DNA of 64,000 nucleotides. Source: Carpediemonas membranifera BICM. Its lineage: Eukaryota > Protista > Fornicata. Below are positions 1 through 64,000 of the stretch, piece after piece. Below the pieces are notes generated by a model. It worked only from the letters and a program-made list of their open reading frames with translations, was not told where the DNA came from and searched no databases. A program made the translations under genes and the position numbers. The stretch lies in contig JAHDYR010000038.1 of the NCBI GenBank assembly GCA_019828565.1, forward strand, positions 939,782 to 1,003,781. Reading direction: 5' to 3'. Positions within the stretch are counted from its first letter, which is position 1, and every line of letters starts with the position of its first letter.

Positions 1-158
1 GGCCGCGCCCACCAACAAGGCCGTCCACTATCACGTGCTCAAGAACACCCCCTCCCAACACCAGGACGTCCTCCAGGACGTCGTTTCTGCTGTCATCCTT
101 TCTCATTGAGCAGTTTAAGAACGAGAACAAGTCGCCACCGAACTGAGCGCTGGAATCG

Positions 159-1694
159 ATGAGCAGTGCTAGTTCCTCCCCATCAGCCATCAAAGAAGCC
201 CTTATCTCCGTATTCCGCGCCTCGCTAGTTGTAGCAGCCCGTATCTCCGGGGACGTACCATCCTTGCTCCAATGCGCCTACACCAGGCATTTTTGGCGAG
301 GAGATGCCCTCGTTCCACAACGCAGAGAGCACTACTGCACCAGCGAGCGCCCCTTCTCTCGAATCCCTCCCTCGCCACGCTCTCCAAGATCCCCCCGCTT
401 GAACCAACCGCACAAGTCCTCCTAGATCACGCCCGCTCGATCCTCGCAGACGGACCCCCGCTGTCCATGAACGTCGAGCTCTCGCCTGGCGATGAGCTCC
501 CGGCAACCATGCACACACACTGAACCAGGGCGCGGTGTGGGCGTGTCTTATGGGTGGAGGGGCCAACCCAGACCTCCAGGACCTCATCCGAAATGCTCTC
601 GCCCCCGAGGGCAAAGTGTCTCTGGTTCCTCTGCCGCAAGTTCTTCTTCACACTGAACGTCGCCGAGAAGGACGGCGAGTACTACCAATTCTCAAATGGC
701 AACACACACTACCATCACCGCATGTACATGGGCCGTCTATTCATGCTTCGTCCAGACAACCTCGCCATCTTCATTAGAGCCAGGATGCCCAGGGCCCTCG
801 AGGTCTACAGTTGCAATTTCAGCCATCTTACCAGGACACCTAAGGGTCTGTGGGCATGGAGCTTGGACTGGCACTGGAATGCGACCCGCCTCACCTTCAC
901 CAGCTGCCCTAATATCGCCGAGCTCGAGGCCAGTCTGCCCCCCTGGGAGAAGAACAGGATGGTGATCGATGTGTCGGAGCAGGCTTGTCGCAGGTTCATC
1001 CCTCACCCCAGTCGGTACTGTCATGGCTGGAAACGGTGCATGCTTCACAGTTCATGACGATCTGAGAAGATACGTCTTCCACCCAGTCGCTGTGCCCACT
1101 GGCTTCATCCCCTGATCGGATCATGTATGGAGGGGGGACAGTTATCCTCTCCGCGGGCGATCAGCAGGTAATCAGCGATTTCAACCGCCACTATAAGCTG
1201 GGACTTGGACGCGATAGATGTATACGGGGCTTCGAAAAGCTGCCGTTCAGGGTCGACCAGCTCATGGCAGACTGTCGCTGCAACGTCTTCCTCAGCGGCA
1301 GTCAACTCCTGTTCGCCGGTGTGGTTCCCCAACATATCGCCCAGTCTGGCCTACTGCCTGAATACCAGCAGCGCGAGAAATGCCTCACAGCAACGCCGAT
1401 TGCATTCCCTTTGAATGTAAAGGCGGTGTTGTTTTTCCCTGGCGGCTGATTTGGGTGTCTCCTGGTTGCACCCATATTTGCGAGGACGATTGTACGCTAG
1501 ATATGCCCTTTGAGGCAACAGCTGTCTATCAGACATATGAGCGTGTGTACGCATTATGCGACACAGAAGGGCAGTGGTATGATGTTGTGGGTGACTGCGA
1601 TGGCGTGGCTAAGGTGGTCAAGTGCAGCGTGTCTAGAGTGAGATATGCTCGCCTGAAAGTGCACTATTTCCTGCTCAACGAGGTGCCGGAATAA
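159..1694 (+). pseudogene. Frameshifted paralogue of the RCC1-like/beta-propeller family gene at 25380-26990
   Basis: Fragments in different frames align collinearly with the 536-aa ORF: DVPSLL/DVPSLL, WFLCRKFF/WFMSRKLF, YHHRMYMG/IYHRLYGG, TRLTFTSCPNIAELEASLPPW/TRLAFPLCPEITQAETSLPPW, KLGLG/QLGLG, LFAGVV/LFAGVV. Multiple frameshifts and stops. Confidence 0.8.
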
Positions 1695-2239
1695 ATCGAG
1701 TAAAATAATTAGACCTTGGAATCATGAATGCCGTGTGCGGTGGGTCCGTGGACGATAGAGAGTGGGCCTGCACGCGGCGTGGCACCAAGACGCCGAAGTC
1801 TAGCTGCCGAGATTTGTTGAAGCAGGCCACTGTTGATGCTTCAGCCGCAAGAGCAACAAAGAAGGCGCACGACACACGTAAGGTATATTTGACGGGAAAG
1901 GCAGTGGCCTGGCTTAACTCGCAGATGGAGAAATAAAAGATTCAGAGTCAATGGATATGTTTACAGCTTCATTCATTCCATCTATCGTCAGGGGTATCCA
2001 GATCGGACAGAGAGATGGGTCTTTTTCAGACTCTGCATCCCCGCTTCGTGCAGGATGCGGTTCGCGTGCCTGACGGTCATGGGGGACTACCCCAGAGCGA
2101 ATCAAGGTCCTTGGACATCCGGATAAGACCAGCCCACATCAATATGGGCTGTAGGTTACGTTTCTGCTGTCTCTAGATGCGCAGTGATCTCACTTACCAC
2201 CGAACATTTCTTTTAGAATTTCGTTCTGAAGAAACCGAT

Positions 2240-3169
2240 ATGAGCTCTGGGGTGAAGGATTCAGCAGGATACGCCAGCATGATGTTTGAAGCGCTACTGA
2301 GGATGATTCCGAAGCTGCAGGAGTACATCGCGAGGTACCGTGGTGACGGTGGCGAGATGGATCCGGCTATGCTTTTGCAAGCGATCCTACATCGTGTTCC
2401 TGATCTTCACCACGCTGATAAGAGACATATACGCGAGCTGTTGGCAGCTCGAAACTCAATCTGCCACAATCGCGATGTTTCCAGTGCTGCCGATTTTGCA
2501 TCCTTTGAGATGTCGGTCACATGCGTCATGTCGTTTGTGACGCAGAAGGTGGGCCGTGATGACGGCTTCAATGCCTTCATGGAGGCTCTGCACAACGAGG
2601 CGAACGGGGGGCCGACCAGGACGCGAGTTCACCCGCAAGCCCCTTCCCGCAGGGACTCCCAGCCTGTCAGGATAGTCGAGAAGCGGGTTGAGGTACCTGT
2701 TTACATGACTGCGCTGGGTCCTGATCCTGATAAGCCGAGGATGGTGGGAAAATGCCAGCAGTTTTCGCCACAGGGTGAGCATGCAGAGACTCAGACTGTG
2801 CGAGACCTAGAGGAGGCGTCTACTCAGACAGAGCTGTTGGTTGAGCCTGTTAGTACCCTGCGCACGCATGAATTGTCTCGACGCGTCGTCAAGACCGCGA
2901 TGTGCGATCTGCTTCGACAGAAGCTGAAGGAGAAGCCACCGACCGTATTCGCAGGGTCATGCGTTGTGTGTGGTGAGTCCGTGGACGATAGAGAGTGGGC
3001 CTGCACGCGGCGTGGCACCAAGACGCCGAAGTCTAGCTGCCGAGATTTGTTGAAGCAGGCCACTGTTGATGCTTCAGCCGCAAGAGCAACAAAGAAGGTG
3101 CACGACACACGTAAGGTATATTTGACGGGAAAGGCAGTGGCCTGGCTTAACTCGCAGATGGAGAAATAA
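2240..3169 (+). CDS. HEPN-domain (Swt1-like) putative RNase with a Cys-rich C-terminus, copy 1 (intact, 309 aa)
   Basis: D..LL..I...IRELLAARNSICH contains the HEPN R-N-x3-H motif in a helical domain. C-terminal CVVC...C...C. Confidence 0.7.
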   Translation: MSSGVKDSAGYASMMFEALLRMIPKLQEYIARYRGDGGEMDPAMLLQAILHRVPDLHHADKRHIRELLAARNSICHNRDVSSAADFASFEMSVTCVMSFVTQKVGRDDGFNAFMEALHNEANGGPTRTRVHPQAPSRRDSQPVRIVEKRVEVPVYMTALGPDPDKPRMVGKCQQFSPQGEHAETQTVRDLEEASTQTELLVEPVSTLRTHELSRRVVKTAMCDLLRQKLKEKPPTVFAGSCVVCGESVDDREWACTRRGTKTPKSSCRDLLKQATVDASAARATKKVHDTRKVYLTGKAVAWLNSQMEK

Positions 3170-3471
3170 AAAGATTCAGAGTCAATGGATATGTTTACAG
3201 CTTCATTCATTCCATCTATCGTCAGGGGTATCCAGATCGGACAGAGAGATGGGTCTTTTCAGACTCTGCATCCCCGCTTCGTGCAGGATGCGGTTCGCGT
3301 GCCTGACGGTCATGGGGGACTACCCCAGAGCGAATCAAGGTCCTTGGACATCCGGATAAGACCAGCCCACATCAATATGGGCTGTAGGTTACGTTTCTGC
3401 TGTCTCTAGATGCGCAGTGATCTCACTTACCACCGAACATTTCTTTAGAATTTCGTTCTGAAGAAACCGAT

Positions 3472-4400
3472 ATGAGCTCTGGGGTGAAGGATTCAGCAGG
3501 ATACGCCAGCATGATGTTTGAAGCGCTACTGAGGATGATTCCGAAGCTGCAGGAGTACATCGCGAGGTACCGTGGTGACGGTGGCGAGATGGATCCGGCT
3601 ATGCTTTTGCAAGCGATCCTACATCGTGTTCCTGATCTTCACCACGCTGATAAGAGACATATACGCGAGCTGTTGGCAGCTCGAAACTCAATCTGCCACA
3701 ATCGCGATGTTTCCAGTGCTGCCGATTTTGCATCCTTTGAGATGTCGGTCACATGCGTCATGTCGTTTGTGACGCAGAAGGTGGGCCGTGATGACGGCTT
3801 CAATGCCTTCATGGAGGCTCTGCACAACGAGGCGAACGGGGGCCGACCAGGACGCGAGTTCACCCGCAAGCCCCTTCCCGCAGGGACTCCCAGCCTGTCA
3901 GGATAGTCGAGAAGCGGGTTGAGGTACCTGTTTACATGACTGCGCTGGGTCCTGATCCTGATAAGCCGAGGATGGTGGGAAAATGCCAGCAGTTTTCGCC
4001 ACAGGGTGAGCATGCAGAGACTCAGACTGTGCGAGACCTAGAGGAGGCGTCTACTCAGACAGAGCTGTTGGTTGAGCCTGTTAGTACCCTGCGCACGCAT
4101 GAATTGTCTCGACGCGTCGTCAAGACCGCGATGTGCGATCTGCTTCGACAGAAGCTGAAGGAGAAGCCACCGACCGTATTCGCAGGGTCATGCGTTGTGT
4201 GTGGTGAGTCCGTGGACGATAGAGAGTGGGCCTGCACGCGGCGTGGCACCAAGACGCCGAAGTCTAGCTGCCGAGATTTGTTGAAGCAGGCCACTGTTGA
4301 TGCTTCAGCCGCAAGAGCAACAAAGAAGGCGCACGACACACGTAAGGTATATTTGACGGGAAAGGCAGTGGCCTGGCTTAACTCGAAGATGGAGAAATAA
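3472..4400 (+). CDS. HEPN protein copy 2 (frameshift in a G-run near 3840)
   Basis: Essentially identical to copy 1, with G5 in place of G6. Confidence 0.65.
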
Positions 4401-4702
4401 AAGATTCAGAGTCAATGGATATGTTTACAGCTTCATTCATTCCATCTATCGTCAGGGGTATCCAGATCGGACAGAGAGATGGGTCTTTTTCAGACTCTGC
4501 ATCCCCGCTTCGTGCAGGATGCGGTTCGCGTGCCTGACGGTCATGGGGGACTACCCCAGAGCGAATCAAGGTCCTTGGACATCCGGATAAGACCAGCCCA
4601 CATCAATATGGGCTGTAGGTTACGTTTCTGCTGTCTCTAGATGCGCAGTGATCTCACTTACCACCGAACATTTCTTTAGAATTTCGTTCTGAAGAAACCG
4701 AT

Positions 4703-5631
4703 ATGAGCTCTGGGGTGAAGGATTCAGCAGGATACGCCAGCATGATGTTTGAAGCGCTACTGAGGATGATTCCGAAGCTGCAGGAGTACATCGCGAGGTA
4801 CCGTGGTGACGGTGGCGAGATGGATCCGGCTATGCTTTTGCAAGCGATCCTACATCGTGTTCCTGATCTTCACCACGCTGATAAGAGACATATACGCGAG
4901 CTGTTGGCAGCTCGAAACTCAATCTGCCACAATCGCGATGTTTCCAGTGCTGCCGATTTTGCATCCTTTGAGATGTCGGTCACATGCGTCATGTCGTTTG
5001 TGACGCAGAAGGTGGGCCGTGATGACGGCTTCAATGCCTTCATGGAGGCTCTGCACAACGAGGCGAACGGGGGCCGACCAGGACGCGAGTTCACCCGCAA
5101 GCCCCTTCCCGCAGGGACTCCCAGCCTGTCAGGATAGTCGAGAAGCGGGTTGAGGTACCTGTTTACATGACTGCGCTGGGTCCTGATCCTGATAAGCCGA
5201 GGATGGTGGGAAAATGCCAGCAGTTTTCGCCACAGGGTGAGCATGCAGAGACTCAGACTGTGCGAGACCTAGAGGAGGCGTCTACTCAGACAGAGCTGTT
5301 GGTTGAGCCTGTTAGTACCCTGCGCACGCATGAATTGTCTCGACGCGTCGTCAAGACCGCGATGTGCGATCTGCTTCGACAGAAGCTGAAGGAGAAGCCA
5401 CCGACCGTATTCGCAGGGTCATGCGTTGTGTGTGGTGAGTCCGTGGACGATAGAGAGTGGGCCTGCACGCGGCGTGGCACCAAGACGCCGAAGTCTAGCT
5501 GCCGAGATTTGTTGAAGCAGGCCACTGTTGATGCTTCAGCCGCAAGAGCAACAAAGAAGGCGCACGACACACGTAAGGTATATTTGACGGGAAAGGCAGT
5601 GGCCTGGCTTAACTCGAAGATGGAGAAATAA
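4703..5631 (+). CDS. HEPN protein copy 3 (same G-run frameshift)
   Basis: Identical to copy 2. Confidence 0.65.
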
Positions 5632-5934
5632 AAGATTCAGAGTCAATGGATATGTTTACAGCTTCATTCATTCCATCTATCGTCAGGGGTATCCAGATCG
5701 GACAGAGAGATGGGTCTTTTTCAGACTCTGCATCCCCGCTTCGTGCAGGATGCGGTTCGCGTGCCTGACGGTCATGGGGGGACTACCCCAGAGCGAATCA
5801 AGGTCCTTGGACATCCGGATAAGACCAGCCCACATCAATATGGGCTGTAGGTTACGTTTCTGCTGTCTCTAGATGCGCAGTGATCTCACTTACCACCGAA
5901 CATTTCTTTAGAATTTCGTTCTGAAGAAACCGAT

Positions 5935-6865
5935 ATGAGCTCTGGGGTGAAGGATTCAGCAGGATACGCCAGCATGATGTTTGAAGCGCTACTGAGGATG
6001 ATTCCGAAGCTGCAGGAGTACATCGCGAGGTACCGTGGTGACGGTGGCGAGATGGATCCGGCTATGCTTTTGCAAGCGATCCTACATCGTGTTCCTGATC
6101 TTCACCACGCTGATAAGAGACATATACGCGAGCTGTTGGCAGCTCGAAACTCAATCTGCCACAATCGCGATGTTTCCAGTGCTGCCGATTTTGCATCCTT
6201 TGAGATGTCGGTCACATGCGTCATGTCGTTTGTGACGCAGAAGGTGGGCCGTGATGACGGCTTCAATGCCTTCATGGAGGCTCTGCACAACGAGGCGAAC
6301 GGGGGGCCGACCAGGACGCGAGTTCACCCGCAAGCCCCTTCCCGCAGGGACTCCCAGCCTGTCAGGATAGTCGAGAAGCGGGTTGAGGTACCTGTTTACA
6401 TGACTGCGCTGGGTCCTGATCCTGATAAGCCGAGGATGGTGGGAAAATGCCAGCAGTTTTCGCCACAGGGTGAGCATGCAGAGACTCAGACTGTGCGAGA
6501 CCTAGAGGAGGCGTCTACTCAGACAGAGCTGTTGGTTGAGCCTGTTAGTACCCCTGCGCACGGATGAATTGTCTCGACGCGTCGTCAAGACCGCGATGTG
6601 CGATCTGCTTCGACAGAAGCTGAAGGAGAAGCCACCGACCGTATTCGCAGGGTCATGCGTTGTGTGTGGTGAGTCCGTGGACGATAGAGAGTGGGCCTGC
6701 ACGCGGCGTGGCACCAAGACGCCGAAGTCTAGCTGCCGAGATTTGTTGAAGCAGGCCACTGTTGATGCTTCAGCCGCAAGAGCAACAAAGAAGGCGCACG
6801 ACACACGTAAGGTATATTTGACGGGAAAGGCAGTGGCCTGGCTTAACTCGAAGATGGAGAAATAA
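5935..6865 (+). CDS. HEPN protein copy 4 (frameshift in a C-run near 6552)
   Basis: ORFs 5935-6567 and 6536-6865 together rebuild the protein. Confidence 0.65.
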
Positions 6866-7492
6866 AAGATTCAGAGTCAATGGATATGTTTACACCTCTA
6901 TGCCACGACTTATGGGAAATCCGCCCTTATTAAGCTTCCTACAGGGAATATAGGCCATTTTGGAGGTATGAGCGACCGGGAGGGGGGAATGGGGGGCATT
7001 TATGGTATGGCTGGCCTCTACTCGGGCAGACTATTATAACGAGGCTCAGATCAGACCTCTACGGCCGCCTTACGAGGAGAAAAGAGCCAAGCAGCGCGCT
7101 AGCGGCCCATGGCCGCAGCAGAGCCCAGCCAAGCTCAGCTATAGGGTCACCTGAGACCCCGAATGACGTGCTGATCAGGTCGACTCCCATCTATTGACTT
7201 GGTAATTGCAGAGGGCGTCTGAACGCGATGTCCTAATAACCGACTTGGTCGGAGCGGTTCGGCGATGACTCCGTTGTATTCCACACCTTCTTTTAATGCC
7301 GAAACATGCAGTCCTTTAGAGTCAACGCGCGTCCTGTCCGTCAGGCGAAGGGCATTCAGCAGAGGCATTGCTGCGGTCTGCAGACCGCCCTAGCGCTTCA
7401 GGATGGCCAACTGCATGATCTGGACTCATGTCTATCAAATCCATTTTGATCACATCAAACATGTGTCAAATCCGGCAAATCGATTTTGCGAT

Positions 7493-7566
7493 AAAAAGGG
7501 GCAGAGGGGAGGAAGCGACCCATAAGGCGTACTTATGGACCATTTCCTCCCCCCTGCCCGTTTTTT
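7493..7566. repeat. Imperfect ~34-bp inverted repeat (hairpin, 5-nt loop)
   Basis: AAAAAGGGGCAGAGGGGAGGAAGCGACCCATAAG-gcgta-CTTATGGACCATTTCCTCCCCCCTGCCCGTTTTTT. Confidence 0.85.
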
Positions 7567-7730
7567 GAGTCTCAACTCTCAATTCCAATTTGTCCCTATG
7601 TTACTTTTTTCTAGCAGGATTTAAAGTTTGATACTGCGCATGCGTATTGCTTAGGTATAGCCAAGTACTACCATACCACTTTGAAGATCCAGCTCCGGCT
7701 CATCGTCGAGTTCATTTTTTCTTGCAACCG

Positions 7731-7790
7731 TAGATTATCTAGCTTTTTGAGGTCGAAGATAATCTAGGGTTTAGCAAAGATAATCTAGGG
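7731..7790. repeat. Three copies of AGATAATCTA (one inverted, two direct)
   Basis: TAGATTATCT at 7731-7740; AAGATAATCTAGGG at 7756-7769 and 7777-7790. Confidence 0.8.
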
Positions 7791-7799
7791 ATGTTGACA

Positions 7800-9128
7800 G
7801 TATGACCGCGCGTCCTGATTGTCACGATCCGAATGCTTGTGATCCCAGGATCGGGACGCATGCTCCTCGGATGTAGCGCTCTCAGAGCCCTCGGGCTGCT
7901 CAGCGACGAAGGCCTACACATATATAAGCCGCAGACGCCCTCGCAGGCGACTGACGGCGACGACGATATCGCGCTCGACCACCCGTACCTCGCTTGTGCA
8001 GTGGAGGACGAAGGCAGTGACCAGGTCAGCCTCATCAACATCCCAGACTCCGAGATAACTGGCGAGATAAGAACTCTAGCGGAGAAATACGCGCAGATAT
8101 TCGACCCACACCTCCCGGAGAGCAACGGTCTGAAGCCTATGACCATAGAGCTGACTGAGGACACCACAGTTCGAGTGGGCCCGCGCCCCTTGAACGCTCA
8201 GAAGAGGCATCTAGTGGAAGAGGAGGTGGCAAGACTGGAGAAGGAGGAGATAGTGCGACCGAGTGTCGGACCGTTTGCCTCCCCAGTCGTAGTAGTGTCG
8301 GGTGGACACAAGGGGTCTGACAAGATCCGATTATGCATAGACTATAAGAGTCTGAACGCTATCACAGTGAAGGACCACTACCCACTGCCGAACATCCAGG
8401 AGTTCGTGCGAGAGGCCGCAGGGTGCAAGTACTACGCGACACTTGACTTGCGTCAAGGGTACTACCAGCTCTCCATGGCGGAGGAGGACGTACATAAGAC
8501 AGCGTTCATCACCCCGGACAACTACATGGAGTTCTTGCGCTGCCCGTTCGGGCTAACCAATGCCCCATCCCGCTTCCAGCGGGAGATGGACAGGGTGTAT
8601 GCCCCACTGCTACACAAGGGGACCTCAGTATACATCGACGATATCTTCGTTTACGCTCGTTCGAAGGAAGAGTTCTTAGAGATCCTTGAGAGGGTCTTCC
8701 AGAGAACTGACGAATTCAACTTGCGACTCAAGGCGCCGAAATGCACGATAGGGGCAGCCGAAGCTGAGGTCGTGGGGTACATACTGGACGCGCAAGGGCA
8801 ACGACTAGCCCCATCGCGTATCGAGGCAGTGCTAGACATGCCACCGCCGACCAACTACAAGGCCTTAGAGCGGACGCTAGGCTCCCTTAACTACGTGTCG
8901 CGCTTTGTGGACGACTCCAGCAGAGTGCTGACCCCCCTGAATCGCCTGAGGAAGGACTCGCAGCCTGGACAACCGGTCAGTTGGACGAGTGAGCACCAGC
9001 AGGCGTTCGACAATTTCAAGCTGTGTCGCTAGCGTTCCCTGACCCTTCCAAGAAGTGGGAGTTGCACACAGACGCCAGCGCTACCGGGTTTGGAGGTGTA
9101 CTTTACCAACAGCAGAGCGAGGACATAC
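7800..9128 (+). mobile_element. Ty3/Gypsy pol fragment (protease tail, RT, start of RNase H), truncated at both ends
   Basis: RLCIDYKSLN, LDLRQGYYQ, CPFGLTNAPSRFQR and YIDD. After a frameshift, LHTDASATGFGGVLYQ. Confidence 0.95.
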
Positions 9129-10206
9129 TGTTAGAATGGCCAGTTAATCCGGGGATATACGGAGGATAAACGCAAATTCCTTATTCGTGCTTCAGGGCGT
9201 TCGAAGTCCTAAGAAGCAGCTGAAATGATAGATGCGAGTGCATTAATGACATATCCATGCTTGATGTAACATGTGCGAGATTGGTGGTCGAGCAAATTGC
9301 CTCTCGCATTTTAAGGTCGAAGGCAAAAGTGGTCGTACGACCAAGTGGCCTTGTCAGCAAAGTCTGTGTGTTCTAAAGAGTATCCTCTGTTGTTTTTATG
9401 CGTCAACTCCTTCTCAGTCGCCGGGAACTAATAACTGAATCAACCAATCAAAGAATGAAGCTGTCCCCCAGAAAGCAGGCCATACTACGGTGGTATATAG
9501 TCAGTATACATCATCGGAGTATGTTCGGTTTTCTGGGGGACAGATTCAATCTTCTGTATCTCAAAATTTGCAATTTTTTATCGGCGATAAGATGGAATCA
9601 GAAGACTTGGCTCAGAGCTCAAGTGCACTTAGCTCCATAGAGCTGAGATCGGCAATTGGCATGATCCACCGCCGCAGAAGGTGCCCAAAGAGGCGCTGAC
9701 GTTGAGCGGTCGATCATGGCCGTTTAACACATCAACGGGGGCCTCATCCCATGCAGTATCCATAACTTTTTACCATTTTCTTCTAGCTGCACTGGTTGGC
9801 AAATGAGCATTTTGTGTCGCCTTCATCATGGCAATATTCGAGATCAAATCCAGATTTGCTTTTTTTGTGCACAAGGAGCACAACAGCAAATTCGCAAGTA
9901 ATGCAGATGAAAATCAGATGAATCTTAATCAGGCACTCTCATACACACACTGCTTTAGTTTCGGAGCCAACGTCCATAAACTGAAGGAGTTCTGAACATT
10001 GTTTCACCAATTGTGTGAAACTGGTGAAATTGTGAAATAGTGTTGAAACGGCCAGAGAAGAAGAAGGAACCCCGGCAGCGCAGTTGTAGCTGCTCTTATA
10101 GAGCTATAGCAACAGCCAAATTGTCTGATTTATCTCACAGACCGTTGCGCATGTACCTGCCTAGTTTTTGTACAAAAATCTTGTTTTTTTAAACTCTACA
10201 GAAATC

Positions 10207-12747
10207 ATGGTTGCTCATATTGTGTTCGAGAGCCACATCGGTACAATATATGATGACCAGCCACGCTCAGTTGAGCGCATGAATTACCTTCTTGGCTGTA
10301 CCTACTTCGCCATGGTCGGAATTGGCCTCAACTCCGCCAGAACAAGACCTCAGCGCGAGCAATTCTGCCAGCTCGTCCGCGAGATGGAGGAGGCGGACCT
10401 GATCTCCCAGCGCATTCACGACGCAAGGTTCTTCCGCCCTCCAGCAGACTCCCGTCCCTTCCAACGTGCCGCAACCGCACACGGAAATCAACACCCTCCT
10501 CACCCTGTCTTCGTACGGGACGATTACCGCACCCACGCCATCCAGGAGCGTGCTGTGCAGGACAACAACGACTCAGAGGAGCGCTCCGCCAACTTTTCTG
10601 AGATCATGGAGCTCACATCGATCCTGATGTACGTCCGCAATGGCTTCAACTCGACCCAAGAGCTCTTTAAGCTCATCAACAACATCTCCCGCCGGCTTGG
10701 AAAGCCGATCTCGAAGAACAAGACCGCGGAGGTGCTCATTAAGGACCTTGGAATTGACATGACCAGAATATCTGGTGTCTCAGAGGCCCTCACTGAGGAG
10801 GAGCGCGCCTTCGTCAAGCATCTCGTGCCGTGCAGGTCGGTCTCAGGCAATACAACATGGCGGCGTACCATGTCCGGCACGCAGTCGCGACTTGAGTTCA
10901 CGAACCGTTTGACTGTAGCCGACGGAGCCGAGCCGACTCCGTTTTTCGACCACGACCTCGTCGCCGACCACACTTGGGAGCGACCGACGCTCACCCTCCA
11001 CTATGACAGCGAATCCGACGCTGTCCAGCACTACCAGTCCCTCAAAGGCAGTGTAGGTATCGCCCATCTGGGCAAGCGACTGAACAGCTCGACCTGGGAC
11101 AAGGTGGAAACGGTGTGGTTCGATGGCGTGTGCTATCTGCAGCAGGCAGTGCTTCACCCGGAGTGGCTCGAGTCTGACCAGACGAACTTCGAGCGTTGCT
11201 CTCGTGCCCTTCAGGACCCAGGCCATGTCGAGTTCCAACCACTAAAACTACTCCTGTGGCTCGACGCATGGAAGGGACATACCGCAACGTTCAAGATCCG
11301 CATCTACGACCCGTCAGGCTTCACGTTCCCTAACCGCATCACTCCCCCCTTCCGACTCGTTGAGTGTCTTTGCCGGTGAGAAGGAGCTGACGGAGGAGGG
11401 AAACCTTCAACTCGTTGAGGAAGAAGTCGAGCGGATCTATCAAGCCCTCATACCGATCAGAGGAACTGACCAGGTCACCACCTTCGACCAAGTCATCGTC
11501 ATGGGCGATCACGCGGCCATCAGGAAGCTGTCATCCGGCATCGAGGGTAATGGAGGGCACTATCCCCAGCCCTTCAACAGCATCCGTCGAGACCACAAGG
11601 CGCTGCACCCCATTCCGGCGCACTCTCGGGTCACCTTGCATGATTTGCTCGAGCAGAAGGCAGCGTTCCACGCCGTGCAGGCCGACCCCGACCGTGTGCA
11701 GGACCCGAAAGAGGAGTATGGCAACTTCTCCGACAAGAGGGCCATCTTCGAGAACCGGCCAGAGCCCCGAGTCATCCACACGGAGCGAGTTGTCTTTTGT
11801 CCTCCGATCATGCACAACTCGCACCGCCTGCTCGAGCAAGTGGCACGGCTATGCGCCAGCTTCCCCGCTGATCGGAACGCAACTGCCGTAGACAAGCGCA
11901 AGCTCCAGCGCATGTCATCCAACCGCAGTATTGACCGCACTGTCGGGTGCAACGAGCAGTCTGCTGCCAGAGTTCGCATGGCGAACACCACGAACGAGGA
12001 TTACGAGGCTCTTCCTGAGTCCGTCCAAGATATTGTGCGACTCATTGGCTATCTCCAGGCTCTTTACTACTCAACCGAGCCTGTCACCGACAGCAAAGTC
12101 GCATTCCACTTCTTGGCCGCGTCCATGTGCCACCTGTTCCACGTCATGCTCAGTCTGCAGGCACACCAGACAAAGCTGGCGTTGCTCCCTCCTGGGCAAG
12201 CAGACAAGGCGGAGAAGCCATGTGCCCAGACACTCTATGTCAACAGCAGGCTCACTGCCCAGCCTCTTCTTCACGATCATCTCCGAATTCCTCTTTTTTT
12301 ACCTCCTCGAGGAGTTCTTTGAGAGAGAGTTCATCAAGAACCAGGAGGTCCGAGCCGAGTTGCACAGGTCGGCCATGATCGAGAAGCTGTGTTTGACCGA
12401 GCAGACCACCCTCATCTGCACGTTCTTAACGGGTATTCGCTCGTTCGGTCGCCAGGACTACTCAGTCCCCCCCGCTGAACAGGCTTCGTCGTGTCCGAGT
12501 CCACCAATGCTGCAGACAAGCTCGCTCATGGTTCGCCATTCGCAGCCACATGGAGGCAAGGCACCAATTCCATGCCACGGCGGCGGTGGTGCGCCTCTTC
12601 CAGGAGCTCGTTGACGAGATGTGGCAGTACGTCAACGATTATACGGCTTTGGCATGGGACGAAGAGTCTGGGGTGATGGTTTGCGAGTTGGCAGACATGG
12701 GTGAGGAGCTTGTTTGCTGCATTTGCGGTCATGCACGCGCTGAGTAG
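10207..12747 (+). CDS. RAG1/Transib-like DDE transposase (~845 aa after repairing three homopolymer frameshifts near 11345, 12295 and 12470)
   Basis: Candidate catalytic D in LWLDAW (11263), D in VMGDHAAIRKLSSGIEGNGGHY (11507; compare RAG1 [20 protein letters not shown]), PIMH, LYVNSRLTAQP (compare RAG1 NYFHKTLAHVP), and E in LLEEFFE (~12309-12323). Confidence 0.65.
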
Positions 12748-12871
12748 TGAGTAAAGGAGTTTTATTGGTCAGTACATCCCATTTGGTGTGTTTCCCCCAA
12801 CTACCAAATTTTTTTTTCAACATTGGTAGTTTCACAATTTTCACATTACGTCACTTGTTTGGTGAAAAACA

Positions 12872-13797
12872 ATGGAAACGCCACTTCCGACATGGCTGAC
12901 GATGAATTTATCGCAACACAAGGCCTATATTCAATATGTCAAGCTTTCAGACAAGTCTGAGCTCTTGCCGTCTGTCAGGGCCTTCTTCAACAGAGATCTG
13001 GCGACTTCGAACCTCGACTGTCTGAACTACTCATTCGTCATGTATGTCAGACCCACTACACTTCTTGTTAACACAGTCTCATCGCAATTCGTGGGGTTGA
13101 GATGGACAACATCAAGGCTGCATGCCTTCTCTTCCGCGAGTCGTACAGGGAGGGGCAGACCCTGAGCGGACAACTGCACCAGGAGCGGTTTGTCATCGGC
13201 TTACGGACAGCCGTCTCCTGCAGAGGTCTTGGGTTCGCGAGGGTGCTTCTTAGCATAGCATCTGCCGAAGAACTCGTCCGACTGCAGTGCGACAAGCGAC
13301 TCCAGGACATGTATGCGTCCTTTGGCCTCAAGGAGTCATCGGACCCGTCGCAGGTCGAGCAGCTGGTGGACACGGGGGGCAACCCACTTGCCATTGTCAC
13401 GATGGAGGGCACGATGGGTCCCAACAAGTGGACCAACCTCGGCAAGAGCCTGACAGAGTGCTGTGGGATGATAATGCAAGGCTCTACGTTGATCCGCGTG
13501 ACCAACCATGGTAATAGACTTGATCAGCACGCTCATGGGATGCCTGCTTCCGACAAGAGGAGTGTTGACTCGTTCGTGGAACGCACCCGTGTGTCCGTGC
13601 GCCGTGAACGTGCGGCAAAACGGCCTAACGTCACCCGAATCAGGCAGAAGTTGATGATTATCCGCCATTACAACCTTCGTTCTTTCACGCTGGTCAAAGA
13701 GATCAAGGAAACGAGGACCGAGATGCGTAAGGAGAAGAAAGCCAACTTCTGGGACAGTGAATGGAATATTTCCGTTGAGGATGACGAAGAAGTGTAA
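12872..13797 (+). CDS. GNAT-family acetyltransferase; intron 13042-13076
   Basis: A 35-nt GTATGT...TTAACACAG intron joins the two ORFs in frame. Motif A CRGLGFARVLL is followed by VRLQC...MYASFGL. Confidence 0.7.
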
Positions 13798-13821
13798 ATG
13801 AAATGAAAATAAAACAAGAAT

Positions 13822-14526
13822 TTATAGCTCCTGTGCCGAACACTCTAAGTAGTAATTCATGATGGCTTGGTATACCTTGCGACGCAGCACATCACGCGAT
13901 TCAGCCTCAGCACGTTCCGCATTCCGCTTGGCAATGACAGAAGTGAGCTGACTGAGTGTCTTAGCCTCCTTCTTCAGAACTCTGGTGGGTCTGGCGAAGA
14001 TGAGATCCGCGTCGCGGTCACGGCAAGGCTTGCTCAGGACGAGCTTGACGTCATCGACCGTCACACCGCACGATGAAGCAGCGAAGGCATGGACCTTAGC
14101 CCGGTAGGCGATGGGAATGCGGTGAAAGGCATCATCCATCTCGCGGACAGTCGCGATGAGTGGGTCGTCCGTGTCCAGCTCATCTGTCTGGGCGTCAAGA
14201 CTGAGGAGAGCCTTGAAGCGGTGACGCTTGTCCTCATCACCGCCTCCCTGCCACTTGCGGCTGATCTCTTCGACCGACTGGAGATTGCCGTAGAGCTTGT
14301 CCTTCTTCAAGGAGGCTACTTTCATCTTAGGGACCTCGGCGGCGAACTTCTGGCTGAAGTCGACAACCCATCCGTTTGCGCGGGTAATATCGTCATTATT
14401 AAGGAGGAAATTGCTGATAAAGGTCTGAACGATCTCGATGGGCGTCTTGTGAGCTTTTCGGGCTGTTTTCGTGGACTTGTTGGACTTGCTCTGGCTCTTT
14501 TGCTGCGCTTTCTTGCCAAGAGCCAT
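13822..14526 (-). CDS. Hypothetical protein with a Lys-rich N-terminus (may start at 14585 if a 20-nt intron is real)
   Basis: 234-aa ORF with protein-like composition, convergent with the GNAT gene. No recognised motif. Confidence 0.65.
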   Translation of the reverse strand: MALGKKAQQKSQSKSNKSTKTARKAHKTPIEIVQTFISNFLLNNDDITRANGWVVDFSQKFAAEVPKMKVASLKKDKLYGNLQSVEEISRKWQGGGDEDKRHRFKALLSLDAQTDELDTDDPLIATVREMDDAFHRIPIAYRAKVHAFAASSCGVTVDDVKLVLSKPCRDRDADLIFARPTRVLKKEAKTLSQLTSVIAKRNAERAEAESRDVLRRKVYQAIMNYYLECSAQEL

Positions 14527-14910
14527 TCTCCTCTCCTTTTTGAGCTTCAGTGGCCTGTATATTGCCTTGTTTACTTCTTTGCCATCGTTGTTTCCTTAAA
14601 ATGCGTGTGAAAATGTGAAATGAACTGTGACTCTCGACATTGCTGCGCAGCTATGGTATTCCAACGGCACAGAACGGGTTTATAGCATGCATATGATCCA
14701 TTCTGGTGCCTTTATCCTCTATAACCAACATCAGTCCATCAAAATGAATCTTGCAACAGAATACTCATCCACACGCATCGAGAACGAAAAAGAAGCATAT
14801 AACCAACATCAACAACCTAATAGAAGGCTGCATGCAAGCGTAGAGCTCTCCTAGTCAATTCTTCATTTTCACCACCATCGATCTCCACGTCAGGATGAAA
14901 CCGTGCGCCC

Positions 14911-14961
14911 AAAAGCTCAGAGATGCCGTTATAGATGATATAACGACGTCTCTGAGCTTTT
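14911..14961. repeat. 23-bp inverted repeat, 5-nt loop, 2 mismatches
   Basis: AAAAGCTCAGAGATGCCGTTATA-gatga-TATAACGACGTCTCTGAGCTTTT. Confidence 0.9.
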
Positions 14962-15001
14962 CAGCGATTTCAGTTTCTGGCCATGGATAAGCTACAAATC
15001 C

Positions 15002-15267
15002 TGTCAATGTTGTCCTCAGAGGACACTGAAAAATTTAATCTGTGTCCTCTGAGGACCAAATTGACAAAAATCGAAAAATGGAGCGAGGAGATGTCCATCG
15101 AAAAACGGCCAAAACAGCGCAGGTGCAGAATGAGCTGAAAAATCGGCCAAGGGGTAGCTCTTGGGTCTTTATGGCTGATCGGAGGTATTTACATGACAGC
15201 TGGCAATATTTATTGAGATAAAACGTATTTCATTTTTCGAGAAAGTCTTCTGAGGACCAAATTGACA
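15002..15267. repeat. 25-bp inverted repeat (15002-15026 / 15042-15066) plus a third arm copy at 15245-15267
   Basis: TGTCAATGTTGTCCTCAGAGGACAC-15 nt-GTGTCCTCTGAGGACCAAATTGACA. The third copy, GTCTTCTGAGGACCAAATTGACA, abuts the ATG at 15268. Confidence 0.9.
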
Positions 15268-17435
15268 ATGGTTAACGAAGACATCATCTCTCTCGGCAAA
15301 CTGAAGGAGACAATGCTTGCTCCTGACGATTCTGGTATGTCACTTTCATTTTCACGGTCCTATTTACACAGATGATTCATTCCGTGCATACGACGCCCTT
15401 TCGTCCACAAAGAGCCGTATAACCTGGCTGCAAGATCACGGCATCGTCTCTGATGACCCTCTGTTCTTCGTTTGCGTCCGTCTGATCAGCATTCGTACGA
15501 TCAACGTTGTTTTCGGGTTCCCGTTGAAGCGCACTTTAAGCCAGCACGTTCACGACTATGGAGTTGCCAAACTACGCGCGATATGTGACGCAACTAACCG
15601 CAACTACCTCTGCGAGGTCGACTTTGACTCTCCCGACACAATTGAGGCATTCCGACGGAAGTTTTGTGACCACTTCACCGCCAAATCTGTTCATAAGGCT
15701 CTAGTCGGCGTCGACTCGCTCCCCTGTTGAGAAGCAGGTTGAGATTTACCGCGCATTCCACCTTGTGTTGCGCCACAAGGACTCGAAGAAACTCGATTCT
15801 CGTGTTCCGGCAGGCCAATTTGGCCAGTTTATCGCCCACGCCCAGCTCAGCAAGAAGCTGTCCTTCGCTGGCTCAGAGAAGCTGGCCGAGGAGTTGGCTA
15901 AGATCGGTTCGCTCGATCCGTCAGCTCCTCTGAAGAGGAAGATCGCTCGTCTTGAGAAGGAGCTCGCCTCATCGACTGCTGCTCTGATGAAGGTCCAAGA
16001 GGAGTTAGTCCGGGCCCAGGATCGCTCAGCAGCAGCCACCAAGCCTTCTTCCGTCGTTGCTGCCCCTCAGCCGCTTCCGGTTGTCGACGCAGAGTCCACG
16101 ACACACGATGAATTTTCCGACACTGACGAGTCCGAGTCCGATGGCCACTCTGAACCGGCCGCCATGCAGGGTGACGGCGTTCCTTTGCCACAGTCTGATC
16201 AAGACGTCGACGTAGAGTCCGATGTGGACGACACAGACACCGTTGGTTCTCTCCTTCAGCAGCTAGACGACACCATTGCAGGCCTTGATGATGTCCCTGA
16301 GTCTGTGCGCTTGTTGGAGCAGTACGAGCCCTTGATAAAACGGCTTGCTGAGGAGAGGGAGGCGCTTGAACAGGCTAACAGAGAGTCTGAGGAGTCCCAG
16401 AAGAGACTTGAAGCTGAGTTAGGTCAGCAGAAGGCCGAGGATCAGGCGATCCATCAGTTTACTCAAGCAGAGTTGGCACGGGCGAGTGAGGCTGGGCTTG
16501 AAGCGCTCGCCGATGAACTCGAGGACAACTGGGCTGAGCTTGTCAGGCGCGCCGAGGAGGCAACAGTGGAGCTTGACCGCTACGTTCCTCTCGCTGCCTT
16601 GATGGTACTGTTCCAGAGGAACAATGTGACTGGAGCCTTATGGACTCGGATCAATAGCACCATGATGAGGTACGGGGGCCAGAAGTTCATAACGGTCCCA
16701 CCCCTCGACCTCGGTCTGTCGCCAGAGATGAAGGCTATCATCAAACAGCACTCTCCGACGCCTGCCAATGTTCCCCCTATGCAGATATACTTACGGAGCG
16801 ACGTTGATAGGCAGAAGTACATCGACGTGGAGTACGACAAGGTAGGCGAGCGAGTTCTCAAAGATCGTAAGAGTTGGTGGAAGATTGCAGTCAACCCGGA
16901 TGGATTGTGCATCGGCTACTGCCTGCAGAAGGTTGAGAATGGCGAGTTCGACAAGAAGTTTGCGGCAGAGGAAGTGGCAGCAGTGAGGGAGGAGGTGCGC
17001 GCCTGGGGATTCTCCGATGCTGGCGAGAGGCTGAGGCTTGAGACGTCTAACGTGTTCGTGCCCACCCTGATGTTCGACGATGCCACTGATTGGTACAGCA
17101 ACTTTGGTGTCATGGCCTGGTCAGCTCTGAAGAGCAAGACTGTAGTCGTTATCTGGGTCAAGATGTTGACGTACCATGACAAGTATATTGTGCGGATGCA
17201 TTTGACGGAAGTTTATGAGTCCGGCATGGTCCGGCGTGGATCTGATGAAGATGTGGCTGCGGCGCAAGCTATTGTGGTCGTCAAGGATGAGCATGCGACG
17301 CTATTTGTCCGCAAACGTTCAAAGGGTGGTAAGAGAAAGGCTCATACGACTTATATCAAGCGCAAGGCAGTCGATAAGGATCGCGAAAAGAGAGTTGTTG
17401 ATGCCGAGGACGTTAAGCGTGGAGTTCCCGAGTAA
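15268..17435 (+). CDS. Coiled-coil/acidic protein with a C-terminal OTU-like cysteine protease; intron 15335-15371, C-run frameshift near 15722
   Basis: VNPDGLCIGYCL (OTU D-G-x-C), WYSNFGVMAWSALKSKTVVVI and KDEHATLF (candidate catalytic His). A 37-nt GTATGT...TTTACACAG intron. Confidence 0.65.
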
Positions 17436-17461
17436 AAAAAGAGATGTTTTGACATTTTAAT

Positions 17462-18271
17462 TCATTTCTTCCGCTTCTTGAGTGCCGGATACTGCTCCAG
17501 GAACCTTGTGAGATAGTTCGGATGAGAAATGGGCAGACTCGGGAACCTAGCAATGGTTAAGACCTCACCCGCATCAAAGAAGATCTCGCCGTAACTGATA
17601 CGAAGAAACTCTTCGGCCTGAATGACGTTCGTCGACTCAACCGCAAGGACTGGAAGGTCCTTGAGCAAACGGTTGGTGAACTGGCAGTTGGTGTCACTCT
17701 CACTGTGGTTGATGAGGTGTACACCAATGCCTTCACCTTCGCCGGCGTCGACGTGAAGGTTGCTAGCGTCGAATGAAATGCTGTGTAAAGGCATAATGAA
17801 CAATGAACAAACACCATGTTGCTGTTATTCGCGTGGTAGTCCTCGTCGGACACAATCCTACCGGCGTAAATGCCGAGGAGCTTTCCGGGCTCAATTGCGG
17901 CAGTTGCAATGAGGCCTCTACCCACGTCCGTGTGGTCGGGAGCCAGACAAGGCTGCACCTCAACGGCAATGGAGGGGTGGGTCAGCCGGGTGGATAACCA
18001 ACTCGGGGGTTCGAGGGGAGGAAGGTCCTTCTCGGCCTCCTTAAGCTCCCCTGATCGACTCCTCGGGAGTGTTTGGGTAGATCGCGGCGACCAGATCCGG
18101 ATGCAGTGCCTGAGTATGCACAACGGATTCAATGATGGAATCTTCGCTTGAGGAATCCTCCTGAGAATCATTTGAAGGCGCAGACGGCGGCGTCTTGCCC
18201 GCAGTGGACGTAATGGGTATTCTGATACCCCCAGGCTGCGGCTTTGGTGGGAGCGCCTTTCTTCTCGCCAT
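17462..18271 (-). CDS. SET-domain methyltransferase; intron 17781-17812, G-run frameshift near 18050
   Basis: GRGLIATAAIEPGKLLGIYAG, INHS..NC and EEFLRISYG..FF. A 32-nt GTTTGT...TTTACACAG intron restores the frame. Confidence 0.8.
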
Positions 18272-18360
18272 CTGATTTTTTTTGCAAACGGACACGCGGT
18301 ATTTCTCGGGATTGATGGGGCCGTCTCACACCGTAAAGGACACACATACAATATCTTATC

Positions 18361-20060
18361 TGTAACACCAGAATGCTTGCTTATTGTGGTCCATATCCTT
18401 CTGTTCAGCGCCCGGAAGTCTATCACGAATCGAGTCTTGTCCCTCCCCTTGGGGACCAAGAAGGCCGGGGAGCCGTGAGGCGATGCCGACGGCTCGATGA
18501 ATTGGTGAGCCCGGAGCTCTTCGACGTGGGCATTCATGGCCGGAACCTTACTGTCCGGGATGAACATGGGGCGCGCCACCACCGGCGAGGGGTCGTCCAC
18601 CTGTGACGCCAGGTCATATGGCATCAGACGGCTCGGCTGGCCCACACGGTCGGCGAAGACTCGCTGGTACTGTCCCAACAGCCGGTCCTGCTCGGCTCGG
18701 TTCCCGTCCGAGAGGCAGTAAGCCTGGAGGGTGGGGGTCTGCTCCGGCACGAGCTCGGCCTCCTCGGCGGTGACCTCGCCCTCGCGGTGGTCGGTCTCCA
18801 GGGCCGGCAAGATCCCCAGCTCGACCATCGTGGGGTAGCCTATGATGATGTCGTACCCCGACCTCAGCAAGTAAGTCGTTACCCTGGTAGTGCACCCGCG
18901 GGGCGTGAACGCGGAGGGGTCAAACGTCAGGCTCAGGACGGTCGCCTGGCTGACCCTAAGCTTCCCGGCGGGGGTCTTGACCTCAACCTCCCGCCCTGTC
19001 ACTACTCGTGATCCCGCATCCAGAGCTAGGTCTGGGTCTACAAAGTCCGCGGAGGCGCCGCAGTCGAACAAGATCGACTTGACCGTCCGGCGGGTGAGGC
19101 GGCCGGAGACGATCGGCAACATCTTACGCAGCGTCCCCTCTGGGTACAGGGAGTGAAGCGACACGCACTTGCGGTCATTTACACGACCACAGAACTTGGC
19201 CAGGTGGCCGGTGCGTCCGCATGTCTCGCACTTGGCACGGCCCTTGTCGCACTTGGGGGCAATATGACCCTGAGCCCCACAGTTGTAGCACGTGGGCTGC
19301 CACTTCTGCTGCCACTTTTCCTGCTCCTCAGGCTCCCGCTCCGCATTGCGCGGCGAGGTGGGGGCCCCTGCGGTGGTGTTATGGCGCCGGTCGGAGTATG
19401 GGCGGTCACGCCGGTGGCCCCGACGGCCCGTAAATGATGTCCCAGCCCTTTCTCGATCGCGCCTCTCGGGTCGTTCGCGCAGGTTACGCGGCTCATCGGC
19501 GCAGAATCGCTTAACGAACGCCTGCGACTCGTGAACATCGCTGGCGATCACTAGAACCGTAGACATGGTCTCTTCGAGCGTCATGCCCTCCGTGCGCTCC
19601 TTAAGCGTGGACCAGGTGTTTCTGGCGCCCGGTCCGCGGAATGCGCGAAGATACAGCTCTCGTATCGTTCCTGCGGCGACGGATGCCATGCTCAACAGCG
19701 GTAGTAGCTGCCTGAAGTGGGAATTCACGGCCAGCACCTCGTTGGGGGAGAAGCCACGTGCCTCCTTGCGGAGAAGGTCGAGCTGGTTCTCCTCGCGGCG
19801 AGGACGAAGGGCGGCGCGGAGTTTCGCCTCCACGAGCAACGTACACTTTGTAGGCGGCGAGAAACTTCACGAGGGCATTAAAAGCTGGAGTCTACAAATA
19901 GGGTGCGTCCATTGAGTGTAAGTATCGATACTGTGGTCTCTAGGACGAAGAAGGTTTTAATGAACAAGGCTAACTTCCACTGAGACTGCTGAGGACTATC
20001 TTCCTCTGCATCTTCCGCTGTCAATAAATAGATACAAGAAATATATGGTCAGTGACCACA
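18361..20060 (-). mobile_element. Truncated Ty3/Gypsy element: 5' LTR, gag with two CCHC knuckles, protease, start of RT
   Basis: CYNCGAQGHIAPKC, CETCGRTGHLAKFC, LFDCGAS, SPAFLVPKG..RFVIDFRALN. Confidence 0.92.
19932..20060 (-). repeat. Putative 129-bp 5' LTR
   Basis: Termini TGTGGTC...GACCACA (7-bp inverted ends), 19 nt upstream of the gag ATG at 19912. Confidence 0.75.
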
Positions 20061-20303
20061 TCGGTAGGGAGATCGTCTTCTCCAGGGCTTCCACAAAGCG
20101 TCTTCTTCGTGGACGTCAGCACAGCTGCAAACATCACAATCGCTCACACGTCGTCTCATTGTCTCATCAAATGACGCCAAGGACAGCTGACAGGCTGTGC
20201 CCGGCGTCAGCTTCACTTCTGACCACGGCATCAAGTGTTTGCCAAGGCAGATCCCGGCCATTCGTGCAATGGCTCGCCAGCCGTATCAGATTATTTTATA
20301 ACT

Positions 20304-22967
20304 CTAGAAATACTCTGGGCCATTCCTCCCTGAAATCCTGCGCTTGACCTTGCCCGGCAGCGCCACCCAGGGTCTCCAGAGGCCTCCCCTATTCCTGGTC
20401 AGTCGGCCAATCACCACCAGCATCTCATACGCAATGAGCAACAAGCCAGCGGGCGATATGGCGAACGTCAGCCAGTTCCACTCCGCGATCATCAGCAGCG
20501 CCGTACCGGCCCAAGTCAGTATCAGACAGGCGCCGTAAAACTGCACCACGAGCAGGGGCAGGAGCCGGCCTGGCCCCAGGGGGTTCGAGACTCGAGGTCC
20601 AGAGGTCGTGATGGCTGCGGTGGGCGCCCTGGCGATAACGGCCCGGGACGTGGCGCAGAGGAAGTTGGTGAGGGCGAAGAAGTTGGAGAAGATGAGGAGG
20701 GCCGAGACGAGGGCGGCAAAGTACGTTGGGGTGTAGCCCCGGCGGGTTACAATGCCAAAAGTAAATGCCACGCCCCACATATCACCGACGACCGGCCCAA
20801 TGACGAGTGGGCCGACGAGCATCAGCAGCATGACCAGGGCGACGTGCATGGGCAGGTCGTGTCTGCGGGCCAGGAAGCAGACGCCGCCCTGGACAACACG
20901 GCCGAACACCCTGCTCTTGATCAGGGCCTGCTGGACCGGGCGGAGGTAGGGCCGGGGCAGGGGGCGGACGTCGAGGTCGTCGAAGTCGAGCTCCACGGCG
21001 GAGGACAGGGCGATGAAGTAAGCCTCGCGGGCCTCGGCGCCGACGGTGTCGACCTTCACGGCGTCCCAGATGGTCGGGTAGTACTGCTGGAACAGGGGGT
21101 CGCCCGGTGGCTGGAGCGGGGCGGTGAGGATGCGCTTGCTGGCCTGGGACGCGGACAGCAGGGCCCAGAGCTGGAATGGGATGGAGAGCACGCGGGTCGG
21201 GGGCTGGACACGGGGGGCAAGGAAGAGGCACGCGACGGCAGCCTTGGGGATGACGAGGCCGGTACAGATGAACATGAAGGCAAAGATCAGCGGGGCGGTG
21301 AGGGCGACGCTGACGGGCATCGTCGCGGCGTACTGGAAGAGCATCTCTGCATAGTTCACCCCAGACAGCTCCACCGAGTGCCTGCTGGTGTGCCATCCGT
21401 CCCCTACAGTGTGGGTCGCCTCGCCATGCAGGGGGTCGGCTCTGAGTGAGGCCTGGGTGCCGTCAGTCGAGAAGTACTCGGCGTTGGTGTACTTCACTCC
21501 GTTGGCCGCCAGGGCCTCCACCTTCAAGTGGTGGATGCCGCTCATCGTCTCGGGCGACCAGGAGACCGTGTACAGCATGGAAGTACCGTTCCTGTCCGAG
21601 AGGGTCATCGGTGTGTCGGTCCCATCGATGGTGAGGGTAACCTGCACAGGCTCCAGCAGCCCGATGATCATGACTCGGACGTGCGAGGAGGCCCTGATGT
21701 TGCCCAGGGGGCGGTCTCGGTGGGACATGAAGGATGCGGAGGGGGGGTTAAGGATGTGCACGATAAGGCCGTCGAAGTCAGACACACCCGTGGCATCATA
21801 GACGGTGTCCATTGGGACGTCCGTGAACGACATCAGGTCGTGGTCAAAGGCGACGATTCGCATCATGTTGTGTTCCTTCCAGCATGCAAGCTGCATGTTC
21901 GGCGTCCCCCCGATCCGCCCGTAAATGTGGTCCGGGTGGATGTGACCGCAGAGATGCGCGTCGACGCCGTATTTGGACATCACTGACGAGAGCTTCGTGC
22001 CGTCTGACGTCATGAAGTTCAGAGGGTAGTGGGCGAACGAAAGGAGGGTGGTCTCGGGCGGGGTGGACGCCAGCATCGACTCGAAGGAGTCCGCCAGGTC
22101 CTTGGGGAGGAAGCCAAAGTAGTTGAAGGGGAAGACGAAGCCTGGGGCAAGGGCCGCGTCCACGCCGACGAGACGCACAGGAGAGCCCTTGTCTGGGGTG
22201 AATGTCATGTCTATAAGCCTGTTCTTGACCTCGTACGAGGTGTCTGCGTCGACAGGGTTCATCTCAAGGGTACCGCGGGTCGACTTGCGCCACAGCTTGG
22301 TATACTGGCCGTGGTACTTCACGAAGCCCTCGCACCTGCCTGGGAGCGTCGATGCCAGGCTGTATGAGCAGAAGTAGTTGTTGCTTGCAGTGAAGTCGTC
22401 AACGCCGTATGTATCATGGTTGCCGCGCATGTCGATCCAGTAGAGCGGGTCCTGGCGCCCAACCATGGAGGCATATGTCATCCAGTCCGCAGGCCACTGG
22501 CGGGTACGCATGCCCTCGAGGCCTGTGCGAGAGTCAGTCAGATCTCCGGTCAGAAGGACGAAATCTGGGTCAATGACGGGGGCAACGTTGTCGATAAACT
22601 GTGAAAGCGACCGGGCCCGCCACTGGTGGACCGCATCGACAGAGGAGATGTGCACGTCGGAGATCTGCACAAACCACCACGTCTCGTCGAACTTGGTGCC
22701 TGGAATGCCGGTTGTGGAGGAGATTGAGAGCTGGGCTTGGTAGAATCCCATGGCCCACAAAAATGAACAAGCAAAGAACATCAAGATACAGCAGAACTGA
22801 AGGAGGCAACAGAAATCGATCGTGAAGAGCGTGCCTGTGAGCCTATAGCCTCTCGAGTTGAAGGGGGTTGGTGTTTGGATCAAAAGAGGCGTATCGTCCT
22901 CGTCAAACTCAATATCGATAGCCTCAAGGTTCTCGCGCTGGAGATACGCGCCATTCTTGGGAGGCAT
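20304..22967 (-). CDS. TMEM62: TMEM62-like calcineurin-type metallophosphoesterase with TM segments
   Basis: QISDVH, TGDLTD, RGNHD, FAHYP and LCGHIH, plus C-terminal TM helices. Confidence 0.85.
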   Translation of the reverse strand: MPPKNGAYLQRENLEAIDIEFDEDDTPLLIQTPTPFNSRGYRLTGTLFTIDFCCLLQFCCILMFFACSFLWAMGFYQAQLSISSTTGIPGTKFDETWWFVQISDVHISSVDAVHQWRARSLSQFIDNVAPVIDPDFVLLTGDLTDSRTGLEGMRTRQWPADWMTYASMVGRQDPLYWIDMRGNHDTYGVDDFTASNNYFCSYSLASTLPGRCEGFVKYHGQYTKLWRKSTRGTLEMNPVDADTSYEVKNRLIDMTFTPDKGSPVRLVGVDAALAPGFVFPFNYFGFLPKDLADSFESMLASTPPETTLLSFAHYPLNFMTSDGTKLSSVMSKYGVDAHLCGHIHPDHIYGRIGGTPNMQLACWKEHNMMRIVAFDHDLMSFTDVPMDTVYDATGVSDFDGLIVHILNPPSASFMSHRDRPLGNIRASSHVRVMIIGLLEPVQVTLTIDGTDTPMTLSDRNGTSMLYTVSWSPETMSGIHHLKVEALAANGVKYTNAEYFSTDGTQASLRADPLHGEATHTVGDGWHTSRHSVELSGVNYAEMLFQYAATMPVSVALTAPLIFAFMFICTGLVIPKAAVACLFLAPRVQPPTRVLSIPFQLWALLSASQASKRILTAPLQPPGDPLFQQYYPTIWDAVKVDTVGAEAREAYFIALSSAVELDFDDLDVRPLPRPYLRPVQQALIKSRVFGRVVQGGVCFLARRHDLPMHVALVMLLMLVGPLVIGPVVGDMWGVAFTFGIVTRRGYTPTYFAALVSALLIFSNFFALTNFLCATSRAVIARAPTAAITTSGPRVSNPLGPGRLLPLLVVQFYGACLILTWAGTALLMIAEWNWLTFAISPAGLLLIAYEMLVVIGRLTRNRGGLWRPWVALPGKVKRRISGRNGPEYF

Positions 22968-23216
22968 ACGGACAATTAAAGGACTTCCGAGTTTCGGCGC
23001 GATCCACTCGATCTCGCAGCGAGCAGGTTACCCAGCCATCGAATCTCGCGGCAGTCAAGCGCAACGTGGGCTAAAGATCTACTCTAGTGCAATGTATCTG
23101 GACGCACTACGCACAGGCAAGGCTATATTCATTTTCTCGGACAACTCGTATCGTAGCTTGGTCAATCGTAGGTCAGGCCAACATGCCACAATCATGACGA
23201 TATACTGAGTTATACT

Positions 23217-24204
23217 TTAAAAGCTGACGGACATGAGCCCGCCGCACTCAGATTCCATGTCCGAGCGCACTTCGTCAAAGAAGGGATGGGCCAGTGCAGA
23301 CTTCGCGTCGATTCTCTGCGAAGGGTCGTATGCCAGCATCTTCCTGATCAGATCAATGGCTTGGGGGTCGGCCCCGGGGAGGACGGACTCGAGGCCTTGG
23401 GGCCTGAACTTGGGCAGGGTTGGCTTGTAGTCGGGCAGCTTGGTCACGCCAGGCCACTCGGCCTCAGTGGGAGTACCGAGAACCTGGAAGATCTTGAAGA
23501 GCTCGTCAATCTCGGAGATGCCAGGGAAGAGGGCCTTCTTGGTGATCATCTCGGCGACTGGGTAAACTGCGGGTTTGGGGAACAAACGAATGGTGCCGAC
23601 TGACCACATGTCTACGGGTGTAGAGTAGTGCTTGGACCCGAGCAGGATCTCGGGGGCGCGGTACCAGAGGGTGACGATCTCGTGTGTGTACTGCCGCACA
23701 GGCACGCCGAACGCACGTGCAAGACCGAAGTCAGCAAGCTTCAGGTTGCGGTTAGAGTCAATGAGGAGGTTTTGGGGCTTGAGGTCGCGGTGGATGACGC
23801 GGCGGCAGTGGCAGAAGTAGAGACCGTAGACCATCTGGTAGGCCATGCGCTTCAGAAGAGTGCCCTTGATGCCGTTAGGAGTGTCGTCTGTGAAGCGCTT
23901 GAGGTCGGAGTCGCAGAACCTGTGTTAGCTTGAAATGAGGGACAAACTCCATGACGAGCCAGAGACGGGCGTCCTGAGTGACAGCATCGATAAGCTGGAC
24001 AATAGTAGAGTGCTGAAGCTCCTTTAGGAGAGATACTTCGCGAATAGCAGTTCCGGGAACGCCTTCATCGCCATGCTCAAGGCGGATCTTTTTGAGCGCA
24101 ACAATTTTGCCCGATTCGATGTCACGCGCCTTGTGAACAACGCCATAAGTGCCTTCGCCAAGTTTCTCTAATTTCTGGTATCTCTCAATGCCTGATGGAG
24201 CCAT
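23217..24204 (-). CDS. CDK1: Cyclin-dependent kinase, CDK1/2-like; introns 23920-23947 and 23558-23587
   Basis: [38 protein letters not shown]. The 28-nt and 30-nt GTTTGT introns give MEFCDSDLK and VGTILAEM. Confidence 0.95.
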
Positions 24205-24539
24205 CCGCTCAGTCGCTTCAATAGTGAGCATAAACTGCGGACACCCGGAATTCCGCTCACACAGTCACCAAAGGCGGAGAGTATAGAGCATGCCGACAAA
24301 ACAAATACGGAGAATACGATGATAAATGCCAGATAAACGATCGTTACTTGCTCACCCATGGAATTCGGCAGATCTCACGCGCTCTGGTCAAATCCGACAA
24401 CACAAAGTGTGCCTTTGCTGCGGCAAGTCAGTTAAACGAGCAGACCAGCAGGCTGACATTCAAACGTCGTAGAACAAAACTCGTCATTCAGTCTACCGTG
24501 TGGCTGAGGGATACGGGATATCTTTACTCGTGCGTTCGT

Positions 24540-24809
24540 TTACTCGGACTTGACTGCCGAGTACACCCACTGGGCGTGGTGGCGGACGACGGGGCGGATA
24601 GCACCCTCCTCAGCAAGCTGGTTGATCAGGGCACGGGCGAGGGAGCCGGAGATCTTGTTGTTGGCGGAAAGGGTGGAGATGGTGATGATGTTGCTGCGGG
24701 AGCAGAACTTCTTAGCCTCCTCAAACTTGGCAGGAGTGAACATGATAGCGTTGTTCAGCTTGTTCTCCTGGGACTTGCCCATACCCCACTTCTTAGGTGC
24801 CTTAGCCAT
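24540..24809 (-). CDS. RPS25: 40S ribosomal protein S25 (eS25)
   Basis: KKWGMGK..EKLNN, KISGSLARAL, HHAQWVY. Confidence 0.95.
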   Translation of the reverse strand: MAKAPKKWGMGKSQENKLNNAIMFTPAKFEEAKKFCSRSNIITISTLSANNKISGSLARALINQLAEEGAIRPVVRHHAQWVYSAVKSE

Positions 24810-25379
24810 CTAGATAAGCGAGAATGGATGTACGGCGATGAATGGAACGCATTGGACACCACAAATGCGTCCACAAAAGCCTGAGAGGTACAAACTTCGA
24901 CGAGTGCTTTCACAGGATTGAAAGAAAACCCAATGTTCGATAAAAATGGTCTTAATTCTAAAAGGCAAGAAAGGGAAATAAAGTCCTCTGTGGCTGTGAT
25001 GACTTGGGTGAGGCAACGTTGCCATGGCGGCTTCGTGTCGCCCGAGAAAAAAATTGCCAACCAGCTCGACGCTTTCTGTCAAGACTGCACCTGACTGTTT
25101 GGGTTCTAGTAACGACGTAGTGTATAGCACAAATTAGGATCGCACGTTCATCGTCTCTGACCCTGCTTGACACCATCAGGACAAAATTTATGAGGACATC
25201 ATCTGCGACCGTTTTTTCTTTTTATTGGCATCACCCACGAAGGCTCGACGGAGAAGCTCTACATCCACGGCTCGTCTCACATGCGGGGATCTCTAAGGTG
25301 ATATCGCGTTAGACACATTCTTGACCTGCTTTGACATATCTGCAGCTCTCTTAGGACTAAATTTATGCGTGGAATAGTA

Positions 25380-26990
25380 TTAGCGATTGACCGGCACAAA
25401 TCTGTGAATCTGATACGGTGCCGGTCTAAGCTGCGCGGGCAGTGGTTCGAGGGATGCTGTGCCGTCATCCTCGACCACCGTGCTGAACCACGCCCCCTCG
25501 TTGTCTCTGACTTGCAACATGAGGGACGGGTTGCCGCAGATGGCGTCGACCTCAATAGGGACCATCAGCGTGGGGAAGGCCGACCGGCATGCCTCGAAGA
25601 TGGTCGTGCCATCAGTCACCACCCAGCCGGACATGAAGCCGTCCGTGAATATCGCCCGGACGTGGGGGAGGAAGTTCATGGGCGTGGCCGTGGGGCAGAC
25701 GTCGCCCTTGGTGCCGTATCCGGGGACGCTCTTAGTGGCGGCAAGAATCTCGGAGACGACGCCGGCGAAGAGGACATCGGTGCCGCTGATAATCATGGTC
25801 AATGACTGGAAGCTGTCGGCATAGAAAATGCGGTCGACCTTGTATGACGCAGGGACGAAGCCGACCACGGGGTCGCGGTGTCCGAGCCCCAGCTGACCCA
25901 TCTTGTTGAACCCGCCGATAAGCTGCCTGGTCCCGTCGGACAAGACCGTGATGTCGCCCTGGGAGATGATCTCCGTCACCACAAACCCTTGAGGCAGGGG
26001 GACGGGGTTGAACTCGGATGGGACGGCAGCGGGCCCGGCCAGACACCGGGAGTTGAAGCCGGACACCGCCAGGCCGACCGGGGTGAGTATGAAGGTCTGG
26101 TCGGGAGTGACGAACACCTTGGTCACGAGGTCATGCTTCCTCCACGGGGGCAGGCTGGTCTCCGCCTGGGTGATCTCGGGACAAAGTGGGAAGGCAAGGC
26201 GGGTCGGTTTGGCAGACGTGGCCCGACGTCCGAACTGACCCGGGGCGCTACCGAACCTGGTGCATCCGTAGATGCCCTTCACCGTGACGAGCACCGTCGT
26301 CCCCTGGGACGTAGTGATGCTTACGATCGGGGGGAGCCGAATCTGGAAGTACTTGGGCTGCGCAGTCGACCGGCCGTCAAGGACCGTGTCCGACACGAGC
26401 ATTATGAAGGCCTTACCGCCATACAGCCGGTGGTAAATGTTGAGCCCGTCGTTCCCACATCGGTCGTAGTGGACAAAACCGTCTCGCTGGGCCGACCGGT
26501 GTGCATGGAACAGCTTCCTGGACATGAACCAAGGGCGCTTGTCGATATCGTCGTACGCCTTGTGCTCGCGGTCCTCGAGGTCGGGATCCCAGCCCGCAGC
26601 AGTGCCGATAGCAACCAGCGTGGCGAGGGGCAGCGCAAAGAGGCTGGGCGATCTCCTCTCGCAGTTGTTGGGCGACTTGGCTATGGTAGATGCGGTGTAC
26701 TTGGATAGGATAGCAAGAGCGCGGTCAACGAAGAGTTGAGCGTCTGGGTGCAGGCGAAGAGCTTCGATGAAGAAACAGAGGTTCGTCAATGGAGCAGAAC
26801 TGTTTGTAGCGGACGCATTATGCAATGTATTCACAGTATTTTGGGGCAAAGGCTTCGAGAATTGCTTCGAGAAGGCCCGAGACAGCAACGACGGAACATC
26901 GTCATTAAGATTCCACGCGGAAGCCGCAGCGAAATGATGCGCTCTCAGAACATCATCTTCGGTGCTATAAACCGCTCCATCGCTTGTCAT
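25380..26990 (-). CDS. RCC1-like repeat family protein (536 aa)
   Basis: GFNKMGQLGLG RCC1-type motif; paralogue at 159-1694. Confidence 0.75.
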   Translation of the reverse strand: MTSDGAVYSTEDDVLRAHHFAAASAWNLNDDVPSLLSRAFSKQFSKPLPQNTVNTLHNASATNSSAPLTNLCFFIEALRLHPDAQLFVDRALAILSKYTASTIAKSPNNCERRSPSLFALPLATLVAIGTAAGWDPDLEDREHKAYDDIDKRPWFMSRKLFHAHRSAQRDGFVHYDRCGNDGLNIYHRLYGGKAFIMLVSDTVLDGRSTAQPKYFQIRLPPIVSITTSQGTTVLVTVKGIYGCTRFGSAPGQFGRRATSAKPTRLAFPLCPEITQAETSLPPWRKHDLVTKVFVTPDQTFILTPVGLAVSGFNSRCLAGPAAVPSEFNPVPLPQGFVVTEIISQGDITVLSDGTRQLIGGFNKMGQLGLGHRDPVVGFVPASYKVDRIFYADSFQSLTMIISGTDVLFAGVVSEILAATKSVPGYGTKGDVCPTATPMNFLPHVRAIFTDGFMSGWVVTDGTTIFEACRSAFPTLMVPIEVDAICGNPSLMLQVRDNEGAWFSTVVEDDGTASLEPLPAQLRPAPYQIHRFVPVNR

Positions 26991-27205
26991 CGGGAAAAAG
27001 AGTTCTGTGCTTCACACCCGCCCGAGGATTTGTTCACAGTTGGATGAAGTCACCCCAATTTCAAGCTTAAGAAAACGGCCGCTGGGCCCATGCTTCGACG
27101 CGTCTGGCTTTGCGCGGGCGTCTTTCTCGCCAACTCGATCTTTCGGCGCCAGCGTGTGGAACACACACACTTACTCGCGGGTCAGTCAGCGATCAATCAC
27201 ACCGT

Positions 27206-28054
27206 TTACTCCCAGTTCTGCAGGCCAAACGTGATAAACCGTGCCCCAGCGTCCATCCGCGCCGGTCGTGGCACGCTCGCTCTGTTCACCGGGGCGGGCA
27301 GAGACCTCCAGTCCCTCGCGCCCGCCGGCCGCACAGGACCCTTGTACGTGGTACGGGTGCTGGGTGCGATCGCAATGGCCGGGGAGGGTGTCCTGTGCTG
27401 AGATGCCGGGGCGGGGACGCGCTGGATGATGCGATCCATCTCCAGGAACACCCGTGACCAGATGGGCTCCCGCTTCAGCCTGGCCCGCCGTAGTCCTGGC
27501 GCCCGGCTGACATGTATGGGCCGGTATGGCTTGGGGACAGCGAGGGGCGGCACTGCGTCGAAGTCGGGGGTCGGCCGGGGTACATGGTCTACTGAGTGCG
27601 CTAGGAACCGGACCAGGACAGACGACGCCATGTTGCTGCTGGGCGTGGGCAGGGGCGGCGGTGTGAGAGTCGTCGGTGCTCTGTAGAGTGCGAGTGGCGC
27701 CAACGACAGCGTGCCCTGGGGCGAGTAGGAATCGACACTGTCGCGGAAGGATACTGCGCCGAGCTTAGTCCGGACACGGGTCGGCATGCCCTTCTTGCGG
27801 AGGATTCCCCTGGGAAGCGCGGGCTCGTCAGAATCAGTTGCTTCACTGTCGGTGGACTTCGGGGATGGTATCTTGGGAGGCGATTGGACATTCTCTGTGG
27901 GCTTTTCATAGTGATATCGCCTTTTCTGCGCTGATTGTTTCTTCCTTGGCCTCTTTCGTATGAGCTTCAGCGTTTCCTGCATAACAACGACGGCAGAAAC
28001 GAACTTCAACAGCGTTATGATACCTTTGATCCTTATAACCCTTGCTCTTTTCAA
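27206..28054 (-). CDS. Hypothetical basic, Pro-rich protein (5' end uncertain)
   Basis: 282-codon ORF on the same strand as its neighbours. No recognised motif. Confidence 0.5.
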   Translation of the reverse strand: MKRARVIRIKGIITLLKFVSAVVVMQETLKLIRKRPRKKQSAQKRRYHYEKPTENVQSPPKIPSPKSTDSEATDSDEPALPRGILRKKGMPTRVRTKLGAVSFRDSVDSYSPQGTLSLAPLALYRAPTTLTPPPLPTPSSNMASSVLVRFLAHSVDHVPRPTPDFDAVPPLAVPKPYRPIHVSRAPGLRRARLKREPIWSRVFLEMDRIIQRVPAPASQHRTPSPAIAIAPSTRTTYKGPVRPAGARDWRSLPAPVNRASVPRPARMDAGARFITFGLQNWE

Positions 28055-28511
28055 ATACTTCAGGGTGGAGCTCCTTCTTCGGCTTCATCCAAATGTGCTC
28101 ACTTCCGGCGTCAGTCGGAGAAGTCAACCGGCCTAACCTTCTCAGAAGTTGATTTCGCACGAACCGCGGAGCTGTGTAACGCGGCGCCAAGGTGAATCCC
28201 TAACTCCCTTCGCCTTGTCTACCCACGGCTTCTCTCTTCTGCCAGCTGTTCCCTGAGCTGACAGATCTCGATCAGCAGGACGGCGTTTTCTGCCCGGGGC
28301 CAGTCCAGCTCGAAGCCCTGAAGCTTCTCAGTTCTTCTTCTGTGACGACATCCCATTGTGCAGGCTAACCAGCATCGAAGACACGGCAGACTGGCATGTC
28401 AGGCCTCGCTAAAGCCCAAGTTGAGTCCTATGTGCTGCAGCCAAGGACTTTATGTGCGGATCTGATGAGGCTACAATCGGTGAGAACATTAGCGTGGCCA
28501 TGACAGGCTCC

Positions 28512-28736
28512 TCAGAAGAGTACGAAGACGACGAGCAATATAAAGACCATTAGAACATTCAAGATGAGGATAATAACCCTCAAGTAGTGGAGAACGTGGA
28601 AGAAGTTGAGGATCTTCGCAATGACGCTTTCCTCGCTACGCATGGTGCGCTGTCTCATGAATTTGAAGTTAAGGATCGCACCTGCATTCACAAACAGGGT
28701 GATTGCGATCAAAAAGTCGGAGAGACTGAAGAGCAT
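28512..28736 (-). CDS. SMIM7: Small integral membrane protein 7-like
   Basis: TLFVNAGAILNFK...YLRVIILILNVLM resembles SMIM7 TLLMNAGAVLNFK...YFRIFIALWNIFM. Confidence 0.8.
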   Translation of the reverse strand: MLFSLSDFLIAITLFVNAGAILNFKFMRQRTMRSEESVIAKILNFFHVLHYLRVIILILNVLMVFILLVVFVLF

Positions 28737-30483
28737 CGCCAGTTGTCGCGATCACGAGCCGTTTTTACGAGTTACATTGTGTGACATTAAAGCTCCTGGG
28801 CGCAGTAGTTACCGTAACTTACGCTTGTTCAGCTCTCTATGCCGTGTTCAGTGACAAAGTTTGGCTTCATTAGGCAGGGCTTGTTCTGCCAGGGCAAATC
28901 TGACAAATCAGAAATTCAGACGAAAGTAACCCCCATGGGTGTGACTCACATATGGGGCTCCACGCCGCGGGCTGCCCTCCCGCATACACTCGCCAACCGC
29001 CAGCTGCTGCTGGGTCGTCCAAGTGTATCATCCAGGCTCACTGTCCTAGGTCCATCTGATGTCGTGCGGCAGTCTCACACTGCCCACGCGCTCCTAGCTA
29101 GGAACCGGGCTCCGCGCCGTGCAAGGTGGCGCGGATGTCCCGGTGTGCTGCAAGGGCCAGAGGCCAATGCAAAACCACGGGTCCGAAGACGCTGTGGCGC
29201 ACAGCTTGGATTTTGACATCATGCGATGGTGGCGGACTTACCTTGTTGCCGCTCCAGGGTCCCGTCGGCTCACCTGATTGATGTTGTTTAGTTCGGCGCA
29301 GTGAAATGGCCAATCAGACTGATATGAGAAAGATATGACCTGGTGCTATTGATATAGCGTTCAGCGCGGATTCAGGACAGCAGATACAACGAAGACTTCA
29401 ATTGCAGCAAGGGCGTTGGTTGTCCCAAAATTTGTGCGTGTCACTGGAAGACTTTGCGAGAAAAAAATCTGCCAAGACGTTAACAACTCTATCTGCACCA
29501 CTGCTCTATGCGGTTCTAGAAACCGGGTGCATGATCGTAGCTCAGCAGAGGTCTGAGGTCAAATGGAGTCAAGTCGAGTCGAAAAATTCCCTTTTCGCCC
29601 ATTGATCGAGTGCCAATGGAGTGTGCACCCAGCCCACGTCCATCCTAGTTTTAGACGTATCTAAGACTATTGCCCCACTTACAGCCTCTAGCTGAGTGTC
29701 ATCCGAATTCAGTGGAGCGAACTCAGTGCTCAGCGAGGTCACCGCGATCAAGGCTGACACTGAGTTCAAAGCTGCTGGCGGGGCAATTGCACTCTATTCA
29801 AGCCTAGTAGCTGGGGTTACGCCAGTGGGTGCAGGCTGAGGGTGGATTGCGTCAAACTGAGTCGTCATTTTCGATGACTCCAGAAATTAAGGTTGGCAGG
29901 TTAAAAAATAAAGATGGGTCAGCCATCCTGTATGAGCTTCTATTTTGATGTAATGGCGTGAGTTTCAGCCCTCTCCGACCTCTATTCGTCAAGTTCGATG
30001 TCGGTCGAAATCGAAGTTTGGGCCGACTCCAAACACATACTTCCAGTGTGCGCCCGCTGGTAATGGTCCGGATCCAGATGTCAGAGGGCTATACAAGCTT
30101 TATGGCAGAGCGGCAGCGATTCGATGATAGTAGTCGAGGTGAGAGCATCGTTCAGCTTCGGACCCGCAGTCGATAGGATTTCAAATCGGGTGAACATGTC
30201 GCCAACCTGCTGGCTGGTATCGCTACAGCATGGACTCAAAAGCATGCACGCACCATTTTGAGTGGTTGAACTCGGGGCTCGATATGGTCTAATGGTTGTC
30301 AGTCACATCTGGATGATCTGGTTGCAACCAAGAGGAAGGGGGAATGGCATGTGTGCTGATCGCGCGTGAACCGACGCGTTGAGATTTGTGGTTCTCTGTG
30401 ACAACGGCCCTCCCTCACCCACCACTCTACGACAGTTTATAAGGGACATGTGCCCCCACGTTCAGTTAGCGCGGGTCGACGAG

Positions 30484-33168
30484 TCATCCCAGCTGGGCCC
30501 GGACCCTGAGCAGGCGGATGAGTGCCCGCTGCTCCAAGGGCCCCGGGATGCGATACTTGAAAATTGCGTTGGCGAATGACTCGAATAAATCCGTCCCTGC
30601 CAAATCTAGCACACGATCGGTGACCACAGCGGCGACAGAACTGTCAACATCCATAGTCAGCCCGAGATACGTGGCGATGGTCTCCTGGGTGACCAGGTCC
30701 GACCGGCACATTGTCTTGCACAGACTAATCATCCGATCAAACAGATCAATCGCGCCCACCCCAGCCCTGTGCTCCGCCTCCAGCACCCACAGCGGGTCCT
30801 TAGCTGTTCGGGCAATGCTGCATTCAAGCGAGCGCAGGCCGAGAGTCCGGGCGTGTCCGCCAAGCCTGACAAGCATGCGGGGCCGCATATGGTGCGAGCT
30901 GCGGCGGATCTCAGCGAGGGCGGTGCTGTGTGCACGGGCGGGGTCGACTCCAATCCAACGCGCCGGGCTCGAGTCATGACTCTCCGACTCTGACTCCGAC
31001 TTTGACTCTGCCTGGGTGATCGTCCTGTGGGCAATGTACATGCAGGCCATCGCATTGAGCTCGACCAGATCCCTGGGCCCGGCCGGCGGTTGAGAGTAGT
31101 CAGCAATGAGCAGCAGCTCGTCCAGGCCAAGTGCAGGCAAGAGCGAAGCAAAGTACGCCTGGTACTCGACGACTGCGGCCCCGTGGGGCACAGTCATCAG
31201 CAACCGGACAGCAGATTCCGGGGGGAGCGCGACAATCAGGGGGCGGTTGGCCACGAGCGCGTTGATGAGATCGTTCCGGTCGAGTATGGGGAGGAGCTCC
31301 ATGAAGTCGACGCAGCCGCAGGACGCCAGGACATCAGCGATGAGCTTGGGGTACTTGCTGGCGACAGCTAGGGCCAGGCGTGAGTACCCGCACCCGAAGA
31401 TCGTGTGGACGATGTCCGGCGTGGGGGACGCGTGCAGTAGATATGCAACGATCGACTCGGCCGGAGTCAAGTCGAACAAGTCGGCAAGCGGTGTTTCCGG
31501 CACCGGCAAGCCCGTGTCATCACCGTTGACAAGCATGATAAACGCCAGAAGGCCCACAGCAACCGCCATCTCTCCACTGGGAGGCGGGTTGCCGCAAGTT
31601 TCGACGAGGCGCTGCAGCATCCATGCCCGTGCCTTCGGGTCAGGCTCAGATTCAATCATTTTCGCAGCCAAAGAACGTACCAGATGCTGTGGCCCAAGGC
31701 CCTGCTCAATGATCTGCCTGTCAAGACAGGCGAAAGCCATGACGGCGGTGCGGAACGAGGGTGGGTTGTCAGTTGCCAACCGCTCGAAGACGGAGTAAAT
31801 GTCTGCTTTGGTAGCACGCGACAGAATGGCCAGATCCTTGACAAAGCGGTCAGCAGATTCAAAATCAGATATCGGATCCTGAGATCTAGTTACCTTCTCC
31901 ATGGCGAATCTGGCAGCGCCGTTCCTGATGCTTTCCTCTAGCGAGGACGCGCTGAGGGAATACACCCTCTTGCATGTCACCAGCAGCACCCTCGGGAAGC
32001 TGACAATGGCGTCCTTCGTCGGGGGAACCTGCGGCGTGTGCATGAGCATGGTGTGTGCCGGTAGATAGTCGACGTCCTTGCTCTCCAGGGGGATGTCAAA
32101 GGTGTCCTCGAGGTAGAATGCGGAGTCCTCCGTCGACAGTCGGTTCGACAGCACCTTGACACGCACCCCAGTGTCGGTCTCAATGAGGGCGAGTGCGTAT
32201 ACGTTCCAGGGGAGCACGGCGACCACCCGCTCGCCGGGCAGACTCACGCTGCAGACACGCAGCGGGTGTACCGTCATCAGTGAGTCGTGCAGCAACATCG
32301 TCTGGTCCTCCGAGTCGAACACGCCGAGTGTGTCGTCGTCCCGGGCGGGTACGACTGAGATGTTGTGTCGAGCAGAGTCGATCGTGGCGATCGAGGACAT
32401 CAGGAACGGCCGCTTGCCCCAGTTGTCGATGACAACCGTGCCCTGGACCTCTAAGGGGAGCCGCAGGAGCGGGCCCTTGCACTGCACGAGTAGGCTGGTC
32501 CTTTGCTGCGGCTTCGAGTGCAGGATGGCGATCCCGGCGACAGGGAGACGCGGAATTGGTACGAATAGGGCTAGGGAGCCGGCGGACACGTCTATGAACG
32601 CTATGCCTGTCGATGTAACGAGGATGATGAAGTGGCGGCCGTTGGGGGCCACCCACCAGAGCGTGCGGTCGCTCAGCGCGTGGTGGTTCACCCTGGAGGA
32701 GAAGCCTAGGGTCTCAGCATCGAGTACACCGCTAAGCTTGACTGAGAATTGGGAGCATTGGGGCGTCGGCTTATTGCGGGGGTTGGCACTGCCTGGTGGA
32801 GGGATGTTGAGGGAGGGATACTCCTGTATGACGAAGGTGTAGAGGGAAGGGAAGATGTGCTCGAGGGAAAAGCAGGCGAACGTGCCCTGGACGGACGCTA
32901 GGATGACCCAGCGGGCATCTGGGGAAAAGATCATCTGAACAACCTCGCTGTTGGCTCTCTTGTGGTCCAGAGGGACGGTCCTAATGCATTTTGGGAACAT
33001 GGATATCTCAAGGCTGATTGCTAGTGATCCATTGACGCCATCGTCCATGTAGGCAGCAACGAGGTAGACGGAGCGAAAGGAGAATGATGCAACGCATCTG
33101 ATGACGACATTATTGTCTGGAGATACGTTGAGGAGCTCCTCGAGCTCTATTGGCCGGGAAGCGCTCAT
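30484..33168 (-). CDS. Hypothetical 894-aa protein (beta-propeller-like N-terminus, helical C-terminus)
   Basis: Long uninterrupted ORF with a WD40-like segment (QMIFSPDARWVILAS). Confidence 0.75.
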   Translation of the reverse strand: MSASRPIELEELLNVSPDNNVVIRCVASFSFRSVYLVAAYMDDGVNGSLAISLEISMFPKCIRTVPLDHKRANSEVVQMIFSPDARWVILASVQGTFACFSLEHIFPSLYTFVIQEYPSLNIPPPGSANPRNKPTPQCSQFSVKLSGVLDAETLGFSSRVNHHALSDRTLWWVAPNGRHFIILVTSTGIAFIDVSAGSLALFVPIPRLPVAGIAILHSKPQQRTSLLVQCKGPLLRLPLEVQGTVVIDNWGKRPFLMSSIATIDSARHNISVVPARDDDTLGVFDSEDQTMLLHDSLMTVHPLRVCSVSLPGERVVAVLPWNVYALALIETDTGVRVKVLSNRLSTEDSAFYLEDTFDIPLESKDVDYLPAHTMLMHTPQVPPTKDAIVSFPRVLLVTCKRVYSLSASSLEESIRNGAARFAMEKVTRSQDPISDFESADRFVKDLAILSRATKADIYSVFERLATDNPPSFRTAVMAFACLDRQIIEQGLGPQHLVRSLAAKMIESEPDPKARAWMLQRLVETCGNPPPSGEMAVAVGLLAFIMLVNGDDTGLPVPETPLADLFDLTPAESIVAYLLHASPTPDIVHTIFGCGYSRLALAVASKYPKLIADVLASCGCVDFMELLPILDRNDLINALVANRPLIVALPPESAVRLLMTVPHGAAVVEYQAYFASLLPALGLDELLLIADYSQPPAGPRDLVELNAMACMYIAHRTITQAESKSESESESHDSSPARWIGVDPARAHSTALAEIRRSSHHMRPRMLVRLGGHARTLGLRSLECSIARTAKDPLWVLEAEHRAGVGAIDLFDRMISLCKTMCRSDLVTQETIATYLGLTMDVDSSVAAVVTDRVLDLAGTDLFESFANAIFKYRIPGPLEQRALIRLLRVRAQLG

Positions 33169-33486
33169 CTCTCCGCGTTATGATTATGAGTCCGTGAAGC
33201 AAGTTAAAGTGCACCCCACGCCCATGTTCTTGGGGATGGTTGGGCCAGTCTGGAGCACTGTTGCTGTTCTGATAGCTGGCCCACCCCCACCGATTTGAGT
33301 CCCTTCCAGTGAGGCCAGATGAGTGGACACCCGCCCCGTTGACGACGCCCAGTCACACAGTGCGGACAAACGCCACAACGCACTCCAGTCCAAGGTCCCT
33401 GCTAGGAATGCAACATGGAAACATTTAAAACATAAAATAAAGGAAATAAGGCCGACAAGAGCTGGCTCTACATCAATAAACTACGT

Positions 33487-34305
33487 CTACACCCGCTCAT
33501 ACAACTCCCGCCGAATCTGGTTCATGTAGCGGAGTTGCACAGCCATCTCGAACGCCTCCTTGTCCTGACCGTTGTCAAGAAGCTCTCCAAGCCGCTCGAC
33601 TCTTGTAGCAATGTCCCTGTCCACATCCGAGAGCATGCCAGCCATTGCTTCAGCTGGGGCTTCCTCGATGGTCTCACGGGTCTCCATGACCTCCATGAGG
33701 AACATCGGGTCGAGGGGCACTTGTTTGCTCATGTGTTCTTCCGAGATATCAAAGCCGCGGCGGGAAAGCATGTAGAAAGCACGCTGTTCTGGGTCCCGGA
33801 GCGTCCAGTAGGCCGTGTTGAGGATAGACGAATGCTCCTCGGCCATCTCCAGCTGATCGCCGCCGTTGCTGTGGAACTTGTCGGGGTGGACATGCATTTG
33901 AAGCTTGCGGTATCTCTTCTCCAAGCTTTTGAGATCCATCTTGAACTTTTCCACAAGTCCAAGGAGCTGGAAGAATGAGGCATCCTTCTTGGGAGGCATG
34001 AGGTGGTGGCAGCTGACACAGAAGAAGTCGAACGGCTTGCTCTTGTTCGAAGAATGGGGGCAGCCGCACGAGCAGCACACGATGCTCCCGGCGGACAGAT
34101 CGTCGATATTGTAGCTCTCTTCAGAGAACTGAGGGCAGGTGATGCATGTCTCGGAGCTTGGCGTCTTGCACTCGCTGCCAAGCTCTTGTGCAAGCGACGG
34201 ATGGGCAGAGGCAGCATTTGAAAATGGGCGTACGTTGAAAATATTGCTCAGAGCAGGAGCAAATGTTGAACTGGAAAGGAATTGGCTCGTAAACCCGGAA
34301 AGCAT
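33487..34305 (-). CDS. HSCB: Fe-S cluster co-chaperone HscB/Hsc20/Jac1 with a putative organellar presequence
   Basis: J-domain YRKLQMHVHPDKF, LNTAYWTLRDP..RA.Y, FLMEVMETRE, Cys pairs, and a Ser/Phe-rich N-terminus lacking acidic residues. Alternative start at 34329. Confidence 0.92.
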   Translation of the reverse strand: MLSGFTSQFLSSSTFAPALSNIFNVRPFSNAASAHPSLAQELGSECKTPSSETCITCPQFSEESYNIDDLSAGSIVCCSCGCPHSSNKSKPFDFFCVSCHHLMPPKKDASFFQLLGLVEKFKMDLKSLEKRYRKLQMHVHPDKFHSNGGDQLEMAEEHSSILNTAYWTLRDPEQRAFYMLSRRGFDISEEHMSKQVPLDPMFLMEVMETRETIEEAPAEAMAGMLSDVDRDIATRVERLGELLDNGQDKEAFEMAVQLRYMNQIRRELYERV

Positions 34306-34420
34306 GGTTCTTCGTTGATCCGCATACATGACGCAATGTAGCGCACATCAACGGCGATAAAAATGTTTAACATAGCTACTATCAATACGCAGCGAGCCCA
34401 TGGCTTCCCAGCCCCGTCAT

Positions 34421-35236
34421 TCAGACCTTCCCCTTGTACTCGATCTTAACCTTGGCCACGACGTCCTGCGCGGTCATGCAGTCCGGGTAGACCGACTGCC
34501 AGTCATTCATGTGTTTGTGGGAGGTCAGGATGTGGTTGTAAAGGTGTTCCTTTCGAACAAACGTCTCACCGCACTGTGGCATGCGGCAGACGAACGGCCT
34601 GTCTCCTGTGTGCTTTCGTTTGTGAAAAATAAGCCTCTCCTTGCGACTAAAGGCCCTTCCACAGCCTTCCCACTCACATATCCACTGGTTCTCGCAGTGT
34701 ACCTCCTTCATGTGGCGCTTAAGCTGCCCATTCGTCCCAAATGTTCGCTTACACTGGCTGCAAATGTACTTATCGAACGGATGGTTCTCATTGACATGCT
34801 GTACTATCTGAAGCACGCTCTTGACTACGACGTGGCAGTATGGGCATTGGATGTCCATTGCATGGTCGGGCATGTTCTCGAGCTGATCCATTGCCGCTTT
34901 CATATCGCTCATCGGAGCACGCATGTGCGCGTTCAGGCGGTTTTTAGAGCCGTTGGGGCGGAGAACGGGCTTGAGCCTGAGCGCTGTGGGGAGGGGGGCC
35001 TTTGGATGGCTCATGGACGGCATTGAATGGGTATCGGTGCTTATTGGGGGGATGGGTGTCGGCTGTGGGGGTCCAAGATGCGCGTTCATAAGAATAGAGG
35101 GCTCGCGGAACGGTAGCGTGTCCAAATCATGGTCAATTTGCAGTTTGTGGTGATAGCCGGTGGGATCGACGCTGAGATTCGGCCCATCCATCATATGATG
35201 ACGCTTATCGATGATAAAGTCATCATCTCCGAACAT
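34421..35236 (-). CDS. C2H2 zinc-finger transcription factor (4 fingers)
   Basis: CPYC..H...H, CSQC..H...H, CEWEGC..H...H, TGDRPF linker, CRMPQC. Confidence 0.92.
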   Translation of the reverse strand: MFGDDDFIIDKRHHMMDGPNLSVDPTGYHHKLQIDHDLDTLPFREPSILMNAHLGPPQPTPIPPISTDTHSMPSMSHPKAPLPTALRLKPVLRPNGSKNRLNAHMRAPMSDMKAAMDQLENMPDHAMDIQCPYCHVVVKSVLQIVQHVNENHPFDKYICSQCKRTFGTNGQLKRHMKEVHCENQWICEWEGCGRAFSRKERLIFHKRKHTGDRPFVCRMPQCGETFVRKEHLYNHILTSHKHMNDWQSVYPDCMTAQDVVAKVKIEYKGKV

Positions 35237-35667
35237 TCTGCTCTGTTTGCCTCAAACACTGGCAGTTTCGATTATTGTCCAGAAGTCGGCATCGAAAATG
35301 AACCAATCATCGCGCGTTGATCCGGGTCGAACAGCCTGCAAGTGTCGCGGTGGGTGGCGATGCTCGTGTGAAGAGTGCCGGGCCCAAAGCCGTGATTATT
35401 GGTATGACCAGACGAACGCCGGCTTGTCTGTGCGATGACCACAGACTCTTGCCTGTTCCCTGGCCGCGGACTCATTCACACTGTCGGGCAGCCGTGGGCC
35501 TGAGCCGGCGATTGGGGAGGTGGTCAGGGCCCTGTATCAACACAGCCACGCATTCTTACGGTGACTTTTATCCCAAATAATCAAATCTACACGCCAACGC
35601 AAAAACCAATCTAGCAAAAACTACACCCAAAGTCAAGAAACAATCAAATCGAAACGATAACAACGGG

Positions 35668-37437
35668 TCACACATCCGCGGTCTCGTAAGGCAGCAAGCT
35701 CAGCTTCCTCCTCTTTCTCTCCCCGATATCAGAGTCGGAGTCAGAGTCGCTGAAGTCGAGAATCAAGTCGTTCTCCAGCTCATCCCCGGTGACATTGTAA
35801 ATCACAGCCGGAGGCAGGGCAAGCGCGGCTCTCTCCTTGGCGTGTGCGACCATGCTGCTGCGGGCATTCGCTGACTGGGCACACTGATCGAGGAGCGTCG
35901 CCCAATTCTCGACCGAGCGAACTCTGCTCTCGTTACAGGCCTCAGCAGCCTCCTTGAACGACCGCACCCGCTTATAAACGCCGACTGGGTCGACCCGAAT
36001 CAGCCGATGGAGGGCCTTGGCGGCTGGTTTGGCCAAGCCCTCGTTCCAGTGGGCTAGAATCACGTATGCAAGGGGGTGGACGAGCCGGTCGAGCATCGGG
36101 CCAGGGAACAATGCGAGCACACGCGTGAGGAAGAGGTCTTCGCTATTCAAAATCGCGATCGCGCGGTCAGAGATACGGAAATTATCGGATCTGATGCACT
36201 CGGGGAGAATCTTGAGGAGCATGGGAGCGATGGCGGGATATACATCTGGTGCAACTACACCCGCGATACACTCGAGCTCGTCAAGGAAGAACACTGCCTT
36301 GGCCGTGCAGGTTTGCGGGAAGACTCGGCAGAGATATGAGACAATGTCAACGCCCAGGAGTCCGCTGAACCTGGCCATCTGCACGGAGCACCGCAGCAGC
36401 TGCTCACTGAATGAGGAGATGTTATCCGCCTTGTGCAGGGGCAGCAGGGTCTGCTTGAACAGACTCGCGTGCTCAGGCTTGAGAGGCATCGAAAACCCGT
36501 TGATTATTGAGCTATAGATCTCCAAAAACTCGGGAATACCGCTAAATGGTTGTGAGGTGGCCATGAAGGTATGTATGGCGGCGTTCATCTGGCGTCTGAT
36601 GAGGGGACGGTAGGCCGTCGCCTCGACGTAAATTCGATGGAGCGCGGTCTTCAGATAGTCCAGCTCGCGCGTATCTTCGGTGCTGAACTGGCCAATGAGC
36701 TTGGATATGAAGGAGGGCGGGAGCATCCTGTGGAACTGCTTCCGATCCATCGGGGACACCAGCACGCGGAGGAAAATCTCATAAATGGGCTGAAGAATCG
36801 GCCAGTTATGGTCAAGCTTGGGCTCATAGTAGGCCGGGTCAACTCCATCCGACTCTAGCCCGGACGCGGGCAGCGGTCTGAAGACGTTTGCCTGGAACAT
36901 TCGAAAGAACGCCACGAGGGCCTCGGGCGTCCACAAGGGCCTGTCTGAGCTGCTAGGGAGTTGGGGGTTCTCGATATATCGCAGTATATCCATCAAGGCT
37001 TGGCGCTTCATTTCGCAGTAGGCATAAGTTCGCGAATTGGAAGCTGCGTCGTCAACGATGGGATTGGCACAGGTGCACTGCTTTAGCTTGCGGATTAAGA
37101 GTACTGGACGCTCTGTGCGTGGAACAATATTGAAATTAGGTAGCAGAAACGTATCAGAGAGGACATTCGGCTTACCGCTCGTGTCAACACTGAAAAAGTT
37201 CGCCAGAATTGGTGGCTTTTCACTAAAACTGGAATGCCTTCGACGCTTGTATTCCATTGGTGTCATGCAACCGTCTAGCGGTACCAGAAGGCACCATTCA
37301 GCTTTAGCTTCAATCTCAGCTTTTTTCTTGCACTCTCCCGGGCGGTCAAGAATCGAAATCCAGAAAGACTGGATCGCGACACCGGCTCTACTGCCCACCG
37401 GGGCCGTATCGGATATTTGCTTGGCCGGCATTGCCAT
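35668..37437 (-). CDS. PP2A regulatory subunit B' (B56)
   Basis: KLKQC, NVFRPLP, WPILQPIYEIF, EDTRELDYLKTALHRIY, INGFSMPLKPEH, HWN. Start codon uncertain. Confidence 0.93.
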   Translation of the reverse strand: MAMPAKQISDTAPVGSRAGVAIQSFWISILDRPGECKKKAEIEAKAEWCLLVPLDGCMTPMEYKRRRHSSFSEKPPILANFFSVDTSGKPNVLSDTFLLPNFNIVPRTERPVLLIRKLKQCTCANPIVDDAASNSRTYAYCEMKRQALMDILRYIENPQLPSSSDRPLWTPEALVAFFRMFQANVFRPLPASGLESDGVDPAYYEPKLDHNWPILQPIYEIFLRVLVSPMDRKQFHRMLPPSFISKLIGQFSTEDTRELDYLKTALHRIYVEATAYRPLIRRQMNAAIHTFMATSQPFSGIPEFLEIYSSIINGFSMPLKPEHASLFKQTLLPLHKADNISSFSEQLLRCSVQMARFSGLLGVDIVSYLCRVFPQTCTAKAVFFLDELECIAGVVAPDVYPAIAPMLLKILPECIRSDNFRISDRAIAILNSEDLFLTRVLALFPGPMLDRLVHPLAYVILAHWNEGLAKPAAKALHRLIRVDPVGVYKRVRSFKEAAEACNESRVRSVENWATLLDQCAQSANARSSMVAHAKERAALALPPAVIYNVTGDELENDLILDFSDSDSDSDIGERKRRKLSLLPYETADV

Positions 37438-37790
37438 GGATTGCGGGGTTCATTTTTTGCGGGAGTGTGTCTTAAAGTGCGGTGACCATGGCGGAACCAC
37501 TGCCGTTGGAGTAGAAGTAGTTCTGCCGTTGAGGTGCTGATTGTAAACATCCATGTTGCTGGGCTTGGAATTTCAGGAGGTTCTTTGTAATCAAAAGATC
37601 ACGGAGCTAAGCATCTGGAATATGCACGTTTCGGCCATTTGGTTGGCATCTGGCGGCGTGGTTAGGGTCCTGCTGCCACGAACAACCCATTGCCTCAGCG
37701 TGCCAGACATGCCTTATAATATTGTCGCGGATTATCTCAGGAACTCGGTCAATTCCGGTCAAAGTTACAGAATTTACCTCTTTCGTCGCT

Positions 37791-38669
37791 CTAGACGTGG
37801 CATCCAGTGGCAAAGTGCGGCTTAAGGCCGAGTGCCCAGACAAGCAGCCACATGATAATGGACGAGTTGATCGGAATCATAAAATTGTCGTTGACGATAA
37901 ACAACGTGCCATTGCACCATAACTCAGTGAACCCGCACACGATGGCCCCCGCCAATGCGACGAGGACGGCGTAAAGAGGGCTGACCTTGAAGAGCAGGAG
38001 GCAGACCGTGCCGATGGTCGTGCAGATGCCGATGCAGCCAAGGAGCCCCTCGAGGGTCTTGGACTGGTAGATGCGGTGCCGACCAGCGATCATGCCGACC
38101 ATTGCAGCGAATAGATCGCCGTACACTAGGTACAGGATGGCGATGCAGGCAAGGGGTGGCGGGAAGATGGCGAGAGTCGCTGCGCACCCAGAAAAGTAGT
38201 ATGTTGTCCCGCTCACCTTGTTGTACTCCTTCTCGCGCATGATTGAGCCGAAGACGGAGATGAACCACTTGTTCACAGCCTCGGATGTGAAGCGGCTCAA
38301 CTCGATACAAACGACAATCGTGGCCAAGAAAACGATGATGCCGACAAACAGGAGTCGCGGGAGGACGTTGAGGGAGGTGGAGCCGTAGTAGAGGAGGGGA
38401 ATCGCTGTTCCCGCAAGGTGGAATTTCTTGCGGCGGAGCTCAAGTATTACCTTTGTTCTTTTGTCTGACGAAAGGCGGACATAGGTGATAAAGGAGTTGA
38501 AAGTGCCAAAATGCTTGGCCAGAAAGTACAGACCGGCGAAAAGAAAGGTCAGCGAAAGCGTCGTGTAGAAATACGGATCGCTCAGTGCTTTGAAGTTGAT
38601 CGCCCACGGAATAAAATGGAACGTCGATCCCTCAAACCCTTGCGCTACCCAATCTATATCTATTTTCAT
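37791..38669 (-). CDS. CTP-dependent diacylglycerol/dolichol/phytol kinase family (DGK1-like)
   Basis: ELRRKKFH, MREKE..VSGT, GDLFAAMVG, KTLEG, DNFMIP. Confidence 0.88.
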   Translation of the reverse strand: MKIDIDWVAQGFEGSTFHFIPWAINFKALSDPYFYTTLSLTFLFAGLYFLAKHFGTFNSFITYVRLSSDKRTKVILELRRKKFHLAGTAIPLLYYGSTSLNVLPRLLFVGIIVFLATIVVCIELSRFTSEAVNKWFISVFGSIMREKEYNKVSGTTYYFSGCAATLAIFPPPLACIAILYLVYGDLFAAMVGMIAGRHRIYQSKTLEGLLGCIGICTTIGTVCLLLFKVSPLYAVLVALAGAIVCGFTELWCNGTLFIVNDNFMIPINSSIIMWLLVWALGLKPHFATGCHV

Positions 38670-38796
38670 TCGATCGAAGACGGCGCGAAGCGGCGAGAAA
38701 AAAGCCTACCAAAGACATAAACTGCACACAACTCTCGAGCGGACTGCGCAGAACCAAGAGGGGCCGAGCTCAGCTGTTACAATACATGTTTTACAC

Positions 38797-41076
38797 CTAC
38801 GCCTTGAGTGCCCGGAGCTCTGTACTGAGGACCTCCACGGCCTTGCTAAATGTCACCTTGTCGTGCTGCCGCGCCCCCGAGGCCTCAATAAATTTCAGCA
38901 CTTCAGCCTGAGTCACGTCGGGCGACACGGTGCTGATAAAGTGGCCAAACTGATCAGTGGTCAGCGCACCATCGCCGTCCTGGTCGAACTGCCGGAACAG
39001 AGTCCTGAACTTCATCAGGTACCTGTCATGGCCGAGCATCTGGAACTCCAGCACAGTCGAGATAAACTGGGCAAACGGAATGACGTGCTTCCCCTGGTTG
39101 GCAGGCCCCGTCGCCGCCTTGCTGCGACCCTTGAGCGTGGCAATGAGGGCGAGACAGTCGTCGTGCCCGTACATGGCCCGGACGACTTCCACCCACTCGT
39201 CGTCGGGCACCAGGCCCTTGAGGCGGGACTGGAGCTTCGACTCGACTGCGGGATCGTGCCGGCCGCGGTGGTCGAACTTGTTGGCGATCACGTTCGCGAG
39301 GAGCTCGGCGATGGACTGCTTCAGATCCTGGACGACGGAGTAGAAGCTCTCGTCGATGTCGTTCCTGAGCATTTTAAGGAACAACTTGCACTCGATGTCT
39401 GTCTTCTCGCGCTGCCTCAAGGCGTGTCTGAGCGACGCCGCCCAGTCCATCACCAGCTGTCTCAGGCCGTAGCGGTGGTTCAGATAGCTGAACAGGTGCT
39501 CCTGGAGCGTCTCTGGCGGCAGACCGTGCGTCTTGACCTTCTCGTCGTACTCCGTCTTCGACCTCATCACAGACTGGATGAAGTCGGTCACCTGTCGGTC
39601 CGAGAGGTAGCGGATCTGCCCAGGCTCCGTCGTGCCCTTCTGCTGGTCGTTAGTGCGAAGACCTCGGACAGATGGGGGCCGGGTCGAGTGCGGCGTCGGC
39701 TTGGGCTTGGCGCCGAGCGTCGTGGGCTTCGGCTTGGATTCAAGCGTCTTGATGCGGACTGAAAGCCGCTCGTTCTCGCTCTTCACTTTGCCGAGCTCTT
39801 CGATCATCTTGCGGCGGTCCTCCTCGTACTCCTCGACGATCCTGCGCTTCTCGGCGCCGTGGGTCTCGATCTCCTGCATCAGCAGCTCGCTGGCCCTCAT
39901 CAACTCCTGGACCTGCGCCTGCCCGGCCTGCCTCGTCTCCCCGACGAGCTCGTGGAGTTCCATGGCGACATGGGACGAATGAAGGGCGAGACGCTCGATG
40001 AACAGGGCTAGCAGCGGGTCCGTCGGGTATATGTTGTGGGCCGCCACCCGCCCCAGGCGAGAGACTGTGGCTGCCTGGCCGGCGAGGATGGTCTCGGGCT
40101 GGGTGTCGATTGCGGCGTGTCGGGCGGCGGCGTGTTCCAGGGTCGACTCCGCCGTGTGTGGACCATCGGGCAGGATGGTGCCGATGTCCGAGATCTGGTC
40201 GATCGCGGCCTGGTGGGTCGCTACAGCCTCAGGGTCGGCTGGATCGTGGGCTTCCCAGTCGGAGAGGTCCAGCAGTTCGGGGAAGTCATCCGACTCGGCG
40301 TCGGAGTACAGGGCCTGCTCGGGCTCCTCGGTAGAGTCTGGCTCGGCTCTATCAGCGTTCACGCGGTCTCTGGTGAGGGGCTCGATGTCTTCCCGACCCT
40401 CGCCCTCATATTCTCTCTTGAGATATTCATCGTATGCCGCCTCGTCCATCGCCTCAGGCTCGGGGATGCCTTTGAACCCGGGGCTACTGTCTTCACCCTC
40501 CTCATCGCTGGCAAAGAAGCTGGCAGTCCCCTTGTAGTCGGGCGTCGCCATGAACTCCGGCTTTGAGTCGGCACCGAAGAATGACTTTGATAGCATGGCT
40601 GTTCTATCCTGTGCATGATGATACAGGACCGTCCATTCATCGCCCACACATGCTCGGATGCGGCCAGGTTGGACTTCGGCCGAGGGCGGCGCGGACTCTG
40701 GCTGGAAGCGGAAGCCCGGGACGAACTTGGTGCGGGGCTTGTCATTGAGTGTCTGGAGACCCGGCAGCTCCTGGAAGATGGTCTCTTCGTCGGTAGGATC
40801 GGCTATGGTTACTCGGAGATGCTTGAGGCGCGGTAGACGATTGAGACTGTCGGTGAGCTCGTCGATGTGCTCAATTGGAGTGCTCTGGTCCGAGAAATCA
40901 ACGACTTCGAGGCTCTCGAACTGGTTGAGATCCGGAATGGCTGTGATGTTGTTCTTCCGGGCATAGAGGGCCTTAAGAGAGGTCAAACCGACAAGTTCAT
41001 CCAGATATTCCTGTGATATCTCATCCCATCCTTGTCCGTCGAACGCTATTGCCGACGTTGTGGAATGAAAGAGCAT
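38797..41076 (-). CDS. LRR, coiled-coil and EF-hand protein (5' end uncertain)
   Basis: LTSLKALYARKNNITAIPDL LRRs, a central coiled coil, and FDQDGDGALTTDQF EF-hand. Confidence 0.8.
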   Translation of the reverse strand: MLFHSTTSAIAFDGQGWDEISQEYLDELVGLTSLKALYARKNNITAIPDLNQFESLEVVDFSDQSTPIEHIDELTDSLNRLPRLKHLRVTIADPTDEETIFQELPGLQTLNDKPRTKFVPGFRFQPESAPPSAEVQPGRIRACVGDEWTVLYHHAQDRTAMLSKSFFGADSKPEFMATPDYKGTASFFASDEEGEDSSPGFKGIPEPEAMDEAAYDEYLKREYEGEGREDIEPLTRDRVNADRAEPDSTEEPEQALYSDAESDDFPELLDLSDWEAHDPADPEAVATHQAAIDQISDIGTILPDGPHTAESTLEHAAARHAAIDTQPETILAGQAATVSRLGRVAAHNIYPTDPLLALFIERLALHSSHVAMELHELVGETRQAGQAQVQELMRASELLMQEIETHGAEKRRIVEEYEEDRRKMIEELGKVKSENERLSVRIKTLESKPKPTTLGAKPKPTPHSTRPPSVRGLRTNDQQKGTTEPGQIRYLSDRQVTDFIQSVMRSKTEYDEKVKTHGLPPETLQEHLFSYLNHRYGLRQLVMDWAASLRHALRQREKTDIECKLFLKMLRNDIDESFYSVVQDLKQSIAELLANVIANKFDHRGRHDPAVESKLQSRLKGLVPDDEWVEVVRAMYGHDDCLALIATLKGRSKAATGPANQGKHVIPFAQFISTVLEFQMLGHDRYLMKFRTLFRQFDQDGDGALTTDQFGHFISTVSPDVTQAEVLKFIEASGARQHDKVTFSKAVEVLSTELRALKA

Positions 41077-41447
41077 TCGATTTAATGACTATAAACTGCA
41101 CGGCCAAGAAAGTGATCAGCGCACGCGCCCTGAAGTACATACAGCGTAGATACACTGCCGCGATCACTGTCAGTGGCAAGAATCGTTCGAGTCATCGATA
41201 CCCCGCATCCGAAACAACCAGGACGAGGGTTTACCATTAACAGACATCTGCAGCTCAGAGCTTGATCCTGACCTCGGGCCGCTCCATCTTCGTCCGGGCC
41301 ACGTCCTTGTTCGACCCGGAGGCTCGTTCTGCAAAAAAAAGCACGAGATGGATTGCAAAATATGTAATAGAAACAGAAGGTAGAAGGGGGCTTGGGATTT
41401 GGAGCGGTGGTTTGGCGCTGGCGTCTTCAAAACCTGCAGGCAAGTCA

Positions 41448-41688
41448 TCAGGATTTGAAGCACAAGCAGCCGCCCTTTGGTGCGAATGGGTTAGAAGAAT
41501 CGCCTGGTGTCAGTAGAGGATCCTCTTTTCCAGAAATATAAGTGATGAGGCTGTGTAATAAGGGAAATTCTAACAAACACTTCTGATGCCTCACTAACTT
41601 TCATGATTCGCTTTGAAGCCTCGCATTGGAGCTTAAGGCGCTCATTTTGAGTCAATTGCTGCTTCAGAAGCTGCTGGGAACGATCCAT
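41448..41688 (-). CDS. Heterotrimeric G-protein gamma subunit (70 aa); intron 41551-41578
   Basis: Spliced product ...RIMKVSEASEVLITYISGKEDPLLTPGDSSNPFAPKGGCLCFKS* has the DPLL and NPF motifs and a Cys four residues from the C-terminus. Confidence 0.85.
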
Positions 41689-41804
41689 CTCTTCAGTTTC
41701 GTGTTGTTCTGCATAAAAAAGATAAACTGCACAGGGATGAGCTCAGCATGACTGATCACAATTGGACTGCCAAGAATCATCAGACCCGGGGTCTATTTAC
41801 TGGC

Positions 41805-42773
41805 TTACTTGCCCATGGCGGGGTTGAGCTTCTTGCCGAAGGCGCGGTTCTTGAGGCCGTTGCGCTTGATCTGGAAGTACTTCTTGGTGCGAATGGGGGC
41901 GCGGAGAGCAGCCTTGACGGCGTCGTTCTCGAGAACGTTCTTGAGCTCAGTCTCGGTGGAGATGCCGCGGTGCATCTTGGCGGCGTAGATCTCGTCGAGC
42001 TTGGCGATGGCACCCTCAGTCCAGATGACGAAGCGGCCCATGTGGCCACCGGGGGCGAGGTCGAGGAGGTTAAGGGCATCAACCTTGGCGACAGTCACGC
42101 CAGCGATGTTGCGGAAGGAGCGGGCGATGCCGTTGTCCTCAGCGTAGACAACCATAGGGCCCTTGCGCTGCTTGTAGCGACGGTTGCGCCACTTGCCGTG
42201 GCCAGCGCGGGTCTTCTTGGTGTCCTTGACCTTCCTGCAGTCAGCGTAAGCGCCGACCATCTCGAGGGCCTTGATGGCATCCTTGGTGCGGGTAATGGAC
42301 TCAACGGAGTTGTCGAGGATCAGAGGAACCTGGGGAACGTTCTCAACAAGGTGGCCGCGGCCAAGAAGGAAAGAGGGGTTGGCGGTGGCAGCGATAGCGG
42401 AGGTGACGGCGTAGCGCTTGACGGGGAGGTTCACCTTGCGGTAAAGGCGACGGGTGACGCGAACGGGGGAGAACATACGGCCACCACGGCACATGTTGCC
42501 GCCGTGAGCCTGGCCGGAGCGAGCGGTACCAGAGCCAGAGACACGGGGAACACGGGCAAGGGCGCGGCCAACACCCCAGGAGTGGGAGGTGGTGTCCAGA
42601 GAAGCGTACTTGAAGCGGCCGTAAGCCTGGCGGTGGTTCTTGTTCAGCTGAGTGTGAGCAAACTGGATGATGTCAGCTCTGACGGGGGCGCTGAAAACAG
42701 CGGGAGTATCAACCTCCTTGGTGGCCTTCTTCTCGGCATCGATGGCGTAAACGGACAGCTTAGCAACGTGCAT
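41805..42773 (-). CDS. RPL4: 60S ribosomal protein L4 (uL4)
   Basis: SWGVGRALARVPRV, GNMCRGGRMF, LNLLDLAPGGHMGRFVIWTE. Confidence 0.97.
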   Translation of the reverse strand: MHVAKLSVYAIDAEKKATKEVDTPAVFSAPVRADIIQFAHTQLNKNHRQAYGRFKYASLDTTSHSWGVGRALARVPRVSGSGTARSGQAHGGNMCRGGRMFSPVRVTRRLYRKVNLPVKRYAVTSAIAATANPSFLLGRGHLVENVPQVPLILDNSVESITRTKDAIKALEMVGAYADCRKVKDTKKTRAGHGKWRNRRYKQRKGPMVVYAEDNGIARSFRNIAGVTVAKVDALNLLDLAPGGHMGRFVIWTEGAIAKLDEIYAAKMHRGISTETELKNVLENDAVKAALRAPIRTKKYFQIKRNGLKNRAFGKKLNPAMGK

Positions 42774-42983
42774 TGCTTCGGTACTACTTCTGACTTTTTC
42801 GTAAAAAAGTTGCAAGAAAAAAGTAACAGCCACTTGTGCAGTGTCTGGATGGGTTACGGCCCTCAAACCCTGCCTCTAGACTTGTAAACTTCTTGTTTAC
42901 AGTGTATTACTCGATCCTGGAGCTCCGAGCTAGGCTCAGCGATCAAGCTGCAAAACATGATGACGACAAAGGAACGGCATGCA

Positions 42984-43577
42984 CTAATCCACTATGGGTC
43001 CTATAGTCCAGTTAAGCCCAGGGAAACATGCTAATACCTCCAAGGCGAGTCGGCATACTCTAAGTGACGCGAACCGGAACCAGATCAGCGCCATAACCGC
43101 CCCAATAGCCACCCCGCCGTAAACCTGAGTCTCGCTATGTACCCCAAGGGCAAGCCGGGACAGCGGCGTGGCGACACAAAGTGCGACAACCAGCACGGCT
43201 CCGAGCCGATGGACGCAGGTGAGTCGACGCCACGGAATGTGTGCGAGAGTGATCAGGAGAAAGACGGCGGAGTACCCGCACCACTGGGAGTGTGAGGATG
43301 GGAAGCCAAAGTCGGTCTTGGCCGAGCCTGGGGGGCGGGCATCTTGGAAGTAGTTCTTCAAGAGGTGGTTCACTAGTTCGTTGAAGAGCTGGCCACTACC
43401 GAAAACACAGATCCAAAGCTCGCCGGTGGTGAAAAAGGCGACGAGGAGGCCAATACCAATAAAGAAGGGCCAAAAAGTCAAAAGGGCTGCAACATATGAT
43501 GTTATACTGCTTGGATCGTACACTACATAGGCAAACTCAAGCGGCACCGCGTTGGTGATGATATCGCTTCGAACCAT
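42984..43577 (-). CDS. DOLPP1: PAP2-family dolichyl-diphosphatase
   Basis: K......RP, PSSHSQ, SRLALGVHS..QV..G. Confidence 0.85.
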   Translation of the reverse strand: MVRSDIITNAVPLEFAYVVYDPSSITSYVAALLTFWPFFIGIGLLVAFFTTGELWICVFGSGQLFNELVNHLLKNYFQDARPPGSAKTDFGFPSSHSQWCGYSAVFLLITLAHIPWRRLTCVHRLGAVLVVALCVATPLSRLALGVHSETQVYGGVAIGAVMALIWFRFASLRVCRLALEVLACFPGLNWTIGPIVD

Positions 43578-43829
43578 GTCAAATGGAGGCACGTGGGGAC
43601 CGTTCTTACGGCTTCTTACCCCGAACCAGCGCTCCCGGCCACGGATGAAAAAGAAAATTAACGAGAAAAATCAAACCACCCCTCAGCCCCCCCGTTCTAA
43701 GCGCACATACCTCCCGCCCGCCTCGGTTGCCGTTGCGTGGACGCGCGTTTTGCTTGAATAAAATGGGCTGAGGGAAAAATAATGCCGACCTGACAGTCAT
43801 CGCCCAACACATAAGATACAACAAATAAA

Positions 43830-45230
43830 TCACCGCCCTGAACCGCGAGTTCCACTGGCAATCCTGCTAATGAACTGAGGACATTCAATCGTCTTGGGGC
43901 GGAACGAACAGCTCTCCAGCTCCTTCTCAAGCTCCGCGGCTCGGGCCTTCTTCAACCGCCGTTCCCTGCGTCGCACGTCGCACTGGGTCCGCTCTATGAT
44001 GGAAACATGGTCGCCGGCGGGCCGCTGGGACTGGAGAATTGGCTTGAACGTGACGCCATCAAGCTGCTTGCGCTCTTGCACTACCCGCGCCCGCTCTCTC
44101 GCCAGCTGGGCACGCTCCTGGTCGCCGTAGCACAGCTCCTCCGCAGTTTTCGCCCTCATCCGCTTGCTGCGGGCGTTAATCCTCGGCGCCGTGTTCTCCA
44201 CTGGCGTGCGCTGAGCCCGTTCCATCCTCTGCTGCCGCCGTTCCAAATTCCCCTTCGCCCGCTCGGCTTGGGAGGACTTCGGCGTGATGGCCTGGCTGTG
44301 CACGTTAGTCTCAGGCTCAAAGCTGTACTGGTGGAGGCGCCGGTCTAGTGCCTTGATCTTCGCAGAATGGCGCTGTGTTGCTTGCAGTTGTCGGGCGATA
44401 AATGCGTCAAAAGCGCGGTCCGCAGCTGCAGATCTGGGTCTAGATTTGGACCTTGTCACACTAAGATCCGAGTCAATCACAGCAGACTTGGGTCGTATCC
44501 TCGACAATCTCTCGTGTGCCGGATCAGCGAGATACAGGTCAAGTGTATCTCCCCTCATTTGTTTCGACACGAGCCCGGGTTCGAATGTGCACTCTAGGTC
44601 AGTCTGCATGGGTGACCTTGTCTCCTGGGTCTGCGCGTACCTTGGGGCGACCGTGCTGTTGTCAGTGATGAGGGTTGGGTTGAACGGATGGCTCGACTCA
44701 AACACCGCCTCTGCCTCGGCCTCTATGCGCTCTTGTGCTTGTCTGCGGCGATCCTGGCTGCCATTGAAGAGTCGGTTGACCACATCAGCGGACTTGACGA
44801 CCACAGTCCTCGGGGTCGCGCCAATGGTCGGCGCGAAAGAACACTCGGCAGTTTCTGCGCTCATGAAATCTTCCCGCTTCTTCTCGCGCTCCTTGTCCTT
44901 CTGAGCCTTCCACTTCACGGCCCGGTCGTAGACGCCAGTGTCTGCATGCCGCTTGGGGATCGATTGAGAGGAAGACTGCATGTCGAGGGCGTCTTCGGGT
45001 TCTAGGACATCTATAGGCTCAAGATCATTGAGCTGTAGTGATCTTAAGGTCCGAGTACCCCTGGTTTCCCGGGAAGCACGTTGTTGACAGTATTTCCGGT
45101 CATTGTTGGGAGATTGATGCATTGAATGCGATTGAATGCTAGCCATTGACTCATCTAAAAAGATCTGACGAGCTTTCAGCTCTTTAAAGATGCTGCTTTG
45201 CACCATTCCGCTTTGATAGCGATCGTTCAA
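43830..45230 (-). CDS. Hypothetical protein with repeated (EC)xFxP motifs and coiled coils; probably extends further 5'
   Basis: ECSFAP, HPFNP, ECTFEP, YSFEP, VTFKP, CSFRP. Confidence 0.7.
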   Translation of the reverse strand: MNDRYQSGMVQSSIFKELKARQIFLDESMASIQSHSMHQSPNNDRKYCQQRASRETRGTRTLRSLQLNDLEPIDVLEPEDALDMQSSSQSIPKRHADTGVYDRAVKWKAQKDKEREKKREDFMSAETAECSFAPTIGATPRTVVVKSADVVNRLFNGSQDRRRQAQERIEAEAEAVFESSHPFNPTLITDNSTVAPRYAQTQETRSPMQTDLECTFEPGLVSKQMRGDTLDLYLADPAHERLSRIRPKSAVIDSDLSVTRSKSRPRSAAADRAFDAFIARQLQATQRHSAKIKALDRRLHQYSFEPETNVHSQAITPKSSQAERAKGNLERRQQRMERAQRTPVENTAPRINARSKRMRAKTAEELCYGDQERAQLARERARVVQERKQLDGVTFKPILQSQRPAGDHVSIIERTQCDVRRRERRLKKARAAELEKELESCSFRPKTIECPQFISRIASGTRGSGR

Positions 45231-45725
45231 ATTTTCAACTCGGGTTCGAGTTGCTCCAGACCGAGGACCCGAGTCAGAGTTTGATGTATCGTCTCCTCCT
45301 CCCGGTGACGCAGTGGTGTCGCTCTGGCTGTGGACTTGAATTAGTCGGACGTGCCGGCCTACATGCTTCCTTGCGGTGTATGTAGATGTGTGGTCAGTTA
45401 GCCTGTTGCTCGGGTGGTTAAGTTGAGTTTGGAAGCCTGTGGTCGAATGTAAGGCCTAGCTCGTCGACACTGCTGGTGTGGCCGCCTCCTTTTCTTCTCG
45501 GGTTTTCGACCGTCTTCGAACAGAGTGGCTCGACCCAGCAGCCATCGAATCACCTCACCTGTTTATACCAAGTTACGCTTGCCAGAGTTCAAGCGGCGCG
45601 CCCAGTAGACGCCCGCACGCAGTTCGATGGATACCATCACGCACTCCGGAGATGTCTCCTCTGTTCAACGAGGTAACCTTGTGCTGCCTTACACTGAAGC
45701 ATGTTCATTCATATCATTCAATGGA

Positions 45726-47540
45726 TCAGGTCAGTATCTTGCACACGATATATAGCCCCACGACTGTCAGCAAAAAGTACACAATCTGTCCGTATCTCGC
45801 GATAAATCTAAAATCGACGGGAAAATCTGTCCATACTTCAGGCAGAACACCTCTCATGCACAGCCGCTCAATCAACTGATTAGTAGCATCAGTCAGCATC
45901 ACTGCAGGCCTGACGAGGCTCGCCGTCTCACCATACCGGGGGGCAAACCGGTCCCGGAACTCGTCGAGACCGTGCTTGGAGAACTGCCCCTCGCCAGCAA
46001 GGAACGCGTCCCGTTGCTCGGCGGTTGAGCGCTTACCCTGCACCTGGACTGGCGACATGCTCGAGATCTCGGGCGATGGCTCATCAGGCACGATATTGAG
46101 CCCTATGGCGAGTGAATCTGCCACTTTCTGGGCCACAGTGGCGCCGTCGCTCCGTACAAGTTTGGTGAGGGCAACGGGCATCTTCCACCGAGGTCTCGCG
46201 AGCAGCACGCAGTGGTTGTGGGTCTTCACTGCACCGAGCATCAGTGCCGCGTCCGTAAAGGTCGGGAGGCGGCCGGTGATGACAGCGGCAGAGGCCTTCT
46301 GGGCCTCAGCACCAAGACTGTGGGGAAGCGGCGAGGTTTCGAGCTCGCGGGCGATGTCCCTGGCTATCTCGAGACAGTCTGACCCTAGCATCGTCGTGGC
46401 CACGAGGTACGCCGCCTTCAAGGGCAGCGTGCTCTCCTCGGGCGAGGGGTATGTCCCGATCCCGCCGAGCTGGGTGTCCAGGTACTGGATGAACAGGGGC
46501 ACGAACAGTGGGTAGACCCTCGCCAGATGATGGGCATACTGCTCCGTGCCGAGGTTGCCGCGGGGCCGCAGTGCCGCGAGCCACACCCTGAGGGCCCGAG
46601 AGTGGGTCCGGCGGTACCTGGCGTACTCGACCCCGCTGGCCTTGATGTACGCGGAGAGCAGGGAGAAGGCGGAGGGGAGCACGGAGGTCTCGGCGGCCTT
46701 GGACAGAGGCTTGCCGGGGCCCAGGGTGACTGCGACGAGGAGGTGGGAGCACTGGAGCACCTTGGCGCGGGGCGGACGCTCCATTGTCGGGTCTGTGACC
46801 GACGCCTGCATCATCCAGAGCGTGGACATGATGGCCACGACGAGACCGCCCAGCCCCCCGGTCGACCCGAGGGCCCCGTACGAGGTGGACGTCGGCGCTG
46901 CATCAGGGGCGAAGAAGTCGAGCAGGGAGGCTACAATTGAGAGGTATGGGTCCTCGCCTTTGAGCACACGGGCCATGGCCCTCTGCCGGGCGGAAGGGCG
47001 GGCCCGACCCCGGACCATGAGGCCGCGGACGGAGGCGAGGGAGGAGGAGACAGACTGGGAGACCGCACGGGCGTCGTAGGCCCACATGCAGAGGGATATG
47101 ACGAAGTACTCCAGGGCTGTGGCGACGAGGAAGTCCGCCTCGTCGTCGGGGCCGAGCAGAGAGTAGGCAAGCTCCTCAATGACGCTTGATGCGTAGGCGT
47201 CGGGAGTTCGGATGGGAAGTGCGTCACGAATCCACGCTGCGCTTGCGGGAATGTCGTTGCGGCGGATTGCTTCGGCCACGGCCATTGGCAGCCGGCGAAC
47301 TGGATAACGGAAGCGAATATCGGGTTGAGAATGCATGGCTATCAGTTTGGCAATGAATGGCTCTTCAGGGTCGAAGAGAGATAACAAATGATCAATCTGC
47401 TGGACATATTTCTTCGAAATTGACAAGAACTGGCGGCGGGCAATGATGTAGGGCGTCGTGCTGCAACGAGGAGCACCAAATAGCTGATCACACACAGTGG
47501 GAAGCTCAATGTGAAGCTGCGCCAGATTAATCCGGAGCAT
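45726..47540 (-). CDS. SMPD4 (neutral sphingomyelinase 3)-like, tail-anchored
   Basis: LEYF, P...E..SLVR and FRFIARY, followed by a C-terminal TM helix. Confidence 0.6.
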   Translation of the reverse strand: MLRINLAQLHIELPTVCDQLFGAPRCSTTPYIIARRQFLSISKKYVQQIDHLLSLFDPEEPFIAKLIAMHSQPDIRFRYPVRRLPMAVAEAIRRNDIPASAAWIRDALPIRTPDAYASSVIEELAYSLLGPDDEADFLVATALEYFVISLCMWAYDARAVSQSVSSSLASVRGLMVRGRARPSARQRAMARVLKGEDPYLSIVASLLDFFAPDAAPTSTSYGALGSTGGLGGLVVAIMSTLWMMQASVTDPTMERPPRAKVLQCSHLLVAVTLGPGKPLSKAAETSVLPSAFSLLSAYIKASGVEYARYRRTHSRALRVWLAALRPRGNLGTEQYAHHLARVYPLFVPLFIQYLDTQLGGIGTYPSPEESTLPLKAAYLVATTMLGSDCLEIARDIARELETSPLPHSLGAEAQKASAAVITGRLPTFTDAALMLGAVKTHNHCVLLARPRWKMPVALTKLVRSDGATVAQKVADSLAIGLNIVPDEPSPEISSMSPVQVQGKRSTAEQRDAFLAGEGQFSKHGLDEFRDRFAPRYGETASLVRPAVMLTDATNQLIERLCMRGVLPEVWTDFPVDFRFIARYGQIVYFLLTVVGLYIVCKILT

Positions 47541-47693
47541 TGACAGGAGAACGGTGCAGCATTAAGCGCATGAAAGTTGCCGACGTTGTCGAAAGTGACG
47601 GTAAATCATCTGAGTCACGCTTGGGCCCTTCTAGCATTGTCCAAGTCCTGGCTGTTATGGGCAGATGAGTTGGCCTTCAGCGAAGTTCCCCAT

Positions 47694-48884
47694 TCACCAT
47701 TTATCCAAGGGCAGACCTGCATTAAGACCCTTCTCGTGATCATACGCCTCAGCCCGACCGCTCAGACCCGACTCCAGCGTCACCACACCCTCCACTGTGG
47801 GGATCCAGGTAACAGGCTTGACCACAGCCCTTGTCACGGCCCACTCACTCGACTCTAGGGCCTTGATCGTGGTCGACATGTTGCGGAGGTCGGTCTGATA
47901 TCGCGTGGTGAACCAGTCGACCGAGTCGATCGATGCCAGGAGCTCCATCACGGTGGCGACTGGGTAGGGCACGGTGGAGCGGTCGAAGAAGGCGTTGGCC
48001 TGCCACTGGGGGACCGCGGTGTTTGGGCACTCGGTGACAACGACCCAGCCGTCGATCTCGGGGAAGTTGGTCATCTTATCCGGGGTCGGGTCCGCGAGGT
48101 AGCAGACGCGTGTCGGCAGCCCGCGAGAAACCAAATGACGCTCAAGCGTGTCGAGCGTGCGATTTAGCGCGTCGCTCGGGGCATGTAGGATGGGCAGGAG
48201 GCCGATGCAGGTGCACTGCTTCAGCCTGTTCATGACGCCGTAACGACGCCTCGTGGGCACCATGCCTGCGACATAAACGCCTGGGCACGAGCAGTGGATG
48301 ATCTTAGAGTCCATTCTGAGGTGGGTTTCAAGGGCCGACTCGGCGCCAACGTAGACAGGGGTCGCATCGGCCGGGACGAACCTGCCATGGATCGACTTGA
48401 GCTCGCCGGTCGGGTCTTCCATTTGCTGGATCGATGCATCAAGGCCCAGGCCGGCTAGAGCGTCTGCGAGGGCTGGCAGGAGGCACCAGTTGGAGTACTC
48501 CGCGACGAGGACAACCTTGCCCCAGCCCTCACTCTGGCACGCTTCCACGATGGCCTTGGCATCGGCCATCATGTCAGTAACGTCTGGGATCGAGGGCAGG
48601 ACAAGGTGCGGGAGAGACGAGGGAGCGAAGCAGGTGTTCCCGATGTAGATGATCGCCTCGCAGTTAGCGCGCATCGCTGTGAGGTCGTCAACACAGCAAC
48701 GCGCAACATGGTCACCGTGGAAGATCACAGAAGTCACGGGGAGCTTCTCTGTGAGCTGCCTGAAGATCTCCATACTGTCCTCGAGCGTGTGCTTGCCGGG
48801 GCCGCTCTGAAGCATCACAGTGCCATAATCACGCGCAAAGTCAACGCCCCGCGCTACTATCCGTTCCAAAAACTCCTTATCCAT
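47694..48884 (-). CDS. DPH2: Diphthamide biosynthesis protein DPH2-like
   Basis: CCVDDLTA, G.TCF, KMTNFPEIDGWVVV.CP, GLSGRAEAY..E. Confidence 0.85.
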   Translation of the reverse strand: MDKEFLERIVARGVDFARDYGTVMLQSGPGKHTLEDSMEIFRQLTEKLPVTSVIFHGDHVARCCVDDLTAMRANCEAIIYIGNTCFAPSSLPHLVLPSIPDVTDMMADAKAIVEACQSEGWGKVVLVAEYSNWCLLPALADALAGLGLDASIQQMEDPTGELKSIHGRFVPADATPVYVGAESALETHLRMDSKIIHCSCPGVYVAGMVPTRRRYGVMNRLKQCTCIGLLPILHAPSDALNRTLDTLERHLVSRGLPTRVCYLADPTPDKMTNFPEIDGWVVVTECPNTAVPQWQANAFFDRSTVPYPVATVMELLASIDSVDWFTTRYQTDLRNMSTTIKALESSEWAVTRAVVKPVTWIPTVEGVVTLESGLSGRAEAYDHEKGLNAGLPLDKW

Positions 48885-49026
48885 GTTTCAGCAATCCGGC
48901 GCGGTTTCAACAACAAGGACGCATGTGCCCGATCGCATGGATTATGCGAAATCCTCCCGGCATCCCGCCAGCACCAGGTCACGGTTTAACACTAATAATA
49001 AAACAATAAGAAACAACACACACTCT

Positions 49027-50130
49027 CTACAACGCCGGAACCTGCACCCTCGCCGCCTCAGCCAGCGCCCTCAACCACCCCGCGGCCCGCCTCAGCCCAG
49101 CCCTGTCCTCCTCCCCAGGCTCGTCCATATCGACCCACCGGCCCGCACACACCCCCTCTACCAGCCTGAGGACGGTGCCCAAGTCCCCGATGAACTGGCG
49201 TGGGTCATGGTGCTCGTCAATCGCAGACTGTGTGAACTGCCGCAAAGAGGTGGGGCTGGGCAGCGGACCAAAGCTGTTGGAGAGATACAGGCTGGCCGGG
49301 TCGAGTGAGCCGACGCCCACGGCAACGTCAGAGACTCCCTCAAAGGAGGGGATGGAGGTAGCTGCATGAAGACCAGGCCCCATGGCCGCCGGGTCCGGCT
49401 GGGCCTTTCCGTCGTTCGCACTCTTGGTCTTCCGGGCCGCCTTCTTCTCTCCTGCAGCCCGCGGCGGCTCCTCTGCCACCTGGCCCGGGGTCAGCTCCGA
49501 TAAGCCACAGACCCTCTCCCGGACCCGGATCACGGCCTTCCTGAAGGTAGACAGCGACCCCAGCGACTGCTCGGGGAATGCCTGGCAGTAAATCTCCTTC
49601 AGCGTCACTAGGAGGTCGGCACTGATCGGTTCAGTAGGCTTGACCCCCTGGGACTCGAGGAGAGTGAGCACTGAGTGGTCCCTGTCTGCCCTGGGCTTGG
49701 GACCGCGCTTAACTTTCTTCAACTCTCCGTTGCGTCGGCTGGAAATCCACCGCACAAGCGATTCCTTGCGGAGCTGGGGGTTCTCGGCCAGCACCTTATC
49801 CATGCCGTGATTCTCGCACTCTAGGATGTACCGCATCTTGTCCTCATACGTGTATACGCGCCGCTTGGCCTTGGGTCCCTTCTTTTCCTTCGTCCTCTTG
49901 GAAAGCATACGTGTTTGGGCCAGTGCAGGAGGCGAGATGGCTGCATTATGCTCGATTAGAGTTGTACCAGGAACTTTTGTTAGGACGTGAGACTGATGCT
50001 TGGATGACCGGTCTGATTGTCGCGAAATGTCGTCGTCAAAACCTGCAGACGCTTCCGGCCTCTCAAACTGAACTTCGGGTATGTCAGACGGTGGCTGCCG
50101 TAAATCTTGCCTGATGCCTGATGTCACCAT
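49027..50130 (-). CDS. Hypothetical protein with an HTH-like DNA-binding segment
   Basis: RRVYTYEDKMRYI...ESLVRW...KRGPKP resembles transposase-type/Brinker HTH domains. Confidence 0.6.
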   Translation of the reverse strand: MVTSGIRQDLRQPPSDIPEVQFERPEASAGFDDDISRQSDRSSKHQSHVLTKVPGTTLIEHNAAISPPALAQTRMLSKRTKEKKGPKAKRRVYTYEDKMRYILECENHGMDKVLAENPQLRKESLVRWISSRRNGELKKVKRGPKPRADRDHSVLTLLESQGVKPTEPISADLLVTLKEIYCQAFPEQSLGSLSTFRKAVIRVRERVCGLSELTPGQVAEEPPRAAGEKKAARKTKSANDGKAQPDPAAMGPGLHAATSIPSFEGVSDVAVGVGSLDPASLYLSNSFGPLPSPTSLRQFTQSAIDEHHDPRQFIGDLGTVLRLVEGVCAGRWVDMDEPGEEDRAGLRRAAGWLRALAEAARVQVPAL

Positions 50131-50182
50131 GCTGATCGTCTCGACGTTGGTCCACAGTTTCGATTCTCTGGTGTGCAGTTTA

Positions 50183-50294
50183 TGTCAAGTCCAATGTGGT
50201 TTAGAGGGTTTATGTGGAGGATTCATGTAAAGGTGACTTAGGCTGTCGACCCCCCTGGGATTTAGACTCAACAATTCTAATCCTACGCGGCACA
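50183..50294. repeat. LTR-like 112-bp segment
   Basis: TGTCA...GGCACA termini. A purine-rich tract (GAAGTGGGTGAGTGGAGGTAG) abuts it on the minus strand. The last 34 bp recur at 51120-51153. Confidence 0.5.
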
Positions 50295-50654
50295 CTACCT
50301 CCACTCACCCACTTCAGCCCTCGTCTGTACAATCGGGCTTTCGTGCTTTCAGTCGTCGGTCTGCACGAAAAGATGCGTCGTCCATCGTCTGTGTCGAACG
50401 CTGCTGTCTTCTTTCGCATCTGTGCTCGTCTGTTACGCGCTCATCTGTCGTCCATTGCCGGCGTCTGAAGCTCATGACGTCGTCGTCTTCGTCGTCTTCG
50501 TCTGTTGTGAGAGAAACTAGTGGTGGAAAGCGGTTGTAGCTAGTAGTAAAGACGCTTTGTGTTGTATGATGCTGGTTTCTTGTGTTTTGAGGGATGCTGC
50601 TAGCTGATGAACCCTGAAAAGAAATGATCGATGCAGGCAGCTCAATAGACTCCG

Positions 50655-51008
50655 ATGCCTTCCAAGATATTCACAATGCTCCGGCACAACGTCGTCGTGA
50701 GTGTCACGATGGTCTCGGAATTCCGCACTTCCATCGTGTGCCCATACTGCAAAGCACACTTCAGACGTGTGGTGCACACACGCCGTACCATGCTCTGCCA
50801 GAATCCCGCGTGCGAGGGAGCTCCATGGCGCGTTGAACGGCTACGTCGGCATCCCGAGCAGAGAGACATACTTCTCAATCTCTCTCACCGAGATAAGAGC
50901 GCCAGCGAGAACATCCTTTGGTGCACCTTCGATGCAACTTCAGATCAGATAGAGCAATCTCCTTTCCACTACGACTCCCAGAGAGGTGCTCTTCCTCGCT
51001 ATCATTAA
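50655..51008 (+). pseudogene. Fanzor/TnpB C-terminal fragment (RuvC-II, Zn finger, RuvC-III)
   Basis: VSEFRTSIVCPYC...LCQNPAC...HRDKSASENI. No RuvC-I found upstream (in-frame stop at 50646). Confidence 0.8.
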
Positions 51009-51244
51009 CTTGCTAAGTTGAGCAAACACGCGCTGCAGCACGCGTGATATGCTGCGCACGATTGATAGAGTATGATGAACCACACTGCGATCCTGATGCT
51101 GCTTGGATTCACTGTGTGTTTTGGACTCAACAATTCTAATCCTGCGCGGCACATCCAATCAGCAACTCAGTCAGTTGATGGATTTAGGGGGACTCCGCGC
51201 CTGTGCGTATAGTCCATTATGCGCCCTGATGATTCAGGCAGACA

Positions 51245-54200
51245 TTAGTCCAGAACATCCCAACTCGCGTTTTCAAGGGGCGCCCATCTTCGAAAATGGA
51301 CCCGACCCAGCATCATATTTATCGAACGGCGAGGGGGACAGACATGGGAACGCGTGCTAGACAAATACATAACAATCGCGTGTTGGGCGGGGTGGTGTCT
51401 GACACTTGGGTCCAATAAATGGTCCGTCGGGGGGATGGGAAGCCGGAGAATTATTGAAGCTCTATCTCTGCCTCCCCTTCTGAATCGCGTTACAAGACAG
51501 AGTCTAGCGTCGTCTGACGGAGCTGCTTCAGCCCGAATGGCAGACGCTTGTTCGGCACGGCGACGTAAAAGAGCAAAAAAGAACAGCCCCGCGATAGGTC
51601 GACTCTCCAGGTCTGTCTCGCCCACCTGCTGCACTACAGGGACTCCTTTGTCGTCAATACCGAAGTCGTAGACAGCTGGTACCATCTTGTCGTCCACCTT
51701 GATCGTGAAGGAGGGGGCGACGCGGATCGTCCCCGTGACCCTGCCGAGCGTCCAGAGTGCCAGCATGATGACCTCCATGTTAGTGTAGCTTGTGTTCTCG
51801 ATGCCCTTGGCCAAGTTCTCGAGATTGGTCGACCCGTCTGGTCCCGTCGAGGGGCTTCGGAAGGTGTGGAAAGCACATGATCCGTCCATCGGCACCGAGA
51901 AGACAAGCGCATTGCAGCGCTGTGCCAGCGTGTCTAGCCTCCCCAGGGTCGACTTACGCGGCTTGTTAAGGCCGGTCAGGTCCTTAACCTGCGTGACGGT
52001 GTCTCCGGCAACTCGCTTCAGGACGCGACTGCTCGGAGGGACGAAGTCGTGCTTGGGCTGCACTGAGGGCAATCTTGTGATGTTAGGCTCCTCCTTACGT
52101 GCGACCACAGGCTCGGCTTGCTCGACATCGGGGGGCGAATGGGTTGTTTTGGGCTCCCCCTGAGATGATGTCGCGGACTCGGCCTACGTGGATGATGAGG
52201 TACTGCGACCGTTGTCTGTGTCGCGTGCAGAGTCGAGCTGCTCTATTGAGGCAATTGAGCAGCCGCGGAGGCAGTCGGCGACCATCGACTTGGCCCCCCT
52301 AAAGAGTGTGCACTGCAGACCCGCGAGTACAAACGAGGCCTGCTTCGCAGAGAAGATGTCTGTGATCAGCGTCCGGAAGGCCCGGTCGATGACGCCGTTG
52401 GAGGCCAACATCAGGGGTTTGACGTCAGCGCCGGCGTGCTGCCTGGCCTTGTCCCTGGAGCGTCTGGCGAAGCTGCACTCCTCTAGGCGATGCACCACTG
52501 TGAGATCGAAGTGCTCTGGCTTCAGTGGGGTCGCGTTTCGCCGCAGGGTGAAGTCGATCCGGGGTGTCCCGTAGACTGTGTGCGGCTCGTAGTTCAGCAC
52601 CTCGGCTGACTTCGGCAGCAGTGATAGGAAGACGCGGTTGAGCTGGTCGTGCATCTTAGTCCGAGCCGACATCGAGTTTCTGCAGTTGATGTGGTGGTCG
52701 TAGGACGTGACACAGTTGCATCTTGAGCAAAACAGCTTGGCCTCGCCCGCGAAGTCAGCGTAGCGGCTCTGGATCGCTGCGCGGAAGACTGCGTTGTCCA
52801 TCTCGGTCAGCTTGGACGTTGGATAGGCGCTGAGCCAGGCTCCGGAACCATGCTCCTGCAGTTGCTTAACGACGCTTCGCACCCTCTCCGGCATCTTGCG
52901 GATCTTCAGCCGGTAGTGGTCCTCGCCTATACGGCTCAGAACAGCTGTCAGGTCGGCCTGCTTGAGGCCGATGCCCGACTCGTCAAGCCGCGCGAGGCTT
53001 ATCGCGTGCACGTCCCGAACGTCAGGGATGCCGAGCCCGCCATGGCGGATCGGCAGGGGGATGACATGGCACGCGACATCAACCGAAAGGCCACACGCCT
53101 CAGCGATCAGGCGGTTCTTGGCGGCGTCGAAGTTCTGGAGGATGTGCGCGGCCTTGCGTCCGACGAACGCGTTGTGCTCTCTCGGCATCCGGAGCGCGTG
53201 CACTAACCTGGGCATGATGCAGTCGCGGATCAGGGTGACGGCTGCCTGGAGAGGGAGGTTACGCAGTAGGTCGCGTATCGCGTCCAGCTGCTTCTGGAAA
53301 AGCCCGTTCAGCTTCATGCAGCGCTCGTCAGCGTCGGCGCCCGGGAAGTGACCCATGATATTCGTCGTCGTAAAGGTCGTGAGGCCATGATCCGGGTGGA
53401 CGATCGACTCTTTCCCGGCCAGCCAGAAGCTCTTCGCCTCCTTGTGCAGCATGGCGAACCGATGGGATTGTCACGTTGTGTTAGCTGTCCCAATCAGTTC
53501 TTTTATGATTGGTCAATGATCATCAAAGTCAATTTAAAGTTAGTTCATCGTTTCCCTTCGGTGTTCCTGTCCCCTGCCCGTCACAGGGATCTGTCGGTAT
53601 CCGAGTCAGCCAACGTGATATCGTCCATATACATGGTCTCACTTGGCACACGCGACCCGAACTCGTTCTTTGCCTGCGTCACGGGTGTGACCAACACCAG
53701 ACAGAAGAGGAGTGGCGAGAGGGGTCGCCCTGGCGGACGCCCTGCTTAGCCTCAAGCACGTGGTCACCGAATGCTCTGAGATCTTCGTCGTAGAGATGAA
53801 GCATATACGACTTGAGACTGGCGTCGGCGTTGAGTGCCTCGATCGTGGCCCGGATGGCTGGTCTAGAAACGCTGTTGAAGGCGTTCTCCAGGTCGACAGA
53901 GAGCACATCCTTGCCCTGCTCGATGGCCTCTTGGATCCGAATTGCGGTGCGGGTGGACCCCTCGGGGAGGAAGGCCGCCTGATTCGGGCCCGTGGCCTGG
54001 GCTAGCTGCGGGATAAGCTGTCTGGCGACGATGCCGTTCAGCATTCGCAGCAGCGCCGAGCATACGACTATGGGTCGCCACGTGTTGTCACCCTTCGGGA
54101 GCAGTGAGAGTCGACCGGTGAGGCAGACTCTTGGAATCCGCTCCGGCGACTTCAGCCAGACGTTAATAGGGCTGCAATCGTCTTGATGGTTGCGGGGTCG

Positions 54201-54540
54201 TCGCGTACCAGGTGCTTTATACACTCGGGACGGATCCAGTCAGGGCCACTGCTGGAGGTGTCGTCGATGCGCATAGCGGCCTGGCAGACCATATCCTCGC
54301 TCACCTTAGGGAGGGAGACGTGGAGGTGGTCTGGTAGCTCGATCGTCGGGCATGGCGGGGCGTCGGTTGGGTGGAGGGCCTGGGCGTGGGCGAGGGTCGG
54401 GGTGCGTCGCGTGTGCTCTGAAGCGAACGCGGCCATGGCCTTGCCCGGCCGACCATTGCGGAGGAAGAAGAGAGCCCGGTTGTTCTTGTGAACGTTGTGG
54501 TCGGCCTTGGAGATCATCACTGGCGAGGTTCGGTCCCGAC
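51245..54540 (-). mobile_element. CRE/R2-type non-LTR retrotransposon (RT plus restriction-like endonuclease, OTU-like tail), 5' interrupted by a Gypsy LTR
   Basis: SGPDW, WRPIVV, DLENAFNSVSR, GVRQGDP, YMDD, GGLGI, CSRC..HHINC, R..MHD, RIDF, FDLTVV, K...H. Confidence 0.9.
53469..53585 (+). mobile_element. 117-bp solo LTR with 5-bp TSD (GGGAT)
   Basis: TGTCAC...GTCACA, identical to 60759-60875, flanked by GGGAT at 53464-53468 and 53586-53590. Confidence 0.95.
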
Positions 54541-55650
54541 TGTAGTGTCGCGTATACATTATATATTGGGTCTCGTTTAGTCATGTCGACACCCATTGTG
54601 TCGACTCTATAAATCACTCTCCTTGCCATTTGTGTTTTCCAACACCACAGTAATTACTGCGCAGTCATGTTTAATGCAAATGCTCTGGATCTGTTTTCAG
54701 CCCCTTATCTCGATGGAATGACCGCCTCCCAATGGCAGACTTTCCGAGAGGCTTATTATGCATATCGCTCCCGCGGTGGTACTATCCCCGTCCGTAACTT
54801 AATCTCCCGTACGACGTGGGAACTCATGTGCCTCCGTGATCCCGGCCTTCTCCTCGTTCCACGCCCCGTTGACGTCCAAGAAGCCCACGATCTCGCTGTC
54901 GTCGATGAAGATGATGTGGACGATGACGCTTCTTCTTCTTCGTCGGACAGTTCCTCTGACGACGAAGCTCCCGAGGAGGCGCCGCTTCCTTGCCTCCAAG
55001 GAGATCAAGAAACCTGCCGTATCATCAGCCGCATCAACGCCATCTACCAACCCATGGACCGGCGCGAAGCCATGGACCGCTTCGAGCGCATCCACTGCGC
55101 CCAGAAAGGTTCGATCCACGACAACGTGCTTCGTTACGTTTTCGCATACCAACAGCAGCTCGAGAACTGCGCCTCCGTCCGGCCCAAGGTCAAACAACTA
55201 GTTAAGACCTTTGTGACCAACTTGCAGCCTGAACGCCTGCGTGACCGCGTGCTGACATTTGCTCAGCCGCACGACCTGATGGTCACGTTCGCGGCCGCGA
55301 TCGAACAGTCACGCCACCTCGAGCAGGTGAGCCGCGAGGGCCCTCACCTGAATCCTCGGGCCGAAGTCCGCGCCGCGCCCGACCACAAGAAGGTCAAGTT
55401 GTGCCGTATGCTAGGCAAAAAGGTAAAGGTGGTTTTATCTGGCAAAACTCAATGACTCGGCAGCAAGGAGACAGGAAACGCCACAAAGTGCGCCTTTTGC
55501 GGAAAGGCTGGACACACGCAGGAGAAGTGCTTTAAGCGGGAGAGGGAGTTGAAGAAGGGCGGCAATAAAAGCCGTGCCTATTCAGAGTTTCTTACAGCAG
55601 TCACAGTAGCCCCAGTGCGCGAGAGTCGGGTGAAGGCTGCCGAATTAACC
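54541..55650 (+). mobile_element. Gypsy 5' LTR (54541-54649) plus gag with a CCHC knuckle
   Basis: TGTAG...CCACA, then gag at 54667 homologous to the gag at 60909 (NCASVRPK/NCAHVRPK). CAFCGKAGHTQEKC follows a frameshift. Confidence 0.8.
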
Positions 55651-55659
55651 GTTCACCCC

Positions 55660-58600
55660 GCCTGGGAGAATCATGTGTTACCTTACCTCACGCAGGACCG
55701 AACCAAGTCCACAATCGAGGCCGTATCTCGTCTCATGGCTGAGACCGAGGAGCTGCGCTCCCACGCCCATGCCCTTCTCAACTCCGAGCTCGGCGCCAAG
55801 CCAGAGCCCGAGCCCGCCGAGGTGGATGAAGACGAGGCCGCCCTCAGCAAGGTCATCACCCAGAAGCCAGACAGCACGCCGAGTGAGCAGGACACCCCGA
55901 GAAAAGCCAGCCCCACCCGCGGACTCGATAAGATCATCGCCAAAGCTTTTATCGCCGCCCTTCGCCCGGTCTCACTTGCCAACCGTATTCAGCAAAAGTG
56001 GGACCTCTCTGGCGCCCGGGACATCGATAGCTTATTTGTGCACACGCGCGAGCTCATACTGCACGCCATTGACGCCCGCGAAGTCCTCGGAAGCGTGATT
56101 CAAGACATATCCATCACATCCTCCAGCACGAGCTCCAGCACGAGCTCCAGCACTGGCCCGAAACATAGCCAGAACGCCAACACCAGATCCCGCCGCGAGC
56201 GCCGGCGCCCTCCTCCATACGCGTGCTCGTGTGGAGGCATGCACTGGAAGGCTGATTGCCCGCACCGCGGCAGCACGCCCGGACAGCCCCAGGCTACCAA
56301 AGGCCACCCCGCCGCGGCCCGCGACGCCAGACCGGCACCTCAGCCGCAACGCCAGCCCCAAGCGGCCAACAAACCGGCTCAGCCACAGCCGGCACCAGCT
56401 GCTCAGAAGCAGCAGCAACAGTCATCCCAGCAGCCACAGCCTCGCCCCGACGAGAGACGCGCTGGGAACATGGTGCTCCGGGACAGATCCAAGCTGATCA
56501 ACTCTCGTCCAGGAGTCCACGAAGTCGAAGTCGCACACAATGCTTGTGATGATGCCTTTATCGAAGAAGTTGCCGCTTCAACTGCATTCTCAGTTAAGGG
56601 AGCTGTGAATGACCAAGAACAGGTGATATTGATCGATAGCGGCTCCGCAATCACGATCATCTCCACAACCTCCGTTAAGACGCTCCAACTCGTCACACAT
56701 GAGCTTGAAAAGCCATTTACTGTTCAGTCCGTTACCAATGAGCCCATCCTCATCACTCACTACGTCCAAGCGCGGATCACGTTGCCCAGCACATCTGGAA
56801 ACGTCATCATCGATCTCATCCTCTACATCATGACGCGCGCCACTGAACGTGTGCTCATTGGATGCGACGTGCTTCGCACACTCGGTTATCTCTCCGAGAG
56901 TGGCCTCCACATCGCACTTCTTCCGGATTCACGCCCGGAGGACGCCACCGATGGCCTCCCACTCCACAAGTACCTCGACGCCCCCGTCGAGGCCGTCTCC
57001 TCAAGCGAGTTTCACACCGACGCGTGTGAGATACACGAGCTCTCCACCAAGGCCCAGACCGACGAGCTACATTCGATCCTCCGTCGGTTCGATCACCTAT
57101 TCGACCCCGTCATAAGCAAACAGCCGTGCTCGTTTGCCCCTATGCGCATCCCGCTTTACGACAACGCCCCTCCGATCCGTCTTCGCCCGCGCAACCTACA
57201 CCCGAAGAAGCTGGAGTGGCTGTTGCCATACGTCGAGCGCCTGCGCCAGGACGAGATCACACAGCCCTCTGAGGGGCCTTACGCAAGCCCCATCGTCCTG
57301 GTCGCAAAGGGCGACGCCTACCGTCTCTGTATCGACTACGGCCGCCTCAACTCTTGGACAGTACCCGACCGGCACCCGATCCCCAACATGCGAGAACTCC
57401 TCAACCTCGCGTCGGGCTGCACACGCTTTGCGACGCTAGACCTGACGTCGGGCTACTGGCAGGTGGCCATGCACCCAGACGACGTGCCTAAGACGGCCTT
57501 CACCGCCCCGGGCGTCTACGAGGAATTCCTCAGGATGCCGTTCGGCCTTTTGCAACGCGCCTTCTCACTTCCAGCGGGAGATCGAAGGCATGCTCGCCCC
57601 ACTGTTGTACAAGGGCGCCAACCCCTACATCGACGACATATTCATCTACGCCCGTGACGATGACTCCTTCCTACGCATTCTCCGCGACCTGCTCACACGC
57701 GCGGACGCTGCAGGCGTTCAGTTCAGTGCCAAGAAGGGAGTCTTCGGCACCACCAGCGCCAAGATTGTCGGCTTTACGGTCGACCAGGCCGGAGTACACG
57801 TCGACCCAGCCAGGACCCAAGCCCTACGCGATCTACCTGCACCCACCAACGTCCACGAGCTTCGCGTAGTCCTCGGACAGTTCCAGTACCTCGCATCATT
57901 CGTTCCCCATACACGACACGAGTACATGAGACCTCTCAACGATCTTCTGCAAAAGGACCGTCTGTGGGAATGGACAGCGGAGCACGACGCCGCTTTCGAC
58001 GGCCTGAAGACCCTGTTCACTGACGATCTCTTTATCGCACATCCGGACGCCGACGCCGACTGGACGCTCAAGACAGACGCTAGCAACATCGGAGCAGGCG
58101 GCATACTATGGCAGACAAAGGACGACAAGACACAGATCCTCGCCTACTTCTCTCACACATTCACGTCAACCCAGTCGCGCTGGGCCACGTGTGAGCAGGA
58201 GCTATTTGCCATTGTCTTTTGCCTCACACACCCGACCCTGTCACCCCTCCTACGCCTGAAGAGGTTCCTCCTACGGACCGACCACCGTAATCTTATTTAC
58301 ATGATCGCCAAGTCATCCGAGAACGACAAGATCAACCGGTGGAGACTGACATTAGCAGACTACAAGTTCGATGTCGAGCACGTTCCCGGCCTACAGAACG
58401 CAGTCGCAGACGCGCTGAGCCGCTGCGGTCACTCGACCTCGCCCACTGTCGCAGCCATCACGACTGACTCCCGCTACCATGACACACTCATCAAACACCA
58501 GACAGACGACTCGACCGTCTCCAAGCTGACCGTAGACAGCGACGGTCTTCGCCGCAAGGACGGCCTCGTCGTCATCCCTACTTCAACCGTGTGCAGACCC

Positions 58601-59924
58601 CTCCGAAAGGAGCTGATACAGATCGCCCACAGAGGACACCACGGCGCCAAGGCTACCATCGAACGCCTGAGAGCAGACGGCTATACCTGGACAGGCTGCA
58701 CAGCAGATGTCGAGGAGTTCGTCGCCTCATGTGACGAGTGCCAGAAAGCTCGCCTACGCAACTTCGCCGAGGCAGAGCTCCGCACAACAGCAGTGTACAA
58801 ACCGTTCCACACTGTCGCAGTGGATACTATTGGTCCAATCCCGGCAGACGCAGTCGGCTCCAGATACATCACTGTTATGGTCGATATGTTTACTCGCTAC
58901 ACTGAGTTGGCCGCGACGGACGAGAACACAGCTGATGCAGCGTCAGAGGCCCTCTGGCGCCAGGTGATTACACGTCATGGGACTCCCCTGTTCATCAAGT
59001 CCGACAACGGGCCTGAGTTCACCGGCAACGTCGTCAAGGCCCTGCTCGAAAGCGCGGACATCACCCAGCATTCACCCTCCCCTACCACCCTCAGTCGAAT
59101 GGGCTGGTAGAGCGTCGTAACGCGGAGGTCATGAAGCATCTTCGCTGTTTGATCCTCCAATTCGACAAGTTCTCCCGTTGGAGCGACCTCCTTCCGGTAG
59201 TTCAGCTGCTGCTGAACACAACCACCTGCAGCGCCACTGGGGTCACACCCCACGCCATGCTGTATGGAGACCAACTCGACCCCAGCTCCACAGTCGCTAG
59301 AATCCTCCGACCGAGCGAAAATGACTCGCCCCTTGCCTCAGCCTCAGCCTACATCACTTTACTTCGAGCACACCTCTCCAAGTTGACCTCTAGGGCGGCC
59401 GAGAAGCAGCGCGAGACTGTAGACAAGCGCCTCGCCAAGGCTAACGCCGACCGCCAGCCGACTAGCTTCAAGGAAGGCGACCTCGTCCTGCTCAACCGGA
59501 CGAAGACCCCAAAGCTGCATGGCTTCGCCGGCCCGTTCAAGATTCTCGCCATCAAGGACAACAACACCCTTCAGCTGGTCGACCTTTTCGAGAGCGCCCC
59601 CTTCATGGCTCACGTAGACCAGGTCCTTCCTTTCAACACCAAGTCGGGGCTCAGCCGCCTGAAGAACCTCGCCGCCTCCGACGAGCAGACGTACGTCGTG
59701 CAAGGCATCGAGAAGCACCGTCGCCGTAACGGCACACTGCAGCTCCTCGTCTGCTGGGAGGGCGACTACGATCCCACATGGGAACCCGCTGACGGGCTCC
59801 GCCACGTCACTGCGGCACGTGACTACCTCAAGTCCCACAAGCTCAAGCTTAAGGGGGGTAGGATGTCATAAGGCATCCACGTCCGCAGTTTATGTAAATG
59901 TTCCAATCTCTTCGCCCCGGCACA
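55660..59924 (+). mobile_element. Chromodomain-bearing Ty3/Gypsy gag-pol with PPT and a short 3' LTR beginning at 59864
   Basis: LIDSGS protease, YIDD RT, TDAS RNase H, H..H/CDEC, DTIGP/SDNG/VER integrase, chromodomain YVVQGI...LVCWEG...TWEP, and PPT AAGGGGGGTAGGA before TGTCA. Confidence 0.95.
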
Positions 59925-60758
59925 ACCGGCAACCAGCAGTGAGGCCCCGACAGTGGCCCCAGGGCCCGGAGGGGAGAAGACGATCACCATGGTGCCGAAG
60001 CGGAAGAAGAAGACCAAGGCCAAGAAGCAAAGGATGGCCACCCAACCCAACCCGATGATGGACGCCATGGCCCAGTTCATGAACATGATGGCGAGCATGC
60101 AGAGCCAGATGGGCCTACAGGAACAGGGCACAGGCGACAGTGACAGTGATAGCCAAATGGAGAGCGAGTAATCAGGGTAAAGCAGTATTCTTTCAGTGAC
60201 AGGTAACAGTTGTTTTTCTTCTATAATAATAAGCCCTGGCTCCCACCCAGGGCCTGGCATTAGTTTATGGACACTGCCAGTAGGCTGCGACGGCGGCCAA
60301 AGGGGGGGTCACGCCATTGCGCCCCCTCCTAAATGCGCCTGCCTGACGATGGAAGGTCACCAGGAATTGCGGAAGCTGGCCTACCCAGGGACACTGAGGC
60401 CGGCACTGAGGGGCCCAGGGTAGGACAGGGACTTACACAGACAAAATTTTCCGAAATTCGCAGAATAAGGGGAACGGAGTACAGCAAATGGAAACATTCA
60501 GAATAGTCAGTATGAACACGCAGGGACACATCGGACGCGGAAAAGACTTCACAGCGTCAATAGCTACCGCACTACAAACAAGACTAGGAGATATCGAAGC
60601 CATATGCATACAGGAGACCTGGAGAACGGCAAACACAAGAGTACACCACTTCATCGACTTTGACTATGCGCTAGCAGGGAAAGAAACAGAGGAAGAACTG
60701 GCAACAAGGAACGAAAAGCGGAAGAAGGATGTCCTAAGTCAACACCGCATTAACAGAC
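59925..60758 (+). mobile_element. LINE-type element fragment: probable end of ORF1, spacer, and start of an AP-endonuclease ORF2 (60488), interrupted by an LTR
   Basis: FRIVSMNTQG...ICIQETW is the APE N-terminal signature. Confidence 0.75.
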
Positions 60759-63030
60759 TGTCACGTTGTGTTAGCTGTCCCAATCAGTTCTTTTATGATT
60801 GGTCAATGATCATCAAAGTCAATTTAAAGTTAGTTCATCGTTTCCCTTCGGTGTTCCTGTCCCCTGCCCGTCACAGTTATATATCTTTCGATTAAGGCTA
60901 CTTTCCCGATGAACATTGACGCCCTGTCTAACTTTTTGGCCCCATGGTTGAATTCGGCTAAGCCGAAATCATGGTACTCGTTCCGAGACAAGTACCGTTC
61001 TTTTAACGCCCGCACGAACTCCGAAATTCCGATCTTCAGTCTCATTAGCCCCATTGTTATTCAGCTCCTGGAGCTGAGTGATCCTGAGCTCCATGCCTTC
61101 ATCGCAGAAGCGCGCGCGGCACTTGAATCTCCTCGTGTGCCTGAAGTGGCCGAGGAGAATGTAGGCCAGATCGCTATGGTCGCCGCCGCGCCTGCAGAAG
61201 AAGAAGAGGACGAAGACACGTCTGACGACTCCGACTCATCCTCTTCCGATGATGACGATGAGCTGGCTCCCCCTCCCGAAGACTGGAATGAGGCTTTTAT
61301 TGATCGCGTGAACCGCATCTTCGCCCCCCTTGATAAGCAAGATGCTCTCGACCGGTTCGACGATATCAAGTTCCCCGACGGTAACCTCTACGAGTCCATG
61401 CTAACCTACGTGTTCCTTTACTCGCGGATGATTATGAACTGCGCGCATGTCCGTCCGAAGGAGTCTTCGTTAGTTCAGAAGTTCCTGACCAACGTGCGCG
61501 GAGATCGTCTACGTGAGCGCTGCGCCACCTACAAGGACAAGCGATCGTTTGAACGAACGGCTCAGGCAGCTATTGCGCAAGCCAGAAAGGCTGAGCAAGC
61601 GGAGAGAGAAGGTCGCCGGTCCAAGAGTAAAGGTAAAGGGCAGGCATACGTTGACTTTCTCCTCGCAGCTCTGACCCAAGGTAAGCCTAGCCAAGCCTCT
61701 GCTCGTCCCCTGTTCCCGATCCGCCTCCTGCAGTGCCCCTCATCTGCGTTGTACGACACTGGCGCCACGGCCAACTTTATCTCAGAAGAGCTAGCTTCCT
61801 CGCTGCCCATTGAGCCTTCACTCGAGTCCCATCAGGTCCAGTTGTTCACTGGACAGAAGGTTAATACGACGCATGTAATGACGGCTGACTGTGAGTTCCC
61901 CTCCGCCACTGGCCACAAGCTCACGATCAAGACAAAGTTCATTATCATGCGCGAAAAGCTCCCAGCTCCCACAGTCATTGGGTTCCCCTTGCTCGTGTCC
62001 GCCGGATTGATCCAATTCCCCGCTGACGACCTCATTGTGGAGGTTGGGGATGATTACGACGACATGTTCGATGTGGATGCCCTACATGACGCAACTGAGA
62101 CCACCACACTTACGATCATGAAGTTCGAGGAGCAGATATCGCGAATCTTGCAAGATCTACCTGGCCTCTTCGAGGAAGATCTGTCCGTGACATCAACTCT
62201 GCCCCCTTCAAGGTCAAGACCGAAGACCCAGACAAAGTCATTAACGTCTACCCCTACCGCTATTCCACACCTGTACGGACCGAGATTGTGCGCCAAGTCC
62301 ATGAACTAGAGGCCCAGGGTATCATCCGGAGATCCACATCGGCATTCAACAACCCGATAGTCATGGCTAAGAAGCGGGGCGGAGCCCTACGACTATGCCT
62401 AGATTTCCGAGCCCTCAATCTCATCACCTCGCCCGACAGTCACCTCCTGCCACTGATAGACAACCTCCTGGATCACCTCGAGGGAGCAAAATTCTTCGCG
62501 GCTTTAGACCTGAAATCGGCTTTTCATCAAGTTCCCATGGCTAGTGATAGTTGCAGGTATACTGCCTTCACAGTGGATGGCCTGGGGAAATTTGAGTACT
62601 GCCGCATGCCGTTTGGAATGAAGAATGCCCCTATCCAGTGTCAACGGGCTCTCGAAGCCGTTCTCAGTGACAGCCTGTACACTCAGGCCTTAGCGTACGT
62701 GGACGACGTCATGGTTATGGGAAGGATAGGAACACCTTCTTGAAGAACCTCCGGGACGTTCTGCACAAGCTTCACGCGGCGGGTCTCCGCCTTAACGCTG
62801 CCAAGACAGTCCTCGGTGTCGAAGAAATCGACTACTTAGGATGGAGACTCAATGCACGAGGCCGCAGGATCGCTCCTGATCGCCTCCAGGCGATTCGCGA
62901 CATCAAGCCCCCCACCAACCTGACTGAAGCCCGCTCGGTGCTAGGCCTGGCAAACTACTTCCGCCCCATCATCGAGAGGTATGCCGACATCACAGAGCCA
63001 ATCACTGTGCTCACCAGAGCCACCAGTGCT
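60759..63030 (+). mobile_element. Gypsy element: 5' LTR 60759-60875, gag, protease, RT (frameshifted, truncated)
   Basis: LYDTGATANF, RLCLDFRALN, MPFGMKNAP, YVDD, LGLANYFR. Confidence 0.93.
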
Positions 63031-63049
63031 GGGAGTATGGGGGTCGGCC

Positions 63050-63765
63050 CATGAAGGGATCGAGTTATCATGGGAGGAGCCCCGCAACAGAGACTCGAGA
63101 GAAGAGGACAGAGGCCTGGAACTGCCAGGAGTGCACACCTGGAATATGAAAGAGAGGGAGGGCCGCACAACAATCAAGGAGCTAAACAGAAACAGAACAA
63201 TAGACCAGTGGGAGGAGACAATCAGAGCGTGCCTTGGAAAACCAGTGGAAAAGAGGAAGGCAAAAGGAAGGGAACAGATAATACAGGGCAGTGCATGGGC
63301 TGAACTCCAGCGAACGGAGTGGACGGAAGCCGGCAACAAGGAGAGGGCGAGGATAATGAACAGAGAACTGAAGAAGCATTGGGACAAACGCAGAGAAGAG
63401 TGGATAGCCGACCTCAGCAAAAGCAAAGGGATGCCTGGCAGCCTGCTCAAGGACGAAATGATCACCACGGACAAGACCACGATCAGCGAAATCCTGCTCA
63501 AGCAGTATGTCAAGGTAAGCAGAGGCAGAGAACCAGAGTGGAAGGAATGGCCTGGCAAAGGAGGGGACGAATTCTCCAAGGACGAAGTGAAGTCAGCCAT
63601 CAGTAAGATCAAGAGGGACACAGCCCCGGGTCCAGAGAACACAACAGGGACAATGCTAAGAGAGCTGGATGGTGAAGGCCTTAAGGAGCAAACAAAGTTT
63701 ATGAACAGAGTGTACAGTGAAGGGAAGATCCCGGAATCGTGGAAGTTCGCAACAGTGTCAGCATT
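63050..63765 (+). mobile_element. LINE ORF2 fragment (region upstream of the RT core)
   Basis: A plus-strand frame reads FSKDEVKSAISKIKRDTAPGPE...GKIPESWKFATV. Confidence 0.8.
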
Positions 63766-64000
63766 CATCCAGTTCGCCGGCCACTACGGATTCCCTCAGA
63801 CCGTCCGCACTGATGGCGGCTCCCAGTTCACTGCCAAGCTCTTCAAGGAGATCTTGGCCTCCCTGCACGTGGCCCACACCGTCACGCTGCCCTACCACCA
63901 CCGCGCGAACGGCCTAGTCGAGAGGGTCAACCGCGAGGTGAACCGTCATCTCGTCGCCTTGACCTCTGAACTCAGACTCTCCTCCAAGTGGTCTCTGTAC
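63766..64000 (+). mobile_element. Gypsy integrase core fragment running off the window
   Basis: YGFPQTVRTDGGSQF...PYHHRANGLVERVNRE. Confidence 0.9.

Follow-up and report, generated by a model that had tools for sequence, protein, structure and literature searches.

A truncated copy of a likely undescribed CMCT-type DNA transposon, with a predicted RAG1-like transposase fold, in Carpediemonas membranifera

DNA transposons of the CMCT group (CACTA-Mirage-Chapaev-Transib) are characterized by 5'-CA..TG-3' termini and TSDs of 2–5 bp, and PlavakaB elements have CATCA termini with TSDs of 2–3 bp (PMC12730594). In RAG1, ProtoRAG (BbRAGL) and Transib, the TSD is 5 bp long and the conserved terminal heptamer (CACWRTG) begins with CAC. 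Transposons were not described in the genome paper of the metamonad protist Carpediemonas membranifera, an organism without ORC/Cdc6 and other core DNA-processing complexes (PMC8516963).

We analyzed a window of 64,000 nucleotides from C. membranifera (contig JAHDYR010000038.1), in which an earlier note had placed a large, multi-gene, RAG-like DNA transposon at positions 10000–18360. Judging from the sequence, positions 9124–18401 likely correspond to a right-truncated copy of a recently active 12.13-kb cut-and-paste (TIR) DNA transposon, and this degree of confidence applies jointly to the whole explanation, comprising the truncated copy, the TIR transposon, the CMCT branch, and the core genes plus cargo. 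The element starts 0.9 kb to the left of the border first proposed, and its end at 18401 is a point of truncation, beyond which the right 2.85 kb are absent. The features of the locus are as follows.

7833–9032, forward strand: left flank, a retroelement reverse-transcriptase fragment outside the element (Pfam RVT_1, E 9.8e-31)
9124–18401, forward strand: truncated element copy (9278 bp), lacking about 2.85 kb with the right TIR and genes F and G
9124–9171, forward strand: left TIR (48 bp) starting with CATACTG, perfectly reverse-complementary to the right end of the full copies
10207–12747, forward strand: gene A, transposase, disrupted here by frameshifts (11369 and near 12294–12317)
12872–13797, forward strand: gene B, candidate "GNAT" (exon 1, 12872–13041; predicted 35-nt intron, 13042–13076; exon 2, 13077–13797)
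13822–14594, reverse strand: gene C, with an intact form of 253 aa (L002:5319-6080)
14906–15267, no strand: divergent, palindrome-rich spacer separating genes C and D, with inverted repeats (28-nt arms)
15268–17435, forward strand: gene D (exon 1, 15268–15334; predicted 37-nt intron, 15335–15371; then a long exon), with an OTU-like domain at about 16893–17303
17462–18273, reverse strand: gene E, SET-domain gene (exon 2, 17465–17780; 32-nt intron, 17781–17812; upstream exon from 17813)
18402–19839, reverse strand: right flank, where the copy is truncated, a fragment with gag, protease and the start of RT (Pfam zf-CCHC and Asp_protease_2)

To the left of position 9124 the element copies diverge, with differing flanks, and past position 18401 all of them continue identically for about 2.85 kb; the next 33 nt of the element beyond 18401 are absent from the whole window. 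The full-length element has perfect 48-bp TIRs at its two ends (CATACTG...CAGTATG), of which only the left one is kept in the window copy. The second TIR and the TSD, which the earlier note had failed to find, are invisible in the window because this copy lost its final 2.85 kb. Both TIRs are present in the full copies, and a 2-bp TSD of varied sequence was found in 8 of 8 copies, together with two paralogous empty sites, each overlapping by exactly 2 bp. The genome copy search found the element at full length at least 12 times, with a further 8 partial matches, all at 99–100% identity. The near-full copies (at least 12) differ by 0.1–0.2%, with 9–25 substitutions per 12.1 kb in each copy relative to the majority sequence; gene F has 18 identical copies, and gene G has 15 copies at 100% identity and 17 at ≥99%. 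Paired TIRs, a TSD of fixed length, empty sites and a transposase with a DDE/RNase-H fold, the last as predicted, are all features of a TIR transposon. The reading of the locus as a large multi-gene DNA transposon is upheld by its multiple copies, perfect TIRs and TSD. The genes are neither single-copy nor unlinked; both in other subfamilies and in a second genome, the accessory genes stay together with the transposase.

The transposase is encoded by a single intron-less ORF of 846 aa, which is intact in some copies (e.g. L032:1534-4071). In the window copy, gene A is broken by a private extra T at 11369 and by differences in the length of T runs near 12294–12317; introns were rejected as the cause of these breaks, which are frameshifts. 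Other copies have one uninterrupted ORF. No Pfam or PDB sequence match was obtained for any of 16 members of the transposase family (Pfam E up to 10, including the RAG1 models). An exhaustive profile search returned 19 matches, and those looked up belonged to C. membranifera, to assembly GCA_002919055.1 or to further records; the family has so far been found almost only in Carpediemonas. The transposase is unrecognizable by sequence searches, and fold prediction is therefore needed to find such elements. The AF2 model of the transposase core, built from an 18-sequence alignment, had a pLDDT of 82 and a pTM of 0.87, and it predicts a DDE core of RNase-H type containing a helical insertion domain, resembling those of RAG1/Transib and CACTA/Plavaka. 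Conserved D, D and E motifs are visible in the family alignment, and the probable catalytic residues, placed by motif and secondary structure, are D353 (WxDGW), D434 (GDHxA) and the Glu of LLEExFER (701–705).

The best placement of the family, in our view, is within the CMCT group, as an undescribed branch. The termini (CATACTG..CAGTATG) and the 2-bp TSD agree with the hallmarks of this group, and the element resembles those of CACTA/Plavaka in being large and multi-gene and in the predicted fold of its transposase: in the atlas structure search, the models of Plavaka (PF18759) and of the CACTA Transposase_21 family gave a TM of 0.56, and RAG1 gave values of 0.51–0.53. The candidate relation to EnSpm, Plavaka or Transib shows in structural matches (TM 0.51–0.56 to the Plavaka, Transposase_21 and RAG1 models), with no match at the sequence level. 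Unlike the described CMCT families, this one shows no HMMER similarity to any Pfam model of those families, resides in a metamonad and has a different accessory set (PHD protein, His/Cys protein, SET and OTU). Moreover, the family alignment lacks the defining C(2)C and H(3-4)H motifs of CMCT transposases and contains no CxxC: no more than one Cys follows GDHxA (in some members as YPCPF; the window subfamily has Q or S), and the His motif is MHxSH, with H-x2-H spacing.

Among solved structures, the best matches to the predicted core were RAG1, BbRAGL and HzTransib. In Foldseek, RAG1 and BbRAGL filled the first 44 ranks (E 7e-9 to 4e-6), ahead of Transib, and VIA-align gave a Z of 12.8 for RAG1, with 385 residues aligned (RAG1 residues 550–1004). 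The terminal heptamer CATACTG, short and conserved as in RAG1/ProtoRAG/Transib, also matches the RSS heptamer at 5 of 7 bases. These likenesses could suggest a true Transib/RAG-like transposon, directly related to the ancestor of RAG1, for which CAC termini and a 5-bp TSD would be expected, as the earlier note had predicted. We consider this very unlikely. The TSD is of 2 bp, both in the eight copies and at the two empty sites, and the termini are CAT rather than CAC; the element is therefore not a Transib proper. A CAC tip was not found in any of three lineages, all of which have CATACTG, no kelch/RAG2-like gene was detected by Pfam in any ORF of the element (in agreement with the initial description of the locus), and the RAG1 models of Pfam matched none of the 16 family members. 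The predicted CACTA and Plavaka models fit the core equally well or better. The description of the element as RAG-like therefore holds for the predicted fold, but not for sequence similarity.

The P element transposase was close to RAG1 in the VIA-align search (Z 12.4), and ISCth4 and Hermes were also listed. The transposase could therefore come from outside CMCT, in a superfamily such as P or hAT whose enzymes also combine an RNase-H core with a helical insertion, but this seems very unlikely. The P element alignment covers 292 residues, versus 385 for RAG1; Foldseek retrieved Hermes only at an E of 7e-3 and a TM of 0.18, and the P element was not among its top 50 matches. In addition, P and hAT elements generate 8-bp TSDs, versus 2 bp here. 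Assignment to the CMCT group is retained.

In the full copies, the right 2.85 kb contains genes F and G in addition to the second TIR. One of these genes encodes a protein of 406 aa that has two zinc fingers of the PHD/cross-brace type, and the other a protein of 341 aa in which a Gly-His and a Cys are invariant. The 406-aa protein has the C4HC3 spacing of PHD fingers (C283, C286, C305, C308, H313, C316, C330 and C333), invariant in three lineages; its Pfam match is below threshold (PHD_4, E 0.013), and its weak PDB matches are PHD, RING and FYVE domains. The 341-aa His/Cys protein may be a clan-CD-like peptidase, at a similarity below database thresholds. In all subfamilies examined, F and G accompany the transposase, and in the second genome, too, relatives of F and G lie next to it; paralogs of F and G are found at the expected distance and in the expected orientation from transposase paralogs that are 30–56% identical. 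A second subfamily has the same tip and the gene order OTU-SET-F-G, with an F protein 58% identical. In an element of assembly GCA_002919055.1 (L041), whose transposase is only 27% identical, the TIRs are 74 nt long and have the CATACTG tip as well; its TSD is again 2 bp, and F-, G- and OTU-like genes are present.

The five genes of the window copy are tightly packed in the order and orientation previously reported (A+, B+, C−; D+, E−). Gene E is confirmed, from sequence comparison, as a SET-domain methyltransferase gene. The two window exons, searched separately, matched Pfam SET (PF00856) weakly (15.6 and 18.5 bits), and they are 35% and 50% identical to a paralog (L020:1842-2510, reverse strand) that scored 45.1 bits versus a cut-off of 22.4 (E 1.5e-11). 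The NHS and C-terminal Tyr motifs of SET domains were also part of this assignment. Gene D, with an intact ORF of 708 aa (L002:6809-8935) and an in-frame intron, probably encodes an OTU cysteine protease (deubiquitinase), as had been proposed, although the similarity is below database thresholds. It had no Pfam match to OTU (PF02338), but the DGxC loop, a Trp and the His loop are invariant in three lineages, OTU domains accounted for four of the top five weak PDB sequence matches (E 0.5–2), and OTU was the atlas lead (score 0.87). The identification of gene B as a GNAT is unproven: neither exon had a Pfam or PDB match, and the only feature favoring it is the string RGLGFARVLL, which resembles GNAT motif A (R/Q-x-x-G-x-G/A). 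Its intron fits the consensus, with the exons joined in frame. In intact copies, the N-terminus of gene C resembles the histone H3 tail.

The introns of genes B, D and E share a common consensus, in keeping with the host-type micro-introns recognized earlier in three genes. The motif GT[AT]TGT..ACACAG occurs five times in the window, versus 0.22 times in shuffled sequences, and two of the five occurrences lie outside the element. The SET intron is spliced out (joint 17780/17813) in contigs from three runs that probably correspond to RNA, all from one sample. Contigs of run X1, also probable RNA, cover positions 13873–14574 of gene C. The SET gene and gene C therefore appear to be transcribed, to the extent that these runs from a single sample are RNA.

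Large CACTA-type elements can capture fragments of host genes, and SET, OTU, B and C could accordingly be captured host genes carried as neutral passengers, with no role in the life cycle of the element. The host-type micro-introns are found in B, D and SET, whereas the transposase is uninterrupted and F and G show none; furthermore, no relatives of B or C were detected in two loci of GCA_002919055.1 or in the examined part of L020. We nevertheless regard this possibility as rather unlikely for the set as a whole, since SET and OTU keep their order and orientation in the second subfamily, despite the divergence of its F protein, and L041 contains an OTU-like domain whose catalytic loops are the same, despite the distance between the transposases. 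The cargo ORFs are also intact in several element copies, and there are the signs of transcription of SET and C. In the reading that we favor, intron-bearing cargo of host type lies between the core genes.

The transposase would use the conserved CATACTG tips to excise and integrate the element. The PHD, SET and OTU proteins might work on marks of chromatin or ubiquitin, either at the targets or at the element itself, for the choice of targets or for escape from silencing. The element resembles RAG2-containing systems in encoding a further protein with a PHD finger, but the architecture of this protein differs from that of RAG2 and there is no kelch propeller partner. In its broadest form, the proposal would be that a RAG1-fold transposase of a deep-branching protist, together with its own PHD reader, SET writer and OTU eraser, reads or sets the chromatin state of its targets or of the element itself, in a version of the RAG1-RAG2(PHD) logic that is either independent or ancestral, and that the family is a new superfamily-level branch linking CACTA/Plavaka with Transib/RAG. 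This proposal is speculative, and we consider it improbable as it stands. Fungal DNA transposons carrying TET/JBP dioxygenases were reportedly described by Iyer et al. in 2014. The presence of these enzymes on fungal DNA transposons (Kojima 2025) provides a parallel, as in both cases a cut-and-paste transposon carries enzymes with the potential to rewrite epigenetic marks, presumably for escape from silencing; in those elements, however, DNA methylation is concerned, whereas histones and ubiquitin would be the targets of SET, PHD and OTU here.

The family extends the CACTA-Transib-RAG1 group into the metamonads. Its young copies, with some intact ORFs and sharp ends, provide a practical system for determining how RAG1-type enzymes make different target staggers, and whether transposons use histone and ubiquitin enzymes and readers of their own for targeting or for the avoidance of silencing.

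Both flanks of the window copy consist of retroelement debris, as originally noted (RVT_1 on the left, zinc knuckle and protease on the right). The left-flank stretch (7833–9032) recurs elsewhere in the genome, and the right-flank fragment (18402–19839) is not common to the other element copies; by chance, the reading frame of this fragment continues into the SET gene, creating a 760-aa ORF. The palindrome-rich nature of the spacer between genes C and D was likewise confirmed, with palindromes at 14906–14966 and 15002–15066 and a third arm (15245–15267) directly abutting the ATG of gene D at 15268.

The 8.36-kb stretch of the original finding was multi-copy in its own genome (12 full-length and 8 partial matches, 99–100% identity), and these copies represent a young element that has terminal inverted repeats (TIRs) as well as a 2-bp target site duplication (TSD). 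Its genes are referred to, from left to right, as A (transposase), B, C, D, SET, F and G. Alignment with the other copies placed the left border at window position 9124, beyond which the flank differs copy by copy. On the right, the window departs from all other copies at 18401, whereas those run on identically for a further stretch of about 2.85 kb, after which each has its own flank. Since the 33 nt that follow 18401 in the element are missing throughout the window, the window copy is 9278 bp long and lacks its right end. Intact copies measure 12,127–12,138 bp and carry perfect 48-bp TIRs (CATACTG...CAGTATG). A 2-bp direct repeat flanked all eight of the full copies (TG, CG, GA, AG, CG, CA, TC and TT), the random chance of each such match being 1/16. 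Furthermore, two copies are inserted in repeated DNA whose uninterrupted paralogs serve as empty sites, and in both cases the left and right flanks, when mapped to the paralog, overlap by exactly 2 bp. The coordinates of these features, and of the right end of a second subfamily (the element in locus L020), are as follows:

9124–9171, left TIR, the only one kept in the window copy
58925–59721 and locus L019, empty site of the copy at C34, 2-bp overlap at window 59322–59323
6791–7588 and locus L027, empty site of the copy at C54, 2-bp overlap at window 7190–7191
L020:5718–5733, right end of the second subfamily, CATACTG tip conserved

The earlier note had found neither TIRs nor a TSD; both are present in the full copies, and the window retains only the left TIR. 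The checks that it proposed (other copies, ends, TIRs, TSD and empty sites) returned the 12 full-length matches, the 48-bp TIRs, the 2-bp TSD and the two empty sites. The 5-bp TSD predicted for a Transib element is ruled out by the eight copies and both empty sites. A segmental duplication was likewise ruled out, since the copies have TIRs, a TSD and flanks that are unrelated to one another. The CATACTG tip is common to the window subfamily, the second subfamily and an element in a second genome (assembly GCA_002919055.1, locus L041), which has 74-nt TIRs, a 2-bp TSD and a length of 11.6 kb, and sits inside a Ty3/gypsy pol gene.

Within the full element, long imperfect hairpins were observed in the two subterminal regions (L002:948–1056 and L011:2758–2873, with arms of 52 nt and 58 nt), and repeat arrays of the CACTA subterminal type were not observed. 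The TTTCAC/GTGAAA hexamer occurs 18 times in the element, as against 5.7 +/- 2.5 in shuffled sequences. It is concentrated upstream of genes A, B and C, with another cluster close to the right end, and might serve as a common promoter or as a protein-binding motif. In the coordinates of the C34-copy element the clusters lie at 881–911, 3705–3737, 5480–5488 and 11993–12024, and the window equivalents are at about 10004–10034, 12830–12862 and 14605–14613.

The copies carry 9–25 substitutions each with respect to the majority base over 12.1 kb. Small indels among them are mostly in homopolymers, consistent with the Nanopore-based assembly of C. membranifera (PMC8516963). At 11369 the window copy carries an extra T of its own, and near 12294–12317 T-run lengths vary; these changes, rather than introns, account for the three ORFs in which its transposase is read. 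Introns in this gene were ruled out by the intact copies, such as those at C42 and C7, in which a single ORF, probably starting at MVAH, encodes a transposase of 846 aa.

At 100% identity, the transposase ORF matches the hypothetical protein J8273_3986 of C. membranifera. It was not recognised by Pfam and PDB sequence searches, either alone or as a 16-member family, and the same searches gave nothing significant for genes A to D or for F and G. When 1.84 billion representatives were searched exhaustively with a profile of the transposase, 19 proteins were retrieved, and those that were looked up came from C. membranifera, assembly GCA_002919055.1 or ENA/JGI/Logan records; homologue searches started from A, F and the OTU region yielded Carpediemonas proteins only. 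Within the genome there are many transposase subfamilies (28–60% identity), several of them present as multiple identical copies. The family alignments revealed the conserved blocks WxD353GW, K-x-R-x-x-D, GD434HxA...G...GG-x-YP-x-PF, PP-x-MH-x-S, RTTGCNEQ and LLEE-x-FER (E701, E702, E705), and a C-terminal H-x-C ... C-x-C.

The core fold of the transposase, predicted for residues 290–846 from 18 sequences (pLDDT 82, pTM 0.87), was of the DDE type. In a Foldseek search of the PDB, the first 44 chains were RAG1 or BbRAGL (E 7e-9 to 4e-6, TM 0.40–0.48), followed by HzTransib (E 3e-4) and then Hermes (E 7e-3). VIA-align gave Z 12.8 for RAG1 over 385 residues (RAG1 550–1004), 12.4 for the P element (292 residues), 11.8 for BbRAGL and 8.8 for Transib, and the nearest named models in the ESM Atlas were Plavaka (TM 0.56), plant CACTA Transposase_21 (0.56) and RAG1 (0.51–0.53). 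The model places the two Asp residues where strands 1 and 4 of an RNase-H fold end, and the LLEE helix after an all-helical insertion, the same layout as in RAG1; on our reading, these are the probable catalytic residues.

The CMCT clade comprises EnSpm/CACTA, Mirage, Chapaev, Transib, Plavaka, ESTA, Lanisha and RAG1, and its hallmarks are CA..TG termini, TSDs of 2–5 bp, and C(2)C and H(3-4)H motifs; PlavakaB has CATCA termini and TSDs of 2–3 bp (Kojima, PMC12730594). The family described here agrees with this clade in termini, TSD and predicted fold, but it lacks the C(2)C and H(3-4)H zinc motifs and detectable sequence similarity. The most fitting description is therefore an undescribed CMCT-like lineage that has diverged deeply. 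Of the previous RAG-like/Transib assignment, the RAG-like part holds at the level of the fold, with RAG1 and BbRAGL heading the Foldseek matches, whereas the Transib part is contradicted by the 2-bp TSD.

Two convergent genes lie in the right part missing from the window copy: F, which encodes 341 aa on the plus strand, and G, which encodes 406 aa on the minus strand. According to the genome coordinates, there are more than 20 sites at which paralogs of F (48–59% identical) and of G (26–40%) occur at a distance of about 8–10 kb from transposase paralogs and keep their orientation relative to these. F-like and G-like genes also lie beside the transposase in both loci of the second genome. F and G are thus co-inherited with the transposase. 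In G, the C4HC3 pattern is invariant, and a further Cys cluster, which includes a conserved Trp, comes after it; G gave weak matches to PHD, RING and FYVE fingers in the PDB and to Pfam PHD_4 (E 0.013). F has an N-terminal CxC...H..C as well as an invariant Gly-His and an invariant Cys, each of them preceded by a hydrophobic strand, a pattern that recalls clan CD peptidases; its atlas lead was DUF6642/CHAT. A caspase-like fold for F, suggested by the invariant residues and the atlas lead, was set aside, being unsupported by the PDB profile search, which returned nothing.

The two halves of the SET gene, which match Pfam SET weakly at profile positions 1–37 and 47–105, lie in different frames in nine of nine copies. 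Contigs of three runs of one sample (X1, X2 and X3) skip exactly 32 nt (GT..AG, minus strand), thereby joining the halves in frame. Since every DNA copy retains these 32 nt, such contigs most likely derive from spliced RNA, the RNA nature of the runs being our guess, and the gene appears to be transcribed and spliced. The identification of SET in the earlier note was borne out by the paralog in the second subfamily, which passes Pfam (E 1.5e-11, 45 bits) and to which the window exons are 35% and 50% identical. On the 5' side of the minus-strand transcript, the X2 and X3 contigs depart from the genome at 18273, the X3 contig with 24 extra letters that have no match in the window or in 42 loci, and the X1 contig is colinear with the DNA on to 18397. 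The departure could be due to an upstream exon at another location, to a leader sequence or to chimerism of the contigs.

Introns were also predicted in genes B and D, and the exons of B, D and SET were searched one by one:

13042–13076, plus strand, predicted intron of B, 35 nt, frame restored
15335–15371, plus strand, predicted intron of D, 37 nt, frame restored
17781–17812, minus strand, intron of SET, 32 nt, frame restored, skipped in the contigs of the three runs

The three introns have the common pattern GT[AT]TGT...ACACAG. Outside the element, the window has two further occurrences of it, making five in all, as against 0.22 expected from shuffled sequence. The description of three genes with host-type micro-introns is therefore upheld. 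The two additional occurrences are 28-nt stretches with GTTTGT...ACACAG (23920–23947 and 41551–41578, both on the minus strand), probably micro-introns of host genes judging from their sequence. F and G read as single ORFs and the transposase is one uninterrupted ORF, and this difference from the intron-bearing B, D and SET genes fits three old core genes of the element together with cargo taken from the host. That different subfamilies have kept SET and OTU speaks for selection maintaining the cargo.

One protein of the L041 element could be aligned to the C-terminal domain of D (E 3e-6), and a third protein occupies the same position in the second subfamily. Asp-Gly-x-Cys, a Trp and a His are invariant across the three proteins, in favour of the OTU domain proposed previously. 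In a search of the PDB with the three-protein profile, OTU domains made up four of the five best matches, with the Cys loop aligned, although at non-significant E values (0.5–2). The OTU atlas lead had a score of 0.87, and we consider an OTU domain the likelier identity of this region. In its acidic coiled-coil middle (residues 208–490), protein D is 80–91% identical between elements with transposases that are only 30–49% identical (for example at C19:6090–6926 and C26:218595–219431), which suggests that this part was exchanged recently between co-resident subfamilies. The GNAT assignment of B fared less well, since no search backed it beyond a motif-A-like string, and a GNAT identity appears doubtful. 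Gene C belongs to no known family according to Pfam and PDB sequence searches, and was located as follows:

13822–14594, minus strand, ORF of gene C in the window
L002:5319–6080, minus strand, intact form of gene C

Contigs cover 13873–14574 of this gene. In the intact form, its N-terminus starts with MARSKQ and includes KSTKTARKAHK, which we take to resemble the N-terminal tail of histone H3. Its product could be a substrate or decoy for the SET and PHD proteins of the element.

As the likeliest mode of action, the transposase would bind the conserved CATACTG tips, excise the element and integrate it with a 2-bp stagger, and G, by way of its PHD fingers, together with the SET and OTU enzymes, would act on histone and ubiquitin marks, with the outcome that integration is guided or expression of the element is kept up. 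The window copy, the C34 and C54 copies and the element in L041 are all inserted in other repeats. Repeat-rich chromatin may be targeted, or insertions there may simply survive better. Elsewhere in the window, a 104-bp sequence (20061–20164) recurs in near-identical form more than 35 times in the genome and looks like a MITE or other short dispersed repeat.

Follow-up and report, generated by a model that had tools for sequence, protein, structure and literature searches.

The DNA analysed here, a stretch of 64,000 nt from a contig of Carpediemonas membranifera (the window), contains four open reading frames (ORFs) at 10207–12747, together with all the motifs that the original prediction had quoted when it joined these ORFs at three homopolymer runs into one RAG1/Transib-like transposase. 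The four ORFs are one gene, as had been claimed. An unbroken frame of 846 aa is found in two other copies (L007 and L017), and the sites of the breaks read in frame in two sister subfamilies, B and C (48–57% identity). Compared with L007 and L017, the window copy carries three extra bases (a T at 11369 and one base each in the T run at 12294 and the C run at 12467). A first join at the C6 run at 11344 is ruled out, and the extra T at 11369 takes its place. The gene and its breaks are located as follows:

10207..12747, + strand: transposase gene of 845–846 aa, with three frame breaks in the assembled copy of the window
11369..11369, + strand: frame break 1, an extra T (TTT here, TT in 18 of 18 other copies scored)
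12294..12300, + strand: frame break 2, a T7 run (T6 in intact copies)
12467..12473, + strand: frame break 3, a C7 run (copies range from C5 to C7, of which C6 keeps the frame)

Among the 19 assembled copies, the run at 12294 is T7 in 15, T8 in one and T6 in three, which puts 16 of the 19 out of frame here. Taken at face value, these counts would mean a real frameshift, with most copies non-autonomous and dependent on a few intact ones for mobilisation in trans, or a programmed shift. Against this, both alleles of a SNP 8 nt from the run occur with T6 and with T7, 64 of the 66 indels within the gene are located inside single-base runs, and the published assembly was built from R9.4 nanopore and Illumina reads (PMC8516963). 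Because of the mixture of SNP alleles, the indels in runs and the in-frame reading of subfamilies B and C, T7 is very likely an assembly error; a real frameshift is quite unlikely, and the frame breaks of the window copy are probably nanopore errors. As for a programmed shift, the frame requires +1 and the slippery heptamer gives −1, which rules out ribosomal frameshifting by −1 at T7. Between subfamilies, silent differences are seen in about half of the conserved codons. All searches and folds were run on the naturally intact copy L007, with no artificial repair of the frame.

The gene is located inside a repeat that has over 20 long matches, 99–100% identical, in the C. membranifera genome, and the original prediction had overlooked the element with terminal inverted repeats (TIRs) around it. 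The terminal 13-mer is found as inverted pairs about 12.1 kb apart, and the left TIR matches the right TIR of other copies perfectly over 48 bp. The target site duplication (TSD) is exactly 2 bp, of varied sequence, in 11 of the 11 copies with both ends, and no target sequence preference is evident among the insertions. A TSD of 4–5 bp was rejected, as only 2 bp fits the flanks, and a domesticated host gene is ruled out by the many copies, the TIRs and the TSDs. The gene is the transposase of a recently active cut-and-paste DNA transposon of 12.1 kb, which is present in the window in truncated form:

7833..9123, + strand: host site, where the element interrupts a pol of Ty3/gypsy type (RT, RNase H; RVT_1, E 1e-30)
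9122..9123, + strand: left target-site dinucleotide GA, its right-hand partner missing in the truncated window copy
9124..9171, + strand: left TIR, 48 bp, starting with CATACTG (sharp boundary in 16 copies with 13 different flanks)
9124..18401, + strand: portion of the element in the window, with the right ~2.85 kb and the right TIR missing
18402..19839, − strand: gypsy-type gag-protease-RT fragment adjoining the broken end of the element (by eye)

The window copy itself is immobile because its right TIR is missing. The CATACTG tip is also found in subfamilies B and C (57% and 48% protein identity), and a complete relative of 11.6 kb in GCA_002919055.1 (L037:2171-13799) has the same tip and a 2-bp TSD. 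Like the window copy, this relative interrupts a gypsy RNase H gene, and deleting the element plus 2 nt restores the reading frame of the host gypsy element.

A shorter element of 3.75 kb, whose TIRs start with CATACTGTTAAAA and which matches no transposase, was found at G000 C1:930990-934753, C6:1344467-1348226 and C68:649306-653070, on C47 and C61, and at L019:5634; it is probably a non-autonomous partner of subfamily C. Of seven pairs with this type of TIR, five have a 2-bp TSD. One copy of the 3.75-kb element is inserted within the GNAT-like cargo gene described below, where the insertion site coincides with an AGCAT direct repeat (window 13251-13260). This repeat occurs in the GNAT-like ORF of all copies, and its reading as a single-copy excision footprint was rejected on that ground. 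On a contig of the zinc-intact sister group described below, CATACTG is located about 1 kb upstream of the gene, directly after telomere-like repeats (L041:34-40); it is possibly the same tip, a single case with about a 6% probability of arising by chance. At G000 C67:745000-794000 (L012-L014, L020) there are five head-to-tail copies with a period of 11.2 kb; the four fetched share an identical left flank and contain many indels, as a tandem array or an assembly artefact. Long imperfect hairpins are found in the non-coding gaps of the window (7493-7565, 9451-9553, 14906-14966 and 15002-15066), and similar ones in L037 and L040. Elsewhere, the window contains about four tandemly repeated units of 1.23 kb, all of which include an ORF of up to 330 aa (1733-6961), and a cluster of retroelement fragments (52184-64000) with a non-LTR RT that has a C-terminal nuclease-like part and at least two gypsy-type elements.

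Besides the transposase gene, the element carries several cargo ORFs:

13102..13797, + strand: ORF with GNAT-like motifs by eye, which may start further upstream (no Pfam match)
13822..14526, − strand: ORF of 234 aa with no assigned function
15317..17435, + strand: acidic/coiled-coil ORF(s) with no assigned function
17782..18339, − strand: SET-domain-like ORF, frame-broken here (Pfam SET, E 0.017, below the cut-off)

For the GNAT-like ORF, the neighbouring gene in a relative is a GNAT (E 6.5e-9), but the pairwise match is weak (E 0.86). The right-hand cargo, absent from the window, is located at L021:174-1199 (+) and L021:1224-2444 (−). In L021, a caspase/CHAT-like His-Cys ORF (by eye) is conserved in the GCA_002919055.1 element (E 3e-23), and a PHD-like ORF matches its counterpart there at E 4e-4; the domain scan of the PHD-like cargo ORF gave E 0.003. 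Caspase-like and PHD-like genes thus recur in the GCA_002919055.1 element, where OTU-like and SET-like ORFs are seen as well (L037, all four by eye), and the single cargo identities are weak. At the sequence level, no kelch match was found in any cargo ORF scanned, the one PHD-like ORF being that at E 0.003, and no RAG2-like gene was found among these ORFs.

AlphaFold2 modelled the whole transposase with a pLDDT of 81 and its core with 88; the core was cut from 8 residues before D353 to 7 after E705 (345-712). The best PDB matches of the full model are RAG1 (Foldseek E 1e-8), followed by BbRAG1L and HzTransib, and no match was found in a viral structure library. The core aligns with mouse RAG1 at 592..969 (Z 16.4, 320 residues, rmsd 5.0), with HzTransib (6pqx) at 117..442 (Z 14.2), with BbRAG1L at 693..1070 (Z 14.2) and with the P element at 222..538 (Z 12.7). 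The catalytic register was read from the ends of the aligned ranges, assuming no gap beside these ends. The Asp of the WLDAW motif and a downstream Glu had been proposed by eye as D600-like and E962-like, and in the predicted core D353 falls on D600 and E705 on E962. The proposed comparison by AlphaFold and Foldseek agrees, with a RAG1-like fold and the first Asp and last Glu in register with both RAG1 and HzTransib (residue numbers from PMC4914335 and 10.64898/2026.08.26.747230). These residues and the neighbouring features are listed below:

10849..11112, + strand: ferredoxin/RRM/ACT-like insertion that precedes the RNase H domain, aa 215-302 (VIA-align Z 5-7, middling, fold only)
11263..11265, + strand: D353, first catalytic Asp (RAG1 D600, HzTransib D125), invariant in 20/20, register from range ends
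11378..11380, + strand: E391, candidate second residue of the DEDE tetrad, invariant in 20/20, equivalence judged from spacing
11507..11509, + strand: D434, second catalytic Asp (presumptive RAG1 D708), invariant, at a strand end before a helix
11813..11815, + strand: H536 of an invariant MH motif
12321..12323, + strand: E705, catalytic Glu (RAG1 E962, HzTransib E435), invariant, register from range ends

The whole DEDE tetrad (D353, E391, D434 and E705) is invariant in 20/20 sequences, and its outer two residues are in structural register. From its invariance and its position at the end of a strand, D434 would correspond to D708 of RAG1 and D224 of HzTransib, and we take the counterpart of E391 in RAG1 to be E662. 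The domain at aa 215-302 appears to be absent from RAG1.

In RAG1, the ZnB site is formed by C727, C730, H937 and H942, and mutations of these ligands destabilise the protein and constitute one class of SCID/Omenn mutations (PMC4914335). The corresponding regions of the window protein, and a conserved tail, are:

11567..11578, + strand: degenerate C(2)C zinc half-site, Q454-P-F-N457
12242..12259, + strand: degenerate H(3-4)H zinc half-site, N679 to A684
12502..12726, + strand: C-terminal tail with H765, C767, C837 and C839 (conservation alone)

Here the ZnB columns read Q454, N457, N679 and A684, that is, 0/4 ligands. The claim that both halves of the site are substituted together therefore stands, as does the replacement of the two His by N and A (N679 and A684); the register given for the CxxC half, PQPF, does not, and the half-site is QPFN, one residue later, because relatives read YPCPF and RCSFC. 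All five members of one C. membranifera clade (support 97/98) have 0/4 ligands. In subfamily B, the first Cys position is occupied by His, and a Cys is found one residue away. Two ligands are retained in most of the other relatives, one relative keeps one and P0015 keeps none, and a metagenomic sister group (P0021/31/32/33) keeps 4/4. From this series across relatives, we read the loss of zinc ligands in the sequences as real and stepwise, and probably repeated. It occurs in elements that have moved recently.

A rewired zinc site, in which C581, E583, H536, H539 or the C-terminal cluster would bind metal at or near ZnB, seems unlikely. It keeps some probability because the C581/E583 motif marks the ligand-poor group, where both residues are invariant, and is absent from the zinc-intact group. 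However, C581 and E583 also occur in relatives with two of the ligands left, and H536 occupies the “ALH” position of RAG1, which is no ZnB ligand. The H765/C767/C837/C839 cluster may be a separate zinc site of the tail, and its spacing differs from that of the CCGHC tail of RAG1L (PMC10462144).

Using exhaustive phmmer, we collected 21 proteins, including further Carpediemonas families, proteins from GCA_002919055.1 and metagenome proteins; word-seeded homology searches returned Carpediemonas proteins only, and the only match of the core in a set of 5.8 billion is the C. membranifera protein J8273_3986. The same genome encodes at least three more distant families (P0003, P0004, P0009 and P0013; 28–33% identity), annotated as hypothetical proteins. 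The weakest phmmer match, P0021, led to the zinc-intact sister group, whose profile match (98%, E 1e-13) is collinear across all motifs; a genome search with the alignment of this group gave one locus, nearly identical to one already in the set. No named family was matched when Pfam and PDB were searched by sequence and by HMM, using both single proteins and profiles. Searches of the C. membranifera genome for the families PF12940, PF18759 and PF02992 found none; the PF02992 search is weak alone since its control was also silent. In the literature searched, no description of this element family was found, and the main text of the C. membranifera genome paper contains no mention of transposons of this kind.

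With RAG1 and RAG1L (ProtoRAG, AanRAGL), the family has the core fold in common: about 320 residues align at Z 14-16, the counterparts of D600 and E962 are in register, and four acidic residues, all invariant, follow each other in the order DEDE. A PHD-like gene at the far end of the element, oriented towards the transposase, is a further shared feature. Unlike RAG1 and RAG1L, the element is without ZnB ligands and has a 2-bp instead of a 5-bp TSD, symmetric perfect TIRs of 48 bp that are not RSS-like and an inserted ferredoxin-like domain in its transposase; no RAG2-like gene was found in it, and the identity is 11–14%. The likeness to Transib (HzTransib) includes the fold (Z 14.2; 6pqx), D125 and E435 in register, and a terminal heptamer similar at 5 of 7 positions. 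In contrast to Transib, all subfamilies start with CAT instead of CAC (CACAATG-like heptamer), the TSD is 2 bp (11/11) instead of 5 bp, zinc ligands are missing, and a protein of 846 aa (about 480 in Transib) is encoded in a 12-kb multi-gene element. The P element resembles the family in its RNase H core with helical insertion (Z 12.7), but fewer residues are aligned (246 vs 320). The residues in register with D353 and E705 are presumably D230 and E531. P elements have 8-bp TSDs and a THAP domain, and neither was seen in the element.

Transib and RAG1 belong to the wider CMCT clade (CACTA-Mirage-Chapaev-Transib), which also includes EnSpm/CACTA, Mirage, Chapaev, Plavaka, ESTA and Lanisha, with C(2)C and H(3-4)H motifs, CA..TG ends and 2–5 bp TSDs as clade-wide traits (PMC12730594). 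The element has CA..TG termini and a TSD within 2–5 bp, C(2)C and H(3-4)H are retained in its relatives, and its match to predicted structures of Plavaka and CACTA is as good as that to RAG1. On the other side, both supposedly universal motifs are absent from the element, no HMM match to PF02992 or PF18759 was found, and the CATACTG tip is none of the quoted termini. Unlike EnSpm/CACTA, it has no CAC termini and no Transposase_21 (PF02992) match. The tie of the element to the clade runs through its relatives and the fold, and a counterpoint is that the P element also scores Z 12-13.

We conclude, with a probability of roughly 0.7, that the family is an offshoot of the CMCT clade that has lost the clade-defining zinc motifs and still transposes. 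It is filed as an offshoot and not as a member by definition because the zinc motifs are absent here and complete or partial in relatives. The original prediction of a zinc-less RAG1-like lineage is thus supported for the RAG1-like DDE fold and the concerted ligand loss, and not for the assignment to Transib/RAG1, given the 2-bp TSD, the CAT ends and the Plavaka and CACTA structures level with RAG1. Resemblance to RAG1 does not make the family Transib, because the motifs are CMCT-wide; ESTA was likewise recognised via HHpred matches to RAG1 (PMC12730594). RAG1, ProtoRAG and Transib were the only CMCT members appearing in the PDB searches. To our knowledge, they are also the only ones with solved structures, and would therefore top such a search for any CMCT member.

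That the family is instead a true deep-branching member of Transib/RAG1L whose TSD was shortened to 2 bp is doubtful. RAG1 is the top PDB match, above HzTransib, and is the best named match of the zinc-intact P0021 by the language-model features of the Atlas (0.92); the motifs read like RAG1/Transib by eye, CATACTG agrees with the RSS heptamer at 5 of 7 positions, and TSD length is labile in Transib, with exceptions to 5 bp (10.64898/2026.08.26.747230). However, the PDB searches showed no other CMCT family for comparison. Among Atlas structures, the Plavaka cluster is first and RAG1 second for the full model, and P0021 gives a tie of Plavaka (TM 0.52), CACTA (0.49) and RAG1 (0.48–0.49). The 2-bp TSD, the CAT start, the symmetric TIRs and the lack of a PF12940 match or of a RAG2-like gene among the ORFs scanned also speak against membership. 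Among protists, Aureococcus already provides an example of RAGL, accompanied by RAG2L and with a 5-bp TSD (PMC9435367). A divergent member of PlavakaB or EnSpm/Mirage, forming no separate lineage, is still less probable. Its appeal lies in the Plavaka cluster as top Atlas structure, and in the CATCA..TGATG termini and 2–3 bp TSDs of PlavakaB (PMC12730594), of which the TSD fits the element and the terminus does not: the tip is CATAC, neither CATCA nor CACTA. Moreover, no PF18759 or PF02992 match was found, and the known members retain the zinc motifs. On the favourable side, an FER motif follows the catalytic Glu region, as in EnSpm.

For the CMCT offshoot, a mechanism can be proposed. A transposase dimer would bind both 48-bp TIRs via the CATACTG tip, and D353, D434 and E705 would perform two-metal DDE cleavage, as the fold suggests. 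By analogy with RAG and Transib, a nick followed by a hairpin on the flank is the somewhat favoured route, and the fold alone leaves this route unfixed because the P element also matches. Joining of the ends to the target would follow, with a stagger of 2 nt. The helical insertion domain is likely held without zinc, by ordinary packing, and there is perhaps an even chance that the cargo modifies or reads host chromatin.

In summary, this analysis adds a test of the catalytic register, a zinc-ligand series including a zinc-intact sister group, and a check of the frame breaks. A bolder reading, which we consider unlikely, makes the family the deepest known branch on the Transib/RAG1 side, with no ZnB zinc, no RAG2 and a 2-bp stagger, and with a PHD reader and a SET writer of its own in the part that the PHD of RAG2 later took over; if true, neither the zinc site nor the 5-bp geometry seen in RAG would be indispensable. 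For the family as found, recently mobile elements have 0/4 ZnB ligands, though the motifs are stated to be universal in CMCT lineages (PMC12730594). Since relatives keep one, two or four ligands, this natural series makes the role of zinc testable, and it also lets the determinants of a 2-bp versus a 5-bp target stagger be tested. A lineage of cargo-rich DNA transposons is also added for metamonads.
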